Below are positions 1 through 64,000 of a DNA stretch of 64,000 nucleotides, in pieces. The position numbers and the translations under genes are program-made. Under the pieces are notes generated by a model, which did no database searches, was not told the origin of the DNA, and saw nothing but the letters and a program-made list of their open reading frames with translations. Numbering within the stretch: position 1 is the first letter of the stretch; each line of letters starts with the position of its first letter. The stretch comes from a plasmid: the sequence record NZ_CP109675.1. One strand, 5' to 3'.

Positions 1-244
1 GCTGAGTACCGAAAGACTATTGAATGCTTTTGGATGTATTCAAAATGTTGTTTCGCAGGCAAACGCGAATGATACTCAGACAGAAATAAAAAGTTAAAAT
101 ACGGTTTAATTAATATTCAGTGGCGCAATAAATTAATAACAAATATGGCTCACCGGTCAGGTGAGCGGGATTATGTTGATAATCCGGAATGCTGGCAAAC
201 AATAAGAATTTGTATTAATTTAAAGAAAATCTAAAGGATGTGCT

Positions 245-1114
245 ATGCGAAAAAACCCTCCCCTGAAAGCCCTCAAATCTTTTGAAGCTGCCGCCAGGCA
301 CCTCAGCTTTACCCGGGCCGCGAAAGAGCTGTTCGTTACCCCAGCCGCCGTCAGCCAGCAAATAAGAATTCTTGAGGAGCGTCTGGGTATCACGCTTTTC
401 AGACGACAGTCCCGCAGCCTGGAGCTCACAGAGGAAGCCGCGATCCTCTATGACGGACTGCACGAAGCGTTCCGGACTATAGAAAATATTTATCATCAGT
501 TTGAAGGCGGGGAATATAAGGAAGTCCTGACGCTGGGCTGTGTAGGCACGTTTGCCCTTGGCTGGCTTGAGGCCAGGCTGGGGCGTTTCCAGACGCTTCA
601 CCCCCATGTGGATGTCCGTCTGCGTATTAACAATAATATCGTCAATATTGCTGCAGAGGGGCTCGATCTGGCTATCAGGTTTGGTACCGGGATATGGCCC
701 TCAACCAATAATGAAAAAATATTCGACGCGCCGTTTGGCGTGCTGTGCGACCCAGAAATGGCCGGACGGCTTCGTGCACCCCGGGATTTGCTGAACGAAA
801 GGCTGCTTCGTTCTTACCGGATGAATGAATGGGAAGACTGGTTTCGTGAGGCCGGGGAGGACGTCGCCGGCATCAGCGGTACGGTCTATGACTCGTCAGG
901 ACTGATGATCCAGACCGTCATACATACCGGCGGCGCGGCGCTGGTTCCCCTGAATATGTTTACACGGGAGCTCACATCCGGGCAGGTTGTGCAGCCCTTC
1001 GAAACGGTTGTCAATGCCGGCAGCTACTGGCTGACATATTCAAAATCCAGAATCATACGCCCCGTAGTCAGAACCTTCAGGGCCTGGCTTCTCAACGAAG
1101 CTCATAGTGATTAA
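245..1114 (+). CDS. LysR-family transcriptional regulator
   Basis: N-terminal LysR-type HTH (LKALKSFEAAARHLSFTRAAKELFVTPAAVSQQIRILEERLG) followed by a ~200 aa substrate-binding-like domain. A single long ORF. Confidence 0.85.
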   Translation: MRKNPPLKALKSFEAAARHLSFTRAAKELFVTPAAVSQQIRILEERLGITLFRRQSRSLELTEEAAILYDGLHEAFRTIENIYHQFEGGEYKEVLTLGCVGTFALGWLEARLGRFQTLHPHVDVRLRINNNIVNIAAEGLDLAIRFGTGIWPSTNNEKIFDAPFGVLCDPEMAGRLRAPRDLLNERLLRSYRMNEWEDWFREAGEDVAGISGTVYDSSGLMIQTVIHTGGAALVPLNMFTRELTSGQVVQPFETVVNAGSYWLTYSKSRIIRPVVRTFRAWLLNEAHSD

Positions 1115-1122
1115 ACTATCGG

Positions 1123-1629
1123 TCAGACAAGTCTTTTATTGTACCACGGGAGAAAAATCCTTAACGTGCCTCCCCAGAATACACCATCAAACAGTCCGGT
1201 GAGCCCACCCATCAGCATGCAAAAACTCGCTGACGCCGCAAGACCGGGCTGCAGGAAGATGGCTGAAGTAAGAATGAATTTTGTACAAAAAGTAATAACA
1301 ATCATTCCCAGCGTCAGCGGCGTCCCGGCCCTGATAACCCTGCCCGGGTTGCCTGAATCCTGCAGGGGAGGTTGTGATCCCCACATCCAGTAGCCGAGTG
1401 CTCCTCCCGCGAGTAATCCTGCGATCATCATGGTGAGACTTACCCCTGCCCTTTCTGTTTCAGTCATAATTCCGTAGCCTCCCCAGACAAGAAACACTAC
1501 CGGGAGCAAAAAAAGCCGTCCGGTTTTCATTTCCCTGTCATAAAGGGCGGTAAAACCACGACGAAGTAAAAAAGCCAGCAGGAGCCAGACCCAGATCGGT
1601 ACATGACTGAAAAATTCAGACAGGTTCAT
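1123..1629 (-). CDS. small integral membrane protein (about 4 TM helices), hypothetical
   Basis: 168-aa ORF made of hydrophobic segments. Lies on the same strand directly downstream of the XRE regulator and the MBL-fold hydrolase. Confidence 0.5.
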   Translation of the reverse strand: MNLSEFFSHVPIWVWLLLAFLLRRGFTALYDREMKTGRLFLLPVVFLVWGGYGIMTETERAGVSLTMMIAGLLAGGALGYWMWGSQPPLQDSGNPGRVIRAGTPLTLGMIVITFCTKFILTSAIFLQPGLAASASFCMLMGGLTGLFDGVFWGGTLRIFLPWYNKRLV

Positions 1630-1707
1630 GGTTTTTCCTTTCCGTTTATTGATGATTACATTTAGCCGTAGAGAATTGCTCCAGCGTTTTACTTGATTGA
1701 CCCCAGG

Positions 1708-2205
1708 TTATTTTCCTTTTTTTGTGCCCGGACGGAGGAGATTATTCAACCTGCGCTGTTGCCATGACTTAAGCCGATCGTGAATAACAAACACCCTCAG
1801 CCCCCTGAACATAACAAGGCTGCCCCATATGGCGGTCACAACGAGGGACCAGTAGCTTTCCGGAGTCAGCAGATAGTTGATAACCATCATTGCGGTACAT
1901 GTCAGAAGAGCCGTTGCGAGTATCCGCCAGAACGTCATTTCCCGGGCAACCTGGGCTCTGGCATCACTGATACGTTCATCCAGCGCGTTGACGGCATCCC
2001 CGTCCTCTTCCGAGAGCTCAGATACGCTGACGTCAAAGGCAGAGGCAAGCGCACTCAACGTTTCAAGACCAGGTTTCTGCCCTTTTTCAGTGCGCTGAAC
2101 CGTTCTGACAGAAAGCGAGGCGACTTCTGCCAGCTGCTCCTGAGACCAGGCCTTCTTCAGGCGAAGGGCTTTCACTTTCTCTGCGACGGTCATCGATAAC
2201 CTCAT
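1708..2205 (-). CDS. XRE/Cro-type HTH regulator with C-terminal transmembrane helices
   Basis: N-terminus LRLKKAWSQEQLAEVASLSVRTVQRTEKG is a classic HTH_XRE. The C-terminal ~70 aa are hydrophobic (two predicted TM helices). Confidence 0.7.
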   Translation of the reverse strand: MRLSMTVAEKVKALRLKKAWSQEQLAEVASLSVRTVQRTEKGQKPGLETLSALASAFDVSVSELSEEDGDAVNALDERISDARAQVAREMTFWRILATALLTCTAMMVINYLLTPESYWSLVVTAIWGSLVMFRGLRVFVIHDRLKSWQQRRLNNLLRPGTKKGK

Positions 2206-2331
2206 GTATGTTTGTAGCGGCTAAGATATTCGCATTTCCTGCCCGCACCGTAAACGACACGGGCCTGACAGAAAGACGACACAAGGGCGACAGACGCTGC
2301 CTGAATGACGGGATAAGCCTGTATCACAGAC

Positions 2332-3135
2332 TTACTCTTCAAAAATAACGGTATCTCCGCACGCTACAGGATGCGTATTCCTGAGCCACAGTTTTCCCCA
2401 TCTTCCGGTGCAGTGGCAGCCCAGAACATGCTCAGGTGCGAGCTCACGCAAAAATGCTTTCAGCCTTATCAGCCTGAGCGGTGACGCTGCCCGCAGATGA
2501 AATCCCCCGATAAGGGCGTAGACGCGGTTTTCTCCCGTAATGTTCACGCAGTGGCGAACGGTGTTCTCCAGCCCACGGTGGCCACACCCGGTCATAATGA
2601 CCAGCCCGCGGGACGAGCGCCAGATAAGTGCGCCTTCGTCAGACACATAATCAGGCGTGGCGTTCCTGTAATCGGTATAACCCCAGGGCTCCGGGCTTTC
2701 CACGGGGATTTCACCACTCCAGACAAAACGTCCCGCCACGACGCGCGGGGTTTTGCTGTACTCCACGTCAAGACCGCAAAAACGCTCCACGACCGAAAGT
2801 TTCTTAAGAGGAATGACCTTTCCCGGCAGCCTGACAGCGGCATACCTTTCCCGTAATACTCCGGGATGACAGATAATCCTCGTCCCTGGGTCAAGAGACG
2901 TTATTCCGCCGCTGTGATCGTAATGCCCGTGTGATAATACAACCGCGTTCAGATCTGTCAGCGGCTCGTTGATTAGCCTGGCGTTGTGAGCAACGGTTTC
3001 ATCCGGGCCGGAGTCAAACAGTATCCGGCTCTCTCCGTCGTCCAGGAGGATGGAGAGGCCTGCACGGGACTGCATTCCTGCAGCCGCGTGAGGCGACAGA
3101 TGGTTTTCGACCAGAATGGTCATTTTGAGTGCCAC
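2332..3135 (-). CDS. MBL-fold metallo-hydrolase
   Basis: Metallo-beta-lactamase-fold zinc-binding motif VLSHGHYDHSGG, plus downstream His and Asp residues. 267 aa. Confidence 0.8.
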   Translation of the reverse strand: MALKMTILVENHLSPHAAAGMQSRAGLSILLDDGESRILFDSGPDETVAHNARLINEPLTDLNAVVLSHGHYDHSGGITSLDPGTRIICHPGVLRERYAAVRLPGKVIPLKKLSVVERFCGLDVEYSKTPRVVAGRFVWSGEIPVESPEPWGYTDYRNATPDYVSDEGALIWRSSRGLVIMTGCGHRGLENTVRHCVNITGENRVYALIGGFHLRAASPLRLIRLKAFLRELAPEHVLGCHCTGRWGKLWLRNTHPVACGDTVIFEE

Positions 3136-3499
3136 AGGTCAGTTCTCCCTTAGCGGTTAATTACCCCATTGTCCCGACAGCAGCGCTGTTACGTGTTTCA
3201 GGGCGGCATTTTTCTCACTGCAGCAGATAAAGAGTTATCAGCATGCCAGCCCGCCACATCATGCTCCCCGATAGCAGCCAGATTTCAGCAGTGACAACGA
3301 AAATGAGTGATGCTGTCAGAACGATATCAACCCGGTTAAAAAAATAATTAACCTCTTTAAAATCTGCGCTTATATTCATTACAGAGTACATCCCGCTGCG
3401 TGCACCTGCTTAAATAACCCTGAAACGTAAAGGGATTAATGATTATCACGTCACTAAACAGTGATAGTGTATTCATGGAAAGACCCCAAAGGACGAATA

Positions 3500-5047
3500 A
3501 TGAAATTACGAAAAAGGGCGCTGGCTGCCGGAATTATCGTACCCGCAATCCTGGCTACACTGCTGTCGTCAGGGATGGCCTGGCGCCAGCTGAGCAGGGA
3601 CACGTCCGTGACGGCAGACATACTGATGAGCCAGGTCGACCACATCACGTCCATTGCCCGCCATGCAAGCCTGGTAACCGCCAGGCTCGCCACTCAGCCC
3701 TGTGAAAGCGTCCTGCAGCAGATGACGGAGAACGGCGCCCTCACGCCCTACATCCGCAGCACCGGGCTTATACGGGATGGTAAAGTAATCTGCTCCTCCG
3801 TGACCGGAGCCAGACAGCAAAGTGCCGATGAGATTTTTGGTGTTGCCGTTTCAGTACCCACAGGGAAGATAAACGTTATCGCCACGGAGGGGACCAGCAG
3901 CGTGCCCGGGCACGTGGCTGTTATCTACGCTTATGGCGCCGGCAACCGGACGACGGCATTCAGCGTGGTGGATGCCCGATACGTTACGGACCTGATGGAC
4001 TCCCTGGATGATGAGAATCATTCGGTTCAGCAGCTCAGGTTCAGTGATGGCCCCGTCATTTCCGGGCAGGAGAAAATCTCCCCACGTGTGAAAGTGTTCA
4101 CAGCTGAGTTCCACTCTGCCGCGAGTCAGGCGCAGCTTCAGGTTCTTACACCGACGCTGTCGCTTCGCCATTACATCCTGCGTAATCTGCTTTTCCTCGG
4201 TCCCCTGTCCCTGCTACTGACCCTGGCCATGCTGTACATGTGGCATCGCTGGGATTCTAGAAAGATGTCTCTGGCGGAAGAAATCAGGAAAGGGATGGCA
4301 GACGGCGAATTCAGCGTGCATTACCAGCCGGTCTGTGACACCGCGACTGGTGCCTGCTCCGGCGCCGAAGCCCTGATGCGCTGGCAGCGTACTGACGGTA
4401 GAAGCATTTCACCGGTGGTGTTTATCCGGGCCGCTGAAGAGGAAGGTCTGATTGTCAGCCTGACGCAGCATCTCTTCAGCCTGATAGAAGACGATGTCAG
4501 GGCATGGCAGGTGACTGACCCCTTCCATCTGGGCGTGAATATCGCAGCCCCTCACCTGACGGACCGGTCGTTTACCGCTGACGTACTGAGACTGTGGGTT
4601 TCTCTCGATCCCGCTTTTCGACTGGTGCTGGAAATTACCGAGCGCAGCCTGGTTGAGGACACTGAAGCGGCATCAGCGAAACTTCATGAGCTACGCCAGA
4701 AAGGCTGTCAGGTGGCCGTGGATGATTTTGGTACGGGCTACTGCTCGCTGAGCCTGCTTCAGAGCCTGCCGGTGGATTACCTGAAAATTGACAAAATATT
4801 CATCGACAGCCTGACGTCGGCCGGTGCGGACACGCCGGTACTGGACACCATTTTGGGCCTCAGCAGACGGCTGGGGCTGACCACCATTGCCGAGGGCGTA
4901 ATGGCCGCACATCAGGCTGAATGGCTGATAAAAAATCAGGTACCTTACGTTCAGGGTTATTATTATGCCAGACCCATGCCGGCTGCCGCGTTTTATCAGT
5001 GGTACCGGGAGCAGGGCGTGAGACTGAAAGACGACGTTATTGCGTAA
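3500..5047 (+). CDS. CSS-motif-domain EAL c-di-GMP phosphodiesterase (membrane-anchored)
   Basis: ATG at 3500 follows the RBS aaggacgaataATG. N-terminal TM helix, periplasmic domain with a CSS motif (KVICSSVTG), second TM, then an EAL domain (GAEALMRWQ ... DDFGTGYCSLSLL ... KIDKIFI). Confidence 0.85.
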   Translation: MKLRKRALAAGIIVPAILATLLSSGMAWRQLSRDTSVTADILMSQVDHITSIARHASLVTARLATQPCESVLQQMTENGALTPYIRSTGLIRDGKVICSSVTGARQQSADEIFGVAVSVPTGKINVIATEGTSSVPGHVAVIYAYGAGNRTTAFSVVDARYVTDLMDSLDDENHSVQQLRFSDGPVISGQEKISPRVKVFTAEFHSAASQAQLQVLTPTLSLRHYILRNLLFLGPLSLLLTLAMLYMWHRWDSRKMSLAEEIRKGMADGEFSVHYQPVCDTATGACSGAEALMRWQRTDGRSISPVVFIRAAEEEGLIVSLTQHLFSLIEDDVRAWQVTDPFHLGVNIAAPHLTDRSFTADVLRLWVSLDPAFRLVLEITERSLVEDTEAASAKLHELRQKGCQVAVDDFGTGYCSLSLLQSLPVDYLKIDKIFIDSLTSAGADTPVLDTILGLSRRLGLTTIAEGVMAAHQAEWLIKNQVPYVQGYYYARPMPAAAFYQWYREQGVRLKDDVIA

Positions 5048-5166
5048 GATCAATATTAACCGGATTTTCGCCTGTTTATGTCATGGCGTTGATGTTACAT
5101 GTATCTCCTTCTTTATATTTTGAATGAGTGATGTCACACCATTTTCTAACTTCAGCCGAGGTCAGC

Positions 5167-5799
5167 ATGATTATTTCCAGCCTGATAGCGATTGCCACCG
5201 TTCTGACAATGGGGGTTATCAGCCCGGGTCCCAGTTTTATCTATGTCGCGCGGAATGCGGTCGTCCACTCCCGACGCCACGGGCTTGTGACCGCTCTCGG
5301 TACCGGCGTGGGCGCTGCCATTTTTTCGCTGGCCGCCATGCTCGGCCTGCAGAAGCTGCTGCTCATGGTTCCGGAGCTGTTCATGGTGCTGAAAGTTGCG
5401 GGCGGGGCCTATCTGTTATGGCTTGCTGTTAAAATGTTCAGGGACGCAACCCGGCCTCTGTATCTGGCGCTTGACGGCGATAAAAATGACGGCAGGACGC
5501 TGATGATGACGTTCCGGGATGGCTTACTGACGCAGCTCAGTAACCCTAAAACAGCAATCATTTTTGCATCGATCTTCAGCGCCCTGCTGCCTGAAAATAT
5601 CCCGGCCCTTTTTTATGTCGCGATCCCGCTGATGAGTTTCCTGATTGATTTTGGCTGGTACGCGATCGTTTCGCTCTGCCTGTCCTCCGAAAGACCGCGC
5701 AGGGCTTATCTTCGTCTGAAAACCTCAGTCGATCGGGCATCATCCGCGGTTCTGGCAGCACTGGGTATGCGGCTGATTTATTCCTCCTTTGTTAAATAA
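5167..5799 (+). CDS. LysE/RhtB-family amino-acid exporter
   Basis: ATG at 5167 follows the RBS gaggtcagcATG. About six hydrophobic helices. The VISPGPSFIYV motif is typical of LysE/RhtB translocators. Confidence 0.8.
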   Translation: MIISSLIAIATVLTMGVISPGPSFIYVARNAVVHSRRHGLVTALGTGVGAAIFSLAAMLGLQKLLLMVPELFMVLKVAGGAYLLWLAVKMFRDATRPLYLALDGDKNDGRTLMMTFRDGLLTQLSNPKTAIIFASIFSALLPENIPALFYVAIPLMSFLIDFGWYAIVSLCLSSERPRRAYLRLKTSVDRASSAVLAALGMRLIYSSFVK

Positions 5800-5978
5800 C
5801 AGGACCAGACTGCTTTACCTGTCAGCAGGGTAAAAAGGCTCATAACTGATGAAAAATTTCACAATGCAGAAAGAATGAACTGCAACCTGTGAGATATTTG
5901 CCCTGCTTTCCTCAGATTGTCAGGGCTTTTTTTGCGCGATTTAATCAGATTAAAAAGTATCTGTAAGGAATTGATGTC

Positions 5979-6374
5979 ATGATGAAAAATATTTTAGCTG
6001 CATTAACTGTTTTCATATCGTTTTCGGCAATGGCTGAGAAAAGGAATATACACAATGAGTGCTCCTTTAGAGCCGCTACGCTTTCGGATATGGTGGCGCT
6101 GTATAAAGAGAGGCAATGCAGCAAAAATCAGGCTAAGCAGTTCATCCATGAGGTGGCGACCGGTGAAACTCAAACTCTCAACAGCTGTATCCCAAAAAGC
6201 AGATACAAAAACCCAGACTTCATTGATGGCAATAACTTTGAAAAGTGGTCTGATTCTTTAATTGAGAAAATATGGTCCAATACAATGAAAGGCCCTGACA
6301 ACTACGGTACTTTTATGGATGCGTGCATGAAAAATCCTGACAAGTATATCGGCGGTCAGTGGCTCTACAAATGA
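5979..6374 (+). CDS. small secreted Cys-containing protein, hypothetical
   Basis: Signal peptide MMKNILAALTVFISFSAMA|EK. Sits in an AT-rich (low-GC) islet. No recognisable family. Confidence 0.5.
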   Translation: MMKNILAALTVFISFSAMAEKRNIHNECSFRAATLSDMVALYKERQCSKNQAKQFIHEVATGETQTLNSCIPKSRYKNPDFIDGNNFEKWSDSLIEKIWSNTMKGPDNYGTFMDACMKNPDKYIGGQWLYK

Positions 6375-6719
6375 CATGTGCAGGTTCAATTCATCGCTGA
6401 GGGCACATCGGCTAAACCAGCACCGTATATGGTGTCAGTAACCATTGCTGGCGTAGATAAGGCTGGATGACACAATCCAGTCAGTAAGGGGATGATCATG
6501 AGAGGATTTTTTAACAGATTAATAGCAACCTTTTAAAGTTAAGTTTGTGTGATAACAAATAAATTCTGAACAAAAAGGATCTGTTCAGCCGGACGGTCCG
6601 GTACAACCTTCATCCGGATAAGTACCGGACCGATAATCCGGTCGAAGACTGGCGCCGCCACTTGAGCCACCAAAATACTGTCGCGCTTTCGGATAGTTAT
6701 AGCCATAACCAGCACCACC

Positions 6720-7289
6720 TCAGGAGGGCTCGCCGTGGTGATGCCTGTCGTACAGGCTGGATAAAATAATTTCAGCCCGCTCTTCCGGCCCGCAAAGCGG
6801 TAACCTGATGAGGTTATAGCCGCATCTGCCGTAGGCCTCAGCCATTGCATGGTACGTCTGAACCGCTTCCCCGAATGACTGCTTACGCTCCGTATCCTGT
6901 ACGTAGATGTCTTCCCATGGCGGCGCGATGAACACGGTATGAGCATACCGGAACAGTTCAGTCGCTCTCTTCATATGGGGCGGCACCGGCAGATTACAGA
7001 GCGTAAGATAGCCAACTATATCCGGCAGCCCACGGTCAAAGAAAAATGGCGTTTCGCTTTGAGCAGCTTCATGCCACGAGCGTAACTCCCAGTTCAGCAT
7101 CAGCCCGGCGAAAGCTTCCCTGTCCTTCCAGGGCAGCGCATTTCCGCCGATCGCCACCTGGTTCCGTATGATTGCGCGTCCGGCCTCAGCTGCCGTCGGA
7201 TAACCTTTTGCGCGCAGGGAATTCAGCAGCGTGCTTTTACCTGACCCCGGTCCGCCGGTAATAATAATTCTTTGGTTTTCAGAATACAT
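6720..7289 (-). CDS. P-loop NTPase (AAA_28 / nucleotide-kinase-like ATPase)
   Basis: Walker A IIITGGPGSGKSTLL lies ~10 aa after the ATG at 7289 (minus), which has the RBS aaaaggaacgcttttATG. About 190 aa. The upstream ORF extension to 7361 lacks an RBS. Confidence 0.7.
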   Translation of the reverse strand: MYSENQRIIITGGPGSGKSTLLNSLRAKGYPTAAEAGRAIIRNQVAIGGNALPWKDREAFAGLMLNWELRSWHEAAQSETPFFFDRGLPDIVGYLTLCNLPVPPHMKRATELFRYAHTVFIAPPWEDIYVQDTERKQSFGEAVQTYHAMAEAYGRCGYNLIRLPLCGPEERAEIILSSLYDRHHHGEPS

Positions 7290-7504
7290 AAAAGCGTTCC
7301 TTTTCGGAAAAAACAACACACTGATGTTGGATACTTCATAATGAAAAGATGAAGACATCATTATACCGGTGCCCTACAGATAGCCTGCAAGCAACATTTT
7401 GCACCACTGATTTCCGTTCCCTGCAGATAAAACGTGTCGTCGTGTCTCACTTAATATATCCACGACGCCCGGGCTTTGCATTACAGGCGCTTCCGCCTGT
7501 CGGT

Positions 7505-8632
7505 TCACCCACGTGACACACTGCACAAAAGAGACATAGCAGCACAGATTGTCAGAACCAGTCCCAGTTGCTGCACCATGCCGGCGAGCCCCAGCATCAT
7601 TCCCAGTAATAAGTAATAGCTCAAGCCGAATAATGCTCCCGCAGCTCCGGTCTGTTCGCGATAACGGTGCAGCGCCTGGCTCAACACGTTGGGTATCGCT
7701 ATGCCATAGGCAATTACAGTTCCGGCTACCGGTATAAGTATCCACGCCGAGTGCTGCAACCACCAGGCAGCAACACCGGAAAGCAGAGCCAGTGTACATG
7801 CATGACGTACCAGCTGTTCCGGTGTTATACCGGTTGTTAACAGTCTCCGGTTCAGGAGGCTGCCCGAGAGTGAAGCAAGTGCCAGTAATATCCCCGTCCA
7901 TCCGAATGCCCTGGAGCTCCACCCCAGCAGCCTGAAAAGAAACGGAGCCAGGCTGTAATAACTGAACAACATTGTATTCAGCAGGGCTACGAGTATTGCA
8001 TTTTTCCAGAGCATACCGTCCCGGATCATGCGGGACGCCAGACCGCTCCCCCGGATTCTGAGCGTGTTCTCTGGCCGCGTTTCCGGCAGTAAAACTGCTG
8101 CCAGTATTAGCAATATTATCGCCAGTGATGCCAGAGCAATAAATACGCCGGTATGGCCGTACAGACTTACCAGCCAGCCTCCACTTACCAGACCGAAAAC
8201 CGGACTCAGTGCAAGCGCCGCTCCCATGACGGAAAAGACGCGGGCCAGTGAGGTTGATTCATAACTGTCCCTCAGCATGGTCTGCACTACAACAGACCCG
8301 GCGGCAGCACCCGTGGCTGCCACCATACGGGCCAGCAGTAATACGCTAAAATCGGTGGACACAATTGCCATTACAGATCCCGCTCCGTAACAGATGAGTC
8401 CAGCCATGATGGCCGGACGTCGTCCGAACCAGTCACTCAGCCAGCCCCACAATGCCACTCCGGCAGCAAAGGAGAAAAAATAGACTGAAAGCGTCTGAGC
8501 AGCACGCTCGCTGCTTACCTGAAAAGATCTGGCGATATCTGGCAACGCAGGGCTGTATATAGTTTCTACCAGTTGTGGAAACATAATAAGCAGCGTCAGC
8601 AGCCACAGGGGAGGGCGAATAATACTATTCAT
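7505..8632 (-). CDS. MFS transporter (DHA1/Bcr-CflA-like efflux pump)
   Basis: 375 aa with 12 hydrophobic helices. MFS signature around SDWFGRRPAIMAGL. Divergently arranged with an AraC-type regulator. Confidence 0.85.
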   Translation of the reverse strand: MNSIIRPPLWLLTLLIMFPQLVETIYSPALPDIARSFQVSSERAAQTLSVYFFSFAAGVALWGWLSDWFGRRPAIMAGLICYGAGSVMAIVSTDFSVLLLARMVAATGAAAGSVVVQTMLRDSYESTSLARVFSVMGAALALSPVFGLVSGGWLVSLYGHTGVFIALASLAIILLILAAVLLPETRPENTLRIRGSGLASRMIRDGMLWKNAILVALLNTMLFSYYSLAPFLFRLLGWSSRAFGWTGILLALASLSGSLLNRRLLTTGITPEQLVRHACTLALLSGVAAWWLQHSAWILIPVAGTVIAYGIAIPNVLSQALHRYREQTGAAGALFGLSYYLLLGMMLGLAGMVQQLGLVLTICAAMSLLCSVSRG

Positions 8633-8733
8633 AACAATATCCAGAGAAACAGAAAACTGGAGGGCATTATTGCTGAGACGATAATGTCTTATTATAATAA
8701 TAAGGACTTTAAATACTAAATATCAGACATTTT

Positions 8734-9519
8734 ATGAAAATTAGCCCCGACGATAGTTTCGATCCGGATAGTTTTAGTGAGCCGGTAATCGGAATTGCGT
8801 CCGATTTAGGTGTACACGATTCAGGACAACACAGTCACCTTCGTCATCAGCTGCTCTTTTCAGCGTCGGGGAGCATCACAATTGAACTTGAACAAACCCT
8901 GTGCCAGCTTCCCCCCCGCCGAGCAGCCTGGATCCCTGCAGGAACAATTCATCGCGCCATGATGCGTGGTGTGCTGGCCTATCGTTCCCTCTACTTTTCA
9001 ACCACGCTTCCGTTATCTCTACTGCCACTGCAAATAGTCGAGGTTAATCCCCTGTTTTTTGAAGTCATAGAACGAATGGCATTCTGGCCATGGGGAATGC
9101 TGGCAGAGCAACAGGCCAGTCTCATTAACGTTTTCTGTGAAGAAATACAGACTGCACGCACAGAAAACTGGACATTACAGCTCCCCTCAGACGCTCGCCT
9201 GAACTTATGGCTGGATGGAGTACGTACGGGCGAATTACCCCCACGCCTTGGCCAGTTGTCCCAACAGATTGGTGCATCTGAGCGCACGATAAGCCGGGTC
9301 TTTATCAGAGATACCGGAATGAATTATCAGAACTGGCGGCAGCAGTGGAGGCTGCTAAAGGCAATGGAAATGCTGTGTGACGGATGGCAGTTAAGCTATG
9401 TGGCGCAACAGCTGGAATTTGTCAGCGACAGTGCATTCATCACGTTTTTTCGACAGCATACAGGTACGACTCCAGCACGTTATTCACTTAAGAATATTGC
9501 TGAAAAAAGTCCCCGCTGA
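8734..9519 (+). CDS. AraC-family transcriptional regulator (cupin N-domain + AraC HTH)
   Basis: C-terminal AraC HTH (ISRVFIRDTGMNYQNWRQQWRLLKAMEML ... FFRQHTGTTPARY). N-terminal cupin-like ligand domain. Confidence 0.85.
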   Translation: MKISPDDSFDPDSFSEPVIGIASDLGVHDSGQHSHLRHQLLFSASGSITIELEQTLCQLPPRRAAWIPAGTIHRAMMRGVLAYRSLYFSTTLPLSLLPLQIVEVNPLFFEVIERMAFWPWGMLAEQQASLINVFCEEIQTARTENWTLQLPSDARLNLWLDGVRTGELPPRLGQLSQQIGASERTISRVFIRDTGMNYQNWRQQWRLLKAMEMLCDGWQLSYVAQQLEFVSDSAFITFFRQHTGTTPARYSLKNIAEKSPR

Positions 9520-10199
9520 CGGTGATAAATCAATAAAAAAACAATATCCTAAGTTTTTGTATTTTCTATTAAGGTCGATTTTTGACCTCAACGTACAATA
9601 ATTTTCGATATCCAAACTGGCCCCAATAAATGCGCCGAAGGCGCATGAAGGCGCCCTCTGTCGCTGAATACTGCACCTCCGTAAATGGCGCCGTAGCCCG
9701 GCGCAGCCGGTATCAGTTTTGATAGGTTCCACCAATCCATCACTTCGCCCTGCTAAGCCATAACCCGCAGACAGGCGGCACAGGAAATGATGTGCGCCGT
9801 CGGAGTGGTCACGACAAGGCTTCGCCGCAGTCGGGGCGTATCTCCGCGTTAGCGGGCCGTTAGGACCGCTTACGGGCGTGTTGCACAGGGTCTGCCGGAG
9901 GTGTGAATTAAAGCGGCTCGGGTTCTAGTTACAACATCCATCATTAAAAGCGATGTTGTTCCGGGCCTTCGGCCCGGGCGGCGGCGCTTTTCAGTGGTGG
10001 GTTTTTTGTGGGGAGCTGAGGATCCTAGGAGTAAGTGGTCGACTGTTGCTGTTGTAACGTTCTGAACCCTGCCCGCCATTTTTGGCGGGTGCTAACTCTA
10101 GGCGCAAAGCGCCTGAACCGAACCGGCGCGGACTTTGTCCGCTGCAAGGGCGGGCGTTATACACATGTCCACAGGACAGGTGGCGAATAGGTTTTATTT

Positions 10200-10590
10200 T
10201 TAAATGTAAGTAATGACTGAAGTTTAAAAGATAGGAGATCAGAAGTTTAAAAGGATCATCGCGGTTTGTAGAAATTCCTTATTGTGGTTTAAAAAGCATC
10301 CATCCAGTAGCTTATCACTTTAGCCTCTTGTGGTTTATGTGGATAACTGGATGAAAACCTAAAAGCGGTGAAATATTGGGCGTTCGGTCACAGAAATATG
10401 CGGGCAACAAAAGAAGAATTTTGGTTAAGTTTAGAAAACCCGGCATCAGCAGGACATGTTTGTCATTCAGGTCCCCGACGGGGGCCTGAAACAGGGGCTG
10501 AAGAAGGTTAACACGGCAATAAAAGCCGAAAAGTGGGCAGGCGTAAACCGATGCCAGGGCACCAGATTCAAAAAGGCAGCGTATTAGCTG
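10200..10590. promoter_or_regulatory. replication origin region of the IncFII/RepZ-type replicon (DnaA box + AT-rich stretch)
   Basis: Lies immediately downstream of repA, where oriR sits in R100/R1-type replicons. Perfect DnaA box tgtggataa (reverse complement TTATCCACA) at 10338-10346. 70-bp AT-rich tract at 10190-10260. Confidence 0.5.
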
Positions 10591-10593
10591 GCG

Positions 10594-11463
10594 TTAGGTT
10601 GTGACCAGCAATGCATCACCAAGTCGTGCGTAATGGCCACGCGAAAGCTTCATTCGCTCCGAGACACGGCGTTCTATCTCTGCCCGAACCGCATCAAGAT
10701 TACCGAAGAAGCGGCCTTTCCTGATTTCTTTTTGGATTTGCTGGCGAACCAGCAGCTCGATCTCTTTGCGCGTTCGCGGAGCGTCCTTACGCGCCCTGTG
10801 ACGTTTCATGCCGTGTTCATAGCGTGACTTGTGGTACTGACGGAAGCGTTCACGAACGAATGACCAGGCCGCACTGATAAGTTCATCAGCACCGGCGCGA
10901 GGAAGCCCTTTCTTCTCACGCTGCTTATTTTCCCACTCAATACGGCTGCGGCGCGCAGCAGCAACGGCTTCTTCAGACACCCCAAGCACCTGCCACATCA
11001 ACGGTGTGAAAGTGATGTCTGTGGGGATATTACAGCCAATTTCTTTATCGTATTCGGTGTTATAGGTAATGAGGTTCAGCTGAGCGAGAAACTTCAGGGC
11101 ACCCGTCAGACGGGTGATCGACAGACGTTTTTTTTCTGTGGCCAGTCCGCAGCGAATGCTCATGGTAGTGAGCGATGAACCAACGCGATTAGCAAGGGGA
11201 TTAAAATAGTGACACATTGCCTGTACGGATGCTTCCAGTGCCCGTATGCGTAACACTGGCGGGCGCTTTTTGCGCTCACCACGGGCGATCAGCATAGCAA
11301 CCAGTGCCTGGAACTCTGCACGCTCAGTGAAGCCAACAGCTTTCTCGCGAATTTTTTCACAGAACGGAAGGGTTTTCTTTCCCTTTTCAGGAATGAAAAC
11401 TGGATTCGGATTTTTTACCTGACGGTAAAGTGTAGTGGTTTCGGAATTCTGCTTACTCACCAC
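10594..11463 (-). CDS. repA: replication initiator RepA (IncFII RepA1 / IncI RepZ family)
   Basis: Strong similarity to R100/R1 RepA1 by recall: YRQVKNPNPVF ... FCEK ... EKAVGFT ... ITYNTEYD ... GCNIPTDITFT ... AVAAARRSRIEWENKQR ... SRYEHGMKRHRARKDA. GTG start overlaps the leader-peptide stop. Confidence 0.9.
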   Translation of the reverse strand: MVSKQNSETTTLYRQVKNPNPVFIPEKGKKTLPFCEKIREKAVGFTERAEFQALVAMLIARGERKKRPPVLRIRALEASVQAMCHYFNPLANRVGSSLTTMSIRCGLATEKKRLSITRLTGALKFLAQLNLITYNTEYDKEIGCNIPTDITFTPLMWQVLGVSEEAVAAARRSRIEWENKQREKKGLPRAGADELISAAWSFVRERFRQYHKSRYEHGMKRHRARKDAPRTRKEIELLVRQQIQKEIRKGRFFGNLDAVRAEIERRVSERMKLSRGHYARLGDALLVTT

Positions 11464-11561
11464 TTCCTGCGCTTATGTTGCACAGAAGGAGTAAGTACGG
11501 AATCTCTTGTCTTTTTTCGCGCACGGGTTATACTCCCATACAGAAGCAACAACTTCTGCAT
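11457..11561 (-). CDS. RepA leader peptide (tap/repY-like), translationally coupled to repA
   Basis: 34-codon ORF (MQKLLLLYGSITRARKKTRDSVLTPSVQHKRRKW*). Its TGA stop overlaps the repA GTG GTG start (aaGTGGTGAgt). Same arrangement as tap-repA1 and repY-repZ. Confidence 0.45.
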   Translation of the reverse strand: MQKLLLLYGSITRARKKTRDSVLTPSVQHKRRKW

Positions 11562-11630
11562 GATTTGTTAAGGACCCCGTTAATCTCGCGATGCCGCCAA
11601 GTATCTAAGATTATCGGGGTTTTTGCTTTT
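11541..11630 (+). ncRNA. CopA/Inc-like antisense RNA (countertranscript to the repA leader)
   Basis: Sigma70 promoter TTGTCT(11507-11512)-16 bp-TATACT(11529-11534) points opposite to repA. The transcript folds into a stem-loop (cagaag-caacaa-cttctg) and a long stem ccccgttaatct/agattatcgggg with a 20-nt loop containing GCCGCC, followed by tttttgctttt. Confidence 0.55.
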
Positions 11631-11772
11631 CTGGGCTTTGCTAACTAACCACCCAGAACCTGCCACCTTCTTCGGCGTGACAACCTAATAAATTCATTTA
11701 GAACAATAAGTTCTCCGACTTTATCACCACAACAATGCAGGATCAATTTTTAGGATCTATCCGGCAGCAGGA

Positions 11773-11973
11773 TCAAACATCACCTCTGGAGCGATGCGCT
11801 TCTGCGTCTCGTTTTAAGCTTTCGAACAGCTCAAGTGGTACAAGATAAAATGCCGGCGCGCTACGGTTCAGAATAGCAATAGCATCACCCTCTGCTGACT
11901 CGACAGTCCCTAACGGATCCCTTTTGAACTCCGTGATACCAGCGACTTTCGTGCAATGTATCGGATGTGCCAT
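11773..11973 (-). CDS. Phd/YefM-fold small protein at the copB (repA2) position, with no toxin partner
   Basis: 66 aa. GITEFKRDPLGTVESAEGDAIAILNRSAPAFYLVPLELFESL matches the Phd/YefM antitoxin N-domain pattern. No toxin ORF in the 300 bp downstream. Sits upstream of the antisense-RNA locus, where CopB is in IncFII replicons. Confidence 0.5.
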   Translation of the reverse strand: MAHPIHCTKVAGITEFKRDPLGTVESAEGDAIAILNRSAPAFYLVPLELFESLKRDAEAHRSRGDV

Positions 11974-12243
11974 AACTCCTCCTGATTTACAGATAGCACC
12001 TACGAATTATTGTATCGTAGCATACAATCAGACACTTAAAAGCATCATTAACTAATATTATGATCGCAGATCAAATCCAGTTAAGTGTCGCCTTACATGA
12101 TATAGTACATCAACACACAGAATATATCTCTAAATTTCAAATACATACGGCTCTTAGTGGATGATGTCTAAACTCGTTTCTTCAAAAAAAAATTCCAACT
12201 CGCTCCCCAGGTTTTAAACCTGATATCCAACAGCAGAGAACCG

Positions 12244-12906
12244 ATGACAATCAAGAACGGCAATCTGCAGTATGTAGCGGTAAACCAAGCTTTTCTTCGA
12301 TTATTAAAACTCCCCAACGATTATCCGATTGTAGGAAAAACGTTGGACCAGCTCCCTACCTCCTTAGCTTACCTCTCACAACGAATACATAAGCAGGAGG
12401 AACTCGTTATGGAACATGAAGATAAGTTTTCTTCAATCGTTACGCATCCAATAGGTGAGAGCAACTCCATACATGCCCTATGCTTCGAATCTAGACCCTA
12501 TTACGACGATGACGGGATCTGCTCAGGAACGATGCTTCAAGTTAGGCCTGTTGATATTTTTGGGCCAGACAGCTTGCTATCGGGAGACGTTCCCAAATCG
12601 TTGGTATACAGGGTACCGTCTGAGATATTCACAAATGCTGAATGGGAGGCCATCTTCTTAATCTCTCTAAAATACAGCAGGAAAATGATGTCTCGAATAT
12701 TAGGAACCTCTCTTAAAGCGGTAGAACACAGAATCAGCCGATGCCTGCAGAAAACCGGGACCTCGTCTGGAGCCGAACTATTAGACTTTTGCAAAAAGAA
12801 TAACTGGGATGCATATGTTCCCCCTCGTTTTTTAAAGCCTCGGTTTCGACTATTCAGAGCTGCTCCTGATGCGTATCTAGTTGACTCATCACTAAGCAGA
12901 CAGTAG
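12244..12906 (+). CDS. LuxR/GerE-type HTH domain protein with a unique ~125-aa N-domain
   Basis: C-terminal segment EWEAIFLISLKYSRKMMSRILGTSLKAVEHRISRCLQKTG fits the LuxR_C_like HTH. The N-domain is unrecognised. Low-GC DNA. Confidence 0.55.
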   Translation: MTIKNGNLQYVAVNQAFLRLLKLPNDYPIVGKTLDQLPTSLAYLSQRIHKQEELVMEHEDKFSSIVTHPIGESNSIHALCFESRPYYDDDGICSGTMLQVRPVDIFGPDSLLSGDVPKSLVYRVPSEIFTNAEWEAIFLISLKYSRKMMSRILGTSLKAVEHRISRCLQKTGTSSGAELLDFCKKNNWDAYVPPRFLKPRFRLFRAAPDAYLVDSSLSRQ

Positions 12907-13358
12907 TCTTCAAAGGTCACAGTAAATCCTGTGATCGGGCGTGAGAACCCGTATCTACACGTGCACATAGACACGCACAAGCGTGTTTTTTTGTGTACTG
13001 AACCAGCACATCTTCGTAATGGCGGTTCAGGTAGGGCAACCGTAAGGTTGGCCGGTACCGTGTAGGCCGGTTTCTCACCCCTGCCTGGGCTGCCACCAGA
13101 GCGTGAGAACTCCTTGGTAGCCGACATAGTATCTACACGGGAGCTTCATCTATGATGTGCAAGAACCTATCAAAAATTTCTATATCCCCCTTAGCAAATG
13201 AACATGCCTTTATAGGCCTAGCTGCTAAAGCTCACCCTCATCAGAAATCCTTCGCCCATACCACATGTCGCGACAAGGTCCATGGGGTTTCTCCCCATTA
13301 AAGGGGATGCATATTGCGCGTAAATTTACTACGTATAGATTTGCTAGGGGACTTAACG

Positions 13359-13619
13359 ATGATTAATGAAAACACTATTAACGCCCTGCATAGCGTATTT
13401 CCTGAGCTTTCCAGAAAACAGTTAGAAATCGTTACTCTGTATGCTCACGGTAATGCATATGAGACAATCGCTGACATTTGCAATATTTCTGTTGAGACAG
13501 TCCGCTCGCATCTGAAGCGAAGTACTAAAGCTCTGAACTTAAAAAGTAACGATGCAATGCGTGCAGTTATATTGTCACGCTCATACTTTTTCATGATTTC
13601 ATTGATGATCACAAATTAA
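13359..13619 (+). CDS. small LuxR/GerE-family transcriptional regulator
   Basis: ATG at 13359 follows the RBS aggggacttaacgATG. LSRKQLEIVTLYAHGNAYETIADICNISVETVRSHLKRSTKAL is a canonical GerE HTH. Confidence 0.7.
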   Translation: MINENTINALHSVFPELSRKQLEIVTLYAHGNAYETIADICNISVETVRSHLKRSTKALNLKSNDAMRAVILSRSYFFMISLMITN

Positions 13620-13625
13620 TCAAAA

Positions 13626-13652
13626 AATGCACCCTTGAGGGTGCATTTTTAG
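13626..13652 (+). terminator. rho-independent terminator
   Basis: tgcaccct-tga-gggtgca stem followed by ttttt, immediately after the LuxR gene stop. Confidence 0.6.
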
Positions 13653-13904
13653 GATTCAGCCTATTTACACTTTACTTCATTATACAGAGAAACAAAAATA
13701 CGCACAGTTCCTTAAGTATTGCCGCCAATTTTACTTAAGGGACTAACCTACAAGAGCATCCTGAGCCATGAAGGCGCTCGAACTACAGCATGCAAACTTA
13801 AGTGTTTGTTAGTAAGACTGTTTCGCCTTCATGGTTGAGTATGTTCGACCCCATTGAACTTGAATTATCCTTTCATGGATCAATTCTGCGCGAAGCGTTC
13901 AAAA

Positions 13905-14414
13905 ATGAATATTGAGACTGTATGTAACCAACAATGGTATCTTGCTCTCTATATTACCGGGGGCAAAAACCGCGAGAACTTATTCGACTGGCTACACGAC
14001 AGGAGAATAACTCCATGGACACCTTTATCCTTAACGCAAATACGGCGTGCGGATGCCCCGCATGTTTTCAGAAAAAGGATCTCGGCCGTTTTCCCAGGAT
14101 ATTTCTTCCTTAAGGCAGATTTCGAATCACAGAAAATAGATATGATTCGGGCGCACTCTGCATTCTGCGACTTTGTGAAATTCGGCAGTAAAATTGCCCC
14201 TGTGAATACAAGGGTAGTCGAAGCATTAATGAAGAAATACCCCGACCCGACTCATCACCCTGCTGCAAGAGCTGAACTCGAAGCGGCATCAGATATCTGG
14301 CTGACAAAAAGCCAATACAAACGCCTTACGCAGTTAGATAAAACGGATCATCCCATATCCCGGACTGCAATGCTGTTCGATATGATCACCCATGCTGATG
14401 CGTGGGGATTTTAA
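13905..14414 (+). CDS. NusG/RfaH-paralog transcription antitermination factor (plasmid-encoded; IncI traB-position regulator)
   Basis: The NGN domain starts WYLALYITGGKNRENLFDWL, with the FPGYFF motif of NusG/RfaH (compare RfaH FPNYLF). Start assigned to ATG 13905; ATG 13875 and TTG 13854 are alternatives. Confidence 0.75.
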   Translation: MNIETVCNQQWYLALYITGGKNRENLFDWLHDRRITPWTPLSLTQIRRADAPHVFRKRISAVFPGYFFLKADFESQKIDMIRAHSAFCDFVKFGSKIAPVNTRVVEALMKKYPDPTHHPAARAELEAASDIWLTKSQYKRLTQLDKTDHPISRTAMLFDMITHADAWGF

Positions 14415-14475
14415 AATGTACTTAACCGAGCCTCTTAAGCTGGTTCAAACCAGTTTTACACCATCCCTTTAGTTT

Positions 14476-14500
14476 CCCCCGTTCACGGGGGCTTTTTTTC
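14476..14500 (+). terminator. rho-independent terminator
   Basis: cccccgttcacggggg hairpin followed by a 7-T tract, after the NusG-paralog gene. Confidence 0.7.
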
Positions 14501-14648
14501 ACCGTTTTCCGGCAATGACGTCTGGGCTGGCCCTGCCCAATGAACACCCTCTGTTCCTGTAGCCAGCCTGCTTTCAGGCTTCTTTCATTCTGGCGGAATG
14601 AAGGTACAGACGTCATTGCCAGAAACCGGAACCAGAGAGAGACAAACC

Positions 14649-15320
14649 ATGCAATCCACCCAGGAACAGGTCAGCCATCTCTTGTGGTGCATTCTCGTAG
14701 CCTTACGTACGGCAGTCGAAAACCATCACATAACCTCAGAGCGTGGCAAACGTAGATTCATCACAGAATGGCTAAGCGGAGCACGAAGAATACCAACATT
14801 CAAAGGGATGAGTAGCGAGTTTATGACTATCCGGCAGTTGCTCGAAAACGAACGAAATCGTCCCATTGATGACGTCCTGACTGCGCTCTGGACCAACGCT
14901 GTTTCAACCGGGAACTGTGATCTGTTTCGTTTTCGGGCAGTTCTTAATTCACTTCTCGGCCTTGGCTGGAAGCACTGCCTTTGCCCCTGGCCTGAGCAGG
15001 TTGTAACTGAAATCATGGAACGCCAGCGAAATCGTAAGAACCACATCCTACAGTTCACCCGTATGGAAGAAGCATTTACCGCGACAGGCTCAATGGCTTC
15101 CCCCGTCACGCTTCAACTCCTCCTGAAAAAAAATGAAGATGATGAGGTAGAAAAGTCTTTCTATCTCGATCGTTTCTCTGTTGTCCGTGGCCGCGATATC
15201 TCACTACCCAAAGCCACTCTTCGCACACTCTATATCGGACATCACACACTGCCGGAGTCAGCATGGGGTGCCCGTGAAGGCGTCCGCTACGGAGATGTAT
15301 GGCGCCCTGACCTTCATTAA
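14649..15320 (+). CDS. hypothetical protein, first gene of the pil operon (PilI/J/K position)
   Basis: ATG at 14649 with RBS gagagagacaaaccATG. 224 aa. No recognisable family. Called by position only. Confidence 0.5.
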   Translation: MQSTQEQVSHLLWCILVALRTAVENHHITSERGKRRFITEWLSGARRIPTFKGMSSEFMTIRQLLENERNRPIDDVLTALWTNAVSTGNCDLFRFRAVLNSLLGLGWKHCLCPWPEQVVTEIMERQRNRKNHILQFTRMEEAFTATGSMASPVTLQLLLKKNEDDEVEKSFYLDRFSVVRGRDISLPKATLRTLYIGHHTLPESAWGAREGVRYGDVWRPDLH

Positions 15321-15341
15321 TCTTTTTGCCGAGGCTTAATC

Positions 15342-15968
15342 ATGAAAACGCATACATTGGGCGTGCTATGTTCCCTGCTGGCGTTATATGGCTGCAACGG
15401 AGCTACTACTTCAAACCAGGCTCATCACCGTAATGAAATCGGGCAGTATCAGAAAAACGAAACTGCATACATTCCTGTCAGAGCCAGTATTTACGAGCTT
15501 TCCACTCCCGTAACGCCTGAACTAAAGGAATTGCTTGAACAGCCAGGTGCAAAAATATCTTTAAGACCGGTCAGCGCTTCACTGGGAGACGAACTCACGG
15601 AACTGGTCGCTAAAGGGGACGTCAGACTGCTCTACGATATGTCAGGAGTCACAACCAACAACAAGGCATTACTTTTCTCTGTTTCAAATTACTCCGCTCA
15701 ACAACACGCAACGACAGGGGAGAAGAAGAAAGAAAATGTCGTGGATGATCTCTCATTAGTGATAACGCCGGCTCTTTCCGCAGACTCTGCATTAATGCAG
15801 ATGACCGTAGAGCTTTCCCGGACCACTGGCAGCTCAAAAAATGAATATTCCCGTTACGCTATCAACTTCCGACAACTTCTCAGATTAAAAGGTGGACAGA
15901 AGCTCAGTGTTGCTCTTCCCCTCAATGACGAAACGAACCGCCTCATTATCATCTCTCAAAAAACATAA
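15342..15968 (+). CDS. pil-associated lipoprotein
   Basis: Lipobox LLALYGC at the N-terminus. RBS gagg 8 nt upstream. 208 aa. Confidence 0.6.
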   Translation: MKTHTLGVLCSLLALYGCNGATTSNQAHHRNEIGQYQKNETAYIPVRASIYELSTPVTPELKELLEQPGAKISLRPVSASLGDELTELVAKGDVRLLYDMSGVTTNNKALLFSVSNYSAQQHATTGEKKKENVVDDLSLVITPALSADSALMQMTVELSRTTGSSKNEYSRYAINFRQLLRLKGGQKLSVALPLNDETNRLIIISQKT

Positions 15969-16041
15969 CCGTCCCGACTCGTCACTTCCTGCTCCCTTTC
16001 ATACCTGTATTTCACTAACAACTAACTCCGGAGTAAAAAAC

Positions 16042-16548
16042 ATGAAACATATTACCCTTGCCGTATTGCCGCTTATCCTGAGCGCCTGCTCATCCTCACA
16101 GCCCGATCAGCGTATTGACATTACTCACGGCAAACCAGCCTCTGTCCAAAAAGTGGTTTCTCTCAGGATGGATGCGCCGCTCAGCCAACCTGTTACTTTC
16201 GACAACTCAGACAGCGTACGCTATGTAAATTCGGTCACTACGGAAGATGGGAAAATCGTCAGTAAGGAATACCGCACTCTCTCTTATGGAACCACGGTCA
16301 GGGCTGTCGTCAGCGATGCAGGGGATGACAAACAACTCGTTTCACTGGCGGTACGACACGCCTGCCATCCCGAATTATCAAAACTCTCAGCTGGCTCAGC
16401 CGAGGAAGGGATAGACCTGCCCTCGCAAAATTACATAACTCAACAGCAAAAAATTCTGATAGCGCGCGGAGACGATGTTCTGATCAGCGGTATCGGTTTT
16501 GACGCGAACTGTGCTTTTCCACGTATTACCGTTCACCCCACCGAATAA
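16042..16548 (+). CDS. pil-associated lipoprotein
   Basis: ATG at 16042 with RBS ggag. MKHITLAVLPLILSACSS lipobox. Overlaps the 3' end of the previous gene, which is out of frame. Confidence 0.6.
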   Translation: MKHITLAVLPLILSACSSSQPDQRIDITHGKPASVQKVVSLRMDAPLSQPVTFDNSDSVRYVNSVTTEDGKIVSKEYRTLSYGTTVRAVVSDAGDDKQLVSLAVRHACHPELSKLSAGSAEEGIDLPSQNYITQQQKILIARGDDVLISGIGFDANCAFPRITVHPTE

Positions 16549-16562
16549 CCCCGGGGATCATC

Positions 16563-17660
16563 ATGAAAAAACTTGCCCTGCCCCTGTTAATACCGTCGCT
16601 GTTAAGCAGTTGCGCGGGATTTAATAACCGTAACATTGCTCCTGACACACCTGCGCTCGTGTTTGTCGACGGCCAGATCAGCGATAGTGCCGATATCATT
16701 ACACAGACACAGCGGCGAATTGCGCCTCCGGCGGCCACTCCCGTTCCCGTACGCCAGCCGACATCTGTAGCGGTAACATCGCAGACCTCCCCGCTGCCGC
16801 AACCAACAATGATGGCCTCCTCCGCAAAACAAGTCAGCTCAGTGAGCCCCATCATGAATCCAGCGCTGCCGGCACTCACATTTACCGGCACACCAGGTCC
16901 CGTTGCCGTTCTGTCATTATCACAGGTGCGTAACCTCACTTTCGAACAGTGGGTCAGGCGCATCATTCCGACTGGCTGGACGCTGAACTATGAGAATGCC
17001 CTGCGACCTGTACTGAATACCCGTATCGTCTCGGTCGACACCAATGACCAGTGGACCAGGGTGCTCAACCGTCTGCTGACAGAGCAATCCATCCAGGGTC
17101 AGCTGGACTGGGATCGTCATGCCGTCACATTGCAGCGAAAGGGGCAAACCGCTCAGATGACCGTCCCTGCACTGTCCACTGGAAACCTCCCTGCGCCGCC
17201 ACAGGCGTCTGGCGCGCCGAGAAATCCGTTCAGCGGACCGGAGGTGACCCAACCCATACCGACGGCAGCGGTTAAAACCAGCACATCCTCTGTAACAACA
17301 AAACCGATGAAGGCACCAACAGCGGTAGTTAAAGCACAACCAGCCACCGGGGAACCAGTCGCACCTGTGGTTCAGGGTAAAACCTGGCTGGCGCCATCGG
17401 GAACGACTCTTCGGGAAATGTTGATGAAATGGGCGCAGGATACCCGCTGTGAATCAGGCGCATCATCGCACTGGACGGTTATCTGGCCAGTATCCGTGAC
17501 GGATTATCGGCTTGACGCACCACTGACCTTCCGCGGCTCATTTGAAACCATGCTCGGTCAGATGTTCGACCTTTACCGTTCAGCACAGAAACCGCTTTAT
17601 GCTGAAGCTTCCCGCATGCAGTGCGTGGTATCTGTCACAGACACTCCGGCAGGTCGGTGA
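16563..17660 (+). CDS. pilL: type IV pilus lipoprotein PilL
   Basis: 365 aa (R64 PilL is 356 aa). Lipobox LLSSCAG. Pro/Thr-rich linker. C-terminal domain of the PilL/TcpQ type. Synteny with the R64 pil cluster. Confidence 0.75.
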   Translation: MKKLALPLLIPSLLSSCAGFNNRNIAPDTPALVFVDGQISDSADIITQTQRRIAPPAATPVPVRQPTSVAVTSQTSPLPQPTMMASSAKQVSSVSPIMNPALPALTFTGTPGPVAVLSLSQVRNLTFEQWVRRIIPTGWTLNYENALRPVLNTRIVSVDTNDQWTRVLNRLLTEQSIQGQLDWDRHAVTLQRKGQTAQMTVPALSTGNLPAPPQASGAPRNPFSGPEVTQPIPTAAVKTSTSSVTTKPMKAPTAVVKAQPATGEPVAPVVQGKTWLAPSGTTLREMLMKWAQDTRCESGASSHWTVIWPVSVTDYRLDAPLTFRGSFETMLGQMFDLYRSAQKPLYAEASRMQCVVSVTDTPAGR

Positions 17661-18097
17661 TGGGCTGGGTCATACTGGCAATCAGCATGATATTTTTCCT
17701 GATTGTCGGTGATATAGATTCGCAACAAAATCAGACCAGCCGGACTGCAATACAGACGCAGAGCGGCCAGCTTTATGCCTCCCAGATCCTGACTATCGCC
17801 AACCGCGTTAACGACTGGCGTTACAAAACTGGCCAAACGAATGGCACAGTTCCAGTTGACCAGCTGGGTCTTCCCTTTACTCCCGACGCCCGGATCCAGT
17901 ACCGGTTACTTCAGAGTAGATTGTGGGTCTGGATGCCGGAACAAGCTGGACTCGTTGATGCCTTACGGGCACAGAGTCGCGGTTCGGCACTCATCGGCAC
18001 CATGAGAAGCGGCCAGTTAATCTGGCTTTCCGGTCTGGCCACCGGGCTCACGGCTCCACAGGGCGTTCCTGAAGGCGCTGTGGTTTACCTCAACTAA
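17660..18097 (+). CDS. pilM: PilM, small membrane protein
   Basis: ATG at 17660 overlaps the pilL stop (gTGATGg). One TM helix (WVILAISMIFFLIV). 145 aa, the same size as R64 PilM. Confidence 0.6.
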   Translation: MGWVILAISMIFFLIVGDIDSQQNQTSRTAIQTQSGQLYASQILTIANRVNDWRYKTGQTNGTVPVDQLGLPFTPDARIQYRLLQSRLWVWMPEQAGLVDALRAQSRGSALIGTMRSGQLIWLSGLATGLTAPQGVPEGAVVYLN

Positions 18098-18111
18098 TCC
18101 GGATTTCCCCC

Positions 18112-19788
18112 ATGAAGAAAACCCTTTTGCGGCGCCTGCTGATGGCGTCCTGCTTTGCCATGCTCGCAGGTTGTACCTTCTCTGAAATCAACAAAATGCA
18201 GACTAAGGCACAATCTGACGCCACGGTAGCCCGCGCACAGGCACAGCTCCCGCGAACACAACATCAACAACCACTGACCTGGACGGAGCGTCAGTGGATT
18301 AATCCGAGTCCTATCCCGGTCGCCGTTCGTGAACGGAACCACCAGGCTCCGTCATGTAATATCACCCAGGCAAAAAATACTATTACGCTACAGGAACTGG
18401 CACAACGCATCACCGCGCTGTGTGGAACCCCCGTTATTTTTACTCCTGACGCCCTTGATATCAGCCAGAGCAGCGTCAGTACCGGCGTCACACGCCAGAT
18501 GAGTGGCACACTACCACCACCTGATGACAGCGGTCGGACGCCACTGGCCAGTCTGGGGGGCGTAACTTCTTTGCCGACTGGAGGAACCAGCCAGCCCCTG
18601 AACCTTACCGGACTGATGTGGCAGGGAGACCTGGGCGGACTTCTGGATCTGATGGCCAGCCGTAGCGGTCTCTACTGGCGAATGGATAATGGAACTATCG
18701 TGTTCTATCTGATGGAAACCCGGACCTATTCGCTGGCCATGCTGAACACTAAAACGTCCAGCACGTCGAGCGTCAGCTCAGGGACGACCAGCAGTATGGG
18801 AGCCACCAGTGGTACAGATAACTCCGCCTCCGGCGAATCCACAACCTCCCAGAGCACAACCACGGGGCAGGAATACGATTTGTATGCTGATCTGCGAAAA
18901 GCTGTGGAGTCGATGCTGACCCCGAACAAAGGTCGCTACTGGCTGTCCTCCTCCAGCTCATCACTGATTGTGACAGACACGCCGTCAGTACAGGCCGCTG
19001 TGGCCCGTTATGTGAACGAGCAAAATCTCATCATGAACAGACAGGTAGCCCTGAATGTTGAAGTCCTGAGCGTCGGTAACTCACGAAACGAAGATTTCCG
19101 GATTGACTGGAACCTGGTGTACAAGTCACTGCACTCTGCTGGCGCCACGCTTAACAACGCGACAGGGGATCTCACTGGTGGTATTTCTGCCGGCGCGTCC
19201 ATTCTTGATACCGCTACTGGTAATGCCGCGAAGTTTGCTGGCTCCAGCCTTCTGCTGAAAGCATTGTCAGAACAGGGCGATGTCAGCGTCGTCACTTCTC
19301 AGTCCAGTACCGTGACTAACCTGACGCCCGTGCCTATTCAGATGGCAGATCAGACGGTCTATGTAGCGCAGTCGGCTACAACGACAACCACCGATGTCGG
19401 CGCCACCACAACGCTGACGCCTGGGATGATCACCACCGGTTTCAACATGACCCTGTTACCGTTGATTCAGGAAACAGGTAACGTTCAGCTACAGGTAAAC
19501 TTCAACCTGTCAGATCCACCGACCATCCGTAACTTCACGTCAAAAGACGGGAACTCTTACATCGAGATGCCATATACCAAACTGCGCTCTCTGAGCCAGA
19601 AGGCAAATCTCCGGGCCGGGCAATCGCTGATCCTCACTGGTTTTGATCAGAACAATACCTCCGTCAATAAATCCGGCACCTTTACGCCAGGGAACCCGCT
19701 CCTGGGCGGAAGTCAGTCAGGTAAAAACGAACGGACCACTCTGGTCATCGTGATCACACCGACATTCCCGCAAAGTTCCGGAGGCTGA
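18112..19788 (+). CDS. pilN: PilN, lipoprotein secretin
   Basis: Lipobox LAGC. Ser/Thr-rich middle region. Secretin C-terminal signature (NERTTLVIVITPTF). 558 aa versus 560 aa in R64. Confidence 0.85.
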   Translation: MKKTLLRRLLMASCFAMLAGCTFSEINKMQTKAQSDATVARAQAQLPRTQHQQPLTWTERQWINPSPIPVAVRERNHQAPSCNITQAKNTITLQELAQRITALCGTPVIFTPDALDISQSSVSTGVTRQMSGTLPPPDDSGRTPLASLGGVTSLPTGGTSQPLNLTGLMWQGDLGGLLDLMASRSGLYWRMDNGTIVFYLMETRTYSLAMLNTKTSSTSSVSSGTTSSMGATSGTDNSASGESTTSQSTTTGQEYDLYADLRKAVESMLTPNKGRYWLSSSSSSLIVTDTPSVQAAVARYVNEQNLIMNRQVALNVEVLSVGNSRNEDFRIDWNLVYKSLHSAGATLNNATGDLTGGISAGASILDTATGNAAKFAGSSLLLKALSEQGDVSVVTSQSSTVTNLTPVPIQMADQTVYVAQSATTTTTDVGATTTLTPGMITTGFNMTLLPLIQETGNVQLQVNFNLSDPPTIRNFTSKDGNSYIEMPYTKLRSLSQKANLRAGQSLILTGFDQNNTSVNKSGTFTPGNPLLGGSQSGKNERTTLVIVITPTFPQSSGG

Positions 19789-19789
19789 A

Positions 19790-21094
19790 ATGAAGGATGA
19801 GGATTACCTGTTTACAATCCGGGATGGAAAATCCCGCAGCCGTTACTGGCTGGCGGGGATGGACTGGGCGCCAACGGAAAGACAAAAATTTCGGCTGCCG
19901 CCATTTCAACCAATAAAATCACGTTCCGGAAGAACAGACGGCATCGGCGTCCACACCTCAACAGGACAGTTCAATAAACGGGACACAGGGCAATCAGTCG
20001 CTGGGAGTGGCAGATTGCCCGTCCGTCATCGCCGTCACCAGCTCTTTTCGCTGGCACTCGCGTTCTGTGCCAGCACACGAAATGGATACGGCATTTATCG
20101 GTTGAGTAGTACCGACTTCGTGTTTCTGGCCAGTATTAATGGTGTGCCTGCCGTCACTGCCGATAAAACAGGGAGTGCGGACAAAATGCAGGGGCTGCTG
20201 ACACTGTTCCTGAGCATGAACGAACCGCCCCCAGAAGGCTGGGTCTGTCTGGCATCAGTGGAAAACCCCCTTGATGCTAACAGCCTCTTTGCCGGACTAT
20301 CTGCACGCAGGCGACAGCAATGCCGTGTGCATGTAGATGGACTCCGGAGGCAGCGCTGGTTACTGGCTTGCGCGATACTGCTGCTCAGCACAGGCGCCAT
20401 TGCCTGGTGGCAGACGGCCACACCACCGGAGGAACCGGTACTCACCGCTGAAGAAATACAGGCCAGGGCGCGCGCAATGTTCGCCAGTCAGGCAAAACCT
20501 AAGGTTTTGCCTCATCCCTGGGCACGCGAGGTAACAGCCCAGGCTCTGATTGATGATTGTCAGAGAAAGACCGATCCGGCGCTACATGTTCTGGGGAGCT
20601 GGAAACTGGCATCCGGGACCTGTTCTCCTGACGGTATAACCCTTTTGTACCAGATTATGCCCGGTGGCACAGTCGAGGGGTTTCTCGCTCGCAGTCAGGA
20701 AGTCTTCGGTGTCACGCCAGTATTCAATCTTAAGGAGGGGGGGCGGGAAGCCCGAATTTCATTACCGCCCCCGGACAGACCACTCAGGGATGAAGCAGTG
20801 CCTGACAGTTCATTGCAGCTCATCCGCATCCTATCCTGGTTCCAGCGTCAGCAAATCACACTCAACATCACCGATGTAGCCATGCCTCCAGTCCTGCCGG
20901 GGTCGAACGGAGAACCGCCTCCTGTGCAGGACTGGCAGGAATACGCGTTTAGTTTTTCCGCGCCCCTCCCCGCCATCATCTTATTCGACGGTCTGGATGA
21001 AACTGGTATCCGACTTACCCGTTTAACATTCGAGCTGAACGGAAGTGCGTTCAGCTATACCACTGAAGGTAAAATTTATGCGTCAGCAAAGTAA
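19790..21094 (+). CDS. pilO: PilO
   Basis: 434 aa (R64 PilO is 431). Start overlaps the pilN stop region. Called by synteny. Confidence 0.65.
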   Translation: MKDEDYLFTIRDGKSRSRYWLAGMDWAPTERQKFRLPPFQPIKSRSGRTDGIGVHTSTGQFNKRDTGQSVAGSGRLPVRHRRHQLFSLALAFCASTRNGYGIYRLSSTDFVFLASINGVPAVTADKTGSADKMQGLLTLFLSMNEPPPEGWVCLASVENPLDANSLFAGLSARRRQQCRVHVDGLRRQRWLLACAILLLSTGAIAWWQTATPPEEPVLTAEEIQARARAMFASQAKPKVLPHPWAREVTAQALIDDCQRKTDPALHVLGSWKLASGTCSPDGITLLYQIMPGGTVEGFLARSQEVFGVTPVFNLKEGGREARISLPPPDRPLRDEAVPDSSLQLIRILSWFQRQQITLNITDVAMPPVLPGSNGEPPPVQDWQEYAFSFSAPLPAIILFDGLDETGIRLTRLTFELNGSAFSYTTEGKIYASAK

Positions 21095-21593
21095 ATTTCT
21101 TCGGCAGGCGACACTCTGGCTCCTGCTGCCAATATTCGGGCCTTTACCCGTTCAGGCCTCTCAGTCCACGAACCAGCAGGTATCACCGCCAGCAGGGAAC
21201 GTGATACCCGGTGTGACAAAGGGACAGCTTGAACAGCTGCATATCCGAAACGTCATTCTTCAGGCAGAAGTTCAGGGCGCGCAACTGCAGCGCCAGCTTG
21301 AGGAAAATCAATCCAGCGTCGGCACTCCTGCCACCGCTCTTCCCGGTGCCTCCTTCGGCGATACTTCACTGCCTGGCCAGCCTGCACGTCCGGTTACTGT
21401 GAGTAATCGCCCTGTCGTGCTGGAGATTAACGGCCGCGATAAAAACCTCCGCGCCACACTACAACTGCAATCAGGACTGTCATTGGTCGTATCACCCGGA
21501 AGCCGTATTCCAGGAATGGAGAGCACAGTCAAAAGCATTACCTTAGCCGGAGTCACACTCAGCGATGGCACACTGCTTGCCTTTGGGGACTAA
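21078..21593 (+). CDS. pilP: PilP, periplasmic/inner-membrane pilus assembly protein
   Basis: ATG at 21078 with RBS gaaggtaaaa. N-terminal signal/anchor (ATLWLLLPIFGPLPVQA). Called by synteny. Confidence 0.6.
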   Translation: MRQQSKFLRQATLWLLLPIFGPLPVQASQSTNQQVSPPAGNVIPGVTKGQLEQLHIRNVILQAEVQGAQLQRQLEENQSSVGTPATALPGASFGDTSLPGQPARPVTVSNRPVVLEINGRDKNLRATLQLQSGLSLVVSPGSRIPGMESTVKSITLAGVTLSDGTLLAFGD

Positions 21594-21595
21594 CC

Positions 21596-23155
21596 ATGAG
21601 CGCTATTACTGCAGAATCTCTTCTGCTGTTTGATGACGGTGACAGGAAAGAAATCCTCATTGATACCAACCAGCGAGTCGACCCAGGTGTACAGGCCGCG
21701 CTGATGGACTTAATGAACAAACATCCGGGGATCAAACATCGGTTTGTCACTCTCTCAGACTTACGAGAGGCGCGAAAAAAGCAGGAAGCTCAACCTCAGG
21801 CCAGCGATAAGACAGGATTAACTCTGGCAGACCTGGATGGAGACAGCAGCCAAAGTGAACAACGGATCCTGAACTATTTTTCAGTGGCCAAAAAGCTCGG
21901 TTCCTCAGATATTCACTTTCTCATTTCAGATTCACTCTTCCAGGTCAAAATGCGCGTCCACGGCTATTTGCATGTGGTGGATGAACGTCGGCGGGAGGAA
22001 GGTATATCCCTCTGTGCCACCTGTATTCTCTCGATGTCGGATGTGTCAGAAACCAGCTTCTACCCACACCGGGAACAGGATGCACGACTCTCCCCGGCAA
22101 TGATGCGGAAAATAGGTCTGTTTGGTGCCCGCTACAGTCACCGCCCAACTGGCGATGGGCTGATTGCGGTTATGCGACTTATTCCGGATGACGGTAACAA
22201 CGTACCTGACTTCCTGCAACTGGGTTATCTACCCGAACAAATCAAGCTGCTTAAACGCATGATTGACCGACCTGAAGGTAAGATCATCCTCTCGGGGCCA
22301 ACTGGTTCCGGTAAATCCACCACGCTCCGTACCGCCTGCCGTGAATATCTGGATACCAACCCCGGGCAACACCTTCTGACCATCGAAGACCCACTTGAGG
22401 GGCAGGTCGTGGGAGCTGTTCAGACGCCAATCATCTGCGACAAATCAGATGAGGAAGCAGTACGTATCGCCTGGGGAAAAGCTATCTCGTCAGCGCTGCG
22501 ACTGGATCCGGACGCCATTATGGAGGGTGAAATGCGTGACCTTGTCTCGATGCTGGCCACCATTTATGCCGCCCAGACCGGACACCTGGTGATGACAACC
22601 CTGCACACAAACTCAGCACTCGGCATCCCGGAGCGTATGGTTACGCTCGGTGTTAACGAAAATCTGTTGTGTGATGCCCAGCTTTTAATCGGATTAATCA
22701 GTCAGCGTCTGGTACCCACACTATGTCCGGAATGCCGTATATCCTGGCAGGATAAGGTCAACACCTTAAGTGACGAGGAAAAGAACTGGCTGGAGAAATA
22801 CTGCAATATTGAAGGCGTCTGCTCGACCGACAGGCTCTATTTCCATAACCCGGACGGGTGTGAAGCATGCACACAGGTAGTGGAGATCAACGGCCAGGTG
22901 CGTGGCAAAGTCGGTCAGGGTATCAGGGGACGTACCGTCATTGCCGAGGTTATCGAGACCAATAACCGTCTTTTTAAGCTGCTGAAAACTGACGGCAAGG
23001 TTGCGGCTCGCCAGTTCTGGATAAACAACATGCAGGGGATCAGCCGTGTCCGGCACGTTCTGCATAAAATCAACGAGGGGCTGGTCGACCCGCTGATGGC
23101 CAACCGGATCATTCCACTCGATGAAGATGAACGTCTGGAGGTGGATGATGCGTGA
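21596..23155 (+). CDS. pilQ: PilQ, GspE/PilB-family assembly ATPase
   Basis: Walker A GPTGSGKST. Asp box and His box. Tetracysteine motif CPEC ... C..C. 519 aa versus 517 aa in R64. Confidence 0.9.
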   Translation: MSAITAESLLLFDDGDRKEILIDTNQRVDPGVQAALMDLMNKHPGIKHRFVTLSDLREARKKQEAQPQASDKTGLTLADLDGDSSQSEQRILNYFSVAKKLGSSDIHFLISDSLFQVKMRVHGYLHVVDERRREEGISLCATCILSMSDVSETSFYPHREQDARLSPAMMRKIGLFGARYSHRPTGDGLIAVMRLIPDDGNNVPDFLQLGYLPEQIKLLKRMIDRPEGKIILSGPTGSGKSTTLRTACREYLDTNPGQHLLTIEDPLEGQVVGAVQTPIICDKSDEEAVRIAWGKAISSALRLDPDAIMEGEMRDLVSMLATIYAAQTGHLVMTTLHTNSALGIPERMVTLGVNENLLCDAQLLIGLISQRLVPTLCPECRISWQDKVNTLSDEEKNWLEKYCNIEGVCSTDRLYFHNPDGCEACTQVVEINGQVRGKVGQGIRGRTVIAEVIETNNRLFKLLKTDGKVAARQFWINNMQGISRVRHVLHKINEGLVDPLMANRIIPLDEDERLEVDDA

Positions 23156-24242
23156 AATGCACTTCCTGAAACGACTCCGATATAACCTGGTCCGTAAGAC
23201 GTTCAGCGGTCAGTATCGTGTTCAGTTCTATGATGCGCTGCGGTTTCTGATTGAAAACCGACAGAAACTAAAGCCTTCACTGGAGAAAATGCGCAATGCA
23301 TGGACGAACTTCGGCCAGAACTGGCATCCCTACGTTGAGCTGACGGACGACTGTATTGATGCGTTAAGGGAAAACAGCGGCGAAAAAACGCTGGAGCGCA
23401 CCCTCACCCGGTGGCTACCTGCCGCAGAAGCTTCCGTTATAAGCGCCGGCATACGCAGTGAGTCACTTCCACGCTCACTAAGATACGCCTGTGCCCTGAC
23501 CCACGCGGGTAAGCGTATTCGCGCAGCTGTATGGCAGATGGCCATCTATCCGATTGGTTTTGCCATCATGTTGTCCAGTTCCATCTATGTACTGAATGCC
23601 GAACTACTTCCTACGCTGACAGAAATCAGCCCGCCAGAGAACTGGACCGGGGCGCTAGGGTTTCTTTACGGGATCTCAGTGTATTTCAGTGAGTATGGAG
23701 TGATAACCGGCATCGCCGCCACCGCTTTAATTATCTGGACGGTCTGGTCACTCCCGCGCTGGCATCGCCCTGACAGGCTTCGTCGTATATTCGACGGGCT
23801 GATGCCATGGTCGGTTTATAAGGATATTCAGGGCGCGACCTTCCTGTTGAATATCGGTGCACTGCTACAGTCCGGCGTAAGAACCAAAGACGCGCTGGAG
23901 ATCCTGCTGGAAACGGCATCCCCCTGGCTTGCTGTGCGTATTGATGCGATTACCGAACATGTGCGTGAAGGTAAACATTTCGGACTGGCCCTGAAGGACT
24001 GTGGTTACGATTTTCCGTCGCAGGAAGCGGCCAACTTCCTCTCCCTTTTGCAGGGTGATGGAGACGATGAAATCATCATTAACTACGGACAGCGCTGGCT
24101 TGAACAAACCCTGGAGCGCGTAGCAAAGCGCGCTGTTGTAATCCGCGGACTCATGTTCCTGGCAATGATCCTGATGCTTCTGCTTCTGGTCCTTGTCGTT
24201 ATGGATATTAATGCCCTTAACAGCTCGTCGGGCTCTTTTTAA
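23145..24242 (+). CDS. pilR: PilR, GspF/PilC-family polytopic inner-membrane platform protein
   Basis: ATG ATG at 23145 overlaps the pilQ stop, after the RBS tggagg. Multiple TM helices. Size matches R64 PilR. Confidence 0.8.
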   Translation: MMREMHFLKRLRYNLVRKTFSGQYRVQFYDALRFLIENRQKLKPSLEKMRNAWTNFGQNWHPYVELTDDCIDALRENSGEKTLERTLTRWLPAAEASVISAGIRSESLPRSLRYACALTHAGKRIRAAVWQMAIYPIGFAIMLSSSIYVLNAELLPTLTEISPPENWTGALGFLYGISVYFSEYGVITGIAATALIIWTVWSLPRWHRPDRLRRIFDGLMPWSVYKDIQGATFLLNIGALLQSGVRTKDALEILLETASPWLAVRIDAITEHVREGKHFGLALKDCGYDFPSQEAANFLSLLQGDGDDEIIINYGQRWLEQTLERVAKRAVVIRGLMFLAMILMLLLLVLVVMDINALNSSSGSF

Positions 24243-24255
24243 ATGAGGAAACATC

Positions 24256-24870
24256 ATGCAATTTAATTCTGAACCAACTTCTCAGCCATACAAACCAACT
24301 AAGGCGCTTTCGCAACACCGCGGCTGGGGCTTCCTGGAGCAGGGCAGCATCGCGCTAATCGTACTGGTCGTCATCGGGATCGTCCTGGCGGGATACTTCG
24401 CCCTCAAAAATAACGTCAACGTAGGTAAGGAGTCGTCGAACATTCAGTCGCTCATCACAAGCACCCAGAACATGATGAAAGGAGGAGATGGATACACATT
24501 CACTTCCGGTGCCAAAATGATGGGCTCGCTTATCCAGATGAAACTTCAGCCTAAAAGTATGACTGTACGTGGTACCCCCTCTTCCGGCACCGCCACGCTT
24601 TATAATGGATGGGGTGGAGCCGTGACACTGTCACCTGTCACAGTCTCCGGGTTCTCAAATGGATTCTCTTTGACCTACGAAATGGTTCCTCAGGGTGCCT
24701 GCGTCTCGCTCGTCACAGCACTCAGTCGCGCCAAAATTGCTGATGCGATCACCATCAACTCCACGGCGCACAGTGATGGGGTTGTGACAACTGAAGAAGC
24801 CAGCGCGCAATGCACAGCTGACAATGGCAGCACAGGTACCAACAAGCTGATCTTCACGATGAACAGCTAA
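24256..24870 (+). CDS. pilS: PilS, type IVb prepilin (major thin-pilus subunit)
   Basis: Long basic leader ending HRG|W, followed by a hydrophobic helix (GSIALIVLVVIGIVLAGYFAL). 204 aa. RBS gagg. Confidence 0.8.
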   Translation: MQFNSEPTSQPYKPTKALSQHRGWGFLEQGSIALIVLVVIGIVLAGYFALKNNVNVGKESSNIQSLITSTQNMMKGGDGYTFTSGAKMMGSLIQMKLQPKSMTVRGTPSSGTATLYNGWGGAVTLSPVTVSGFSNGFSLTYEMVPQGACVSLVTALSRAKIADAITINSTAHSDGVVTTEEASAQCTADNGSTGTNKLIFTMNS

Positions 24871-24879
24871 GGAGACAAC

Positions 24880-25437
24880 ATGCGGAGAGAACGCATTCTC
24901 TCCTGCCGCCTGGTAATGACGCTGCTCATTCTGTCCTTTTCCTCCGGCCCATTGATGGCCAGCACGAACTCCCCGCCTGCGACTTTTGATGCCTGCTTTA
25001 ACAATGCCGGTGCCCGATACCAGATCGAGCCACTGCTGCTTAAGGCAGTGGCCAAAGGGGAGTCTTCGTTCCGTCCATGGGTCACAAACACCAACCGGGA
25101 TAAAAAGGGTAATCCGGTCAGCACGGACTATGGGTTGATGCAGATTAACTCAACCCATGTTCCTAAGCTCGTCCGGATGGGTGTCATCCAGGGGGCAGAA
25201 GACCTGCTGAAGCGCCCCTGTCTGAACATTCAGATAGGGGCGTGGATCCTGGCCAGCCACTTTCAGGTATGTGGTGTGACCTGGAATTGCCTCGGGTCTT
25301 ACAACGCTGGATTCCGTAAGGATCGGCACGAAACCCGTGAGCAATATGCCAACCGTATCTGGGGGTTCTATCTGGAGCTGAAAGGTCTTCGAGTCTGTCG
25401 ACAGGTGAAAGGAAAGCGAATATGCGAACCATCATAG
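24880..25437 (+). CDS. pilT: PilT, lytic transglycosylase (SLT domain)
   Basis: Signal peptide plus SLT motifs (AKGESSFRPW ... DYGLMQINSTH). 185 aa, like R64 PilT. Confidence 0.85.
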   Translation: MRRERILSCRLVMTLLILSFSSGPLMASTNSPPATFDACFNNAGARYQIEPLLLKAVAKGESSFRPWVTNTNRDKKGNPVSTDYGLMQINSTHVPKLVRMGVIQGAEDLLKRPCLNIQIGAWILASHFQVCGVTWNCLGSYNAGFRKDRHETREQYANRIWGFYLELKGLRVCRQVKGKRICEPS

Positions 25438-26096
25438 TTACGAGTCTGACGACAGCATGGAGTCTGCCGTTACTACTGGGGTTCGCAATCATTGGCAGAG
25501 TCCTGATGTGCCGCGTGCTCGAATTTCTGGAGGAGCACCCGATAAACGTTAAGGAACAGAAAACAACCTTGACGGCAGGGATTTGGTTCTTCGCTACTTT
25601 CAGTATGATCGCTGCCCTTGCACCGGTTCCTGTTGCTGATCGGGCAGCTGCCATAGTGATGATGGCCTTCCTTCTTCAGGCCGGGAGCACAGACGCAGTC
25701 AGTGGATATCTGCCACGAACCTTCACAGTACGGCTGTTACTTGGGGGATTGCTCTGGGGAGCAGCATCAGACGTTTCAGTTGAAAGTATATCTACACAAC
25801 TGGCGGAGATCGCAGCAACAGTCAGTCTGATGGCACTACTGAGTGTCCTGGTAAACCGGGGCACTCAGCGTCTGGGTCAGGGGGATTTATGGCTGATAAC
25901 TGGCCTGACTGCCTGGATGGGTGGGAAAGATGCTGCACTGGTCACTCTGTTTGGAGCAGCAGCCTTTGTTCTCTGGCTGCTAACCTGGAATGTATCGGGG
26001 AAAAAAGAGGGACCGCTGGGACCCTGGCTTTGTCTTAGCGGGAGTATTTTCCAGCTCACTCTTCTGTATCAACCTGTATGGATATCGATTCTATGA
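25422..26096 (+). CDS. pilU: PilU, prepilin peptidase (A24 family)
   Basis: Polytopic membrane protein of 224 aa. Position and size match R64 PilU. Overlaps pilT and pilV. Confidence 0.7.
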
Positions 26097-27430
26097 AAAA
26101 GCATGATCGTGGCTGGGCAAATCTTGATGTCGCTCTGTCGCTCCTTGTTGTGATGGCAATGGCCGTCTTTGGACTCACTAAATACAAGGACTGGCAACAG
26201 GAGAAAAACTGGCAGGTTGAAGCAGCCCATATCAGTACCTACGCAGCAGCTGCGCGTGGCTACGTCGGGCGAAACTATGCCACGCTGTTAAGTGCAACCA
26301 GCACTACCGCGCCGACAGTGATCACCACAGCCATGCTTAAAAATACCGGTTTTCTGCCGTCCGGTTTTACCGAAACAAACAGCCAGGGTCAGCGTATGAA
26401 CACGTACCTGGTCAGAAACGGGCAAAACACGGAATTGTTGCAGGGAATGGTGGTATCAAGCGGTGGAAGTGTATATCCGGCCAAAGCATTGAGGCTGATA
26501 TCGAGGGACATCAAAACCGGATTCGGAGGATACATCGATGACGGTAAAACTGCCACCGGTGCCTTGCGGACTTGGAAAATCCCGCTGAGTAGCTACGGAG
26601 CTACTTCCGGAAATGGACATATCGTCGTGCTCCTCTCAACAGATGAGTTATCTGGTGCACAGGAGGATAACGACAGGTTGTACCGTTTTCAGGTTAATGG
26701 CCGCCCCGACCTGAATAAAATGCACACAGCAATAGACATGGGGGGAAATAATCTGAACAGCGTCGGTACCATTAATGGTAAGACAGGAACATTCAGCGGA
26801 AATGTGAGTGGTTTAAATGGTATTTTTTCCCAGAATATTACAGCGGGAGCACAGGTAAAAGGAGCTACAGTCCGTGCTGACAGTGACATCAGCGCCGGAC
26901 GCAATATTACGGCAACAAACGAGGTCTCTGGTGCCACAGTTAAAGCAACAGGCAACCTTTCAGCTGGCGGTGTTTTGCAACTGGGTCAGGTAAACGTTGC
27001 AGGTATAGCCTGTTATCCGAATGGGCTGATAAGCCGTGATGCCAGTGGTGGCGTACTTTCCTGTCAATCCGGTGTGTGGAAGGGTACAGGCATAACCGAG
27101 GGTAATTACACTGTTCTCGGGACATTTAAAGGTTCTTACTCCGGTACGAATAATACAGGAAAGCAATATCGCCTGTACGTAACAGGCGGCAATCCACCTA
27201 GCAAAAAAATCAACTATGGAGATGCTGATAACTGCGTTAATACATACTCGCTCGTCGCTGAAGTTGGGGGGCTGTACGTTGCAAGAGATTTAAATGGCAA
27301 CTCTCAGTGGCAAAAATCAGGGACAGTGAACTTTGAAGTCCCGGATGGGTCTTCATTTTCTATTGTCTCAAATGGAATGATGTCTTACGGCTGTGACTAC
27401 GGATCGTTCACTGTCTTTCGTTTCCAATAA
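26078..27430 (+). CDS. pilV: PilV, minor pilin/adhesin with shufflon-encoded variable C-terminus (expressed orientation)
   Basis: Prepilin-like N-terminus (DRG|[21 protein letters not shown]). The ORF crosses the 19-bp sfx repeat at 27061-27079 (encoding CQSGVW). The 117-aa C-terminus is encoded inside the invertible segment. Confidence 0.85.
27061..27079 (+). repeat. shufflon crossover repeat sfx (left)
   Basis: ctgtcaatccggtgtgtgg, related to the R64 sfx core (GTGCCAATCCGGT). A perfect inverted copy lies at 27935-27953. Confidence 0.8.
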
Positions 27431-27586
27431 CCTTGACAGTCTGATATGAGAAATGTGCTGGTTGTGTAACGTGTTGCAGATTATTTACCTGTACTCTGTC
27501 GTCTTAGCTTACCAACAGTCAAACTCCACAACTCTGAATGTTAGTGGGATTTAGCGATAAATAACGGCAGTTAAGCAGCCTTTTGA

Positions 27587-27940
27587 TCAGTGGTAGGTGA
27601 CGAGATTGAAACTCCCAGGTGAGCATCCGTAAGAGGGTAAGGGGTTTGACGTTACACTAAACGTCGATCCCGCTGGGATAATGAAGTTTATAGTTCCGGA
27701 TTTACTCCAATCTGAGTTAGCGGTACCAGCCGATGTAATGATACGTCCGTCAACCATACCTTTAAGATCCCATGTATTACGGCAATTGTCACCGTCTTTA
27801 ATTCCTCTATCTATAGTGGAAACGCCGCCGGAAGCGTAAACCGTCATCGGGCGGCCAGTATCGTTAACCGATGTGTAAGTGGAAACAAATGCCCCTAGCG
27901 AAGAGTAACTACCGTTATAAATGGAGCCGGAAATCCACAC
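27587..27940 (-). other. silent alternative PilV C-terminal cassette (pilV') in inverted orientation
   Basis: Minus-strand ORF of 117 aa beginning directly at the right sfx repeat (VWISGSIYNGSYSS ...). Homologous to but distinct from the expressed C-terminus, which ends ... [15 protein letters not shown]. This cassette ends ... SYGCSPGSFNLVTYH. Confidence 0.8.
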
Positions 27941-27953
27941 ACCGGATTGACAG
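27935..27953 (-). repeat. shufflon crossover repeat sfx (right, inverted)
   Basis: ccacacaccggattgacag is the exact reverse complement of 27061-27079. Confidence 0.8.
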
Positions 27954-28004
27954 TGTTATTGCATTTTTCGCACAAGGCTTTATTTTCTTCGCCTTTTGGG
28001 AGTA

Positions 28005-29168
28005 ATGATGTCTTCTGTTGCGCGTATTAGAAAAATGTCTCTCAGTCGGGGCCTCGATAAGTATTACGAGTCGGTATCAGTTCACAAAAAGGGACATCTT
28101 CAGGAATTTTACCGGGTCAACGTCATTAAGCGTCACCCACTGGCTAACCGGAACATGGATGAGATCACCACAGTTGATATTGCAGCCTACCGTGATGAAA
28201 GGCTGATGCAGTTCAACCCAAGGACTGGGAACCCTATCACTGGCAATACAGTAAGGCTTGAACTGGCGCTTTTATCATCTCTATTCGGGATCGCTCGCGT
28301 GGAATGGGGAACCTGTCGAAGCAACCCAGTCGAACTGGTACGTAAACCTAAAGTATCCAAAGGTCGTGATCGCCGCCTGACATCCAGTGAAGAGCGCAGA
28401 CTGTCCCGTTATTTCCGGGAACGAAACTTAATGCTGTATATAATTTTTCATCTCGCGCTTGAGACAGCCATGCGGCAGGGTGAAATCCTTAACCTGCAAT
28501 GGGAATACATCGACCTGCAGCACGGCGTAGCACATCTGCCCGATACCAAGAATGGCTCATCACGAGATGTTCCTCTCTCACGTAAGGCTCGTAACCTGCT
28601 TCAGATGATGCCGGCCCAGCTAAAAGGTAAGTTGTTTTCCTATACGTCATCCGGTTTCAAAAGCGCCTGGCGGAATGCCCTCAAGGAACTCTCTATCGAG
28701 AATCTGCATTTTCATGATCTACGGCACGAGGCCATCAGCCGTTTCTTCGAACTCGGTACGCTGAACGTTATGGAGGTCGCAGCTATATCAGGCCATCGCT
28801 CGATGAATATGCTAAAACGCTACACCCATCTGAGAGCTTACCAGCTGGTCAGCAAGCTGGACGCGCGACGGCGCCAGACTCAAAAGATCGCCCCCTACTT
28901 CGCGCCCTATCCTGCCCAGGTCGAGCAGGACAGCGAAGAATCAGGTGACATCAAGGTAATGCTATGCGATTTCGAAAATCTGACAGTATCAGCGCCGACT
29001 CGCGAACTTGCTTTGGCCCGCGCCAGCGAACTGCTACTGCGGACACTGGCTCTTGCAGCCCAGCGCGGCGAACGAGTCCCCGCGCCGGGAGAGCTTCCTG
29101 TCAGGACAAACAATCACATCATGATATGTCCGCTTAACCCCGACCTGGCACTGTCGGCCCAGGTATAA
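28005..29168 (+). CDS. rci: Rci, shufflon-specific tyrosine recombinase
   Basis: Near-collinear similarity to R64 Rci by recall: [13 protein letters not shown] ... [13 protein letters not shown] ... [14 protein letters not shown] ... [17 protein letters not shown] ... [17 protein letters not shown] ... MICPLNP. ATG ATG at 28005 follows the RBS gggagtaATG. Confidence 0.9.
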
Positions 29169-29187
29169 CTTTTCTTCTGGAGGGGCT

Positions 29188-29664
29188 GTGTTTCTGATTT
29201 TCCTTTCAGCAGTACCACTAACGCTACTGCTGTATTGCCCGATAATGACAATCGTCAGTGCCGTGACGCCCTGGAAAGGGTTCCGAACGGCCTTGGTTCG
29301 ACATCGTAAGAAGCATTACACAACCCTGCATCTGTCGACATTTGACCGGGTTGGCCATCTTAATCTCCGGCGTGCGGCACGCTTTCACCGGAGCTTTCTG
29401 GTCACGTTGCAGCTGGCGCTACAAAGAGACAGCTCGCCGGTGTACTTCACATCCCATCTGATGCGACCGGCACACCTGAAAAGCATGACTATCCTGATGT
29501 CAAAAATGGGGGAAACGCACCGCTGGCGCTGCACCACAGTCACGATACCTCCAGCCATCAGAAACGGGATACGGCTGCAAACATTTTTACAGGAATGGCG
29601 CTGGATAACCGTACCTGAAACCGGCGTGCTTGTACTCATTCGGCCGCGCCGGAAAGCTCGCTAA
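29188..29664 (+). CDS. hypothetical ORF (Arg-rich; possibly non-coding)
   Basis: 158-aa ORF with a biased composition and no RBS. Kept only because no competing ORF exists there. Confidence 0.25.
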   Translation: MFLIFLSAVPLTLLLYCPIMTIVSAVTPWKGFRTALVRHRKKHYTTLHLSTFDRVGHLNLRRAARFHRSFLVTLQLALQRDSSPVYFTSHLMRPAHLKSMTILMSKMGETHRWRCTTVTIPPAIRNGIRLQTFLQEWRWITVPETGVLVLIRPRRKAR

Positions 29665-29810
29665 AAAAGCAAATACACAAACGTAATTAAAACGAACACG
29701 CAAACGCAGTCGATCTACACGATCGAATTAACTCGTTATACATACGCGTCACGATTAATTATTCTTTAACCCACTGAGTAACAAAGTTTAATTTCACTTA
29801 AGGGGGCCAT

Positions 29811-30647
29811 GTGGCAAACAGTCTCACAGCAATTTTCACCTCGCTTCTGGCGCTCCCCGACCTTGATCGGAACAGGATTGCAGAACTGCTTCAGCGCAAT
29901 GATAAGAAGCCCATGCAGACCACATCACTTCGGTTGCGACCTGGTACCCGTCAACTGATTGATGAGCTGTCAGGCAAAATTGGAATTTCTCAGTCAGAGT
30001 TGCTGAGTATGGTAATTGAAGGCTCTTTTCGCGATATCTTCCTGCCATTCAGTAATACTGCAATCAGCGTTATAGACCGCTTTGAGCTACTGATGCAGTC
30101 ACACGAGCTTAGCCCGACAGACATCGCAGAACTGCTGTCGTCATGGAATGTTCGGGTTAGTGTGCTACAGGACAGGGAACGTACAATGGACTATCTGTCC
30201 ACCCCGCTTCTCCAGGCGCTCGCTGACTGGTTTTTCGTTTCTCCTGGCTGGTTGCTTGGAAGCAACGTTCCCCCTGTCGACACAGGCAGCGCGAGTCATC
30301 AATGGCCACAAACGGAAGAAAATTTCCGGGAGGTAATTATTCCTTCAGCCGAAAATAATAATGACAGCATTATTTTCTGGAAGACTGAAAATACAACTGA
30401 GGATAAAGATCAGGAACGAAACGGCATATTAATTAAGAAGAAAATATCTTCATCTCAGCTGACATATTTTCCGGTGCTATCCATTATTACGCGCACCCTG
30501 AATACAGAGCAGGAATGCTGGAAAGAGCGACTCCTCAGGGAACACGCAGCAACAGGTACTATCCGCCTCGTCACCTTAGGTGCAGGGCTGGCAACAGCAC
30601 TTGAACACGGAACAACGTTACCCGTACTTATATTCAGACAGCTTTAA
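29811..30647 (+). CDS. hypothetical protein (R64 traE-position gene)
   Basis: 278 aa, GTG start after the RBS aaggggg. No recognisable family. Called by position relative to rci and the tra genes. Confidence 0.5.
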   Translation: MANSLTAIFTSLLALPDLDRNRIAELLQRNDKKPMQTTSLRLRPGTRQLIDELSGKIGISQSELLSMVIEGSFRDIFLPFSNTAISVIDRFELLMQSHELSPTDIAELLSSWNVRVSVLQDRERTMDYLSTPLLQALADWFFVSPGWLLGSNVPPVDTGSASHQWPQTEENFREVIIPSAENNNDSIIFWKTENTTEDKDQERNGILIKKKISSSQLTYFPVLSIITRTLNTEQECWKERLLREHAATGTIRLVTLGAGLATALEHGTTLPVLIFRQL

Positions 30648-30752
30648 ACCACGCTGAAAATCTGAATTAAAAAAGAAAAAGGAAATTTTGATGCTGCCGC
30701 ATCAGGACCTACTTTTGCCCTAAATCCAGACAGGACTACAGGAAATTTACTT

Positions 30753-31958
30753 ATGAAAAAGACTCACATTGCAAAAACACTGATATCTTTCGCCGTCATG
30801 ATGGCATTTCATGCGGGAGCTGCAACCTCTTATATGGAAGCCCGCAGCGATGCGATGGGCGGGACTGGCGTAGCTTCCGCACATTACGGTACAGCTGCCT
30901 TATCCAACCCGGCACTCCTGACGAAATTTGGCGCGAACGATGACTTCAGCCTGGTGCTGCCGTCCGTAGGTGTCCAGGTAGCAGACCCAGATAATGCCAT
31001 CGATAATACCGATGACGTAAAGGATCTGTGGAACAATTTTGACAATGCAGTTGACCGCCAGAGCGGTGTCAGCGAAAGTGCAGCCGCATTACGCAACAAG
31101 TTGGAAGACCTGAAGGACGTAAAAGCAAACGGACAGGTCGGGGCATCTGTCATTGCTACCACTCCTAATAAAGTGCTTCCATTTGCGGTTGTCGTGAAGT
31201 CCTGGGGCACCGTTTCCGTAAACGGCAAGGTCAGTGATCACGATCTACAGTATCTCGATAATATCGCCAGCGGCGCCATCCCGTCAGATACGGTAGACAA
31301 GGATGCACTAACGTCCCGCGCTTATGGTCGGGCTGCCGTTATCACCGATGTCGGTGTGGCTATGGCGCACGAATTTGAAACAGCGGGACATAGCTGGTCA
31401 CTGGGGATCACGCCCAAGTATCAACGCATCGATCTTTTCAACTACAGCGCAAAGGTAAACGACTTCGACAAAAATGACCTGAATTCGGATGACTACCGCA
31501 ATACTAAAACCGGATTTAACGCCGACATCGGTCTGGCAACAAACCTCGGCGACAACTGGATGCTGGGTCTCGCGGTACAGAACATCATCGCCCGCACCGT
31601 TGACACTAAAGCAGTGAATGGTGAGAAAGAAACATTCAAAGTAAAACCACAGGCCACTGCAGGCGTGGCATGGAGTAACAGTATCCTGACCACCGCTCTC
31701 GATGTGGATCTGACCGAAGCAAGCCGCTTTGAGCGGGATGACAAACGCCAGTTCGCCAGTGTGGGTGCCGAACTGAATGCCTGGAACTGGATGCAGGTAC
31801 GCGCGGGTTATCGTCAGAACATGGTCTCCAGCGAGGGCAACGCTTTCACTGCGGGTCTGGGCTTCTCTCCTTTCGACGTAGTACATCTGGACCTGACCGG
31901 TATTGCAGGAACCGATCGTACCTACGGTGCGGTCGCACAGTTGCAGTTCACGTTCTGA
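30753..31958 (+). CDS. outer-membrane beta-barrel protein (FadL/TraF_2-like; R64 traF-position gene)
   Basis: Signal peptide (MMAFHAGA|AT). FadL/TraF_2-like N-terminal motif EARSDAMGGTGVASA ... GTAALSNPALL. Alternating beta-strand pattern. C-terminal aromatic residue (QFTF). Confidence 0.65.
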   Translation: MKKTHIAKTLISFAVMMAFHAGAATSYMEARSDAMGGTGVASAHYGTAALSNPALLTKFGANDDFSLVLPSVGVQVADPDNAIDNTDDVKDLWNNFDNAVDRQSGVSESAAALRNKLEDLKDVKANGQVGASVIATTPNKVLPFAVVVKSWGTVSVNGKVSDHDLQYLDNIASGAIPSDTVDKDALTSRAYGRAAVITDVGVAMAHEFETAGHSWSLGITPKYQRIDLFNYSAKVNDFDKNDLNSDDYRNTKTGFNADIGLATNLGDNWMLGLAVQNIIARTVDTKAVNGEKETFKVKPQATAGVAWSNSILTTALDVDLTEASRFERDDKRQFASVGAELNAWNWMQVRAGYRQNMVSSEGNAFTAGLGFSPFDVVHLDLTGIAGTDRTYGAVAQLQFTF

Positions 31959-31964
31959 TAGTTT

Positions 31965-32000
31965 AGGGGAAGCCCGCAATGGGCTTCCTCTGCCGTTTCT
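31965..32000 (+). terminator. putative terminator after the OMP gene
   Basis: ggaagccc-gcaat-gggcttcc hairpin followed by a T-rich tract. Confidence 0.45.
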
Positions 32001-32483
32001 TTGTGTGTTATCCCCTGTGCACTGGCTGTAATCCCCCCGAACTTTCTCCCGCTGAGACCGTTGAAGATGAAATCTTTCCGATATGTACATGTATTGCATC
32101 AGATCAGCAGTGTTGCTTTCAGCAGCCTGATAACTGCGCCAGCCACCGGTTTTTTTATTCTGTTCATGTTATTTGGATTCAACCACTCGCTCGCCGACAC
32201 CTTCCTTGAACAGGCCCGATCACTTACCGGTGATGCACCACCAGGCATGGTAAGAGAATGTAAACAATCAAACGATAGCGGCCCGCCATCTCCTCTTGTA
32301 ATGCCTCAGGTATGCAAAACGGTATTAATTGATGAGGATGACTGGAAAGAGCGTGTTGACGATACCATCAGGCAGTTTTATCTCACTTTCTCTGTATTCG
32401 GACTTTTATTCTGGATGACCGCAAATAATCAACCATCTGAATTAATTAGCTGGATACGCAGGAAAAGTAAACATCAAAATTAA
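32001..32483 (+). CDS. hypothetical membrane protein (traG-position)
   Basis: 160 aa with two hydrophobic helices. Low GC. No RBS is evident, so the start is uncertain. Confidence 0.35.
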   Translation: MCVIPCALAVIPPNFLPLRPLKMKSFRYVHVLHQISSVAFSSLITAPATGFFILFMLFGFNHSLADTFLEQARSLTGDAPPGMVRECKQSNDSGPPSPLVMPQVCKTVLIDEDDWKERVDDTIRQFYLTFSVFGLLFWMTANNQPSELISWIRRKSKHQN

Positions 32484-32553
32484 CGGCATCATAAGCCTCG
32501 CCCACTGAATCTTCTGGCTTTAATCTCCGTCGCCCCCCGGCAAGGTAACTACC

Positions 32554-33027
32554 ATGAATTGTTTAATGCTTCCCGGCGTGTTGGCCATCTCCCTGCTCGC
32601 CGGCTGCCAGTCCTGGACTACGCCATCAACGTCTCCAGTTTCTCCTTCCCCCGACCGTTACGGCGCGGCCTCATCCGTTTCCGTTACCCGTCACACACAG
32701 TATCAGATGTGGAATAACGGTGTCTGGTCCGGTTCGAAAACCGCGCCATCATCCATGGAGATCGTTCGCTCCAACAGCGCTGACGTCTCTTTCGACTGGG
32801 AAGGTGATGCTGTGGAGCTACTGGATGAACTGGCGCGGGCACGTGGCCTGCAGTTCAACTACAGCGGCGTTCGCCTGCCCTTGCCCGTAACATTGCACGT
32901 TCGTGGCATGACGTTCAGCAATGTGTTGCGCGTTATCGAAGCGCAGACCGCATGGCGCGCAACCCTGAATCAGTACCCTGGGCTGCTCCAGCTCAACTTC
33001 ATGCAACCGGAGACCAGAAAGAAATGA
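32554..33027 (+). CDS. traH: lipoprotein (TraH-position)
   Basis: Lipobox LLAGCQS. 157 aa. RBS aagg. Called by synteny with R64 traH. Confidence 0.55.
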   Translation: MNCLMLPGVLAISLLAGCQSWTTPSTSPVSPSPDRYGAASSVSVTRHTQYQMWNNGVWSGSKTAPSSMEIVRSNSADVSFDWEGDAVELLDELARARGLQFNYSGVRLPLPVTLHVRGMTFSNVLRVIEAQTAWRATLNQYPGLLQLNFMQPETRKK

Positions 33028-33830
33028 AATGCTTTCTCTTGTTACTATTCCCTGCTCTGCTCCTGACTGGGTGTGCAGGAGAGCGGCCGGCTTCACCGAC
33101 AGATACAGGGGCACCACCTCCGGATATGCAGGCCTGGCTCAACCCGGAGCGACAAAGACCAGAAGGTCTGTCCGAAACGCGCTGGCAAATGCTTACTGAT
33201 GCTGGCAGAACACTGGGATTCCGGGGAGGAAAATCCCAGCGGGCATGGGAGTTAACCCAGGCACTCAACGCCCGCGAATCCACCCTCAATGCCCTTTACG
33301 ATTTCCGTCCACTTATCAGCCCTGAAGGCTGGCTTCCTCCGGTTATTGATGAAGCGCAGGACGTAGCACACATCACTCCTGATCAAATTCGCACAGCCTC
33401 AAAAGTCTGGACCATCATCCGACCGGAGCGATTCGTCAGTAACCCGCCCAGCTGGCGCAGCTGGTTACTACGCGGTCTGGCCACCACGGCAACCCCTGGC
33501 ACAGAAGGTCTGGTTGTGCCGGAAGACAGCGCCCAGAGAAAGGTCTGGGAAGACGCACTGAAAAAAGGCTGGCAGGAAGGTCGCGAAAATGCCGATCTGA
33601 CCTTTGAGGCCAGCATGAATCAACTCACCCGGGACTATCGCGGCATGATGCTTTATTCCCTGCTCTGGCGACGGGGCATGATTTCCCGGCCGGAAGTCAC
33701 CGAGCAGCAGCAGACTGTTACTGGCAGTGGTCAGAAGCTCGTTACCGGCGATCGTGTTCGCCGACTCAAATCACATGCATCGTTTGAGCTACAGAAATCA
33801 CGCTGGCGCCCGTCCGTTACCATCCAGTAA
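33024..33830 (+). CDS. traI: lipoprotein, DotC-like (TraI-position)
   Basis: ATG at 33024 overlaps the upstream stop (ATGAAATGc). Lipobox LLLTGCAG. 268 aa, the size of R64 TraI/DotC. Confidence 0.6.
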   Translation: MKCFLLLLFPALLLTGCAGERPASPTDTGAPPPDMQAWLNPERQRPEGLSETRWQMLTDAGRTLGFRGGKSQRAWELTQALNARESTLNALYDFRPLISPEGWLPPVIDEAQDVAHITPDQIRTASKVWTIIRPERFVSNPPSWRSWLLRGLATTATPGTEGLVVPEDSAQRKVWEDALKKGWQEGRENADLTFEASMNQLTRDYRGMMLYSLLWRRGMISRPEVTEQQQTVTGSGQKLVTGDRVRRLKSHASFELQKSRWRPSVTIQ

Positions 33831-33842
33831 GGAGTTTTCCTC

Positions 33843-35003
33843 GTGAACATATCAGCTATCCCTGACTCGTTCGGGCTTTTCCCGTTCAGCGGTGCCTATA
33901 CCGCCGACGAGTTCAGGACATTTTTTGCCTGGTGTTCGGCACATGGAGTCAGTGATGTGGATCTGGTTGGCGGCTCACCAGTTTCAGTGAGTCGTTATGG
34001 CCGACGTGAGAGAGTCTCAGACACCATACTGCCGAATATCATGCTGGGAAATATGCTTGACGACCTGCTGGGGCCAGAAGTGCGCCCCCGAGTGCAGGGT
34101 GGAAGACCGCTGGACAGAGCCATTCAAATCGACGGCGACATGCATGGGCGATATGGCCTGGAAAGGGGGGAACGCGTGCGGCTACGCGCGCACATCATCC
34201 AGGGGACATCTGCCCGGGAAGAAAAGGCTCTCTCCGTCACTCTGCGTGTGATCCCCCACATCATTCCCGATTTTCTGAAGCTGGGTATCGAGCCCGATCT
34301 GGCGGCGGCAATGCTGCCAAAAACCGGGCTGGGTCTTATTTGCGGTGAAACGGGTTCGGGTAAATCAACGTTGCAGGCGTCGTTGTATCGCCACTGCCAG
34401 GACACACAGCCCGATCGCAAAATTGTGACCTACGAAGATCCAGTAGAGTACATTCTCGGCCGCCCCGACGACCTTCTGCCGCCGCATCAGGCTCAGGTAA
34501 GACGTGACGTCGCAAGTTTTGCAGATGGGCTTCGCTCCGCAATGCGCCGAAACCCGGAGGTCATCGGTATCGGGGAAATTCGTGACACGGAAACAGCAGA
34601 GGCTTCTGTCCAGGCTGGTGAAAGCGGACATTTAACCATCGGTACACTGCACTCTAAATCACCAGGTGAAACCCTGAACCGACTGCTTGGTCTGTTTCCG
34701 CCTCAGATTCGTGATGCACGCGCCTGGGAGATGCTTGGGATGTTACGGTTTATCGTAGTCCAGGTACTTGTCAGAACGACAGACGGCAAACGCCGGGCTC
34801 TCCGGGAATACATCGTCTTCGACGATGAGCTACGCGATGCACTACAGAATCTCCCGTCAGAGAAGTGGCCGGCCCACATCGATAACATCCTGAGACTGGA
34901 GAAAAGGCGCATTATCGATCAAGTGCGTGAAGGTTACGTAACGGGTGATATAGACAGACACGAAGCGGCACTCTACCTACCGACACAGGAGCTTAGACAT
35001 TGA
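33843..35003 (+). CDS. traJ: TraJ, DotB/PilT-family type IVB secretion ATPase
   Basis: Walker A ICGETGSGKST. PilT/VirB11-class motifs (IGEIRD, GHLTIGTLHS). GTG start 8 nt after aaggag. 386 aa versus 382 aa in R64. Confidence 0.85.
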   Translation: MNISAIPDSFGLFPFSGAYTADEFRTFFAWCSAHGVSDVDLVGGSPVSVSRYGRRERVSDTILPNIMLGNMLDDLLGPEVRPRVQGGRPLDRAIQIDGDMHGRYGLERGERVRLRAHIIQGTSAREEKALSVTLRVIPHIIPDFLKLGIEPDLAAAMLPKTGLGLICGETGSGKSTLQASLYRHCQDTQPDRKIVTYEDPVEYILGRPDDLLPPHQAQVRRDVASFADGLRSAMRRNPEVIGIGEIRDTETAEASVQAGESGHLTIGTLHSKSPGETLNRLLGLFPPQIRDARAWEMLGMLRFIVVQVLVRTTDGKRRALREYIVFDDELRDALQNLPSEKWPAHIDNILRLEKRRIIDQVREGYVTGDIDRHEAALYLPTQELRH

Positions 35004-35287
35004 AACGAGAAGGATTCTGGCGCTATGCCACACCGCCTGTCACCTTTTTTGGTATCCCGCTGCCGTTCCTTTTGCTGTATCTGGTCTGGTTTCGCTGGCC
35101 GTCCATGAAGACGCTGTATATCTGTTCCGCCATTCTGGGATTCTTTGTTGCCCTGAATTTCTTTGGCTGGAGTGTACGGGCTATCTGCCTGCGCGTAATA
35201 AGTACCTTCAGGGGAAAGATTGCCTCCGGTCGCCCCTGGTGGTACCGGCATTTTGTTGAAAAACCACGAGACTGGACTGGTCTCTGA
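35000..35287 (+). CDS. traK: TraK, small IcmT-like inner-membrane protein
   Basis: 95 aa with two hydrophobic helices. TTG start overlaps the traJ stop (aTTGA). Start codon uncertain. Confidence 0.5.
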   Translation: MKREGFWRYATPPVTFFGIPLPFLLLYLVWFRWPSMKTLYICSAILGFFVALNFFGWSVRAICLRVISTFRGKIASGRPWWYRHFVEKPRDWTGL

Positions 35288-35358
35288 ACCCGATGTAACC
35301 CGTTCGTTCCCCATAGCGCTCCCGCGCTACTCCCTCAATATCTTCCAGGAATGTGACC

Positions 35359-38300
35359 ATGCAAAAAAGTCACCGCGTATGGCTTGCCGTACCTCACGAA
35401 GAGAAGGACGACGCCATCAACGCCCACCCGCGTCTCAGCGATGGGCAGAAAGCCCTTAAATGGGACGATGAGCACCGCCTCTGGTATGCCCGACCAGGAG
35501 CCGACCTGACCAGGTTCGAGCGATGGATGCCCCGCCCCCATGAACTGTCGATGAATGCGGACGATCCGGTAACAGAGTTTGCTCAAAAACTTGAAGAAGC
35601 AGGGCTGCTAGTTAAGGGGCTCCCCGTGATGGATGGAAGCCTTCAGCGCGTACCGACGAAACAGGACAAGAAAGGTTCGAAAAGCGGAGCTTACAAGGCT
35701 TACCTGGACGGGCGCCCTGCCGGATGGTACCGCGATTATCGCAGCGCCGACGCTAAACCGACGCAGTGGGTGTTTTCAGGTGGTGGCGAGATGGATCCGC
35801 TTGCGCGTCTTCATCTCCGTGCACACGCCCAGCAAACGCGTGAAGACAATGCCCGTGCTCTGGAGCAACAGTACAACCGGCAGGCGGAGTACGCCGCCCG
35901 ATATGTTGACCGCTACCCGCAGGCTACAACGAACGCCTATCTGACCCGTAAGGGTGTGGAGGCTGCGCCGGGTATAAGAATCAACGATAAGCAAGAACTT
36001 GTGATCCCCTTCAGCAATGCGCATGGCGACATACGCTCTTACCAGCGTATTCCGCTCACCGGCGGAAAAGACGCCCGCATCCTTAAAGACAGTGAAAAAA
36101 CAGGTAACTGGTTTGCACTGGGGACGCCACAGAATGGCCTGCCTTTGCTGTTTGCTGAAGGATATGCCACAGCAGCCTCTCTGCATGAGGCATCAGGTCT
36201 GCCGGTACTGATGACGGTTGATGCGGGAAACATGATTGCCGTTGGCCAGAATGCTCGTGCCGTTTGGCCTGACAGTCCTTTTATTTTCTGTGCAGACAAT
36301 GATCATCAGCTGAAGAATGCGCAGACAGGACAACCTGAAAATAAGGGCATCCTGAGCGCTGAGAAAGCGGCAGAACTCACGGGCGGCAGAGTCATCGCCC
36401 CTGATTTCACCGAAGAAGAAAAAGCACGCTTGCTGACGGACTTCAACGATCTCGATATCAGCAGGGGCAGAGAAGCCTTCCGTGAGCACATCAGCGACCG
36501 CCTCAGGTCTGCCGGCATCGATATCCGGACAGACTACGCACCCAACGATGCACAATTTCTCTCACAACAGGACCCAAAAATGGAAAATCTGGAAAGTCAG
36601 GAATCCGGCCAGTCTTCGATTGCCCCGGATGAACCTGTCGTTATTCCGTCTGAAAGCCACAGGCAGGATGAGTCAGTAAACCCAGCGCCTCCCGCCCCGC
36701 CTGAACCTGAAATAATCTCTCCGGCAGCGGTGATGCCGCCCGATGAAGCCAGTATCAGTGCGGCACCGGTTGAGAATAAGGCTGAACACGATGAACCCGC
36801 CCCCACGTCCCTGCGAGACGCTGATGTTTTAATTCCTGATACGCAGAGCACCACGGACGTGACGATCGCGACATCTTCTGCGGATGCCGGTCAGCGTAGT
36901 CATAGTGCCATCGAATCAGGATCGAATATACCGGTCCCTGGCCTCGATGATTATGCAGACATACGCGCGCAGATGGACGACCCACAATTTGCTGAATGGG
37001 TGAACAGTCAGTCTGATGACATTCCCCATATGCCTGCTCAGGAACGACAGACAGACCATGAACTGTCAGAAACGGGCAAACAAACCCTGAAGCCTGAGGC
37101 TGCGTCACATGAAACAGACGCTGAGTCTCCGGAGCCGATCGTTCCTGAATTACCAATCCCTCCACAGTCCCCCGGAGCAACATCAACCGGGCAAAAACAG
37201 GAGCAGACGCAAACTGCCGATGTGGATCCAAACACGTCAGAGCCCTCCCCGGGCAGGAAGGAAACGGCAGAGAGTGAGATGCATGAAGCGGATGGGCTTG
37301 TCTACGGACCGCGAAGGCCGGAACCGCTTCAGCGAGAAGATCTCGATGAAATCATTAAAGCCCTGTCAACGGAAGAACAGCGTGACAATAAGGTGCTTTA
37401 CCGTCTCGACGGGGAAGATGCGTTTCACGATCTCGGCAACCGTCTCGAAATGTGTAACGGTGCGAGTGAGGACAAGCGCAAGGTGCTCGCCGCGCTGGCC
37501 GTGGCATCACGCTATTACGGCGGTGTGGTGGAGCTCACCGGCAGTACGCAGTTTAAAGAGCAGGCCATGCGGCTCATTATTGAATATGACCTCGATATCC
37601 GAATGAAGCTGCCTGCGCAGCGCGCGCAGCTTGAGACTATGCGGCAACAGTTTGGGGCAACCAGGGATTCAGTCACAACACATATTCCTACGCCGGATCT
37701 GAACCGACAGACTCCATCACCTGATGCCGCATCGCCAGTGTCACCGGCAACAGCCGCCCCCGAAGCTGTTACCCCTGACGCTCCGGGCATACCCGTGCCC
37801 CCCGTATCACCCACGCCGTCAGCACAGGCAACTGCCGCAAAGCAGCCTGCCGTTTCACCCTCAACAGAGCCTGTAGCGCCTAAGCAGGCCGACAGCATCC
37901 GGGTCCCTGATATGCCCGCTGAGCCCGCCCCCTCTGCACTGAAACCAGGCCAGAGCGTCACGGCGGTCCTCAAGAACTTTGGTGAAGCGATGTACGAAAA
38001 TAAAGAGCAAAAGGGCAAGAGCTTCTTTATCGAGCTACAGAACCGCGGTGGAAGTCATACCTACTGGGGGCAGGATTTACGGGAGTTGATCGCGCACCAC
38101 AAAACCGGCGATGTGGTCACGCTGACGCTCAATTCCCGTGACAGCTGGCAGGTACCTGGTGAGGAAAAAGAGCGCGTAAAAAATAACTGGTCATTGACGT
38201 CCGCCTCAACAGGTCTTGCCGTGGCACATGATCGACCGGAGCAGGGACAGCCTCTTCAGGCTTTCCCGGTCGATACGTTTGGCCGCCTCACACAGCAAAT

Positions 38301-38901
38301 CCGACAGGCTTGGCCTGAGTACACCACAGACCTGAAGCTGCCACCTCGCCTGGAAGAGCGTCAGTTTTATCTGGGCGAAGACAGGCATCCTGTAAAGTCA
38401 CCGGTAGCCGCGGCCAGCATTTCGCCACCGTCCACGGAAGCACCAGACAGGCTGGTACCCGTCATGGCCTCTATGGACACACAGTCAAACCAGTTAGATC
38501 TGCTGCTTGTCCAGTCTGCGGGGGAACACCTGCAGGGGATGGTTCGTCTGGATGGCACGCTGTATCCGGCACTGGCCACGCCAACCACAGACAACAGTCA
38601 GCTGGTTATTAATGCCATCACCGATGACGGTCCCCGCTTTGTAGGCTACGGACAGGCGGTGAATTTCGAACCCGACGGCACCACCCGTGCCGCACCTCAG
38701 CTGATGACGTTCCACCTGAAAGGTCGGGAAGAGGATACACCGCTTCCCGCCCGGCTCTACACACCGGAAAAACAGGCAGATACCTTGTTCCAGCGCCTCG
38801 GTTTTGAACAGACCTGGAAACAATGGGATGACGCCCGAAAGCCGGAGGGCAGACAGGAAAAAGCGCTTCATCAGGAACACTCCCACAGCCCCGGCCGCTA
38901 A
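35359..38901 (+). CDS. sogL: Sog-type conjugative DNA primase (SogL; possible in-frame SogS)
   Basis: N-terminal DnaG-like toprim region (LLFAEGYATAASLHEASGLPVLMTVDAGN ... FIFCADNDHQ). Very long Pro/Ala/Ser/Glu-rich low-complexity linkers, then a C-terminal domain. ATG at 35359 after the RBS agga. Confidence 0.85.
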   Translation: MQKSHRVWLAVPHEEKDDAINAHPRLSDGQKALKWDDEHRLWYARPGADLTRFERWMPRPHELSMNADDPVTEFAQKLEEAGLLVKGLPVMDGSLQRVPTKQDKKGSKSGAYKAYLDGRPAGWYRDYRSADAKPTQWVFSGGGEMDPLARLHLRAHAQQTREDNARALEQQYNRQAEYAARYVDRYPQATTNAYLTRKGVEAAPGIRINDKQELVIPFSNAHGDIRSYQRIPLTGGKDARILKDSEKTGNWFALGTPQNGLPLLFAEGYATAASLHEASGLPVLMTVDAGNMIAVGQNARAVWPDSPFIFCADNDHQLKNAQTGQPENKGILSAEKAAELTGGRVIAPDFTEEEKARLLTDFNDLDISRGREAFREHISDRLRSAGIDIRTDYAPNDAQFLSQQDPKMENLESQESGQSSIAPDEPVVIPSESHRQDESVNPAPPAPPEPEIISPAAVMPPDEASISAAPVENKAEHDEPAPTSLRDADVLIPDTQSTTDVTIATSSADAGQRSHSAIESGSNIPVPGLDDYADIRAQMDDPQFAEWVNSQSDDIPHMPAQERQTDHELSETGKQTLKPEAASHETDAESPEPIVPELPIPPQSPGATSTGQKQEQTQTADVDPNTSEPSPGRKETAESEMHEADGLVYGPRRPEPLQREDLDEIIKALSTEEQRDNKVLYRLDGEDAFHDLGNRLEMCNGASEDKRKVLAALAVASRYYGGVVELTGSTQFKEQAMRLIIEYDLDIRMKLPAQRAQLETMRQQFGATRDSVTTHIPTPDLNRQTPSPDAASPVSPATAAPEAVTPDAPGIPVPPVSPTPSAQATAAKQPAVSPSTEPVAPKQADSIRVPDMPAEPAPSALKPGQSVTAVLKNFGEAMYENKEQKGKSFFIELQNRGGSHTYWGQDLRELIAHHKTGDVVTLTLNSRDSWQVPGEEKERVKNNWSLTSASTGLAVAHDRPEQGQPLQAFPVDTFGRLTQQIRQAWPEYTTDLKLPPRLEERQFYLGEDRHPVKSPVAAASISPPSTEAPDRLVPVMASMDTQSNQLDLLLVQSAGEHLQGMVRLDGTLYPALATPTTDNSQLVINAITDDGPRFVGYGQAVNFEPDGTTRAAPQLMTFHLKGREEDTPLPARLYTPEKQADTLFQRLGFEQTWKQWDDARKPEGRQEKALHQEHSHSPGR

Positions 38902-38918
38902 GCCGATAAGGAGAGAGA

Positions 38919-39269
38919 ATGCGATATCACATGCTTAAAGCCGGACTTTTGTCCGGCTTCATGCTTTTTTCTGCCGCCGCTGCGGCGGCAACCTGCCGAG
39001 CAGGAAGTGCTGCTGAAGCGGGTAGCCAGGCTGGTTATGAGCGAGCCAGGGCGGCCGCAACAGCCTGGGAACAGCGCGAAAGCAATGTCTCATCCTCCCT
39101 GCAGTCCTGTCTGTCCCGTATCAAGAACGTCAAGGTGACCCTGCCGCAATTCCCCGGGCTCGATGAAATCATTTCGCAACTGGAAAATAAGGTCTGCGAA
39201 GCGGCCCTGGATAAAGTCAACGAACAGATCCCAGACAACATCGATCCCTGGAAAAACTTCAACTCCTGA
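38919..39269 (+). CDS. traL: small periplasmic protein (TraL-position)
   Basis: Signal peptide. 116 aa. RBS aaggagag. Called by synteny only. Confidence 0.5.
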   Translation: MRYHMLKAGLLSGFMLFSAAAAAATCRAGSAAEAGSQAGYERARAAATAWEQRESNVSSSLQSCLSRIKNVKVTLPQFPGLDEIISQLENKVCEAALDKVNEQIPDNIDPWKNFNS

Positions 39270-39274
39270 AACCT

Positions 39275-39976
39275 ATGACAAAACAGACACAATCAGCCCC
39301 CCCTGCAAAGGGGCGGGCCCCCTCCCCTGCGGAGGATCCGCTGAAAAACGCCGTGAACATGATGAAAACGGCAGAAAAACGCCAGAAAATGGCACCAGAG
39401 CTGATGAAGAGTAACCTCCTGCTGGGGAGTGGCCTGCTTATCAGCATCATCCTCAATGCTGGCCTGACCTGGGCTCTGATACAACAGCCACGGGATTACT
39501 TTGCCACCGACAGTGGGCGCCTGGTTCGCCTGGCTCCCACTTCCGAACCAGCATGGAGCCAGGACGATGCCATCGCCTTTGGCAGCAAGGCTCTGATGCG
39601 GGCCTTTAACCTGGACTTCGTTCATTATCGTGAACAGGTATCCTCTACAGCATCGCTGTTCTCTGAAGCAGGACACGCCAGTTACATCCAGGCGCTAACC
39701 AACTCCAATATCTACGATGCCCTGAAACGCGAGCGTATGAATCTTACCGGTTCCGTAGGGGCTGGTGTCGTCATCCGGCGTGGGCGTCTGTCTGACGGAA
39801 CCTGGTTCTGGACAATGCAGTATCCGGTACGTTTGCGCCTGGTTGGGCAGACGACCAGCAAGCCTGAACAACCGTTTGTTTTCGAAATTACCATCCAGCG
39901 CGTAGATCCACGACAGAAACCCGTCGGGATGGAAATCCGCCAGATGATCTCACGCAACGCTCCCCGCAATCTCTGA
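39275..39976 (+). CDS. traM: TraM, DotI/IcmL-like bitopic membrane protein
   Basis: 233 aa with a single TM helix (LLLGSGLLISIILNAGLTWALI) and a periplasmic domain. Called by synteny and size. Confidence 0.6.
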   Translation: MTKQTQSAPPAKGRAPSPAEDPLKNAVNMMKTAEKRQKMAPELMKSNLLLGSGLLISIILNAGLTWALIQQPRDYFATDSGRLVRLAPTSEPAWSQDDAIAFGSKALMRAFNLDFVHYREQVSSTASLFSEAGHASYIQALTNSNIYDALKRERMNLTGSVGAGVVIRRGRLSDGTWFWTMQYPVRLRLVGQTTSKPEQPFVFEITIQRVDPRQKPVGMEIRQMISRNAPRNL

Positions 39977-39986
39977 GGCTCCCGCC

Positions 39987-40967
39987 ATGAAACTTCGTTA
40001 TCTCATGACCACACTACTGCTGTGTGGTCCGGCCCTCGTAGCCGCCGCTGACAATACTGGCTGGCAGGATGCCAGGACGCCTGGTGCAACAACTGCCGCC
40101 GCTCCTCAGGGGGCAGAAGCGCAAACAACAGGTGTACCGGCAACCCGGATTAGTGGAGAGCTCCCGCCCCCGGAACAAAGCTCGCCGCTGGTAGATGAGG
40201 CAGCAGGTTTAGACTCGCCTCTGTCAGCGGATGAGATACGCGAATTGAGGCTTCGACTGACCGACAACGAGCGTTCTGTAAATGCCCCAATGATAAGCGT
40301 GGTTCCGCGTATCAGTTCATTAACCCTCAATCTTTCTCCAGGCGCCAGTATCCCGCTGGTACGCACGGCCATGAATAACCAGAGCGTCGTCACCCTGACG
40401 GACATCAATGGCGCACCGTGGCCACAGTCAGATCCGCCAATTAATGCCAGCCCGAAGAGTTTTGATGTGAAGTTCAATGCTGGAACCAACATGCTGGCCA
40501 TAACACCACTGCGCCCGTGGGCTGCGGGGAATATTTCCGTATATCTGAAAGGGCTTGATGTTCCAATCATGATCAATGTGACAAGTGGTGAGACAGACAC
40601 CCGTACTGCCAGTCAGGAGATCGACAGTCGGCTGGATTTACGCGTCCCGCGTCTGGGTCCTGGCTCAGCAGCCCCGGGCGTACCCGTCGATAAAATCGCA
40701 CTCCACAGCGCCACGTTGCAGGCTTTTCTGGATGGCACACCACCAGAAGATGCCCGTCGCCTTAAATTCCAGGGCAACGTCCCTGACACTGCGATCTGGC
40801 AAAGCGGTGATGATCTGATGGTCCGTTCCCGCGCAATGCTGCGCGACGAGTTTGAACAGACACTCTCTTCAGCGGATGGTACGCATCTCTGGAAACTCCC
40901 CGTCACCCCGTTACTGACCTTCTCAGTAAACGGGAAATCCGTTCACGTCACGCCGGAGCTTCAGTAA
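39987..40967 (+). CDS. traN: TraN, DotH/IcmK-like secreted core-complex protein
   Basis: Signal peptide (LLLCGPALVAA|AD). 326 aa. Called by synteny. Confidence 0.6.
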   Translation: MKLRYLMTTLLLCGPALVAAADNTGWQDARTPGATTAAAPQGAEAQTTGVPATRISGELPPPEQSSPLVDEAAGLDSPLSADEIRELRLRLTDNERSVNAPMISVVPRISSLTLNLSPGASIPLVRTAMNNQSVVTLTDINGAPWPQSDPPINASPKSFDVKFNAGTNMLAITPLRPWAAGNISVYLKGLDVPIMINVTSGETDTRTASQEIDSRLDLRVPRLGPGSAAPGVPVDKIALHSATLQAFLDGTPPEDARRLKFQGNVPDTAIWQSGDDLMVRSRAMLRDEFEQTLSSADGTHLWKLPVTPLLTFSVNGKSVHVTPELQ

Positions 40968-42274
40968 TGAGCGCAGAACAGGATGCCGGTAAGAACGGCA
41001 AAAAACTTTTTTCAATAATTGGATTTAGTGCCCTGGTTTTAGTGACCGCGGGTTATCTGGCCATGTCGTGGCTGACACATGACCCTTCAGGAACAGATTC
41101 TGCCGTCAACCTTAACGGTACGGCCTCAAGTGCCGTAACCACCACGACGGAGAGCCCGCGTTACCGTGAACTGCTTAAAGCCTCAAACGATTTAGGCGCG
41201 CAGGAAGCCGCACGGACCGATTCATCCTTCATCGCCAGTCTCCCGGTCGGCCTTGAAGTCACGGAACCCCCTCCGGATAAGGTGCCAGAAACAAAACCGG
41301 TGGACCTGCCACCTCCGCCGCCAGCAGCATCACGCCATGCGGAAAACCCGGCCGGAGAAGAGCAGGCAAACGAAAAGCGCCAGGCTCAACTGCAAAAACT
41401 GCTTAAGCGGATCAGTGACGCACAGACTGGCGGCGATGCACCGGTGCTGGCAACTGCCCTGGCAAGTGTTACGCAGACATCGCCAGCGACTGGCACAAGA
41501 AACCTGGCAGAGACAAAAACTGAAACAGAGAGTGCACAGGTCTTCATCCACGCACTTACGCGTGCGGCCGGTTATATGGAGACTGCCGTGGATTCAGATA
41601 ACCCCAACTCAGAGGTTGTTGCGGTTATTCCTGCCGGGCCGCTGGCTGGCGCAAGACTTCACAGTTCGTCAGCAAAACTTGCCGGCAATGGACTGGATAT
41701 CAGATTTACCAGTATGAGTTGGAACGGCATGGAGCTGAACGTCAATGCAAGCGCACAGAGTGAGAAAAACCTGATGTCTTCTGTGGCCTCCGATGTTAAC
41801 CATCGATGGGGAACACACATCGTTCTGCCCGCTGTACTGGGAGGTCTTGGTGATCTTGGCGGTCTGTACAAGGATGCTAACACTCAGGTTATGCAGTCCA
41901 GTGTCGGTACCGTCACCGGACGAGTGGGTAAACCTGATGGCAGCACAGTGGCTGGTGTAATGGTTGGCGGCACAGCCCAGACCGGGGCGGAAGTCATCAA
42001 ACAGGAGATGGCCCGTGAGCCGTTCCGCCAGGTCACCGTGAAGCAGAAAGAAGTTATCTCCATTCTCTTCGTTGACTCGGTTACTTCTGACGACATTGTC
42101 AGCAGTAATAAAGCGGCTCGTCCCGCAATCAATAGCACCTTATCAGCACCCGCTGCCGCAGAGCAGCAAACCGAAACCCGCCTGCAGGAAGCCATCGCGC
42201 GCCGCCAGGCTGAAATCCGTCGTCAGTATGGCGATACCGTACCCGTGAGGAACAATGATGAACCAGAAAATTGA
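40967..42274 (+). CDS. traO: TraO, DotG/IcmE (VirB10-like) core-complex protein
   Basis: N-terminal TM helix, Pro-rich periplasmic linker (EPPPDKVPETKPVDLPPPPP), and a C-terminal VirB10-like region. Start ATGA-overlaps the traN stop. Confidence 0.65.
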   Translation: MSAEQDAGKNGKKLFSIIGFSALVLVTAGYLAMSWLTHDPSGTDSAVNLNGTASSAVTTTTESPRYRELLKASNDLGAQEAARTDSSFIASLPVGLEVTEPPPDKVPETKPVDLPPPPPAASRHAENPAGEEQANEKRQAQLQKLLKRISDAQTGGDAPVLATALASVTQTSPATGTRNLAETKTETESAQVFIHALTRAAGYMETAVDSDNPNSEVVAVIPAGPLAGARLHSSSAKLAGNGLDIRFTSMSWNGMELNVNASAQSEKNLMSSVASDVNHRWGTHIVLPAVLGGLGDLGGLYKDANTQVMQSSVGTVTGRVGKPDGSTVAGVMVGGTAQTGAEVIKQEMAREPFRQVTVKQKEVISILFVDSVTSDDIVSSNKAARPAINSTLSAPAAAEQQTETRLQEAIARRQAEIRRQYGDTVPVRNNDEPEN

Positions 42275-43028
42275 TATGCCTGAAGAAGAAACACTGGAAA
42301 GCGAGGATGATTTTGGCGCGCCAGATCCTCGCGAGAAACCGCCCTTCTGGAAGCGAGACCTGCTGTTTGGCTATTCTCTGCCGTGGCTTCTCGGGATAAC
42401 GCTTCTGGCAGTGGCCAGCCTCTGGTACCTGTTCGGTCCATCACTGTCATTGACGAATAATACGCCGTCTGAAACCAGCTTCAGTGAAGTTGAAAATACA
42501 CTCGACGGTGCACAGCATAGTACGGTTGAGTCTGTTCCGCAGCAGGCTGTCTCGCCAGCCGCGGCGCAACCGGCGGCACATACGTCCCTGCCAATGGCTC
42601 AGGACGACAGGGCGAGCATGATGACGGATATCCGTGACGAGCTGAACGATCGTGACCGCAAGATAAATGACTCTCTGACGTCGCTTAAAGACAGCGTTAC
42701 GCGCCTGTCTGATGCTATCAAAAGGGATGAGGCTTACGCAGTAGAAACGCGTGCACAGCTTAATGAGCTGACACAGAAGCTGGCTGTTCTGGAAACCCGC
42801 GTAAGCACCTCTGATGCCTCAAAAACAGCTTCCCGGCCCCAAAAACGGCAGACAACCAGTGCTGTTGCAGGCATGAAAATCATGTCGCTGGAAGCAGGAA
42901 TGGCGTGGATCAAATGGCAGGGCAGTACCTGGTCAGTCCGGGAGGGGGATACGCTGGGTAAAGTCACTATTCGTCAGATTGATCCTGCCACGCGCTCTGT
43001 GGTGACAACCGGAGGAACCCTGCGCTAA
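42255..43028 (+). CDS. traP: TraP, DotF/IcmG-like bitopic protein
   Basis: Acidic N-terminus, one TM helix (LPWLLGITLLAVASLWYLFG), and a coiled-coil periplasmic part. 257 aa. Confidence 0.55.
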   Translation: MMNQKIDMPEEETLESEDDFGAPDPREKPPFWKRDLLFGYSLPWLLGITLLAVASLWYLFGPSLSLTNNTPSETSFSEVENTLDGAQHSTVESVPQQAVSPAAAQPAAHTSLPMAQDDRASMMTDIRDELNDRDRKINDSLTSLKDSVTRLSDAIKRDEAYAVETRAQLNELTQKLAVLETRVSTSDASKTASRPQKRQTTSAVAGMKIMSLEAGMAWIKWQGSTWSVREGDTLGKVTIRQIDPATRSVVTTGGTLR

Positions 43029-43552
43029 TGGCACTGGATGCCGTCACGCTAATAGAGAATCTTGCTTCGGGCATCTTCACCGCTGGGCTGGATTTATTAT
43101 TCAGCTGGTCCGAGATGATTGGTTTTTTTGGCCTCATCGCACTTCTGACCCGGCAACGTTCCAGTCGAAGTCCATTGTCCCCGGGCAAGTTTGCTATTGG
43201 CCTTTTTTCCTGCGCCGCGCTGGTATCTCTCCCCTCCATCATTAATGCCAGTGGTGCGCAGCTTGGCTTTGGCGCCACATCTTTTGATGCAATCGCGTAT
43301 GTGCAACCCGCCACCTACGGCGTTGCTGCCGGGGCTGCTAACGCCGTACTTTCTCTGGTCCGGCTAGCAGGAGTGGGGTTTGTCTATGCGGCACTCGATA
43401 TGTTTCGACGATCAGAGCTTGAGGGGCACACCGCACTCAGTTCAAGTGAAAGCATTCGCGCTGCGACAGTAAAACTGTTTGCAGGGACCGGTATGGTCTT
43501 TTCACCTCAGCTCATCGATGCCGCACTTGCCACTCTCGGCCTCTCTTTTTAA
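43028..43552 (+). CDS. traQ: TraQ, small polytopic inner-membrane protein (IcmC/DotE-like)
   Basis: 174 aa with several hydrophobic helices. Start overlaps the traP stop (TAATGG). Confidence 0.55.
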   Translation: MALDAVTLIENLASGIFTAGLDLLFSWSEMIGFFGLIALLTRQRSSRSPLSPGKFAIGLFSCAALVSLPSIINASGAQLGFGATSFDAIAYVQPATYGVAAGAANAVLSLVRLAGVGFVYAALDMFRRSELEGHTALSSSESIRAATVKLFAGTGMVFSPQLIDAALATLGLSF

Positions 43553-43586
43553 CACACTTCGTTTTTTTATAACCCAAGGAGACACT

Positions 43587-43991
43587 ATGTCACTTTTCCG
43601 TGCTATTTCCGCGCGTCTTTATGCCGTCGTTATTTTCTGCCAGCTGACCATGATGCAGTGCCGCGAGCGCATGATTCAGGGGCTGTGTGCTCTGGTCACG
43701 TTCCTGTTACCCGGCATGGCCTTCGCTGATGGCGATCTCGCCGATATGTTTGGTAGCGCCGCCTCTGGTGCCAAAAGCGGTAAAACTTCCGGCCTGGAAA
43801 TTGCCCAGGCGATCGGTGTGTTCATCTTCATCGGTTCCCTGCTGTCCTTCAAAAAAGTGGGCACCAATCCGCAGATCACTGTGGGCCGCTGCTGTGCAGG
43901 TCTGGCCATCGGCGCACTACTGGCCGTAGTCCCTGAAATTATGGGACGAACCCAGAAACAGCTCGGTACCAGCTCTGTCAATATCAGCTAA
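43587..43991 (+). CDS. traR: TraR, small membrane protein (IcmD/DotP-like)
   Basis: ATG at 43587 after the strong RBS aaggagacactATG. 134 aa, three hydrophobic helices. Confidence 0.55.
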   Translation: MSLFRAISARLYAVVIFCQLTMMQCRERMIQGLCALVTFLLPGMAFADGDLADMFGSAASGAKSGKTSGLEIAQAIGVFIFIGSLLSFKKVGTNPQITVGRCCAGLAIGALLAVVPEIMGRTQKQLGTSSVNIS

Positions 43992-44036
43992 CCACAGGAA
44001 AGGGTCGGTGTTTACCGACCCTTTCAGGAGAAAACG

Positions 44037-44900
44037 ATGAGCAAAAAGAAAAAGACACCTGACTGTCCATGGCTACATCCGCTTCCGGTTCCTGATGTTG
44101 TCCATTCCACAGCCCCTTTACTTCCTCCCCCCGAGAGCGTTTCTGGAGGGCGGTGTTATTGCTGTAGTGCTGACATGAAACATCTGTTTGTGTTACCGGA
44201 ATCCCTGCCATTATCCCGACTTGCGGAAGACGCGCAGGATGCCAGGACCCGACTTGTCAGAGCGAAAGACACGCTGGCTCAGCTGGAGTCACGTCCCACC
44301 CCGCAGGTACCGGTTGAATATGAGAAACACGCCCGGGCTCTGAAAGCTGCCCGGACCGGGATGCAGCACGCATCACTTGCCGCCCGCCGGATTGCTTTGC
44401 GACACATCCCCAAAACACTGCTGACCGACACCAGTCTGCTGTCTGACATCGAACATGCTGAATTAGAACGGCTCACGACACCGTTTCACCTCTGTTACCT
44501 CTGCCATGCCTGGCATGCCCTCAACGGATTTGCTGCTGCTCAGGGGGTCATGGTCTGGCTACCGGACCTGCACCCACGTAATGTTGTTGCCCTGAACCGA
44601 AAAGCCCTGCAGGCCGTCTTCAGCACCAGACCAGGCGAGGTTCGGGAAGGCCGTCGGGTACTGTCGGAACTGACCCGCCATCGTCTTCCTCTGGAAGAAC
44701 GTTTCGGGGGATGGCGACCAGCTGACTATGCAGATGCGCTTAAACGTTTCCCGCCAGTCATGCGCGATGAAATGCGACAAAAAATGAACGGAGTGGCGTT
44801 GATCCTGACACCTGATTCAGTGACGGACAGTGACGTTCTGTCAGGAGCCTCGCAGACAACAATATTATCCTCACAGTCATCTGGTACCACTGTCACGTAA
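44037..44900 (+). CDS. hypothetical protein (TraS/TraT-position)
   Basis: 287 aa. RBS aggag. No recognisable family. Confidence 0.45.
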   Translation: MSKKKKTPDCPWLHPLPVPDVVHSTAPLLPPPESVSGGRCYCCSADMKHLFVLPESLPLSRLAEDAQDARTRLVRAKDTLAQLESRPTPQVPVEYEKHARALKAARTGMQHASLAARRIALRHIPKTLLTDTSLLSDIEHAELERLTTPFHLCYLCHAWHALNGFAAAQGVMVWLPDLHPRNVVALNRKALQAVFSTRPGEVREGRRVLSELTRHRLPLEERFGGWRPADYADALKRFPPVMRDEMRQKMNGVALILTPDSVTDSDVLSGASQTTILSSQSSGTTVT

Positions 44901-44986
44901 ACCTAACGCAAGCCTTATCCCGCAGATGCGCCCACAGAAGCGCCTCGCCCATCAATACACGCCATTCCGGTGGAGTCTTCGCAGCT

Positions 44987-47900
44987 ATGAATATCAACCG
45001 CCTTGTCTTCACTATTGAAGACGTTATGAATACCTGTTCCCGTTTCGCCGTCTCTGCTGACTTTGTCGACTACTGCGACATTCGTACGGTGATCGGACTG
45101 GACAAACAAGATCTGGAGCTCAGACCCTGGCTGGAAGCCCCTTATATAGGTGTCACCCATCATGGCTATTTCCTTTCTGTATTCGAAATATCCGGGGCAT
45201 TGCGTGAAATGTCGGAAACAGCCTCAGACGATCATCCGGATGCGTTTGAAGGAATGATCGCGCACCTCGCGTCCACGCTCAGCACCACCTGGAAAAATAT
45301 CGGCCATAAACTGGCCTTCATTTTCGAACGTGACCCGGAAAAAGGGCGTGACGAAGTCAGCGCCATGATCGCCCCGCAAATGCGTTCAATTCAGCACATC
45401 GGCGTCCAGCTGGATGACCTGCTTAATGAGAAGATCAATGTCATTTCTCCGTGGCTTGTTCGTGAGCGCTGCTGGCTTGCCGTCTGGAGCTCTCCGACAC
45501 TGGTGAGTCATCAGGAACGAACCGATTTTAACGCCACCGTTCGGGCCATTCAGGATAAAGCACCTGTCGCGCGCTTTGGTCAGGAGCCCTGGCGCTGGCA
45601 AATGTCTGGTCTGAAGATCCGGCACGACAGCTTTATCACCACTCTTGAAAAAGCACTCGTACGCGGTGGAGACGGCTTGCTTGTCCGCCTGCTTGATGTG
45701 CCTGAGTTCTGTAATGAAATCAGACGTGAAACAGCACGCAACAGCACATCGGCCGCATGGCGCCCGGCATTACCGGGGAAGGCTGCGCCAGCGGGTGCGC
45801 TTCAGGAGGGCGACGCTACAGCACTGCTAGCTCCCTTCCTGAATCTTCAGGTATTTGGTTGTACGCCAGAAACAGAAGGTAATCTGGTGCATGCAGGGGG
45901 GCTGTGGCACGGCATGGTGGCCATAACACTTCCGCCTCAGCATCCCCGCCCCTTCAATGAGCTTGTGAAATTGGTTCCACGTTCCGTTCCCTGGCGCATA
46001 CGAATCGACATCATGCCTGGCGGGATGAAAGCGCTGGGCTGGAAAAAGACTATTTCATCATTTGGACAATTTATTCCCTCTATTCGCCCACTTTACGACG
46101 CTTTCACACAGCTGGCTGCAACGGATGAACGCGATCCGGTCTGCGTGATGACCATTGTGGCGTCCACCTGGGGGCATACCCGGGAAATATGCTCCCGTAA
46201 TCAGATGCTGCTTGAATCAGCGTTGCAGGGTTGGGGAGTCTGTAACACGACCACCACATTCGGTGATCCTCGCAGGGGATGGGTCAACAGTATGCTGGCC
46301 GCGTCAGCGGGCTCCGGCCCTGTTCCGCTTTACCCGCCACTCTCCCATGCGCTATCGATGTTGCCCTTCAACCGACCAGGTACCGTCTGGCGAGGGGAAG
46401 GCAACCTGATGCTGCACACGGAAGACGGATGCGCCTGGGAAGTCGGGCTGGGGTCTTCTCGACAGAACAAGCATACCGAACTTGCCCCTGGCGATTCGGG
46501 TCTGGGTAAATCGGTACTGATTAATACCCTGACGGAAATACAGGTATCTTCCGCCCAGGTTTCGCTTCCTTATGTGGCTCACATTGATAAAGGATTCAGC
46601 GCGATGGGGTTAATCCAGCTGATACGTGACAGTCTGCCAGAAGAGAGAAAGGACGAAGCAGTCGGCATCATACTCAGCAACGACCCGTCTAAGTCACGCA
46701 ATGTCTTCGACATCCTGTACGGCGCTCGTAAGCCAGTGACACCAGAGAAGCAATTTATCGCGTCCATGTTGACGGCCTTCTGTATCGAACCGGATAAAGG
46801 GACCCCGCCTAACCCTACAGATACCCGGCAAATAGTGAATCGCCTGATTGATCTGGCGTATGACATGCGTAGTGGTATTGAGCCAAACATGTTCCGTTCA
46901 AACGTAGAGCCAGAAGTGGATGCGGCACTGGAGTCATCCGGTTTGTGGGGTGAGCACGATCCGGAGTGGTGGACCGCGACACCATGGTACGAAGTACGTG
47001 ACCTCCTGCATGAACGTGGACAGTTATCTGCAGCTCAGCGGGCACACTACCAGGCGGTACCAGAACTTGCTGATATGCCCGCGCTACTACGCAGTGAGGT
47101 TATTCAGGAGACTTTTGGCCGAATACAGCGTAACGGCTCACAGGAGCCCCTGGTGGAGTACATTGAGCGCTGCATGATTCAGGCCCGACAGGACTACCCG
47201 ATGATGGCCAGTCGGACTCGTTTTGCGCTGAACCCGAACACACGCATTATTGCCGTAGACTTAAACAACGTAGCCGGCGATAAGACCCCGGCAGGCAGAC
47301 TGAAAACCGGCATCATGTTCCTCTTTGCTGGCCACATCACTGCGGGTGATTTTTTGCTGCCGCAGTATCAGGATGAGGTAATGCAAATACTGCCGGAAGC
47401 CTACCTCCCGGGCATTATGCGACGCATCAACCAGCTCGATAGTGAAATGAAAACCAAAATCTATGACGAACTGCACAACGTCAAAGGCATTGATTTCATC
47501 TTCGAAGCACTGGATACGCAGGATCGTGAACAACGTAAGTTTGGTATCCGCACGGTGCTGAGTACCCAGTTCCTTACCGACTATCCGAAAAGCCTGCTCG
47601 ACTCTGCCAACACCCTCTGGCTGCTGCGCTTCCGCCAGGAAGATATTCCACTTTTACGGGACAGTTTTAAGATCCCCGAACACAATCTTCATGCATTCCT
47701 GCGTATGCCAGCTGGTCCGGCTGCAGACGGTAGTGGCGTACCGATGCTATGTATGATGCGCACAACCCAGGGGACGCTGGCACGGATTGTCCGGTTTACG
47801 CTCGGACCGCTGGAGCTGTGGTCGCTTAACTCAGACAAAAAAGACGGCGCGCTACGCAGAAATCTCTCGGATACGATCGGTACTGCCCGTGCCCGTCAGT

Positions 47901-48040
47901 TACTGGCGGAGAAGTTCCCTCGCGGATCCGCAAAAAAACTCATTGAGTACAGGGAGCGTAACAGTGGCGCCCGTGGTGATAAGGGCGTCATCGAATTGAT
48001 GGCAGACGAAATGATAAATGAGCTGGGGTATGACCTTTGA
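44987..48040 (+). CDS. traU: TraU, DotO/IcmB-family (VirB4-like) type IVB ATPase
   Basis: 1017 aa (R64 TraU is about 1014). Walker A APGDSGLGKSVLINTL in the central region. Confidence 0.85.
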   Translation: MNINRLVFTIEDVMNTCSRFAVSADFVDYCDIRTVIGLDKQDLELRPWLEAPYIGVTHHGYFLSVFEISGALREMSETASDDHPDAFEGMIAHLASTLSTTWKNIGHKLAFIFERDPEKGRDEVSAMIAPQMRSIQHIGVQLDDLLNEKINVISPWLVRERCWLAVWSSPTLVSHQERTDFNATVRAIQDKAPVARFGQEPWRWQMSGLKIRHDSFITTLEKALVRGGDGLLVRLLDVPEFCNEIRRETARNSTSAAWRPALPGKAAPAGALQEGDATALLAPFLNLQVFGCTPETEGNLVHAGGLWHGMVAITLPPQHPRPFNELVKLVPRSVPWRIRIDIMPGGMKALGWKKTISSFGQFIPSIRPLYDAFTQLAATDERDPVCVMTIVASTWGHTREICSRNQMLLESALQGWGVCNTTTTFGDPRRGWVNSMLAASAGSGPVPLYPPLSHALSMLPFNRPGTVWRGEGNLMLHTEDGCAWEVGLGSSRQNKHTELAPGDSGLGKSVLINTLTEIQVSSAQVSLPYVAHIDKGFSAMGLIQLIRDSLPEERKDEAVGIILSNDPSKSRNVFDILYGARKPVTPEKQFIASMLTAFCIEPDKGTPPNPTDTRQIVNRLIDLAYDMRSGIEPNMFRSNVEPEVDAALESSGLWGEHDPEWWTATPWYEVRDLLHERGQLSAAQRAHYQAVPELADMPALLRSEVIQETFGRIQRNGSQEPLVEYIERCMIQARQDYPMMASRTRFALNPNTRIIAVDLNNVAGDKTPAGRLKTGIMFLFAGHITAGDFLLPQYQDEVMQILPEAYLPGIMRRINQLDSEMKTKIYDELHNVKGIDFIFEALDTQDREQRKFGIRTVLSTQFLTDYPKSLLDSANTLWLLRFRQEDIPLLRDSFKIPEHNLHAFLRMPAGPAADGSGVPMLCMMRTTQGTLARIVRFTLGPLELWSLNSDKKDGALRRNLSDTIGTARARQLLAEKFPRGSAKKLIEYRERNSGARGDKGVIELMADEMINELGYDL

Positions 48041-48609
48041 TGTGTTCCATCCACCTGACGCCACGCTGTCGCCGCCCGGTAAAGGGCCAGGTCAGTCTTT
48101 CCCGCCTGGTGATCGATGCCGACGGCGTGGAGTTCGTCCTGCCGTCCCGGCACTTCCGTACAGACAGTGCAGTGAACTCCCGGGCGGTATACGCGACCGA
48201 TCGCCGGGCAACGCAAGAGGCCTGTGGCGTGCTTCTTTCACTCAAAGCGCGACCACGCCAGCTGGTCACAACAGCCATCTGGCAGGTCAATGAGCCAGGC
48301 GAACCGGTGCGGGAATCGCGTCATGTGGTCCAGTGGTTGCTACCTGAAAATACAGGGGCGGTGTTAACTGATGATACCTGGTTATGGCCGGAGGGGGCAG
48401 ATACCCCACAACTCAGCTCGGGAGACTGGCCGGTACTGGATATCACCCCTCCAGCTCATGCAAGAATCACGCGTCGTGGGCTGACAATCATAGACACCCG
48501 CAGCCGGGAAGGACGTATCAGCAGACGCTTTCAGACCTTCCCTCTGGTCGCCCTCGCCCCCGGCACACAGTCAACCCGCCTTCCCGGCGTGTTTACCCCG
48601 CTCAAATAA
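48040..48609 (+). CDS. traV: TraV-position protein
   Basis: ATG overlaps the traU stop (TGATG). 189 aa. No recognisable family. Confidence 0.45.
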   Translation: MCSIHLTPRCRRPVKGQVSLSRLVIDADGVEFVLPSRHFRTDSAVNSRAVYATDRRATQEACGVLLSLKARPRQLVTTAIWQVNEPGEPVRESRHVVQWLLPENTGAVLTDDTWLWPEGADTPQLSSGDWPVLDITPPAHARITRRGLTIIDTRSREGRISRRFQTFPLVALAPGTQSTRLPGVFTPLK

Positions 48610-48621
48610 ACGGAGAATCTC

Positions 48622-49824
48622 ATGCTACAACGTCATCTCCCCGCGCTGGCGCTGGCCATCGCGTCCAGCCTTCCCACTGTTGCCAGTGCTTTAACGGTCA
48701 ACGTGAACTCCAGCGTTCCGATCACGACTCAGGTTCTGCCTGAGATGGCCACCATCCAGGCAACTCTGGTCGAAATACTACAGATGCAACAGGCAACCGG
48801 CACAGCCATCACACAGAACGCCGACAAGCTCGGCGCCCTGATTAATCAGGATGGGCAGGCTACTCGTCAGCAAATGATTTTCAATAATGAAACCCAACGT
48901 CTGGAGGAGGCACGGCAGAGTTTTTCGGTACCGGATTCGATCTGTAGTGATTCCGCATCCGGTGTGGCAGCACAAAGTAAAAGTGCATCAGGCAGCGCCG
49001 CGTCAAAACTCTCATCAGGCAAAGGTGTTTCCAGTTCAGCGGTGCGGAAGAGGATTTCTACAGCATCGGAAGAACAGGCCCGCGACGCTTATGACGGTGC
49101 GAACGTACATGCCGCGTACTGTACGGCAGCAGAATATGAACGCTTTGGCGGAACCGGTATCTGCCCTGCCGTCAGTAATTTGCCCGGAGGTGACAGTCAG
49201 GTACGCTCCATCTATGGCGGCGCGGGACCTGAAGGGCAGGCACCGGCACTTTCCTGGTCACAGGAACAGATTGATGCCGCTATGGCCTACATGAAAAACA
49301 CGGCTCGACCTTCAGCAGGCCGCACGCCAGGCAAAGGTGAAGTCAACACTGTTACCGGTCGTACGTATGTAGGGTTGCTCAACGAGTACAACGGTATCAT
49401 CGATGCCGCGTCTGAACCTCAGCTCTCGCTGATTGCCGACAGTAAGACCAGTGAAACCACCCGTGATGCCCTGAAAGAAGCACTGCAGTCACCTTCCGCA
49501 GCGCAGTATTTTGACAATGTGGCTTCGCCGGAGGCGAAGGCGAAGGGCTACATGAGCCAGCGAGAATTTGAATCGTTTGAGGCCGGACGTCGATATGCCA
49601 ACACAGCCTATCTCTCCGACCTGCAGCAAATGGACGGAGATAACCTTATGCGCGAACTCATCCGAACTACGGCACAGATGAACTGGCAACTTAACGACAT
49701 TAAAGAGTTGCTGCGCAAAGGGAACGTGATCGACGGCCAGCTACTCGCCGCCTTTGCCCGCCAGTCCTACGCCCCACGTCTGAAACAACTCGAATCAGCC
49801 ATGAACCAGGGAGCTGCCAAATGA
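48622..49824 (+). CDS. traW: TraW-position secreted protein
   Basis: Signal peptide (ALALAIASSLPTVASA). 400 aa. RBS ggag. Confidence 0.55.
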   Translation: MLQRHLPALALAIASSLPTVASALTVNVNSSVPITTQVLPEMATIQATLVEILQMQQATGTAITQNADKLGALINQDGQATRQQMIFNNETQRLEEARQSFSVPDSICSDSASGVAAQSKSASGSAASKLSSGKGVSSSAVRKRISTASEEQARDAYDGANVHAAYCTAAEYERFGGTGICPAVSNLPGGDSQVRSIYGGAGPEGQAPALSWSQEQIDAAMAYMKNTARPSAGRTPGKGEVNTVTGRTYVGLLNEYNGIIDAASEPQLSLIADSKTSETTRDALKEALQSPSAAQYFDNVASPEAKAKGYMSQREFESFEAGRRYANTAYLSDLQQMDGDNLMRELIRTTAQMNWQLNDIKELLRKGNVIDGQLLAAFARQSYAPRLKQLESAMNQGAAK

Positions 49825-50363
49825 CACTGGAAAAAACAGTCGCACGGAAAAAAGGACTACCTGGACGTATTACCCGGGGACTGCTGAGCATATTTCTGCC
49901 ATTGCAGGAAACGAAGTGGTATTTGCGGGCTGCCCGGCACATGACATCACGAAATATTGAGCGAATGCGTGATGCTTTTCCGGAGCTCATTACTGACGAC
50001 AAACCGCCGGCTTCTCCTGACTGGGAAAAAGCCGTTGCGGAATCAGGTTGTACCCCCGCACAGTTGGATGAGGGGTATGTGAGCCAGCGCAGGCGCTGGC
50101 GAGTGCTGTTCTGGCTTATGGCCATACCGGTTCCGCTTGCAGCACTGACACCATTCATTATTGGTGGGAGTATCTCCGCGCACCAGATCAGCACCTGTGT
50201 GGTGCTGTTTTCCGGTGCTGGCGTGGCATGGTCAAAAGCGCTAATCGTAACCTACCGACTGTGGCAGTTACGCAACCGTCGCGTAAGTCTTGCTGAAAGA
50301 GGCACCTTTCAGCATTTCATGGCGGAAACCCATGCCGTACGAGATGCCATTCTCGGGAAATAG
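49821..50363 (+). CDS. traX: TraX-position membrane protein
   Basis: ATGA overlap with the traW stop. Two hydrophobic helices. 180 aa. Confidence 0.5.
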   Translation: MTLEKTVARKKGLPGRITRGLLSIFLPLQETKWYLRAARHMTSRNIERMRDAFPELITDDKPPASPDWEKAVAESGCTPAQLDEGYVSQRRRWRVLFWLMAIPVPLAALTPFIIGGSISAHQISTCVVLFSGAGVAWSKALIVTYRLWQLRNRRVSLAERGTFQHFMAETHAVRDAILGK

Positions 50364-50420
50364 CTGCCCTTCTCTGCCTCCTGCCGACATCCCGGCATTC
50401 ATGCATTATCCGGAGTTACC

Positions 50421-52580
50421 GTGAAAAATCTCATTCGTGCGCTTTGTGCAGGGCTGCTTATCTCTGTTACCCCGGCACGCGCAGGTGTCACTTACGATGA
50501 CATAGTCTCTGCTGCAACCAATGCACAGGACCTCTCCCGACAGGCACTGGTCACTATCTTCGGCGATGTGGTGCTGGACCCTCTCGCCGCCGGCAATACC
50601 ACGATGATCGGGAATCTGTTTGCTCTGTTTAACGGAATTATCGCCGTCCTTGCCGTCGTCTGGTTTGTATTTATTGGTCTGAAGCACATTAATAAAACGG
50701 GGCATCAGGGCAAGGTATTCAGCGGGGATCGCGATATCACCAGCACACTGAGCACAGTGTCAGGATTTTTGATGATTATCCCGACCGCCAATGGCTGGAG
50801 CATGTCCCAGCTCATAATTCTCTGGGGCGCGTCGATTATGGGCGTAGGTTCTGCCAACCTGATGGTGTCCAAAGCAGCCAGTGATATTGCCAGCGGCTAC
50901 TCCCTGACTGTCCAGCCCACACAGGCTTCGACCCGAACTTCTGCACGCGGTATTTTTGAGATGCAGCTTTGTAAATATGCCATCAATACTGCGCTGGACG
51001 ATTACAACAGCACGGCAAATTCGACCACAGCCAGAATGGCAGGGGTATCCGGTTCTTCTGGAGGGAATTATACCTACCGGGTCACCAACGGCAGCGGTGT
51101 GTGCGGCACGGCGACGATACCGGAACAACAGAAATCGGACTCCTCGTCTGGTTCCGGAAGCTTCTTTAACCCCTTCAGTAACCGCGATACAAGTGAAGTG
51201 GTGGATGCGCAAAACAAAGCTATGGAAGCAATGATCCAGGATATGGACAGCGCGGCCAGCGAGTTTATGGCAGGGTTTATGAATAAACGAACAACCGGCA
51301 ACGGCACACTCCCGGATATTGAAACCCGCATTCAGAGAGCAGCCAGTACGTACGAACAAACTGTTCAGCACGCACTACCGGCGCAGAGTGAACAAAATGG
51401 CATACAGGATGCTGTCAGGAATTACCTCGACACTTATGGTTGGGCGGCTCTCGGTGCCTGGTACCAGACTTTTGCAACGGCCAATCAACGCCTGACAGAA
51501 GTTGCCAGTCGCGCGCCGGCAACCAGTGGGATGTCATCCCTTGGGGAAATTGGCAGCGGAGACCTGTTCAGTGCGGTAATGAGCGCCTACCGTACCCAGT
51601 TACAAAACTCTAATTATGCACCTCCAGCAGGTACAGCAACATCACAAAACGAGTTAAGTGCTTCTGAAGGTAATGACCCAAATAGCATATTAATGAACTC
51701 GTTCGCTCCATTTTTCGTCAGTTTAACCAGCAACATCGCAACAAATTATAGTGGGACAGGAACCTCAACAGGGCAGGTAAACCCATTAGTTAAAATGAAA
51801 AATGTTGGAGATTACACGCTGGTTGCAGCGGAGGGAACTTTAACAGCATACACGGTCATACGGGCTGCTGTTGCGGGTGGAGAGTCATCCCTTCTCGGGA
51901 AGGTTGTCAATATGACAGGAGCAATTAGCGCTGTAGATAAAGGGCTTGATGCCATTTCGCCAGCAGTATATTTCTTGTTACTACTTATGTTTAGCGCTGG
52001 ATTTACACTTTCAATCTATTTGCCATTTATTCCGTTTATCTTCTGGATGACTGGTATTGGTAACTGGATTGTCAGTGTTCTAGTAGGTTGCGCTGCGGGA
52101 CCTCTATGGGGGGCAACTCACCTAGGTACGTCTCAGGATCGAGGCAGTCGTGCGGCTTATGGTTACATTTACTTTATAGATACCATGATTCGTCCCGCAC
52201 TTATGGTTTTTGGATTTTTCTTTGCATCTGTTGCGATTGTTGCTACTGGCACTATCCTTCATGCACTTTTTGGTGTCGCACTGGTCAATGTTCAAGCCAA
52301 CTCGTTAACAGGTTTATTCAGCATGGCTGGTTTTTTAATGATCTATGCTCGAATTTGCACGACACTGGTATCTAGCATATTTGCCTTACAGGCATATTTA
52401 CCTGACTACGTCATTTCGTTCCTTGGCGGTAGAGATGCAGCAAATACTCTTGGAAGCATGGCTGGTTCTGTCAAAGATATGTTCGTAGCCGGTGGGAGGA
52501 ATATACGGCATACCCCTGGCGTTAATACGAAGGGTATGAATGGTCCAGGGGAAACAAATAATGATGGAATAAAAAGTTGA
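50421..52580 (+). CDS. traY: TraY, DotA-like polytopic membrane protein (exclusion target in IncI1)
   Basis: 719 aa. Signal peptide, multiple TM helices, large Ser/Thr/Asn-rich periplasmic region. GTG start after ggag. Confidence 0.7.
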   Translation: MKNLIRALCAGLLISVTPARAGVTYDDIVSAATNAQDLSRQALVTIFGDVVLDPLAAGNTTMIGNLFALFNGIIAVLAVVWFVFIGLKHINKTGHQGKVFSGDRDITSTLSTVSGFLMIIPTANGWSMSQLIILWGASIMGVGSANLMVSKAASDIASGYSLTVQPTQASTRTSARGIFEMQLCKYAINTALDDYNSTANSTTARMAGVSGSSGGNYTYRVTNGSGVCGTATIPEQQKSDSSSGSGSFFNPFSNRDTSEVVDAQNKAMEAMIQDMDSAASEFMAGFMNKRTTGNGTLPDIETRIQRAASTYEQTVQHALPAQSEQNGIQDAVRNYLDTYGWAALGAWYQTFATANQRLTEVASRAPATSGMSSLGEIGSGDLFSAVMSAYRTQLQNSNYAPPAGTATSQNELSASEGNDPNSILMNSFAPFFVSLTSNIATNYSGTGTSTGQVNPLVKMKNVGDYTLVAAEGTLTAYTVIRAAVAGGESSLLGKVVNMTGAISAVDKGLDAISPAVYFLLLLMFSAGFTLSIYLPFIPFIFWMTGIGNWIVSVLVGCAAGPLWGATHLGTSQDRGSRAAYGYIYFIDTMIRPALMVFGFFFASVAIVATGTILHALFGVALVNVQANSLTGLFSMAGFLMIYARICTTLVSSIFALQAYLPDYVISFLGGRDAANTLGSMAGSVKDMFVAGGRNIRHTPGVNTKGMNGPGETNNDGIKS

Positions 52581-52641
52581 GATGTGGACATCTATCCAGT
52601 AGTGCTATAACATTGAGTGAAATACCTAAGGAGGGTTTACT

Positions 52642-53274
52642 GTGAAAGATAGATTCCCTAAGTGGTGGGTTTTATACTCTGTTGCAAAGTCTTTATTTTT
52701 AAAGTTCGGTATAATCTCTTTCTTGCTGATTTTTTTTCTATGCTCCATTTCAATCATCATGGATGAGTACGTACGCCCGGAGGCATATCTATACGCCATA
52801 ACAAGTTGCTTACTGTTATTCGGTCCATTTGCCATCAATTATGTTATAGCCAAGAAACGCAAAAAAAAGATCCTTGCTGTTGTTGAGAAAATCAAGGAGA
52901 CGGGTCATTTCAAACCGGAAAGCGGTTCTGAGGGCTGGCTCTTCTGGAAAAGTACCTACCTGGGTTTCGACTTTCAGCAAGGAACCTTTTTGTACGTCCG
53001 AATCTACCCGGGCAATGTCATGGATGTCATTGGCTTCGATGCTTACAGCCTGACACGTACAGAGGTTGAAGATTCAAAGTTGCGTCTCTTCACAAGGTTC
53101 ACATCATTGCCGATGATTCCTATCGATACCGGTGCTGCATCCAGTATTGCTAACCATCTGCATGCAATGAACAACAAAGGATACACCTATAACTTCAACT
53201 TTAACGATGTCGTGAATAAAAAACGTGCCGAGATCGAATCTCTGACAGGGCTACCTGTTCCCGTTCTTGCCTGA
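52642..53274 (+). CDS. excA: ExcA-position entry-exclusion inner-membrane protein
   Basis: 210 aa in an AT-rich gene immediately after traY. N-terminal TM helices. GTG start after aaggaggg. R64 ExcA is 220 aa. Confidence 0.55.
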   Translation: MKDRFPKWWVLYSVAKSLFLKFGIISFLLIFFLCSISIIMDEYVRPEAYLYAITSCLLLFGPFAINYVIAKKRKKKILAVVEKIKETGHFKPESGSEGWLFWKSTYLGFDFQQGTFLYVRIYPGNVMDVIGFDAYSLTRTEVEDSKLRLFTRFTSLPMIPIDTGAASSIANHLHAMNNKGYTYNFNFNDVVNKKRAEIESLTGLPVPVLA

Positions 53275-53594
53275 AACACATCCAATACCCTCCAATAAAT
53301 AGCCGGTTTAATTGCCGGCTATTTTCATTGATTTCATTAACGCAGATCATCGCTCTGAAAATTCACTTTAAAACAGATGATGATAATAAAAACCACAACC
53401 CATCTTATTAATGACCCTCACTAAAACAAAGGAGATCCGTATCAGATCCTCAACAATCTAATATTTGACCAATCAATATAATTTCACCTGCCGTTATCAC
53501 CAGTAAATACGCTTGCTAACTTTTCGTAAGCTCGGGCTCTGCTGCCCTCTTTTATTCAGTTAGTCTTCATCGTTTTTATTTAGGGAGCTTTTCC

Positions 53595-54803
53595 ATGACA
53601 TCCGCTCGCGCGGGAACGACTGATCCGCTTGAATTTCTTGGAGCCCTCGCCATCCTGGGCATTATGCTTCTGCTTGTTGCATGGCTGTTCTTGCCTGAGT
53701 TTGTGTACTGGTCATGTTTCATTTTGCATACCCTGTGGGGCATGGCTGATTTTGGCCCCTTCCACACCTGGGCCGCACCGCGTTATAACCTGCTGGCCGT
53801 CACCGCCAACAATGCCGAAAACATCACTTACGATCAGTGGATCAACGTGATGAAGCAAACGACGGTGATCCTGATGATATTCCTCATTCCCCTGTCTACC
53901 GCTTCGCTGTGGAGCTGGTTATGCCATCCTGCACGAAACTGGCAAACGCGACGGGTACTCAATATCAGCACGCTGCCCTTCGCTATGGAAACCATTTCTC
54001 CTGCAATTGCCCCCATTCTTAATGAGGGGAATTCCAGTCGCCTGTTGCTTGATAAACGTCGTCAAGAAAGACGTCCGGCACAAAGCCCTGAGGGTTTCGC
54101 TGAAGAGCATGAACTCATCAGTAATATGCAGCTCGATGTTGCCCGCTGCAGGGCTGTTTTTATGGCCCAACTGGGGCGTCCACTTAATGGATGGAAAAGT
54201 CTCGCCCCTCATGAAAAGGCATTATTCGCAATATTCGGCCTTCAGTTTTTCCTGGACGACCGACCGGCCGCACGTCAATTAATGGATGCCCTGAACCGCT
54301 CCTGTCGGATAAAAAGCCGCCGTGATAAGGGGAAATTCTCAGTTCCGGTCTATGCGCTGGCGAGAACCGCTTTTAAGCGCGTCATCCAGAGCGAAGGCGC
54401 GAAACAGTGGTTGCGTGAGCACCGTTACGTCAGAAGTGGTCTGGTCTGGCTGTACGCACATGATTTACGGCTGACACCACCTAACTGGCTATGGCTAAAG
54501 GGGGTAGACCGCCCACTCTTCTATGCCCTGCACCGGGCAAACACCACCAAAGGATTTATTGAAGGTGCAGGTATCGTCGCCGTCGCCCGCACCGAGAGTG
54601 AGGCTATCCGACTTGGCCTCCCCTGCCCGCAAGCCTGCGTCGATGAAGCCATTGAGGGATTGCGCATCGATATGCTGTCCCTGGGGCTAATCTGGAACGA
54701 ACCTCAGCCAGACCGCGACCGCAAGCGTCGCATCCGGACCAACTGGTCACTCACGGAAGACGTCATCACTCGCCCGGGTGACGATGACGATCTCATCTTC
54801 TGA
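53595..54803 (+). CDS. trbA: TrbA (DotM/IcmP-like membrane protein)
   Basis: 402 aa. N-terminal hydrophobic helices. RBS gggag. Called by synteny with R64 trbA. Confidence 0.55.
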   Translation: MTSARAGTTDPLEFLGALAILGIMLLLVAWLFLPEFVYWSCFILHTLWGMADFGPFHTWAAPRYNLLAVTANNAENITYDQWINVMKQTTVILMIFLIPLSTASLWSWLCHPARNWQTRRVLNISTLPFAMETISPAIAPILNEGNSSRLLLDKRRQERRPAQSPEGFAEEHELISNMQLDVARCRAVFMAQLGRPLNGWKSLAPHEKALFAIFGLQFFLDDRPAARQLMDALNRSCRIKSRRDKGKFSVPVYALARTAFKRVIQSEGAKQWLREHRYVRSGLVWLYAHDLRLTPPNWLWLKGVDRPLFYALHRANTTKGFIEGAGIVAVARTESEAIRLGLPCPQACVDEAIEGLRIDMLSLGLIWNEPQPDRDRKRRIRTNWSLTEDVITRPGDDDDLIF

Positions 54804-55110
54804 AATTTCGCTCATTTCTGACGCTAATTATCTTACTGTCTACTGGAGTCTCATTATGTCGCTGGAAAGCACCTACACCACCTTTCGTTGTAACGACACC
54901 ATTGTGGTTTTACATCAACACGGACATGGTGTTCCTCAGGCTCTGTTCACCTTTCGTGAGCCTCAGCGTATGGCCATCCACGATAAAAAGCTCATCGCTT
55001 TTTATCCATATTCAGCAGAAGCCGTGACACTTCTTGATGACCCGATGCACGATGCAGCGGAAGTCTTCAACACCATAGCGCGACACCTCAAAACCCAGAG
55101 TAAGGCAATA

Positions 55111-56040
55111 ATGAAACGCCGTATGAAGTCCCTTGCCCTGTTTGTGAGCGGCGCGCTGATAGCATCTTCGTTATGGCTCCTGGGTACGGACAACCATTTC
55201 TCACTCAATGTGGGAAACCAGACACTGACTATCCCGGCAGAACCAGGCGCAATCGCACCGGCCCGGCCGCGGCAGACTGCCGCTGTTCAGGAGCCAGCCA
55301 ACCCGGCGGCAGGCAATACAGTCATTCAGGCTGCCCAGGCTGAATCCGACAACATGCAGAATATTATGAAGGAAAGTCATAAATCCTTACCGGCTTCGCC
55401 TTCTGAAGCCCTGAAAACAGCACCGGCAGCGGTAACGTCAACCACATCAGTAAAAAAAGAAGCGACGGAACAGTCAGCGCGACAGAAGATGGTGGAAATA
55501 CTGAAGCGCAGTACCGATCGAGGTCTGTTCACCATCCAGCTCTCAACCGGGCATGAGCGTACGCTGTATGCATTCCTCGATCCAACCTGTGCGGTCTGCA
55601 GAAGTATGGAGCCGGCAATCGAACAGCTGGCGCAGCGTTACAACGTTGTTGTATTCCCTGTATCAGTCGTGAATGACGGCGGCGATGCTGTAGAGAAGAT
55701 CATTCCGGTTTTATGCGAGAAGGACCAGACAGCTCGTGCTGTTGCATGGAGTGTTCTTTTCCGACCGGACGCAGGTATGCTGGTTCCGGGACAGACAACA
55801 CCTCCACAGGTGAGCTCAGACTGTTCCGCGTCGGCTCAGGCCGTAGTAGCCGTAAACGATACTGGCTTCCGCACCTTTGGTTTTTCAGGTACGCCGACAG
55901 TGCTGACTGACACGGGCATTCGCCTGGCAACGGGCATGCTGACCGCGCCGGATAAAATTGATCACTTCCTGAAAATTACAGATCCAATGTCACCAGAACA
56001 GGTCGACCGCTTTGTGAGTTCCCTCAGTATCCAGGAGTAA
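55111..56040 (+). CDS. trbB: TrbB, thioredoxin-fold/DsbC-like disulfide isomerase
   Basis: Start placed at ATG 55111 (RBS agtaaggcaataATG, signal peptide MKRRMKSLALFVSGALIASS), giving 309 aa versus R64 TrbB at about 313 aa. Thioredoxin active site FLDPTCAVCRS. The open frame extends upstream to 54778. Confidence 0.6.
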   Translation: MKRRMKSLALFVSGALIASSLWLLGTDNHFSLNVGNQTLTIPAEPGAIAPARPRQTAAVQEPANPAAGNTVIQAAQAESDNMQNIMKESHKSLPASPSEALKTAPAAVTSTTSVKKEATEQSARQKMVEILKRSTDRGLFTIQLSTGHERTLYAFLDPTCAVCRSMEPAIEQLAQRYNVVVFPVSVVNDGGDAVEKIIPVLCEKDQTARAVAWSVLFRPDAGMLVPGQTTPPQVSSDCSASAQAVVAVNDTGFRTFGFSGTPTVLTDTGIRLATGMLTAPDKIDHFLKITDPMSPEQVDRFVSSLSIQE

Positions 56041-56043
56041 ACC

Positions 56044-58344
56044 ATGAATTATACGCCCGTTAACCAGGCGCTCATGAAGCGCAATGCCTGGAACTCCCCT
56101 GTTCTTGAGCTTTTGCGCGACCACCTGCTGTATGCCGGAATTATGGCAGGAAGTGTGGTGGCGGGGTTTATCTGGCCACTCGCCATACCGCTTTTGCTTT
56201 TGCTGGCCATCGTGGCCAGCATCAGCTTTGGAACACACCGCTGGCGTATGCCCATGCGAATGCCTGTCCACCTGAATAAAGTAGACCCCTCTGAAGACCG
56301 GAAGGTACGACGCAGCCTGTTCAGAAGGTTTCCCTCACTGTTTCAGTATGAAACAACGCAGGAAAGTAAAGGTAAGGGAATATTCTATCTCGGCTACAGG
56401 CGAATGAATGATATCGGTCGCGAACTCTGGCTCACCATTGATGACCTGACCCGTCATGTGATGTTCTTTGCCTCGACCGGTGGAGGGAAAACCGAAACCA
56501 TCTATGCGTGGATGCTCAATTCATTTTGCTGGGGTCGGGGCTTCACCTTTGTTGACGGTAAGGCGCAGAACGACACGGCGCGCACCTGCTACTACCTGGC
56601 CCGCCGCTTTGGGCGTGAGGATGATGTGGAATACATCAACTTCATGAATAGCGGCATGTCCCGCAGTGAGATGATCCACAACGGTGATAAAAGTCGGCCA
56701 CAGTCTCACCAGTGGAACCCCTTCTGCTATAGCACTGAGGCCTTTGTTGCTGAGACGATGCAATCAATGCTGCCGACCAACGTACAGGGGGGAGAATGGC
56801 AGTCCAGAGCAATTGCAATGAACAAGGCGCTGGTTTTTGGCACAAAGTTCTATTGCGTCCGTGAAAACAAAACCATGTCGTTGCAGCTGCTGCGCGAGTT
56901 TATGCCACTGGAGAAACTGGCAGAGCTTTACTGCCGTGCCATAGACGATCAATGGCCAGAGGAAGCTGTCTCTCCGCTCTATAATTATCTGGTAGACGTA
57001 CCGGGTTTCGATATGGCCACCGTTCGCCAGCCTTCAGCCTGGACAGAAGAGCCGCGCAAGCAGCACAGCTACCTGACTGGGCAGTTTCTGGAAACCTTCA
57101 ACACATTTACGGAAACGTTCGGTAATATCTTCGCTGAGGATGCCGGTGACATTGATATTCGCGACAGCATTCACAGCGACCGGATACTCCTGGTCCTTAT
57201 CCCGGCAATGAACACCTCTCAGCACACAACCTCTGCACTGGGGAGAATGTTTGTTACCCAGCAGAGCATGATACTGGCCCGGGACCTGGGACATCGTCTG
57301 GAAGGGCTAGATTCCGAAGCTCTCGAAATCACCAAATACAAAGGCCCCTTCCCCTACATGAACTATCTCGACGAGGTGGGAGCCTATTATACCGAGCGTA
57401 TTGCCGTTCAGGCCACACAGGTACGTTCCCTGGACTTTTCTATCGTCATGATGAGCCAGGACCAGGAGCGCATTGAAAGCCAGACCTCAGCCACAAACGT
57501 TGCCACCCTGATGCAAAACGCCGGCACTAAGGTTGCGGGTAAAATCGTAAGTGATGATAAAACGGCAAAGACAATCACTAATGCCGCAGGACAGGAAGCC
57601 CGGGCGAACATGGTCAGCCTGCAACGGCGTGACGGTATCATTGGTACCTCCTGGATCGATGGCGACCACATCAATATTCAGATGGAGAACAAAATCAATG
57701 TGCAGGATCTGATTAAATTGCAGCCAGGTGAGAACTACACGGTGTTTCAGGGCGATCCGGTTCCGGGAGCATCCTTCTACATCGAGCCGCAGGACAAAAC
57801 GTGCAATGCACCCGTCATTATCAACCGATACATCACGATTAACCCACCGAACCTTAAGCAACTACGTAAACTTGTTCCACGAACAGCGCAGCGACGTCTT
57901 CCTGCTCCGGAGAACGTCAGCAAAATCATTGGTGTTCTGACAGAAAAGCCCTCGCGTCGGCGTAAAGCGGCAAAAGCTGAACCCTGGAAGATAATCGATA
58001 CCTTTCAGCAGCGTCTGGCCAATCGCCAGGAAGCGCATAATCTGATGACTGAATATGATACGGACCACCGTGGACGGGAAGAAAACCTCTGGGAAGAAGC
58101 GCTGGAGGTAATCAGAACAACCACTATGGCAGAACGTACAATACGGTACATCACGCTTAATAAGCCTGAATCGGAACCGACGCAAGTAAGCGCTGAAGAA
58201 ATTCAGCTCGCACCAGATGCGATACTGAGAACGCTGACACTCCCGCAGCCGGCTTATATTCCTCCTTCCAGATATCGAAACGAGCCATTTATCTCCCCGA
58301 AACTGCCTGATTCACCACATCCGGATATGGAGTGGCCAGAGTGA
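56044..58344 (+). CDS. trbC: TrbC, DotL/IcmO-type type IV coupling protein
   Basis: 766 aa (R64 TrbC is about 763). N-terminal TM helices. Walker A FFASTGGGKTE. VirD4/TraG-like core. Confidence 0.85.
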   Translation: MNYTPVNQALMKRNAWNSPVLELLRDHLLYAGIMAGSVVAGFIWPLAIPLLLLLAIVASISFGTHRWRMPMRMPVHLNKVDPSEDRKVRRSLFRRFPSLFQYETTQESKGKGIFYLGYRRMNDIGRELWLTIDDLTRHVMFFASTGGGKTETIYAWMLNSFCWGRGFTFVDGKAQNDTARTCYYLARRFGREDDVEYINFMNSGMSRSEMIHNGDKSRPQSHQWNPFCYSTEAFVAETMQSMLPTNVQGGEWQSRAIAMNKALVFGTKFYCVRENKTMSLQLLREFMPLEKLAELYCRAIDDQWPEEAVSPLYNYLVDVPGFDMATVRQPSAWTEEPRKQHSYLTGQFLETFNTFTETFGNIFAEDAGDIDIRDSIHSDRILLVLIPAMNTSQHTTSALGRMFVTQQSMILARDLGHRLEGLDSEALEITKYKGPFPYMNYLDEVGAYYTERIAVQATQVRSLDFSIVMMSQDQERIESQTSATNVATLMQNAGTKVAGKIVSDDKTAKTITNAAGQEARANMVSLQRRDGIIGTSWIDGDHINIQMENKINVQDLIKLQPGENYTVFQGDPVPGASFYIEPQDKTCNAPVIINRYITINPPNLKQLRKLVPRTAQRRLPAPENVSKIIGVLTEKPSRRRKAAKAEPWKIIDTFQQRLANRQEAHNLMTEYDTDHRGREENLWEEALEVIRTTTMAERTIRYITLNKPESEPTQVSAEEIQLAPDAILRTLTLPQPAYIPPSRYRNEPFISPKLPDSPHPDMEWPE

Positions 58345-58417
58345 TAGTTCAAAAAAATTGTCTTGTTTCAGGAACAGCTGCCGATAAACAAAATGATATA
58401 GAAATGAAGGAAATGAA

Positions 58418-58687
58418 ATGAAGAAACTACTATTTGCCGCCCTCTTTGGTTTTTCATGCGTTGCCGCTGCAGCGCCCCAGCCCGTTATCGACACCGATGC
58501 CGTGGCGCAGCTGACTGAAATCCGTAACATCCTCCTCACGAACCAGCAGAAGGTGTACGCCTGCTCCGATGGCGAGAAGCTTTATACTGTTGGGTTGCAG
58601 ATAAAACACGATGGTTCTGAATACAAATGTGTTTTAAAGAAAGACCATGCTGAATGGGAATTAGTCCCACGCATCGCATTCAACTAA
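58418..58687 (+). CDS. small secreted protein, hypothetical
   Basis: 89 aa. Signal peptide MKKLLFAALFGFSCVAAAA|PQ. RBS gaaggaaa. Two Cys residues in the mature part. Confidence 0.45.
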   Translation: MKKLLFAALFGFSCVAAAAPQPVIDTDAVAQLTEIRNILLTNQQKVYACSDGEKLYTVGLQIKHDGSEYKCVLKKDHAEWELVPRIAFN

Positions 58688-58690
58688 ATA

Positions 58691-58716
58691 AGGCCGCGAA
58701 AGCGGCCTTTTTTTTG
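58691..58716 (+). terminator. rho-independent terminator
   Basis: aggccgc-gaaa-gcggcct followed by 8 T. Confidence 0.7.
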
Positions 58717-58820
58717 ACCTGATTATGCTACCCTCCGGATTGGGCACAGATTCACACTATCCCGTTCTGCTGGCAGTACGAGAAATTGATAAGTATGATT
58801 GATAAAACAGGGGGCAGAGA

Positions 58821-59024
58821 ATGAACATTCCTAAACAGACACTGGTTTTATCTATTGCAGGTTGCTCACTTCAGTTATTCTTTATTTTCGCTTCTTTCAT
58901 AGGTGCTGATGATAGTTTTGCTGTCTTCTGGACATCATGCGGCTTTGCCTATGTATTGCTTGCGTTCCATGTAGTCACGGGCGTTGTCGCTTGTTATGAC
59001 ATAAAACATCCTCTAAAAGTTTAA
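58821..59024 (+). CDS. small two-TM membrane protein, hypothetical (pnd-locus position)
   Basis: 67 aa. Good RBS gggggcagagaATG. Two hydrophobic segments. AT-rich. Confidence 0.4.
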   Translation: MNIPKQTLVLSIAGCSLQLFFIFASFIGADDSFAVFWTSCGFAYVLLAFHVVTGVVACYDIKHPLKV

Positions 59025-59052
59025 AAGGCCGCATTTGCGGCCTTTTTTATTT
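59024..59052. terminator. bidirectional rho-independent terminator between the small ORF and nikB
   Basis: aaaaggccgc-attt-gcggcctttttt. Near-identical stem to the terminator at 58691. Confidence 0.7.
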
Positions 59053-59090
59053 CTTATCTGCGGGCTAAATTCCATCTGGTCCCCGAATGC

Positions 59091-61790
59091 TTATAACGGT
59101 GAAGGTGGTTTCCAGTTTGGTCCTGACTCATTGCGCACAGCTTCTGTATTACTCCCCTGATTCGTCATTTCAGCAAAGCGCATCTCGCTTTCAACACGCA
59201 CCTGGTCGACCTCCGGTCGCGAGATCTGGTATTCACCTTCATCACGGTGGTTCACATTGTGCCATGCCACCATTTTGGCAAAAGCTGTATTGAACTGTTC
59301 ATTATTCCCTTCCGGAGCCATCGCGACGCTCGGAGAACGGCTGAAGAGAACCGGCGCGACTTTGACCATATCCCGCTTAAGCGCATCGTAATCGCCACTG
59401 TTCCGGAAAATAACCCTGTCGCCATAGTCGGTACAAATATGGCGGCCTGTCTCCGGATCGCGGAACTGGACGCGACCGTTCTTCTTCAGTGAAGCCCGCA
59501 GGCCAGGAACACCGGAATACATCGGCGTTCCGCCTGGCTCACAGATAACGACACATCGGTTGTCTGTTGTAGATTTCACCGCATTACCACGACGATCCCT
59601 GTAATCCCATCCTCTCAGCTGCGATATCGCAGCCTTGTCACCTTTCACCGCTTCAGCTTCAACCCACTGCCGGTAAGACGGCGGATACCATTTCCCCTGC
59701 CCGATAAGCTCAGCTCGTTCAGCCTTCATGGTTTCTTTCAGCGCAATCAGTGCCTGCATGCGCTGAAGCTCTGCAATATGATAATGCAGCTTCCTCACCA
59801 GAGGGTCACGATGTTCGATACGGATGCGCGCTTTACGTATCCTGCATTCGTCATGAATCGCCTGGTAACGTTCACGGCCATGCAAATCAGGGCGCTGCCA
59901 GTTAGCCCGCCAGGCTGCATAACGGGCTTTCAGATCTTCTCGCGCAGCTGCGCGCGCTTCGCGACGCTGGCGACGCAATTCAGGATCACGCTTCATACCC
60001 GGAATATCGCGGTCGCTCACGGCCAGTTCCGGATTGTAACGGCTGGCCGGCTTAACACGTTCAAAGATGTCTGCCGGCACCGAAACAAACGAACCAGCAT
60101 GGGGTTCCGCACGCGCAAGCGTCAGATCAGGATGAACGTGGCTGGCCTTTACAGGGGTCTGTTCGTGATTGTAAGCGTCCATCACAACCAGGCCCTGCTG
60201 CTCGCGCATCAGCAACAGCCCCTGACGCGCCAGTAGCTCATGACAGCGTTCCCAGGTAAATTCACCACTACCGATAAGCGACTCAATGTCCTGACGGCAG
60301 TGTGAAACCGCATAGCCCCAGAGGCTTTCCTTATCAGAGAAAATCTCACGTTTCAGCGCCCCCTGCGGGCCCGAACCTGTTCGCAGTTTTCGCCATTCCC
60401 GGTCGGATACTGGGGTGGCTTCCAGACTGCCGCCGGTGAACTGTTCCGCAGGGGGAACCTGCTGGAAAATGTCTTTCGGTACCGGCTGCCAGCCTCCTTT
60501 ATACGAGTCCAGAATAGCCTTCGTTAGCGCAGGCCACACACGTTCCGCCCTGACAGGTGTACGCGTTGAGTCATACCCGTCACAGATAACCAGACGGTCA
60601 TGCTGTTCTTTCAGATACAGTCCAGACTGTGCCAGAAGCGTATGCACTGACTGTATGGTTCGCTGCGTTGGATCCTGATCAAGTGCAATCAGCGGCGCCC
60701 GTAAACGTGCGATCGCATAGTCCGATAAGGATTCTTTCTCTGTCATCCGTTCAGGGCGAGACGGCATAATAATCTTGTCTGGTTCATAGCGGCCGACAGC
60801 CGGAACTTGCGAGAAAATGTCCTGTACAGGAGGAACAAACTCACCCAGTTTACGAATAAGTTTATCGGTATCAAAGGCGTGTCCAAACGCAGAAAGCGTA
60901 ACGCCAGGACGTTCACTGTCCCAGCCATCCTTCACTTTTAGCTCGCCGCTCTCCTTTGTCAGGAACAGGCCTTCTTTCGCAAAACGCTGATGGAGAGAAG
61001 ACCAGTCGGTCACCGGTGACTCCCGTAAACCAGCTATTGCCGTGTCAGCGATATATTCTCTCAGGCTCTGATTACGGCCACGTTTCCAGGCACTTTGACG
61101 ATCGCGTTCAACAGAGGTACGACGAACAATACGATTATCAGGGGCAATCACATAGCAGCCATTGTCAGGTGAAAACCCATGTTTGAGCTCCAGTTCACGA
61201 CAGGCCTTACTCAGTTTTTCCTGGCTGTAAGCAAGACGGTTAAGATAACCAGTCTCCGGATGTACGCGATTTACAGCGATGTGAACGTGGAGGTTATCCG
61301 TGTCAGTGTGAACGGCAGCAACGAACTGATGGCCCGCTAAACCGAGACGGGAAAGTGTATGGCTGACCGAATCGTAAATCTGTTCAGGGCGCGGACTTTC
61401 GTGCGACTGCCAGCTCAGAATATAGTGGAATACAGGGTCGCTTTTGTTATGGGCAAACTTCGTTTTACGTGCGGAGAACTCCATTTCTTCAGCTGCACTT
61501 TCAATTGATGTGCAATTGTGGAAACAGGTCACACCGTAAAAATTCACCCATTCCCCGCCGTCAGGCATCACGTCAACCAGCGAGATAAACGACTCATCAC
61601 GCAGTTTAGTAGCGTAGTCAACCAGACGGGAAAAGCGGCTGCTGTGCGGCATTTCTGGCTTTGTTCCGGAAGCTCTAACGGCTTCCATTAAATCATCATC
61701 GCGCGGCTCATCACGAACAGAAACGTACGAAACCAGGTCCCCAAAGGAGGACTTGCCGTCTTGTCGTTTCGGTGGAATAACCGGGATCAT
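59091..61790 (-). CDS. nikB: NikB relaxase (MOBP family)
   Basis: 899 aa, the same length as R64 NikB. N-terminal relaxase domain with a conserved His-rich motif (HTDTDNLHVHIAVNRVHPETG). Adjacent to nikA and oriT. Confidence 0.9.
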   Translation of the reverse strand: MIPVIPPKRQDGKSSFGDLVSYVSVRDEPRDDDLMEAVRASGTKPEMPHSSRFSRLVDYATKLRDESFISLVDVMPDGGEWVNFYGVTCFHNCTSIESAAEEMEFSARKTKFAHNKSDPVFHYILSWQSHESPRPEQIYDSVSHTLSRLGLAGHQFVAAVHTDTDNLHVHIAVNRVHPETGYLNRLAYSQEKLSKACRELELKHGFSPDNGCYVIAPDNRIVRRTSVERDRQSAWKRGRNQSLREYIADTAIAGLRESPVTDWSSLHQRFAKEGLFLTKESGELKVKDGWDSERPGVTLSAFGHAFDTDKLIRKLGEFVPPVQDIFSQVPAVGRYEPDKIIMPSRPERMTEKESLSDYAIARLRAPLIALDQDPTQRTIQSVHTLLAQSGLYLKEQHDRLVICDGYDSTRTPVRAERVWPALTKAILDSYKGGWQPVPKDIFQQVPPAEQFTGGSLEATPVSDREWRKLRTGSGPQGALKREIFSDKESLWGYAVSHCRQDIESLIGSGEFTWERCHELLARQGLLLMREQQGLVVMDAYNHEQTPVKASHVHPDLTLARAEPHAGSFVSVPADIFERVKPASRYNPELAVSDRDIPGMKRDPELRRQRREARAAAREDLKARYAAWRANWQRPDLHGRERYQAIHDECRIRKARIRIEHRDPLVRKLHYHIAELQRMQALIALKETMKAERAELIGQGKWYPPSYRQWVEAEAVKGDKAAISQLRGWDYRDRRGNAVKSTTDNRCVVICEPGGTPMYSGVPGLRASLKKNGRVQFRDPETGRHICTDYGDRVIFRNSGDYDALKRDMVKVAPVLFSRSPSVAMAPEGNNEQFNTAFAKMVAWHNVNHRDEGEYQISRPEVDQVRVESEMRFAEMTNQGSNTEAVRNESGPNWKPPSPL

Positions 61791-61811
61791 GATGTTGTTC
61801 TTCTCTCCGTG

Positions 61812-62147
61812 CTAACCGTTGTTCATGAGTTTATTTCTGAGCGTGGTCGACAGTTCTGTTATTGCGACAAGGACCGTGGAGTATTCCTTATCACCCACTC
61901 GTTTCCCTTCAACAAAGAGATGCTTTTGCAGTCTCCCCAGCCTTAAAAGCTCGGTCATAAAGCTGTCGTCGATGAGTGAAATCATCTTTCTGTTCATCGC
62001 TGCGTTACGGATATAAGCCGATACGCTTTGCCCCACTGCTTCCGCTTTCTGTTCAATCTCTTCGATTTCATCCGGCGTGAATCTCAGGGTCTTGATTACG
62101 GTTTTCTGCCGTTTATCACTTCCCCTTCGGGATGCTTTGTCGCTCAT
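61812..62147 (-). CDS. nikA: NikA, RHH relaxosome accessory protein
   Basis: 111 aa (R64 NikA is 110). RBS aaggag. Lies immediately beside oriT. Confidence 0.85.
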   Translation of the reverse strand: MSDKASRRGSDKRQKTVIKTLRFTPDEIEEIEQKAEAVGQSVSAYIRNAAMNRKMISLIDDSFMTELLRLGRLQKHLFVEGKRVGDKEYSTVLVAITELSTTLRNKLMNNG

Positions 62148-62149
62148 GT

Positions 62150-62340
62150 GTGCTCCTTACTCGGGTGTCGGGGCGGAGCCCTGACCAGGTGGCATTTGTG
62201 ATATCGTGCGTGCGCGGTATTACAAATGCACATCCTGTCCCGTCTTTCGAGTCATTATACGCTTCGCTGGCTGTTTCGCCTAGTGGCGATTTGACGGCAT
62301 AGGCAGTGCGGAGCACTGCCACTTTTGAGTGGTCAATGTT
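62150..62340. promoter_or_regulatory. origin of transfer oriT (IncI1/RP4-type nick region)
   Basis: Imperfect inverted repeat gcatttgtgatat / attacaaatgc (62192-62229), then CATCCTG|TCCCG. The predicted nick lies between 62237 and 62238 on the + strand. A second inverted repeat ggcagtgcggagcactgcc sits at 62301-62319. Confidence 0.65.
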
Positions 62341-62377
62341 ATGATTTGGATGACAATATTCTGAAAGGGGTAAGAAG

Positions 62378-62686
62378 ATGAGTAAGAAGGCGTTTTATTC
62401 AGATGAAGATATCGAGCTAGCAAAGGTTACTCTGGCTGGTTTACCGGATCTGACACCTCAGCGCAAATCACAAAAGGAATTTCTGGATGCAATCCGTGAT
62501 GACCTGTTAGCACTGGTAAAAACCAAAGGTTACACGGTCTCAGACATTAAAGAGACACTAAAAACCACGGGGTATGAAATCAGTGAGAGAGCACTTCGTG
62601 AAATCGTTCGTGATGCTGATAAAAACAAACCAGCCCGTAAAAATCGCAGGTCGACGGCAGAAAATTCGTCATCACCAACGAAATAA
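62378..62686 (+). CDS. hypothetical small protein (first leading-region gene)
   Basis: 102 aa. RBS aaggggtaagaagATG. Basic C-terminus. No recognisable family. Confidence 0.5.
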   Translation: MSKKAFYSDEDIELAKVTLAGLPDLTPQRKSQKEFLDAIRDDLLALVKTKGYTVSDIKETLKTTGYEISERALREIVRDADKNKPARKNRRSTAENSSSPTK

Positions 62687-62777
62687 TTCCTGCATCCTGA
62701 AGATGTGATGTACTGAAATTTTTCTTACCAGGATGAAATATTTTTTCAGCCTGGTAAGAAGGGAGATGATATAGAAA

Positions 62778-63386
62778 TTACCATTCAAAGGTCGGAACGT
62801 CTGCCAGCATTTCTCCCCATGAAGTAAAATGAACCATGCTGATGTCAGCCTTTATCATGGCAGTGTAAATCACTATTCTCGCCGCTTTTGAAATACCATG
62901 ATGTTTCAGAATGAGAAGCGGATAACTGACGGCATCAACACGAATGATGTAACCCAGATCGGATTCATGGATCCATTCGCTTTCATACTCGGCGTGACAT
63001 AGTTCGCTCAGAATCTCGCTATCCCTCCGCGTAATATGGCTCAGACTACATTCCAGAACAGAACGCAAAACTTTGTGATTAAGTTCAGTACGCTGTCCCC
63101 ATCCGAGCGATGCAGTAACATCCTCCCATGTCCATTTAGGGTTATCAGGAACCTGAGCAGTAAGCTGTTTAAATGGCAAGCTAAGTGCCGTCGACAGGTT
63201 CAACCCTGATGCAATAATACGCGGATAAAGTTCACTGGCTGTACATGAGGAAATCAGTTCTCCATTCACAAAGAGAGCTTCATCACCGTTATCAAGACGG
63301 ATACAGGTGACGCCATGAGGCGCACGGGATATGTAGTGTGGCATGTTCCATTCCTTCCAAAAATGTGCCGGATAATACTCCGGCAC
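62778..63386 (-). CDS. hypothetical protein (leading region, T-strand-templated orientation)
   Basis: 202-aa ORF. No recognisable family. Confidence 0.5.
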   Translation of the reverse strand: MPEYYPAHFWKEWNMPHYISRAPHGVTCIRLDNGDEALFVNGELISSCTASELYPRIIASGLNLSTALSLPFKQLTAQVPDNPKWTWEDVTASLGWGQRTELNHKVLRSVLECSLSHITRRDSEILSELCHAEYESEWIHESDLGYIIRVDAVSYPLLILKHHGISKAARIVIYTAMIKADISMVHFTSWGEMLADVPTFEW

Positions 63387-63426
63387 TGTGTTATTAAATT
63401 ACCGCCCCGTTGCAGGGCGGTGGTTA

Positions 63427-63669
63427 TCAGGCGTACGCGCGGGAAAGCTCAAGCGTACTCAGGACGTGATCCCATTCAGCCCCGTTAAGTGCTGGAATAT
63501 GGATCGGTTTATGAATACGCCCGCAACGGACAAGTGATGTCCCCAGTTGTTTCAGATGTGGCGCGATAGCGTCTGGTTTCAACGTTTCGCGGATTTTCCG
63601 TGGATGACGGGTTTTAACCCGCTCCTTTACAAAGTATTCGCGACATGCGACGATGAACTGGTCTTTCAT
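63427..63669 (-). CDS. hypothetical small protein (leading region)
   Basis: 80 aa. RBS ggaggcactATG on the minus strand. Confidence 0.45.
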   Translation of the reverse strand: MKDQFIVACREYFVKERVKTRHPRKIRETLKPDAIAPHLKQLGTSLVRCGRIHKPIHIPALNGAEWDHVLSTLELSRAYA

Positions 63670-64000
63670 AGTGCCTCCTCAGAGTCATTGTGATAACGAG
63701 CTGTTACAGCAGCCCGTGTAAACAGGCAGGGCACCCGCCCTGCTTTTTTATTGCCAGTCTTCCGGCAATATCCTGCGCGTCTTACGACGCAAATCTTGCA
63801 GGCCATCCGGCCTTTTCTGCCGTCGTCCTTTTCCGTTTTCTTGCAATGAGGGAAATGCCTTCATTACGCTAATGCCCTGACAGGGTGACGATGGAAAGCA
63901 GGGGTGAAGGACAGATTATTTGGAGCCTGCGAGAAAAAATCTGGACGGAAAGCGTCAGCGTCCCTTGCTGAACAGAGGCGCTCTGTCAGAGTGCATAAGT

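Follow-up and report, generated by a model that had tools for sequence, protein, structure and literature searches.

The pilV locus in the window, by which we mean the whole 64,000-nt stretch of plasmid NZ_CP109675.1 that was analysed, very probably carries an active shufflon with a single segment, flipped by the recombinase Rci as a switch between two PilV tips and reduced from a larger shufflon. The element is a member of the known PilV shufflon family. NCBI annotation already names the corresponding proteins shufflon PilV, and single-segment shufflons on plasmids are not new.

The invertible segment and its recombination sites

The inverted repeat CTGTCAATCCGGTGTGTGG was located by a scan of the window at positions 27061-27079 (+ strand) and 27935-27953 (− strand). 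These are exactly the coordinates given in a first-pass annotation, which described a pair of perfect 19-bp repeats, but the perfect identity actually extends to 20 nt (27061-27080 and 27934-27953). The 20-nt arms are separated by 853 nt, and the invertible segment (27061..27953) is 893 bp long when both 19/20-nt arms are counted, reproducing the size annotated originally. It had also been suggested that the whole plasmid be searched for extra copies of the repeat. No further copy of the 19-mer with three or fewer mismatches was found in the 64-kb window (shuffled sequences lead one to expect 0.00), and at the same threshold no extra sfx site was found across the whole of the near-identical sibling plasmid pEh7_3 (97 kb). 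Exact matches to the 9-mer CAATCCGGT occur twice in the window, both at the two repeats, while 9-mers with one mismatch to it are in excess (27, against 14.6 expected). The latter were considered as cryptic sfx sites and rejected, as none fits the 19-mer within three mismatches; the 25 one-mismatch matches do not have the remainder of the site and are thus not sfx sites.

The two sfx sites are asymmetric, like those of R64, and arranged head-to-head. The proximal site (27049..27079, + strand) consists of a non-conserved left arm (tggcgtactttc, 27049-27060), a 7-bp core (CTGTCAA, 27061-27067) and a conserved right arm (TCCGGTGTGTGG, 27068-27079), and encodes L-S-C-Q-S-G-V-W in the pilV frame. 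The distal site (27935..27965, − strand) has its right arm at 27935-27946 and its core at 27947-27953, followed by a left arm at 27954-27965 that reads aatgcaataaca on the − strand. The core and the 12-bp right arm are identical in the two sites, whereas their left arms agree at only 1 of 12 positions. Compared with the IncI1/I2 consensus GTGCCAATCCGGTNNGTGG, the proximal site is mismatched solely at core positions 1 and 4.

Since the sfx sites are in frame within the 3′ end of pilV, each flip would replace the C-terminal tail of PilV. The constant region of the gene (26093..27060, + strand; Pfam Shufflon_N, E 3.4e-115) begins at 26093 according to NCBI, rather than at the position 26078 chosen in the first pass. 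It specifies a prepilin-like N-terminus (MKKHDRG|W), and residues 1–329 of PilV, including the sfx-encoded CQSGVW, are common to both in-silico states. Its dN/dS value against pOP-I is 0.03. Tip cassette A (27080..27430, + strand), which is fused to pilV in the window orientation, comprises 116 codons and a stop (27428-27430), giving an uninterrupted PilV-A of 445 aa in silico. Tip cassette B (27587..27934, − strand) is silent in the window and comprises 115 codons and a stop (27587-27589); after in-silico inversion, PilV-B is an uninterrupted protein of 444 aa, and exactly this protein is carried as the annotated pilV product by sibling plasmids. The cassettes had been described as two homologous but distinct 117-aa units. 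They are indeed real, convergent and related (41% identity, E 1e-30), but 117 is the mechanical length of the open reading frames and the tails themselves are 116 and 115 aa. The difference between them runs over their whole length, and is not greatest in the last ~100 residues as had been thought. Both cassettes show purifying selection, with dN/dS values of 0.10 (A) and 0.04 (B).

Tip A is a distant homologue of the 'shufflon protein A' cassettes of IncI1 plasmids (27–39% identity), and the same range covers both tips in comparison with characterised IncI1 cassettes. A protein search of a large database with tip A returned just seven short matches, including a Salmonella 'shufflon protein A' with 60% identity, and none that could be identified as S. 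Typhi. NCBIfam gave no family match to PilV or to either tip, and the PDB contains no sequence relative of PilV. Between the convergent stops lies a non-coding spacer of 156 bp (27431..27586), in which a search for a bidirectional terminator or structured RNA found none above shuffled controls (z = 0.6). By comparison with pOP-I, the spacer evolves faster than the cassettes. It was at first sight absent from pOP-I, where blastn found no match, but this was rejected as an effect of sensitivity, the two spacers being collinear by eye and strongly diverged. An IS insertion in the spacer is tolerated in one metagenome contig.

[quoted passage not shown] Residues 6–378, which take in the C-terminal domain, are 78% identical to the Rci proteins of both IncI1 and IncI2. 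The catalytic residues R156, H236, R239, H263 and Y272 are all present. They are followed by a C-terminal extension of 114 residues, an Rci-specific feature for which the IncI1/I2 enzymes have an alignable counterpart. NCBIfam returned only sub-threshold Xer matches to this protein. The homologues studied by Katalinic et al. are more distant, with 61% (SI-E. E76) and 49% (SI-E. cloacae) identity, and because the tested enzymes are not close to the Rci of the window, their activity data transfer loosely.

Orientation of the segment in public plasmids

A search for the inverted orientation, the absence of which would have spoken against the switch proposed in the first-pass annotation, found it in otherwise identical plasmids (1–2 SNPs over 9,091 bp). 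In-silico inversion of 27061-27953 reduced the number of mismatches over 9,091 bp from 586 to 1 in the case of NZ_CP050812.1, and from 587 to 2 in the case of NZ_CP126853.1. These sequences were deposited independently and come from Chinese sewage and Swiss urine. The exact 445-aa PilV-A is found on 114 public contigs and the exact 444-aa PilV-B on 70. Dozens of assemblies, with many short-read ones among those broken at the repeats, contain contigs that end precisely at an arm or that consist of the 893-bp segment alone, with both junction types represented, and stand-alone contigs of 893–1000 nt are present in many assemblies. Taken together, these comparisons indicate that the segment inverts in vivo and that both orientations occur naturally. 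The assembly breakpoints and the differences between isolates further suggest that switching takes place within cultures.

It is very improbable that the locus is a frozen remnant, its repeats and second cassette being relics that no longer invert. There is just one segment with two sites, inactive shufflons do exist, one being reported in S. Paratyphi C (Tam 2004, at second hand), and the distal site is degenerate in a Mixta theicola relative. Yet both arms in the window are perfect, opposite orientations occur in plasmids that are 0–2 SNPs apart, both forms of PilV are common, and assemblies break at the arms. The low dN/dS of the silent cassette (0.04) and an intact Rci with a complete set of catalytic residues also argue against a relic.

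We consider about equally improbable a real inversion catalysed by host homologous recombination across the 20-bp inverted repeats instead of by Rci. Any inverted repeat can in principle allow RecA-dependent inversion, but efficient RecA recombination needs at least about 20 bp of identity or more, so that these repeats would at best just suffice. The repeat, moreover, has a core and right arm of the R64 type and is a canonical sfx site, the gene for an Rci of 78% identity lies at a distance of 54 bp, and precise sfx-to-sfx deletion is seen within the family. Rci homologues need no cofactors to invert sites of this kind in E. coli (PMC11852207), which likewise argues against a host pathway.

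That a multi-segment shufflon was collapsed to one segment by the assembler can practically be dismissed: shufflons are notoriously misassembled (PMC5430464) and close backbone relatives carry 5–6 sites, but at least three independent complete assemblies agree on the two-site structure down to the single base, many unrelated assemblies contain the 893-bp segment as a contig of its own, PilV-A and PilV-B are the only tails joined to this constant region in public contigs, and no additional sfx site is present anywhere in a complete sibling plasmid.

In the Rci-driven switch that we favour, the crossover would fall in the 7-bp cores (27061-27067 and 27947-27953) of the head-to-head asymmetric sites. 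The resulting flip would exchange tip A, which makes up the C-terminal 116 residues of the adhesin at the tip of the thin pilus, for tip B (115 residues), and would leave the N-terminal 329 residues of PilV unchanged. From its sequence and position, Rci is probably the catalyst on the variant core CTGTCAA.

Related shufflons and the origin of the one-segment form

The shufflons of R64 and ColIb-P9 (IncI1) have seven sfx sites and four segments, providing seven PilV tips, compared with one segment and two tips in the window. They share with it the gene order (pil operon, pilV, shufflon, rci, tra), an Rci of 78% identity and the in-frame junction motif LSCQSG-x-W, and their A/A′ cassettes are distant homologues of the tips described here. 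The core of the window differs from that of R64 (CTGTCAA versus GTGCCAA) by two changes, both synonymous, and the plasmids differ in replicon type and hosts. The IncI2 shufflons (R721, TP114 and mcr-1 plasmids) are plasmid-borne like that of the window, their Rci is also 78% identical, and the variable triplet in the window's right arm (GTG) is that of the R721 'e' type. However, their cores and cassettes differ, as does the transfer system, which is MPF_T in IncI2 and of the Dot/Icm-like I-type in the window. Plasmid pMRY15-131_2 (IncI2) carries a single segment (BD), and near-identical IncI2 plasmids exist in one-, two- and three-segment forms with indels in the shufflon only (PMC5430464).

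The SPI-7 element of S. Typhi has the same layout, a two-state, one-segment switch driven by Rci at the 3′ end of pilV, but it is chromosomal and located on a pathogenicity island, whereas the element of the window is carried by a plasmid. The arms of the Typhi repeats are said to differ by one base, while those of the window are identical. The Typhi shufflon was reportedly tied by Morris and Tam et al. to bacterial self-association and the control of PilV expression, not to conjugation. The one-segment architecture ascribed to S. Typhi in the first pass agrees with the literature, in which one pair of 19-bp repeats and Rci give two forms of PilV (Tam et al. 2004, at second hand).

Phage tail-fibre segments are analogues of the switch and not members of its family, as there is no homology of site or protein. 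In the G/Gin system of Mu, C/Cin of P1 and Min of p15B, a site-specific inversion likewise gives a surface adhesin one or another alternative cassette as its receptor-binding C-terminus and so alters target range, but these systems use serine invertases and a Fis-dependent enhancer instead of a tyrosine recombinase.

With one segment and two sites, the window lacks the multiple segments of a shufflon in the strict sense. This affects the 'multiple inversion' definition and not membership of the PilV shufflon family; one-segment elements stay shufflons because the literature applies the term to the S. Typhi and IncI2 pMRY15-131_2 forms.

Among relatives the number of sfx sites ranges from 2 to 7. 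Two plasmids of the same family, pOP-I (KY126370) and E. ludwigii CP134669, have three sites and three tips. Both long cassettes of the window are present in them, with nucleotide identities of 92% and 90.5%, as are its sfx core and the left arm of the outermost site, the left arm of the window's distal site being that of their third (outermost) site. They carry in addition a 266-bp segment, absent from the window, that provides a short, Cys-rich third tip of 87 aa. This segment is precisely deleted in the sister plasmid CP134673, which is identical to CP134669 (0 mismatches over 5,083 bp) after a deletion of 285 bp and inversion of the counterpart of the window's invertible segment. The deletion is precise and falls between two direct sfx sites, so that the alignment shows sfx-to-sfx deletion to occur in the family; given the mechanism, we infer that the 285-bp difference is a deletion and not an insertion. 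The E. ludwigii pair CP134669/CP134673 provides a clean natural example of segment loss by this route. On these comparisons, the most plausible origin of the window's one-segment state is a three-tip shufflon that lost a segment by deletion. Such reduced forms would arise when, occasionally, an Rci-type event removes the DNA between sfx sites in direct orientation.

The plasmid backbone and possible consequences of switching

Upstream of pilV is the distal part of a type IVb thin-pilus operon (24256..26096, + strand), which comprises genes for the major pilin (24256-24870), a lytic transglycosylase (24955-25437) and a prepilin peptidase (25422-26096), all on the + strand and placed by mapping the annotation of identical siblings onto the window (offset 23077). 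That annotation also includes pilL-V, rci, traF...traY, an IncI1-type excA, trbC and a MOBP relaxase, and the pil-rci-tra cluster has an IncI1-like gene order. The description of the backbone as IncI-like therefore holds for its transfer and pilus modules, as an I-type (Dot/Icm-like) transfer region is found together with a type IVb thin-pilus operon, the combination that marks the IncI complex. The replicon was typed by MOB-suite in relatives only as rep_cluster_1444, with no IncI call, and its RepA belongs to the IncFII_repA Pfam family. Since that family is common to the initiators of the I-complex, incompatibility is not defined by it. Transfer in broth mating has been reported for the sibling plasmid pYRW13-125 (PMC7468467).

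If tips alternate by flipping, a donor population would contain both adhesin types side by side. As R64 and TP114 suggest by analogy, the two tips may differ in receptor or LPS specificity, and the two adhesins would then bind different surface structures of recipients, biasing recipient choice in liquid mating. Unlikely, on present evidence, are the further ideas that the variant core insulates the element from the Rci of co-resident IncI1/IncI2 plasmids, that the two-tip form is no product of decay but was selected as stable bet-hedging for Enterobacter/Citrobacter recipients, and that the rate of inversion might regulate PilV level or aggregation, the last being based on the same proposal for S. 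Typhi.

In practical terms, a widespread lineage of Enterobacter/Citrobacter resistance plasmids very probably carries an adhesin switch with two states that is still live. At the pilV locus this will fragment assemblies made from short reads and confuse SNP comparisons of plasmids. With two tips and identical arms, it offers a simple model for Rci switching rates and tip specificity; its practical value is modest, and the understanding of shufflons is unchanged. The hosts of these plasmids are Enterobacter, Citrobacter and Yokenella, and the siblings carry blaLAP-2, qnrS1 and other resistance genes.

Anatomy of the pilV shufflon

Two inverted repeats lie at the 3′ end of pilV, the proximal one (CTGTCAATCCGGTGTGTGG, 27061–27079, + strand) and its reverse complement (27935–27953, − strand), both exact matches in the window and at the coordinates given in the first-pass annotation. 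Extending the perfect match by one base gives arms of 20 nt (27061–27080 and 27934–27953), which enclose 853 nt, or 893 nt with the arms counted. Compared as sfx (Rci recombination) sites, they have identical cores and identical right arms, and left arms that agree at only one of 12 positions. No third copy of the 19-mer was found in the 64-kb window at three or fewer mismatches (100 dinucleotide shuffles also gave 0 copies within three mismatches), and the core 9-mer matches exactly at these two arms only; one-mismatch 9-mer matches lacked the remainder of the site and were rejected. The complete sibling plasmid pEh7_3 (NZ_CP126853.1) was rebuilt (97,002 bp, matching window 6597–64000 at ~100% identity) and carries exactly the same two sites, with no third site in the whole plasmid. 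The shufflon is therefore genuinely single-segment, as originally proposed.

The NCBI start of pilV in identical plasmids is the ATG at 26093 (+ strand), the first-pass annotation having used a longer ORF from 26078. From this ATG, PilV is 445 aa in the window orientation (PilV-A) and 444 aa after in silico inversion (PilV-B), and is matched by Pfam Shufflon_N (E 3.4e-115). The repeat is in frame close to the 3′ end of the gene and encodes C-Q-S-G-V-W. Residues 1–329 are common to both forms, after which the tails diverge into tip A (116 aa) and tip B (115 aa); these share 41% identity along their entire length (E 1e-30) and retain two cysteines at equivalent positions. The two cassettes converge upon a 156-bp spacer, in which neither a terminator nor unusual folding was found. 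A 2,125 nt metagenome contig (ENA ERZ17988949 NODE_17076; L017/L028) starts and stops exactly at the two sfx arms and holds the same segment with a ~1.2 kb IS3-family element (HTH_Tnp_1 and rve ORFs) inserted in the spacer directly past the tip A stop (window ~27433–27438), leaving both cassettes intact.

Comparative evidence for inversion

The inverted repeats are confirmed and their interpretation as a shufflon is supported. Sequence comparison establishes the anatomy of the element, shows that both orientations occur in nature and documents a precise sfx-to-sfx deletion. Four comparative lines (a flip between siblings, both forms of PilV, assembly breaks and dN/dS) agree in indicating that the segment inverts. 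Two siblings were compared with window 23078–32168. pYRW13-125 (NZ_CP050812.1), from Yokenella in sewage in China, has 586 mismatches to the window, which fall to 1 once 27061–27953 is reverse-complemented; for pEh7_3, from E. hormaechei in urine in Switzerland, the count drops from 587 to 2. Exact PilV-A is encoded by 114 public contigs and exact PilV-B by 70, both named by NCBI 'shufflon system plasmid conjugative transfer pilus tip adhesin PilV'.

A look-up of the cassette products located numerous assemblies, from short reads or metagenomes, whose contigs terminate precisely at an arm's outer edge, and others in which the segment is a separate contig of 893–1000 nt. In a 100%-identical segment, one and the same end is joined to the pilV-side junction in some contigs and to the rci-side junction in others. 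Because the 20-nt repeat is shorter than the usual assembly k-mers, we infer that the arm-edge breaks reflect reads of both orientations in one sample. Draft contigs of Citrobacter pasteurii, Citrobacter sp. FP75 and Pectobacterium brasiliense (L032, L034, L035; positions 1–20) begin within an sfx site just upstream of an rci homologue, the same break signature as in the window's lineage.

Between the window and pOP-I (KY126370), dN/dS values (tip A, 0.10; tip B, 0.04; constant region, 0.03) indicate that both cassettes are under purifying selection, so that the cassette silent at present is maintained as coding sequence.

Relatives and probable origin of the single-segment form

As a shufflon the element is ordinary and already annotated, representing the minimal, two-state form of the family, and the main addition made here is natural evidence for its activity and for a deletion route to that form. 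The Salmonella Typhi element is described as having one 19-bp repeat pair acted on by Rci, in agreement with the architecture given in the first-pass annotation. Among plasmids, a precedent for a one-segment shufflon is IncI2 pMRY15-131_2, which has segment BD only and near-identical relatives with two or three segments (PMC5430464).

Plasmids of the present family carry 2 to 7 sfx sites. The two long cassettes found here also occur in pOP-I and E. ludwigii CP134669, where a second sfx site in direct orientation delimits a further segment of 266 bp, which encodes an 87-aa Cys-rich short tip. A sister plasmid, CP134673, comes from the same hospital; deleting the 285 bp between the two direct sites of CP134669 and inverting the long segment reproduces it with 0 mismatches over 5,083 bp. 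The left arm of the window's distal site is that of the outermost pOP-I site. The most economical reading of these sequences is that one-segment forms arise when, on rare occasions, an Rci-type deletion joins two direct sfx sites. Mixta theicola NZ_CP028274.1 (L006) is another two-site, one-segment relative (~460 bp; sites 2017–2035 and 2477–2495), with a degenerate right arm at its distal site (GCTGGT for GNGTGG), and its shufflon may be decaying or locked.

When window 25422–29168 was compared with L003–L009, pilU (98%) and rci (95.5%) proved closest to a lineage with 5–6-site shufflons, the short cassettes of which are unrelated. Only the pOP-I/E. ludwigii lineage was found to have the long tips (92% and 90.5%), and its flanks show just 82–85% identity to the window. 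The locus is mosaic, with a cassette module evidently exchanged between lineages.

The core was compared between window 27061–27067 and L010, L011, L036, L037, L043 and L044. It is CTGTCAA in the window and GTGCCAA in IncI1/I2; chromosomes of Pectobacterium, Erwinia and Brenneria have Rci homologues beside 3–4 sites with cores TTGCCAA (Pectobacterium) or CTGCCAA (Erwinia). In all elements compared, core variation is confined to third codon positions of a (Ser/Thr)-Cys-Gln motif, and all sites inside any one element have the same core, a pattern that suggests concerted evolution and possibly recombinational isolation.

Rci, conjugative transfer and flanking genes

The rci gene (28008–29168, + strand; 386 aa) starts 54 bp past the distal repeat. 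Its product matches Pfam Phage_integrase (E 4e-25), is 78% identical over its full length to IncI1 and IncI2 Rci, and has residues R156, H236, R239, H263 and Y272. Beyond these it has a C-terminal extension of 114 residues, a feature by which Rci differs from Cre and Xer (PMC11852207). That study also catalogued Rci homologues that have variant sfx sites and assayed them; the Enterobacter enzymes tested there share just 61% and 49% identity with the window Rci. Rci would catalyse the exchange inside the 7-bp core. In the IncI1 plasmid R64, the LPS core structure that is bound depends on the PilV tip and, by analogy with R64 and TP114 (IncI2), tips A and B would give differing recipient specificity in liquid mating.

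The gene order is that of IncI1 (pilL to pilV, rci, traF to traY, excA, trbC and a MOBP relaxase). RepA is a member of the IncFII_repA family, and the only type assigned to the relatives is rep_cluster_1444. MOB-suite/PLSDB labels all 41 relatives, NZ_CP050812.1 and NZ_CP126853.1 among them, 'mobilizable' despite a complete I-type Tra/Trb set, and despite the experimental self-transmissibility of pYRW13-125, which transferred to E. coli C600 in broth mating in a study that does not mention the shufflon (PMC7468467). The label is probably a typing gap for this divergent mating-pair-formation system.

Two ORFs between rci and traF (29188–29664, 158 aa; 29811–30647, 278 aa) are conserved in all relatives examined and have no match in Pfam or NCBIfam. 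In IncI2 the position is occupied by another gene. The left-end accessory region (window 1–6596) encodes a LysR-family regulator, an EAL-domain c-di-GMP phosphodiesterase, an RhtB/LysE-type exporter and an MBL-fold hydrolase-like ORF; it is not common to the otherwise identical pEh7_3, which has blaLAP-2 and qnrS1 in its place.
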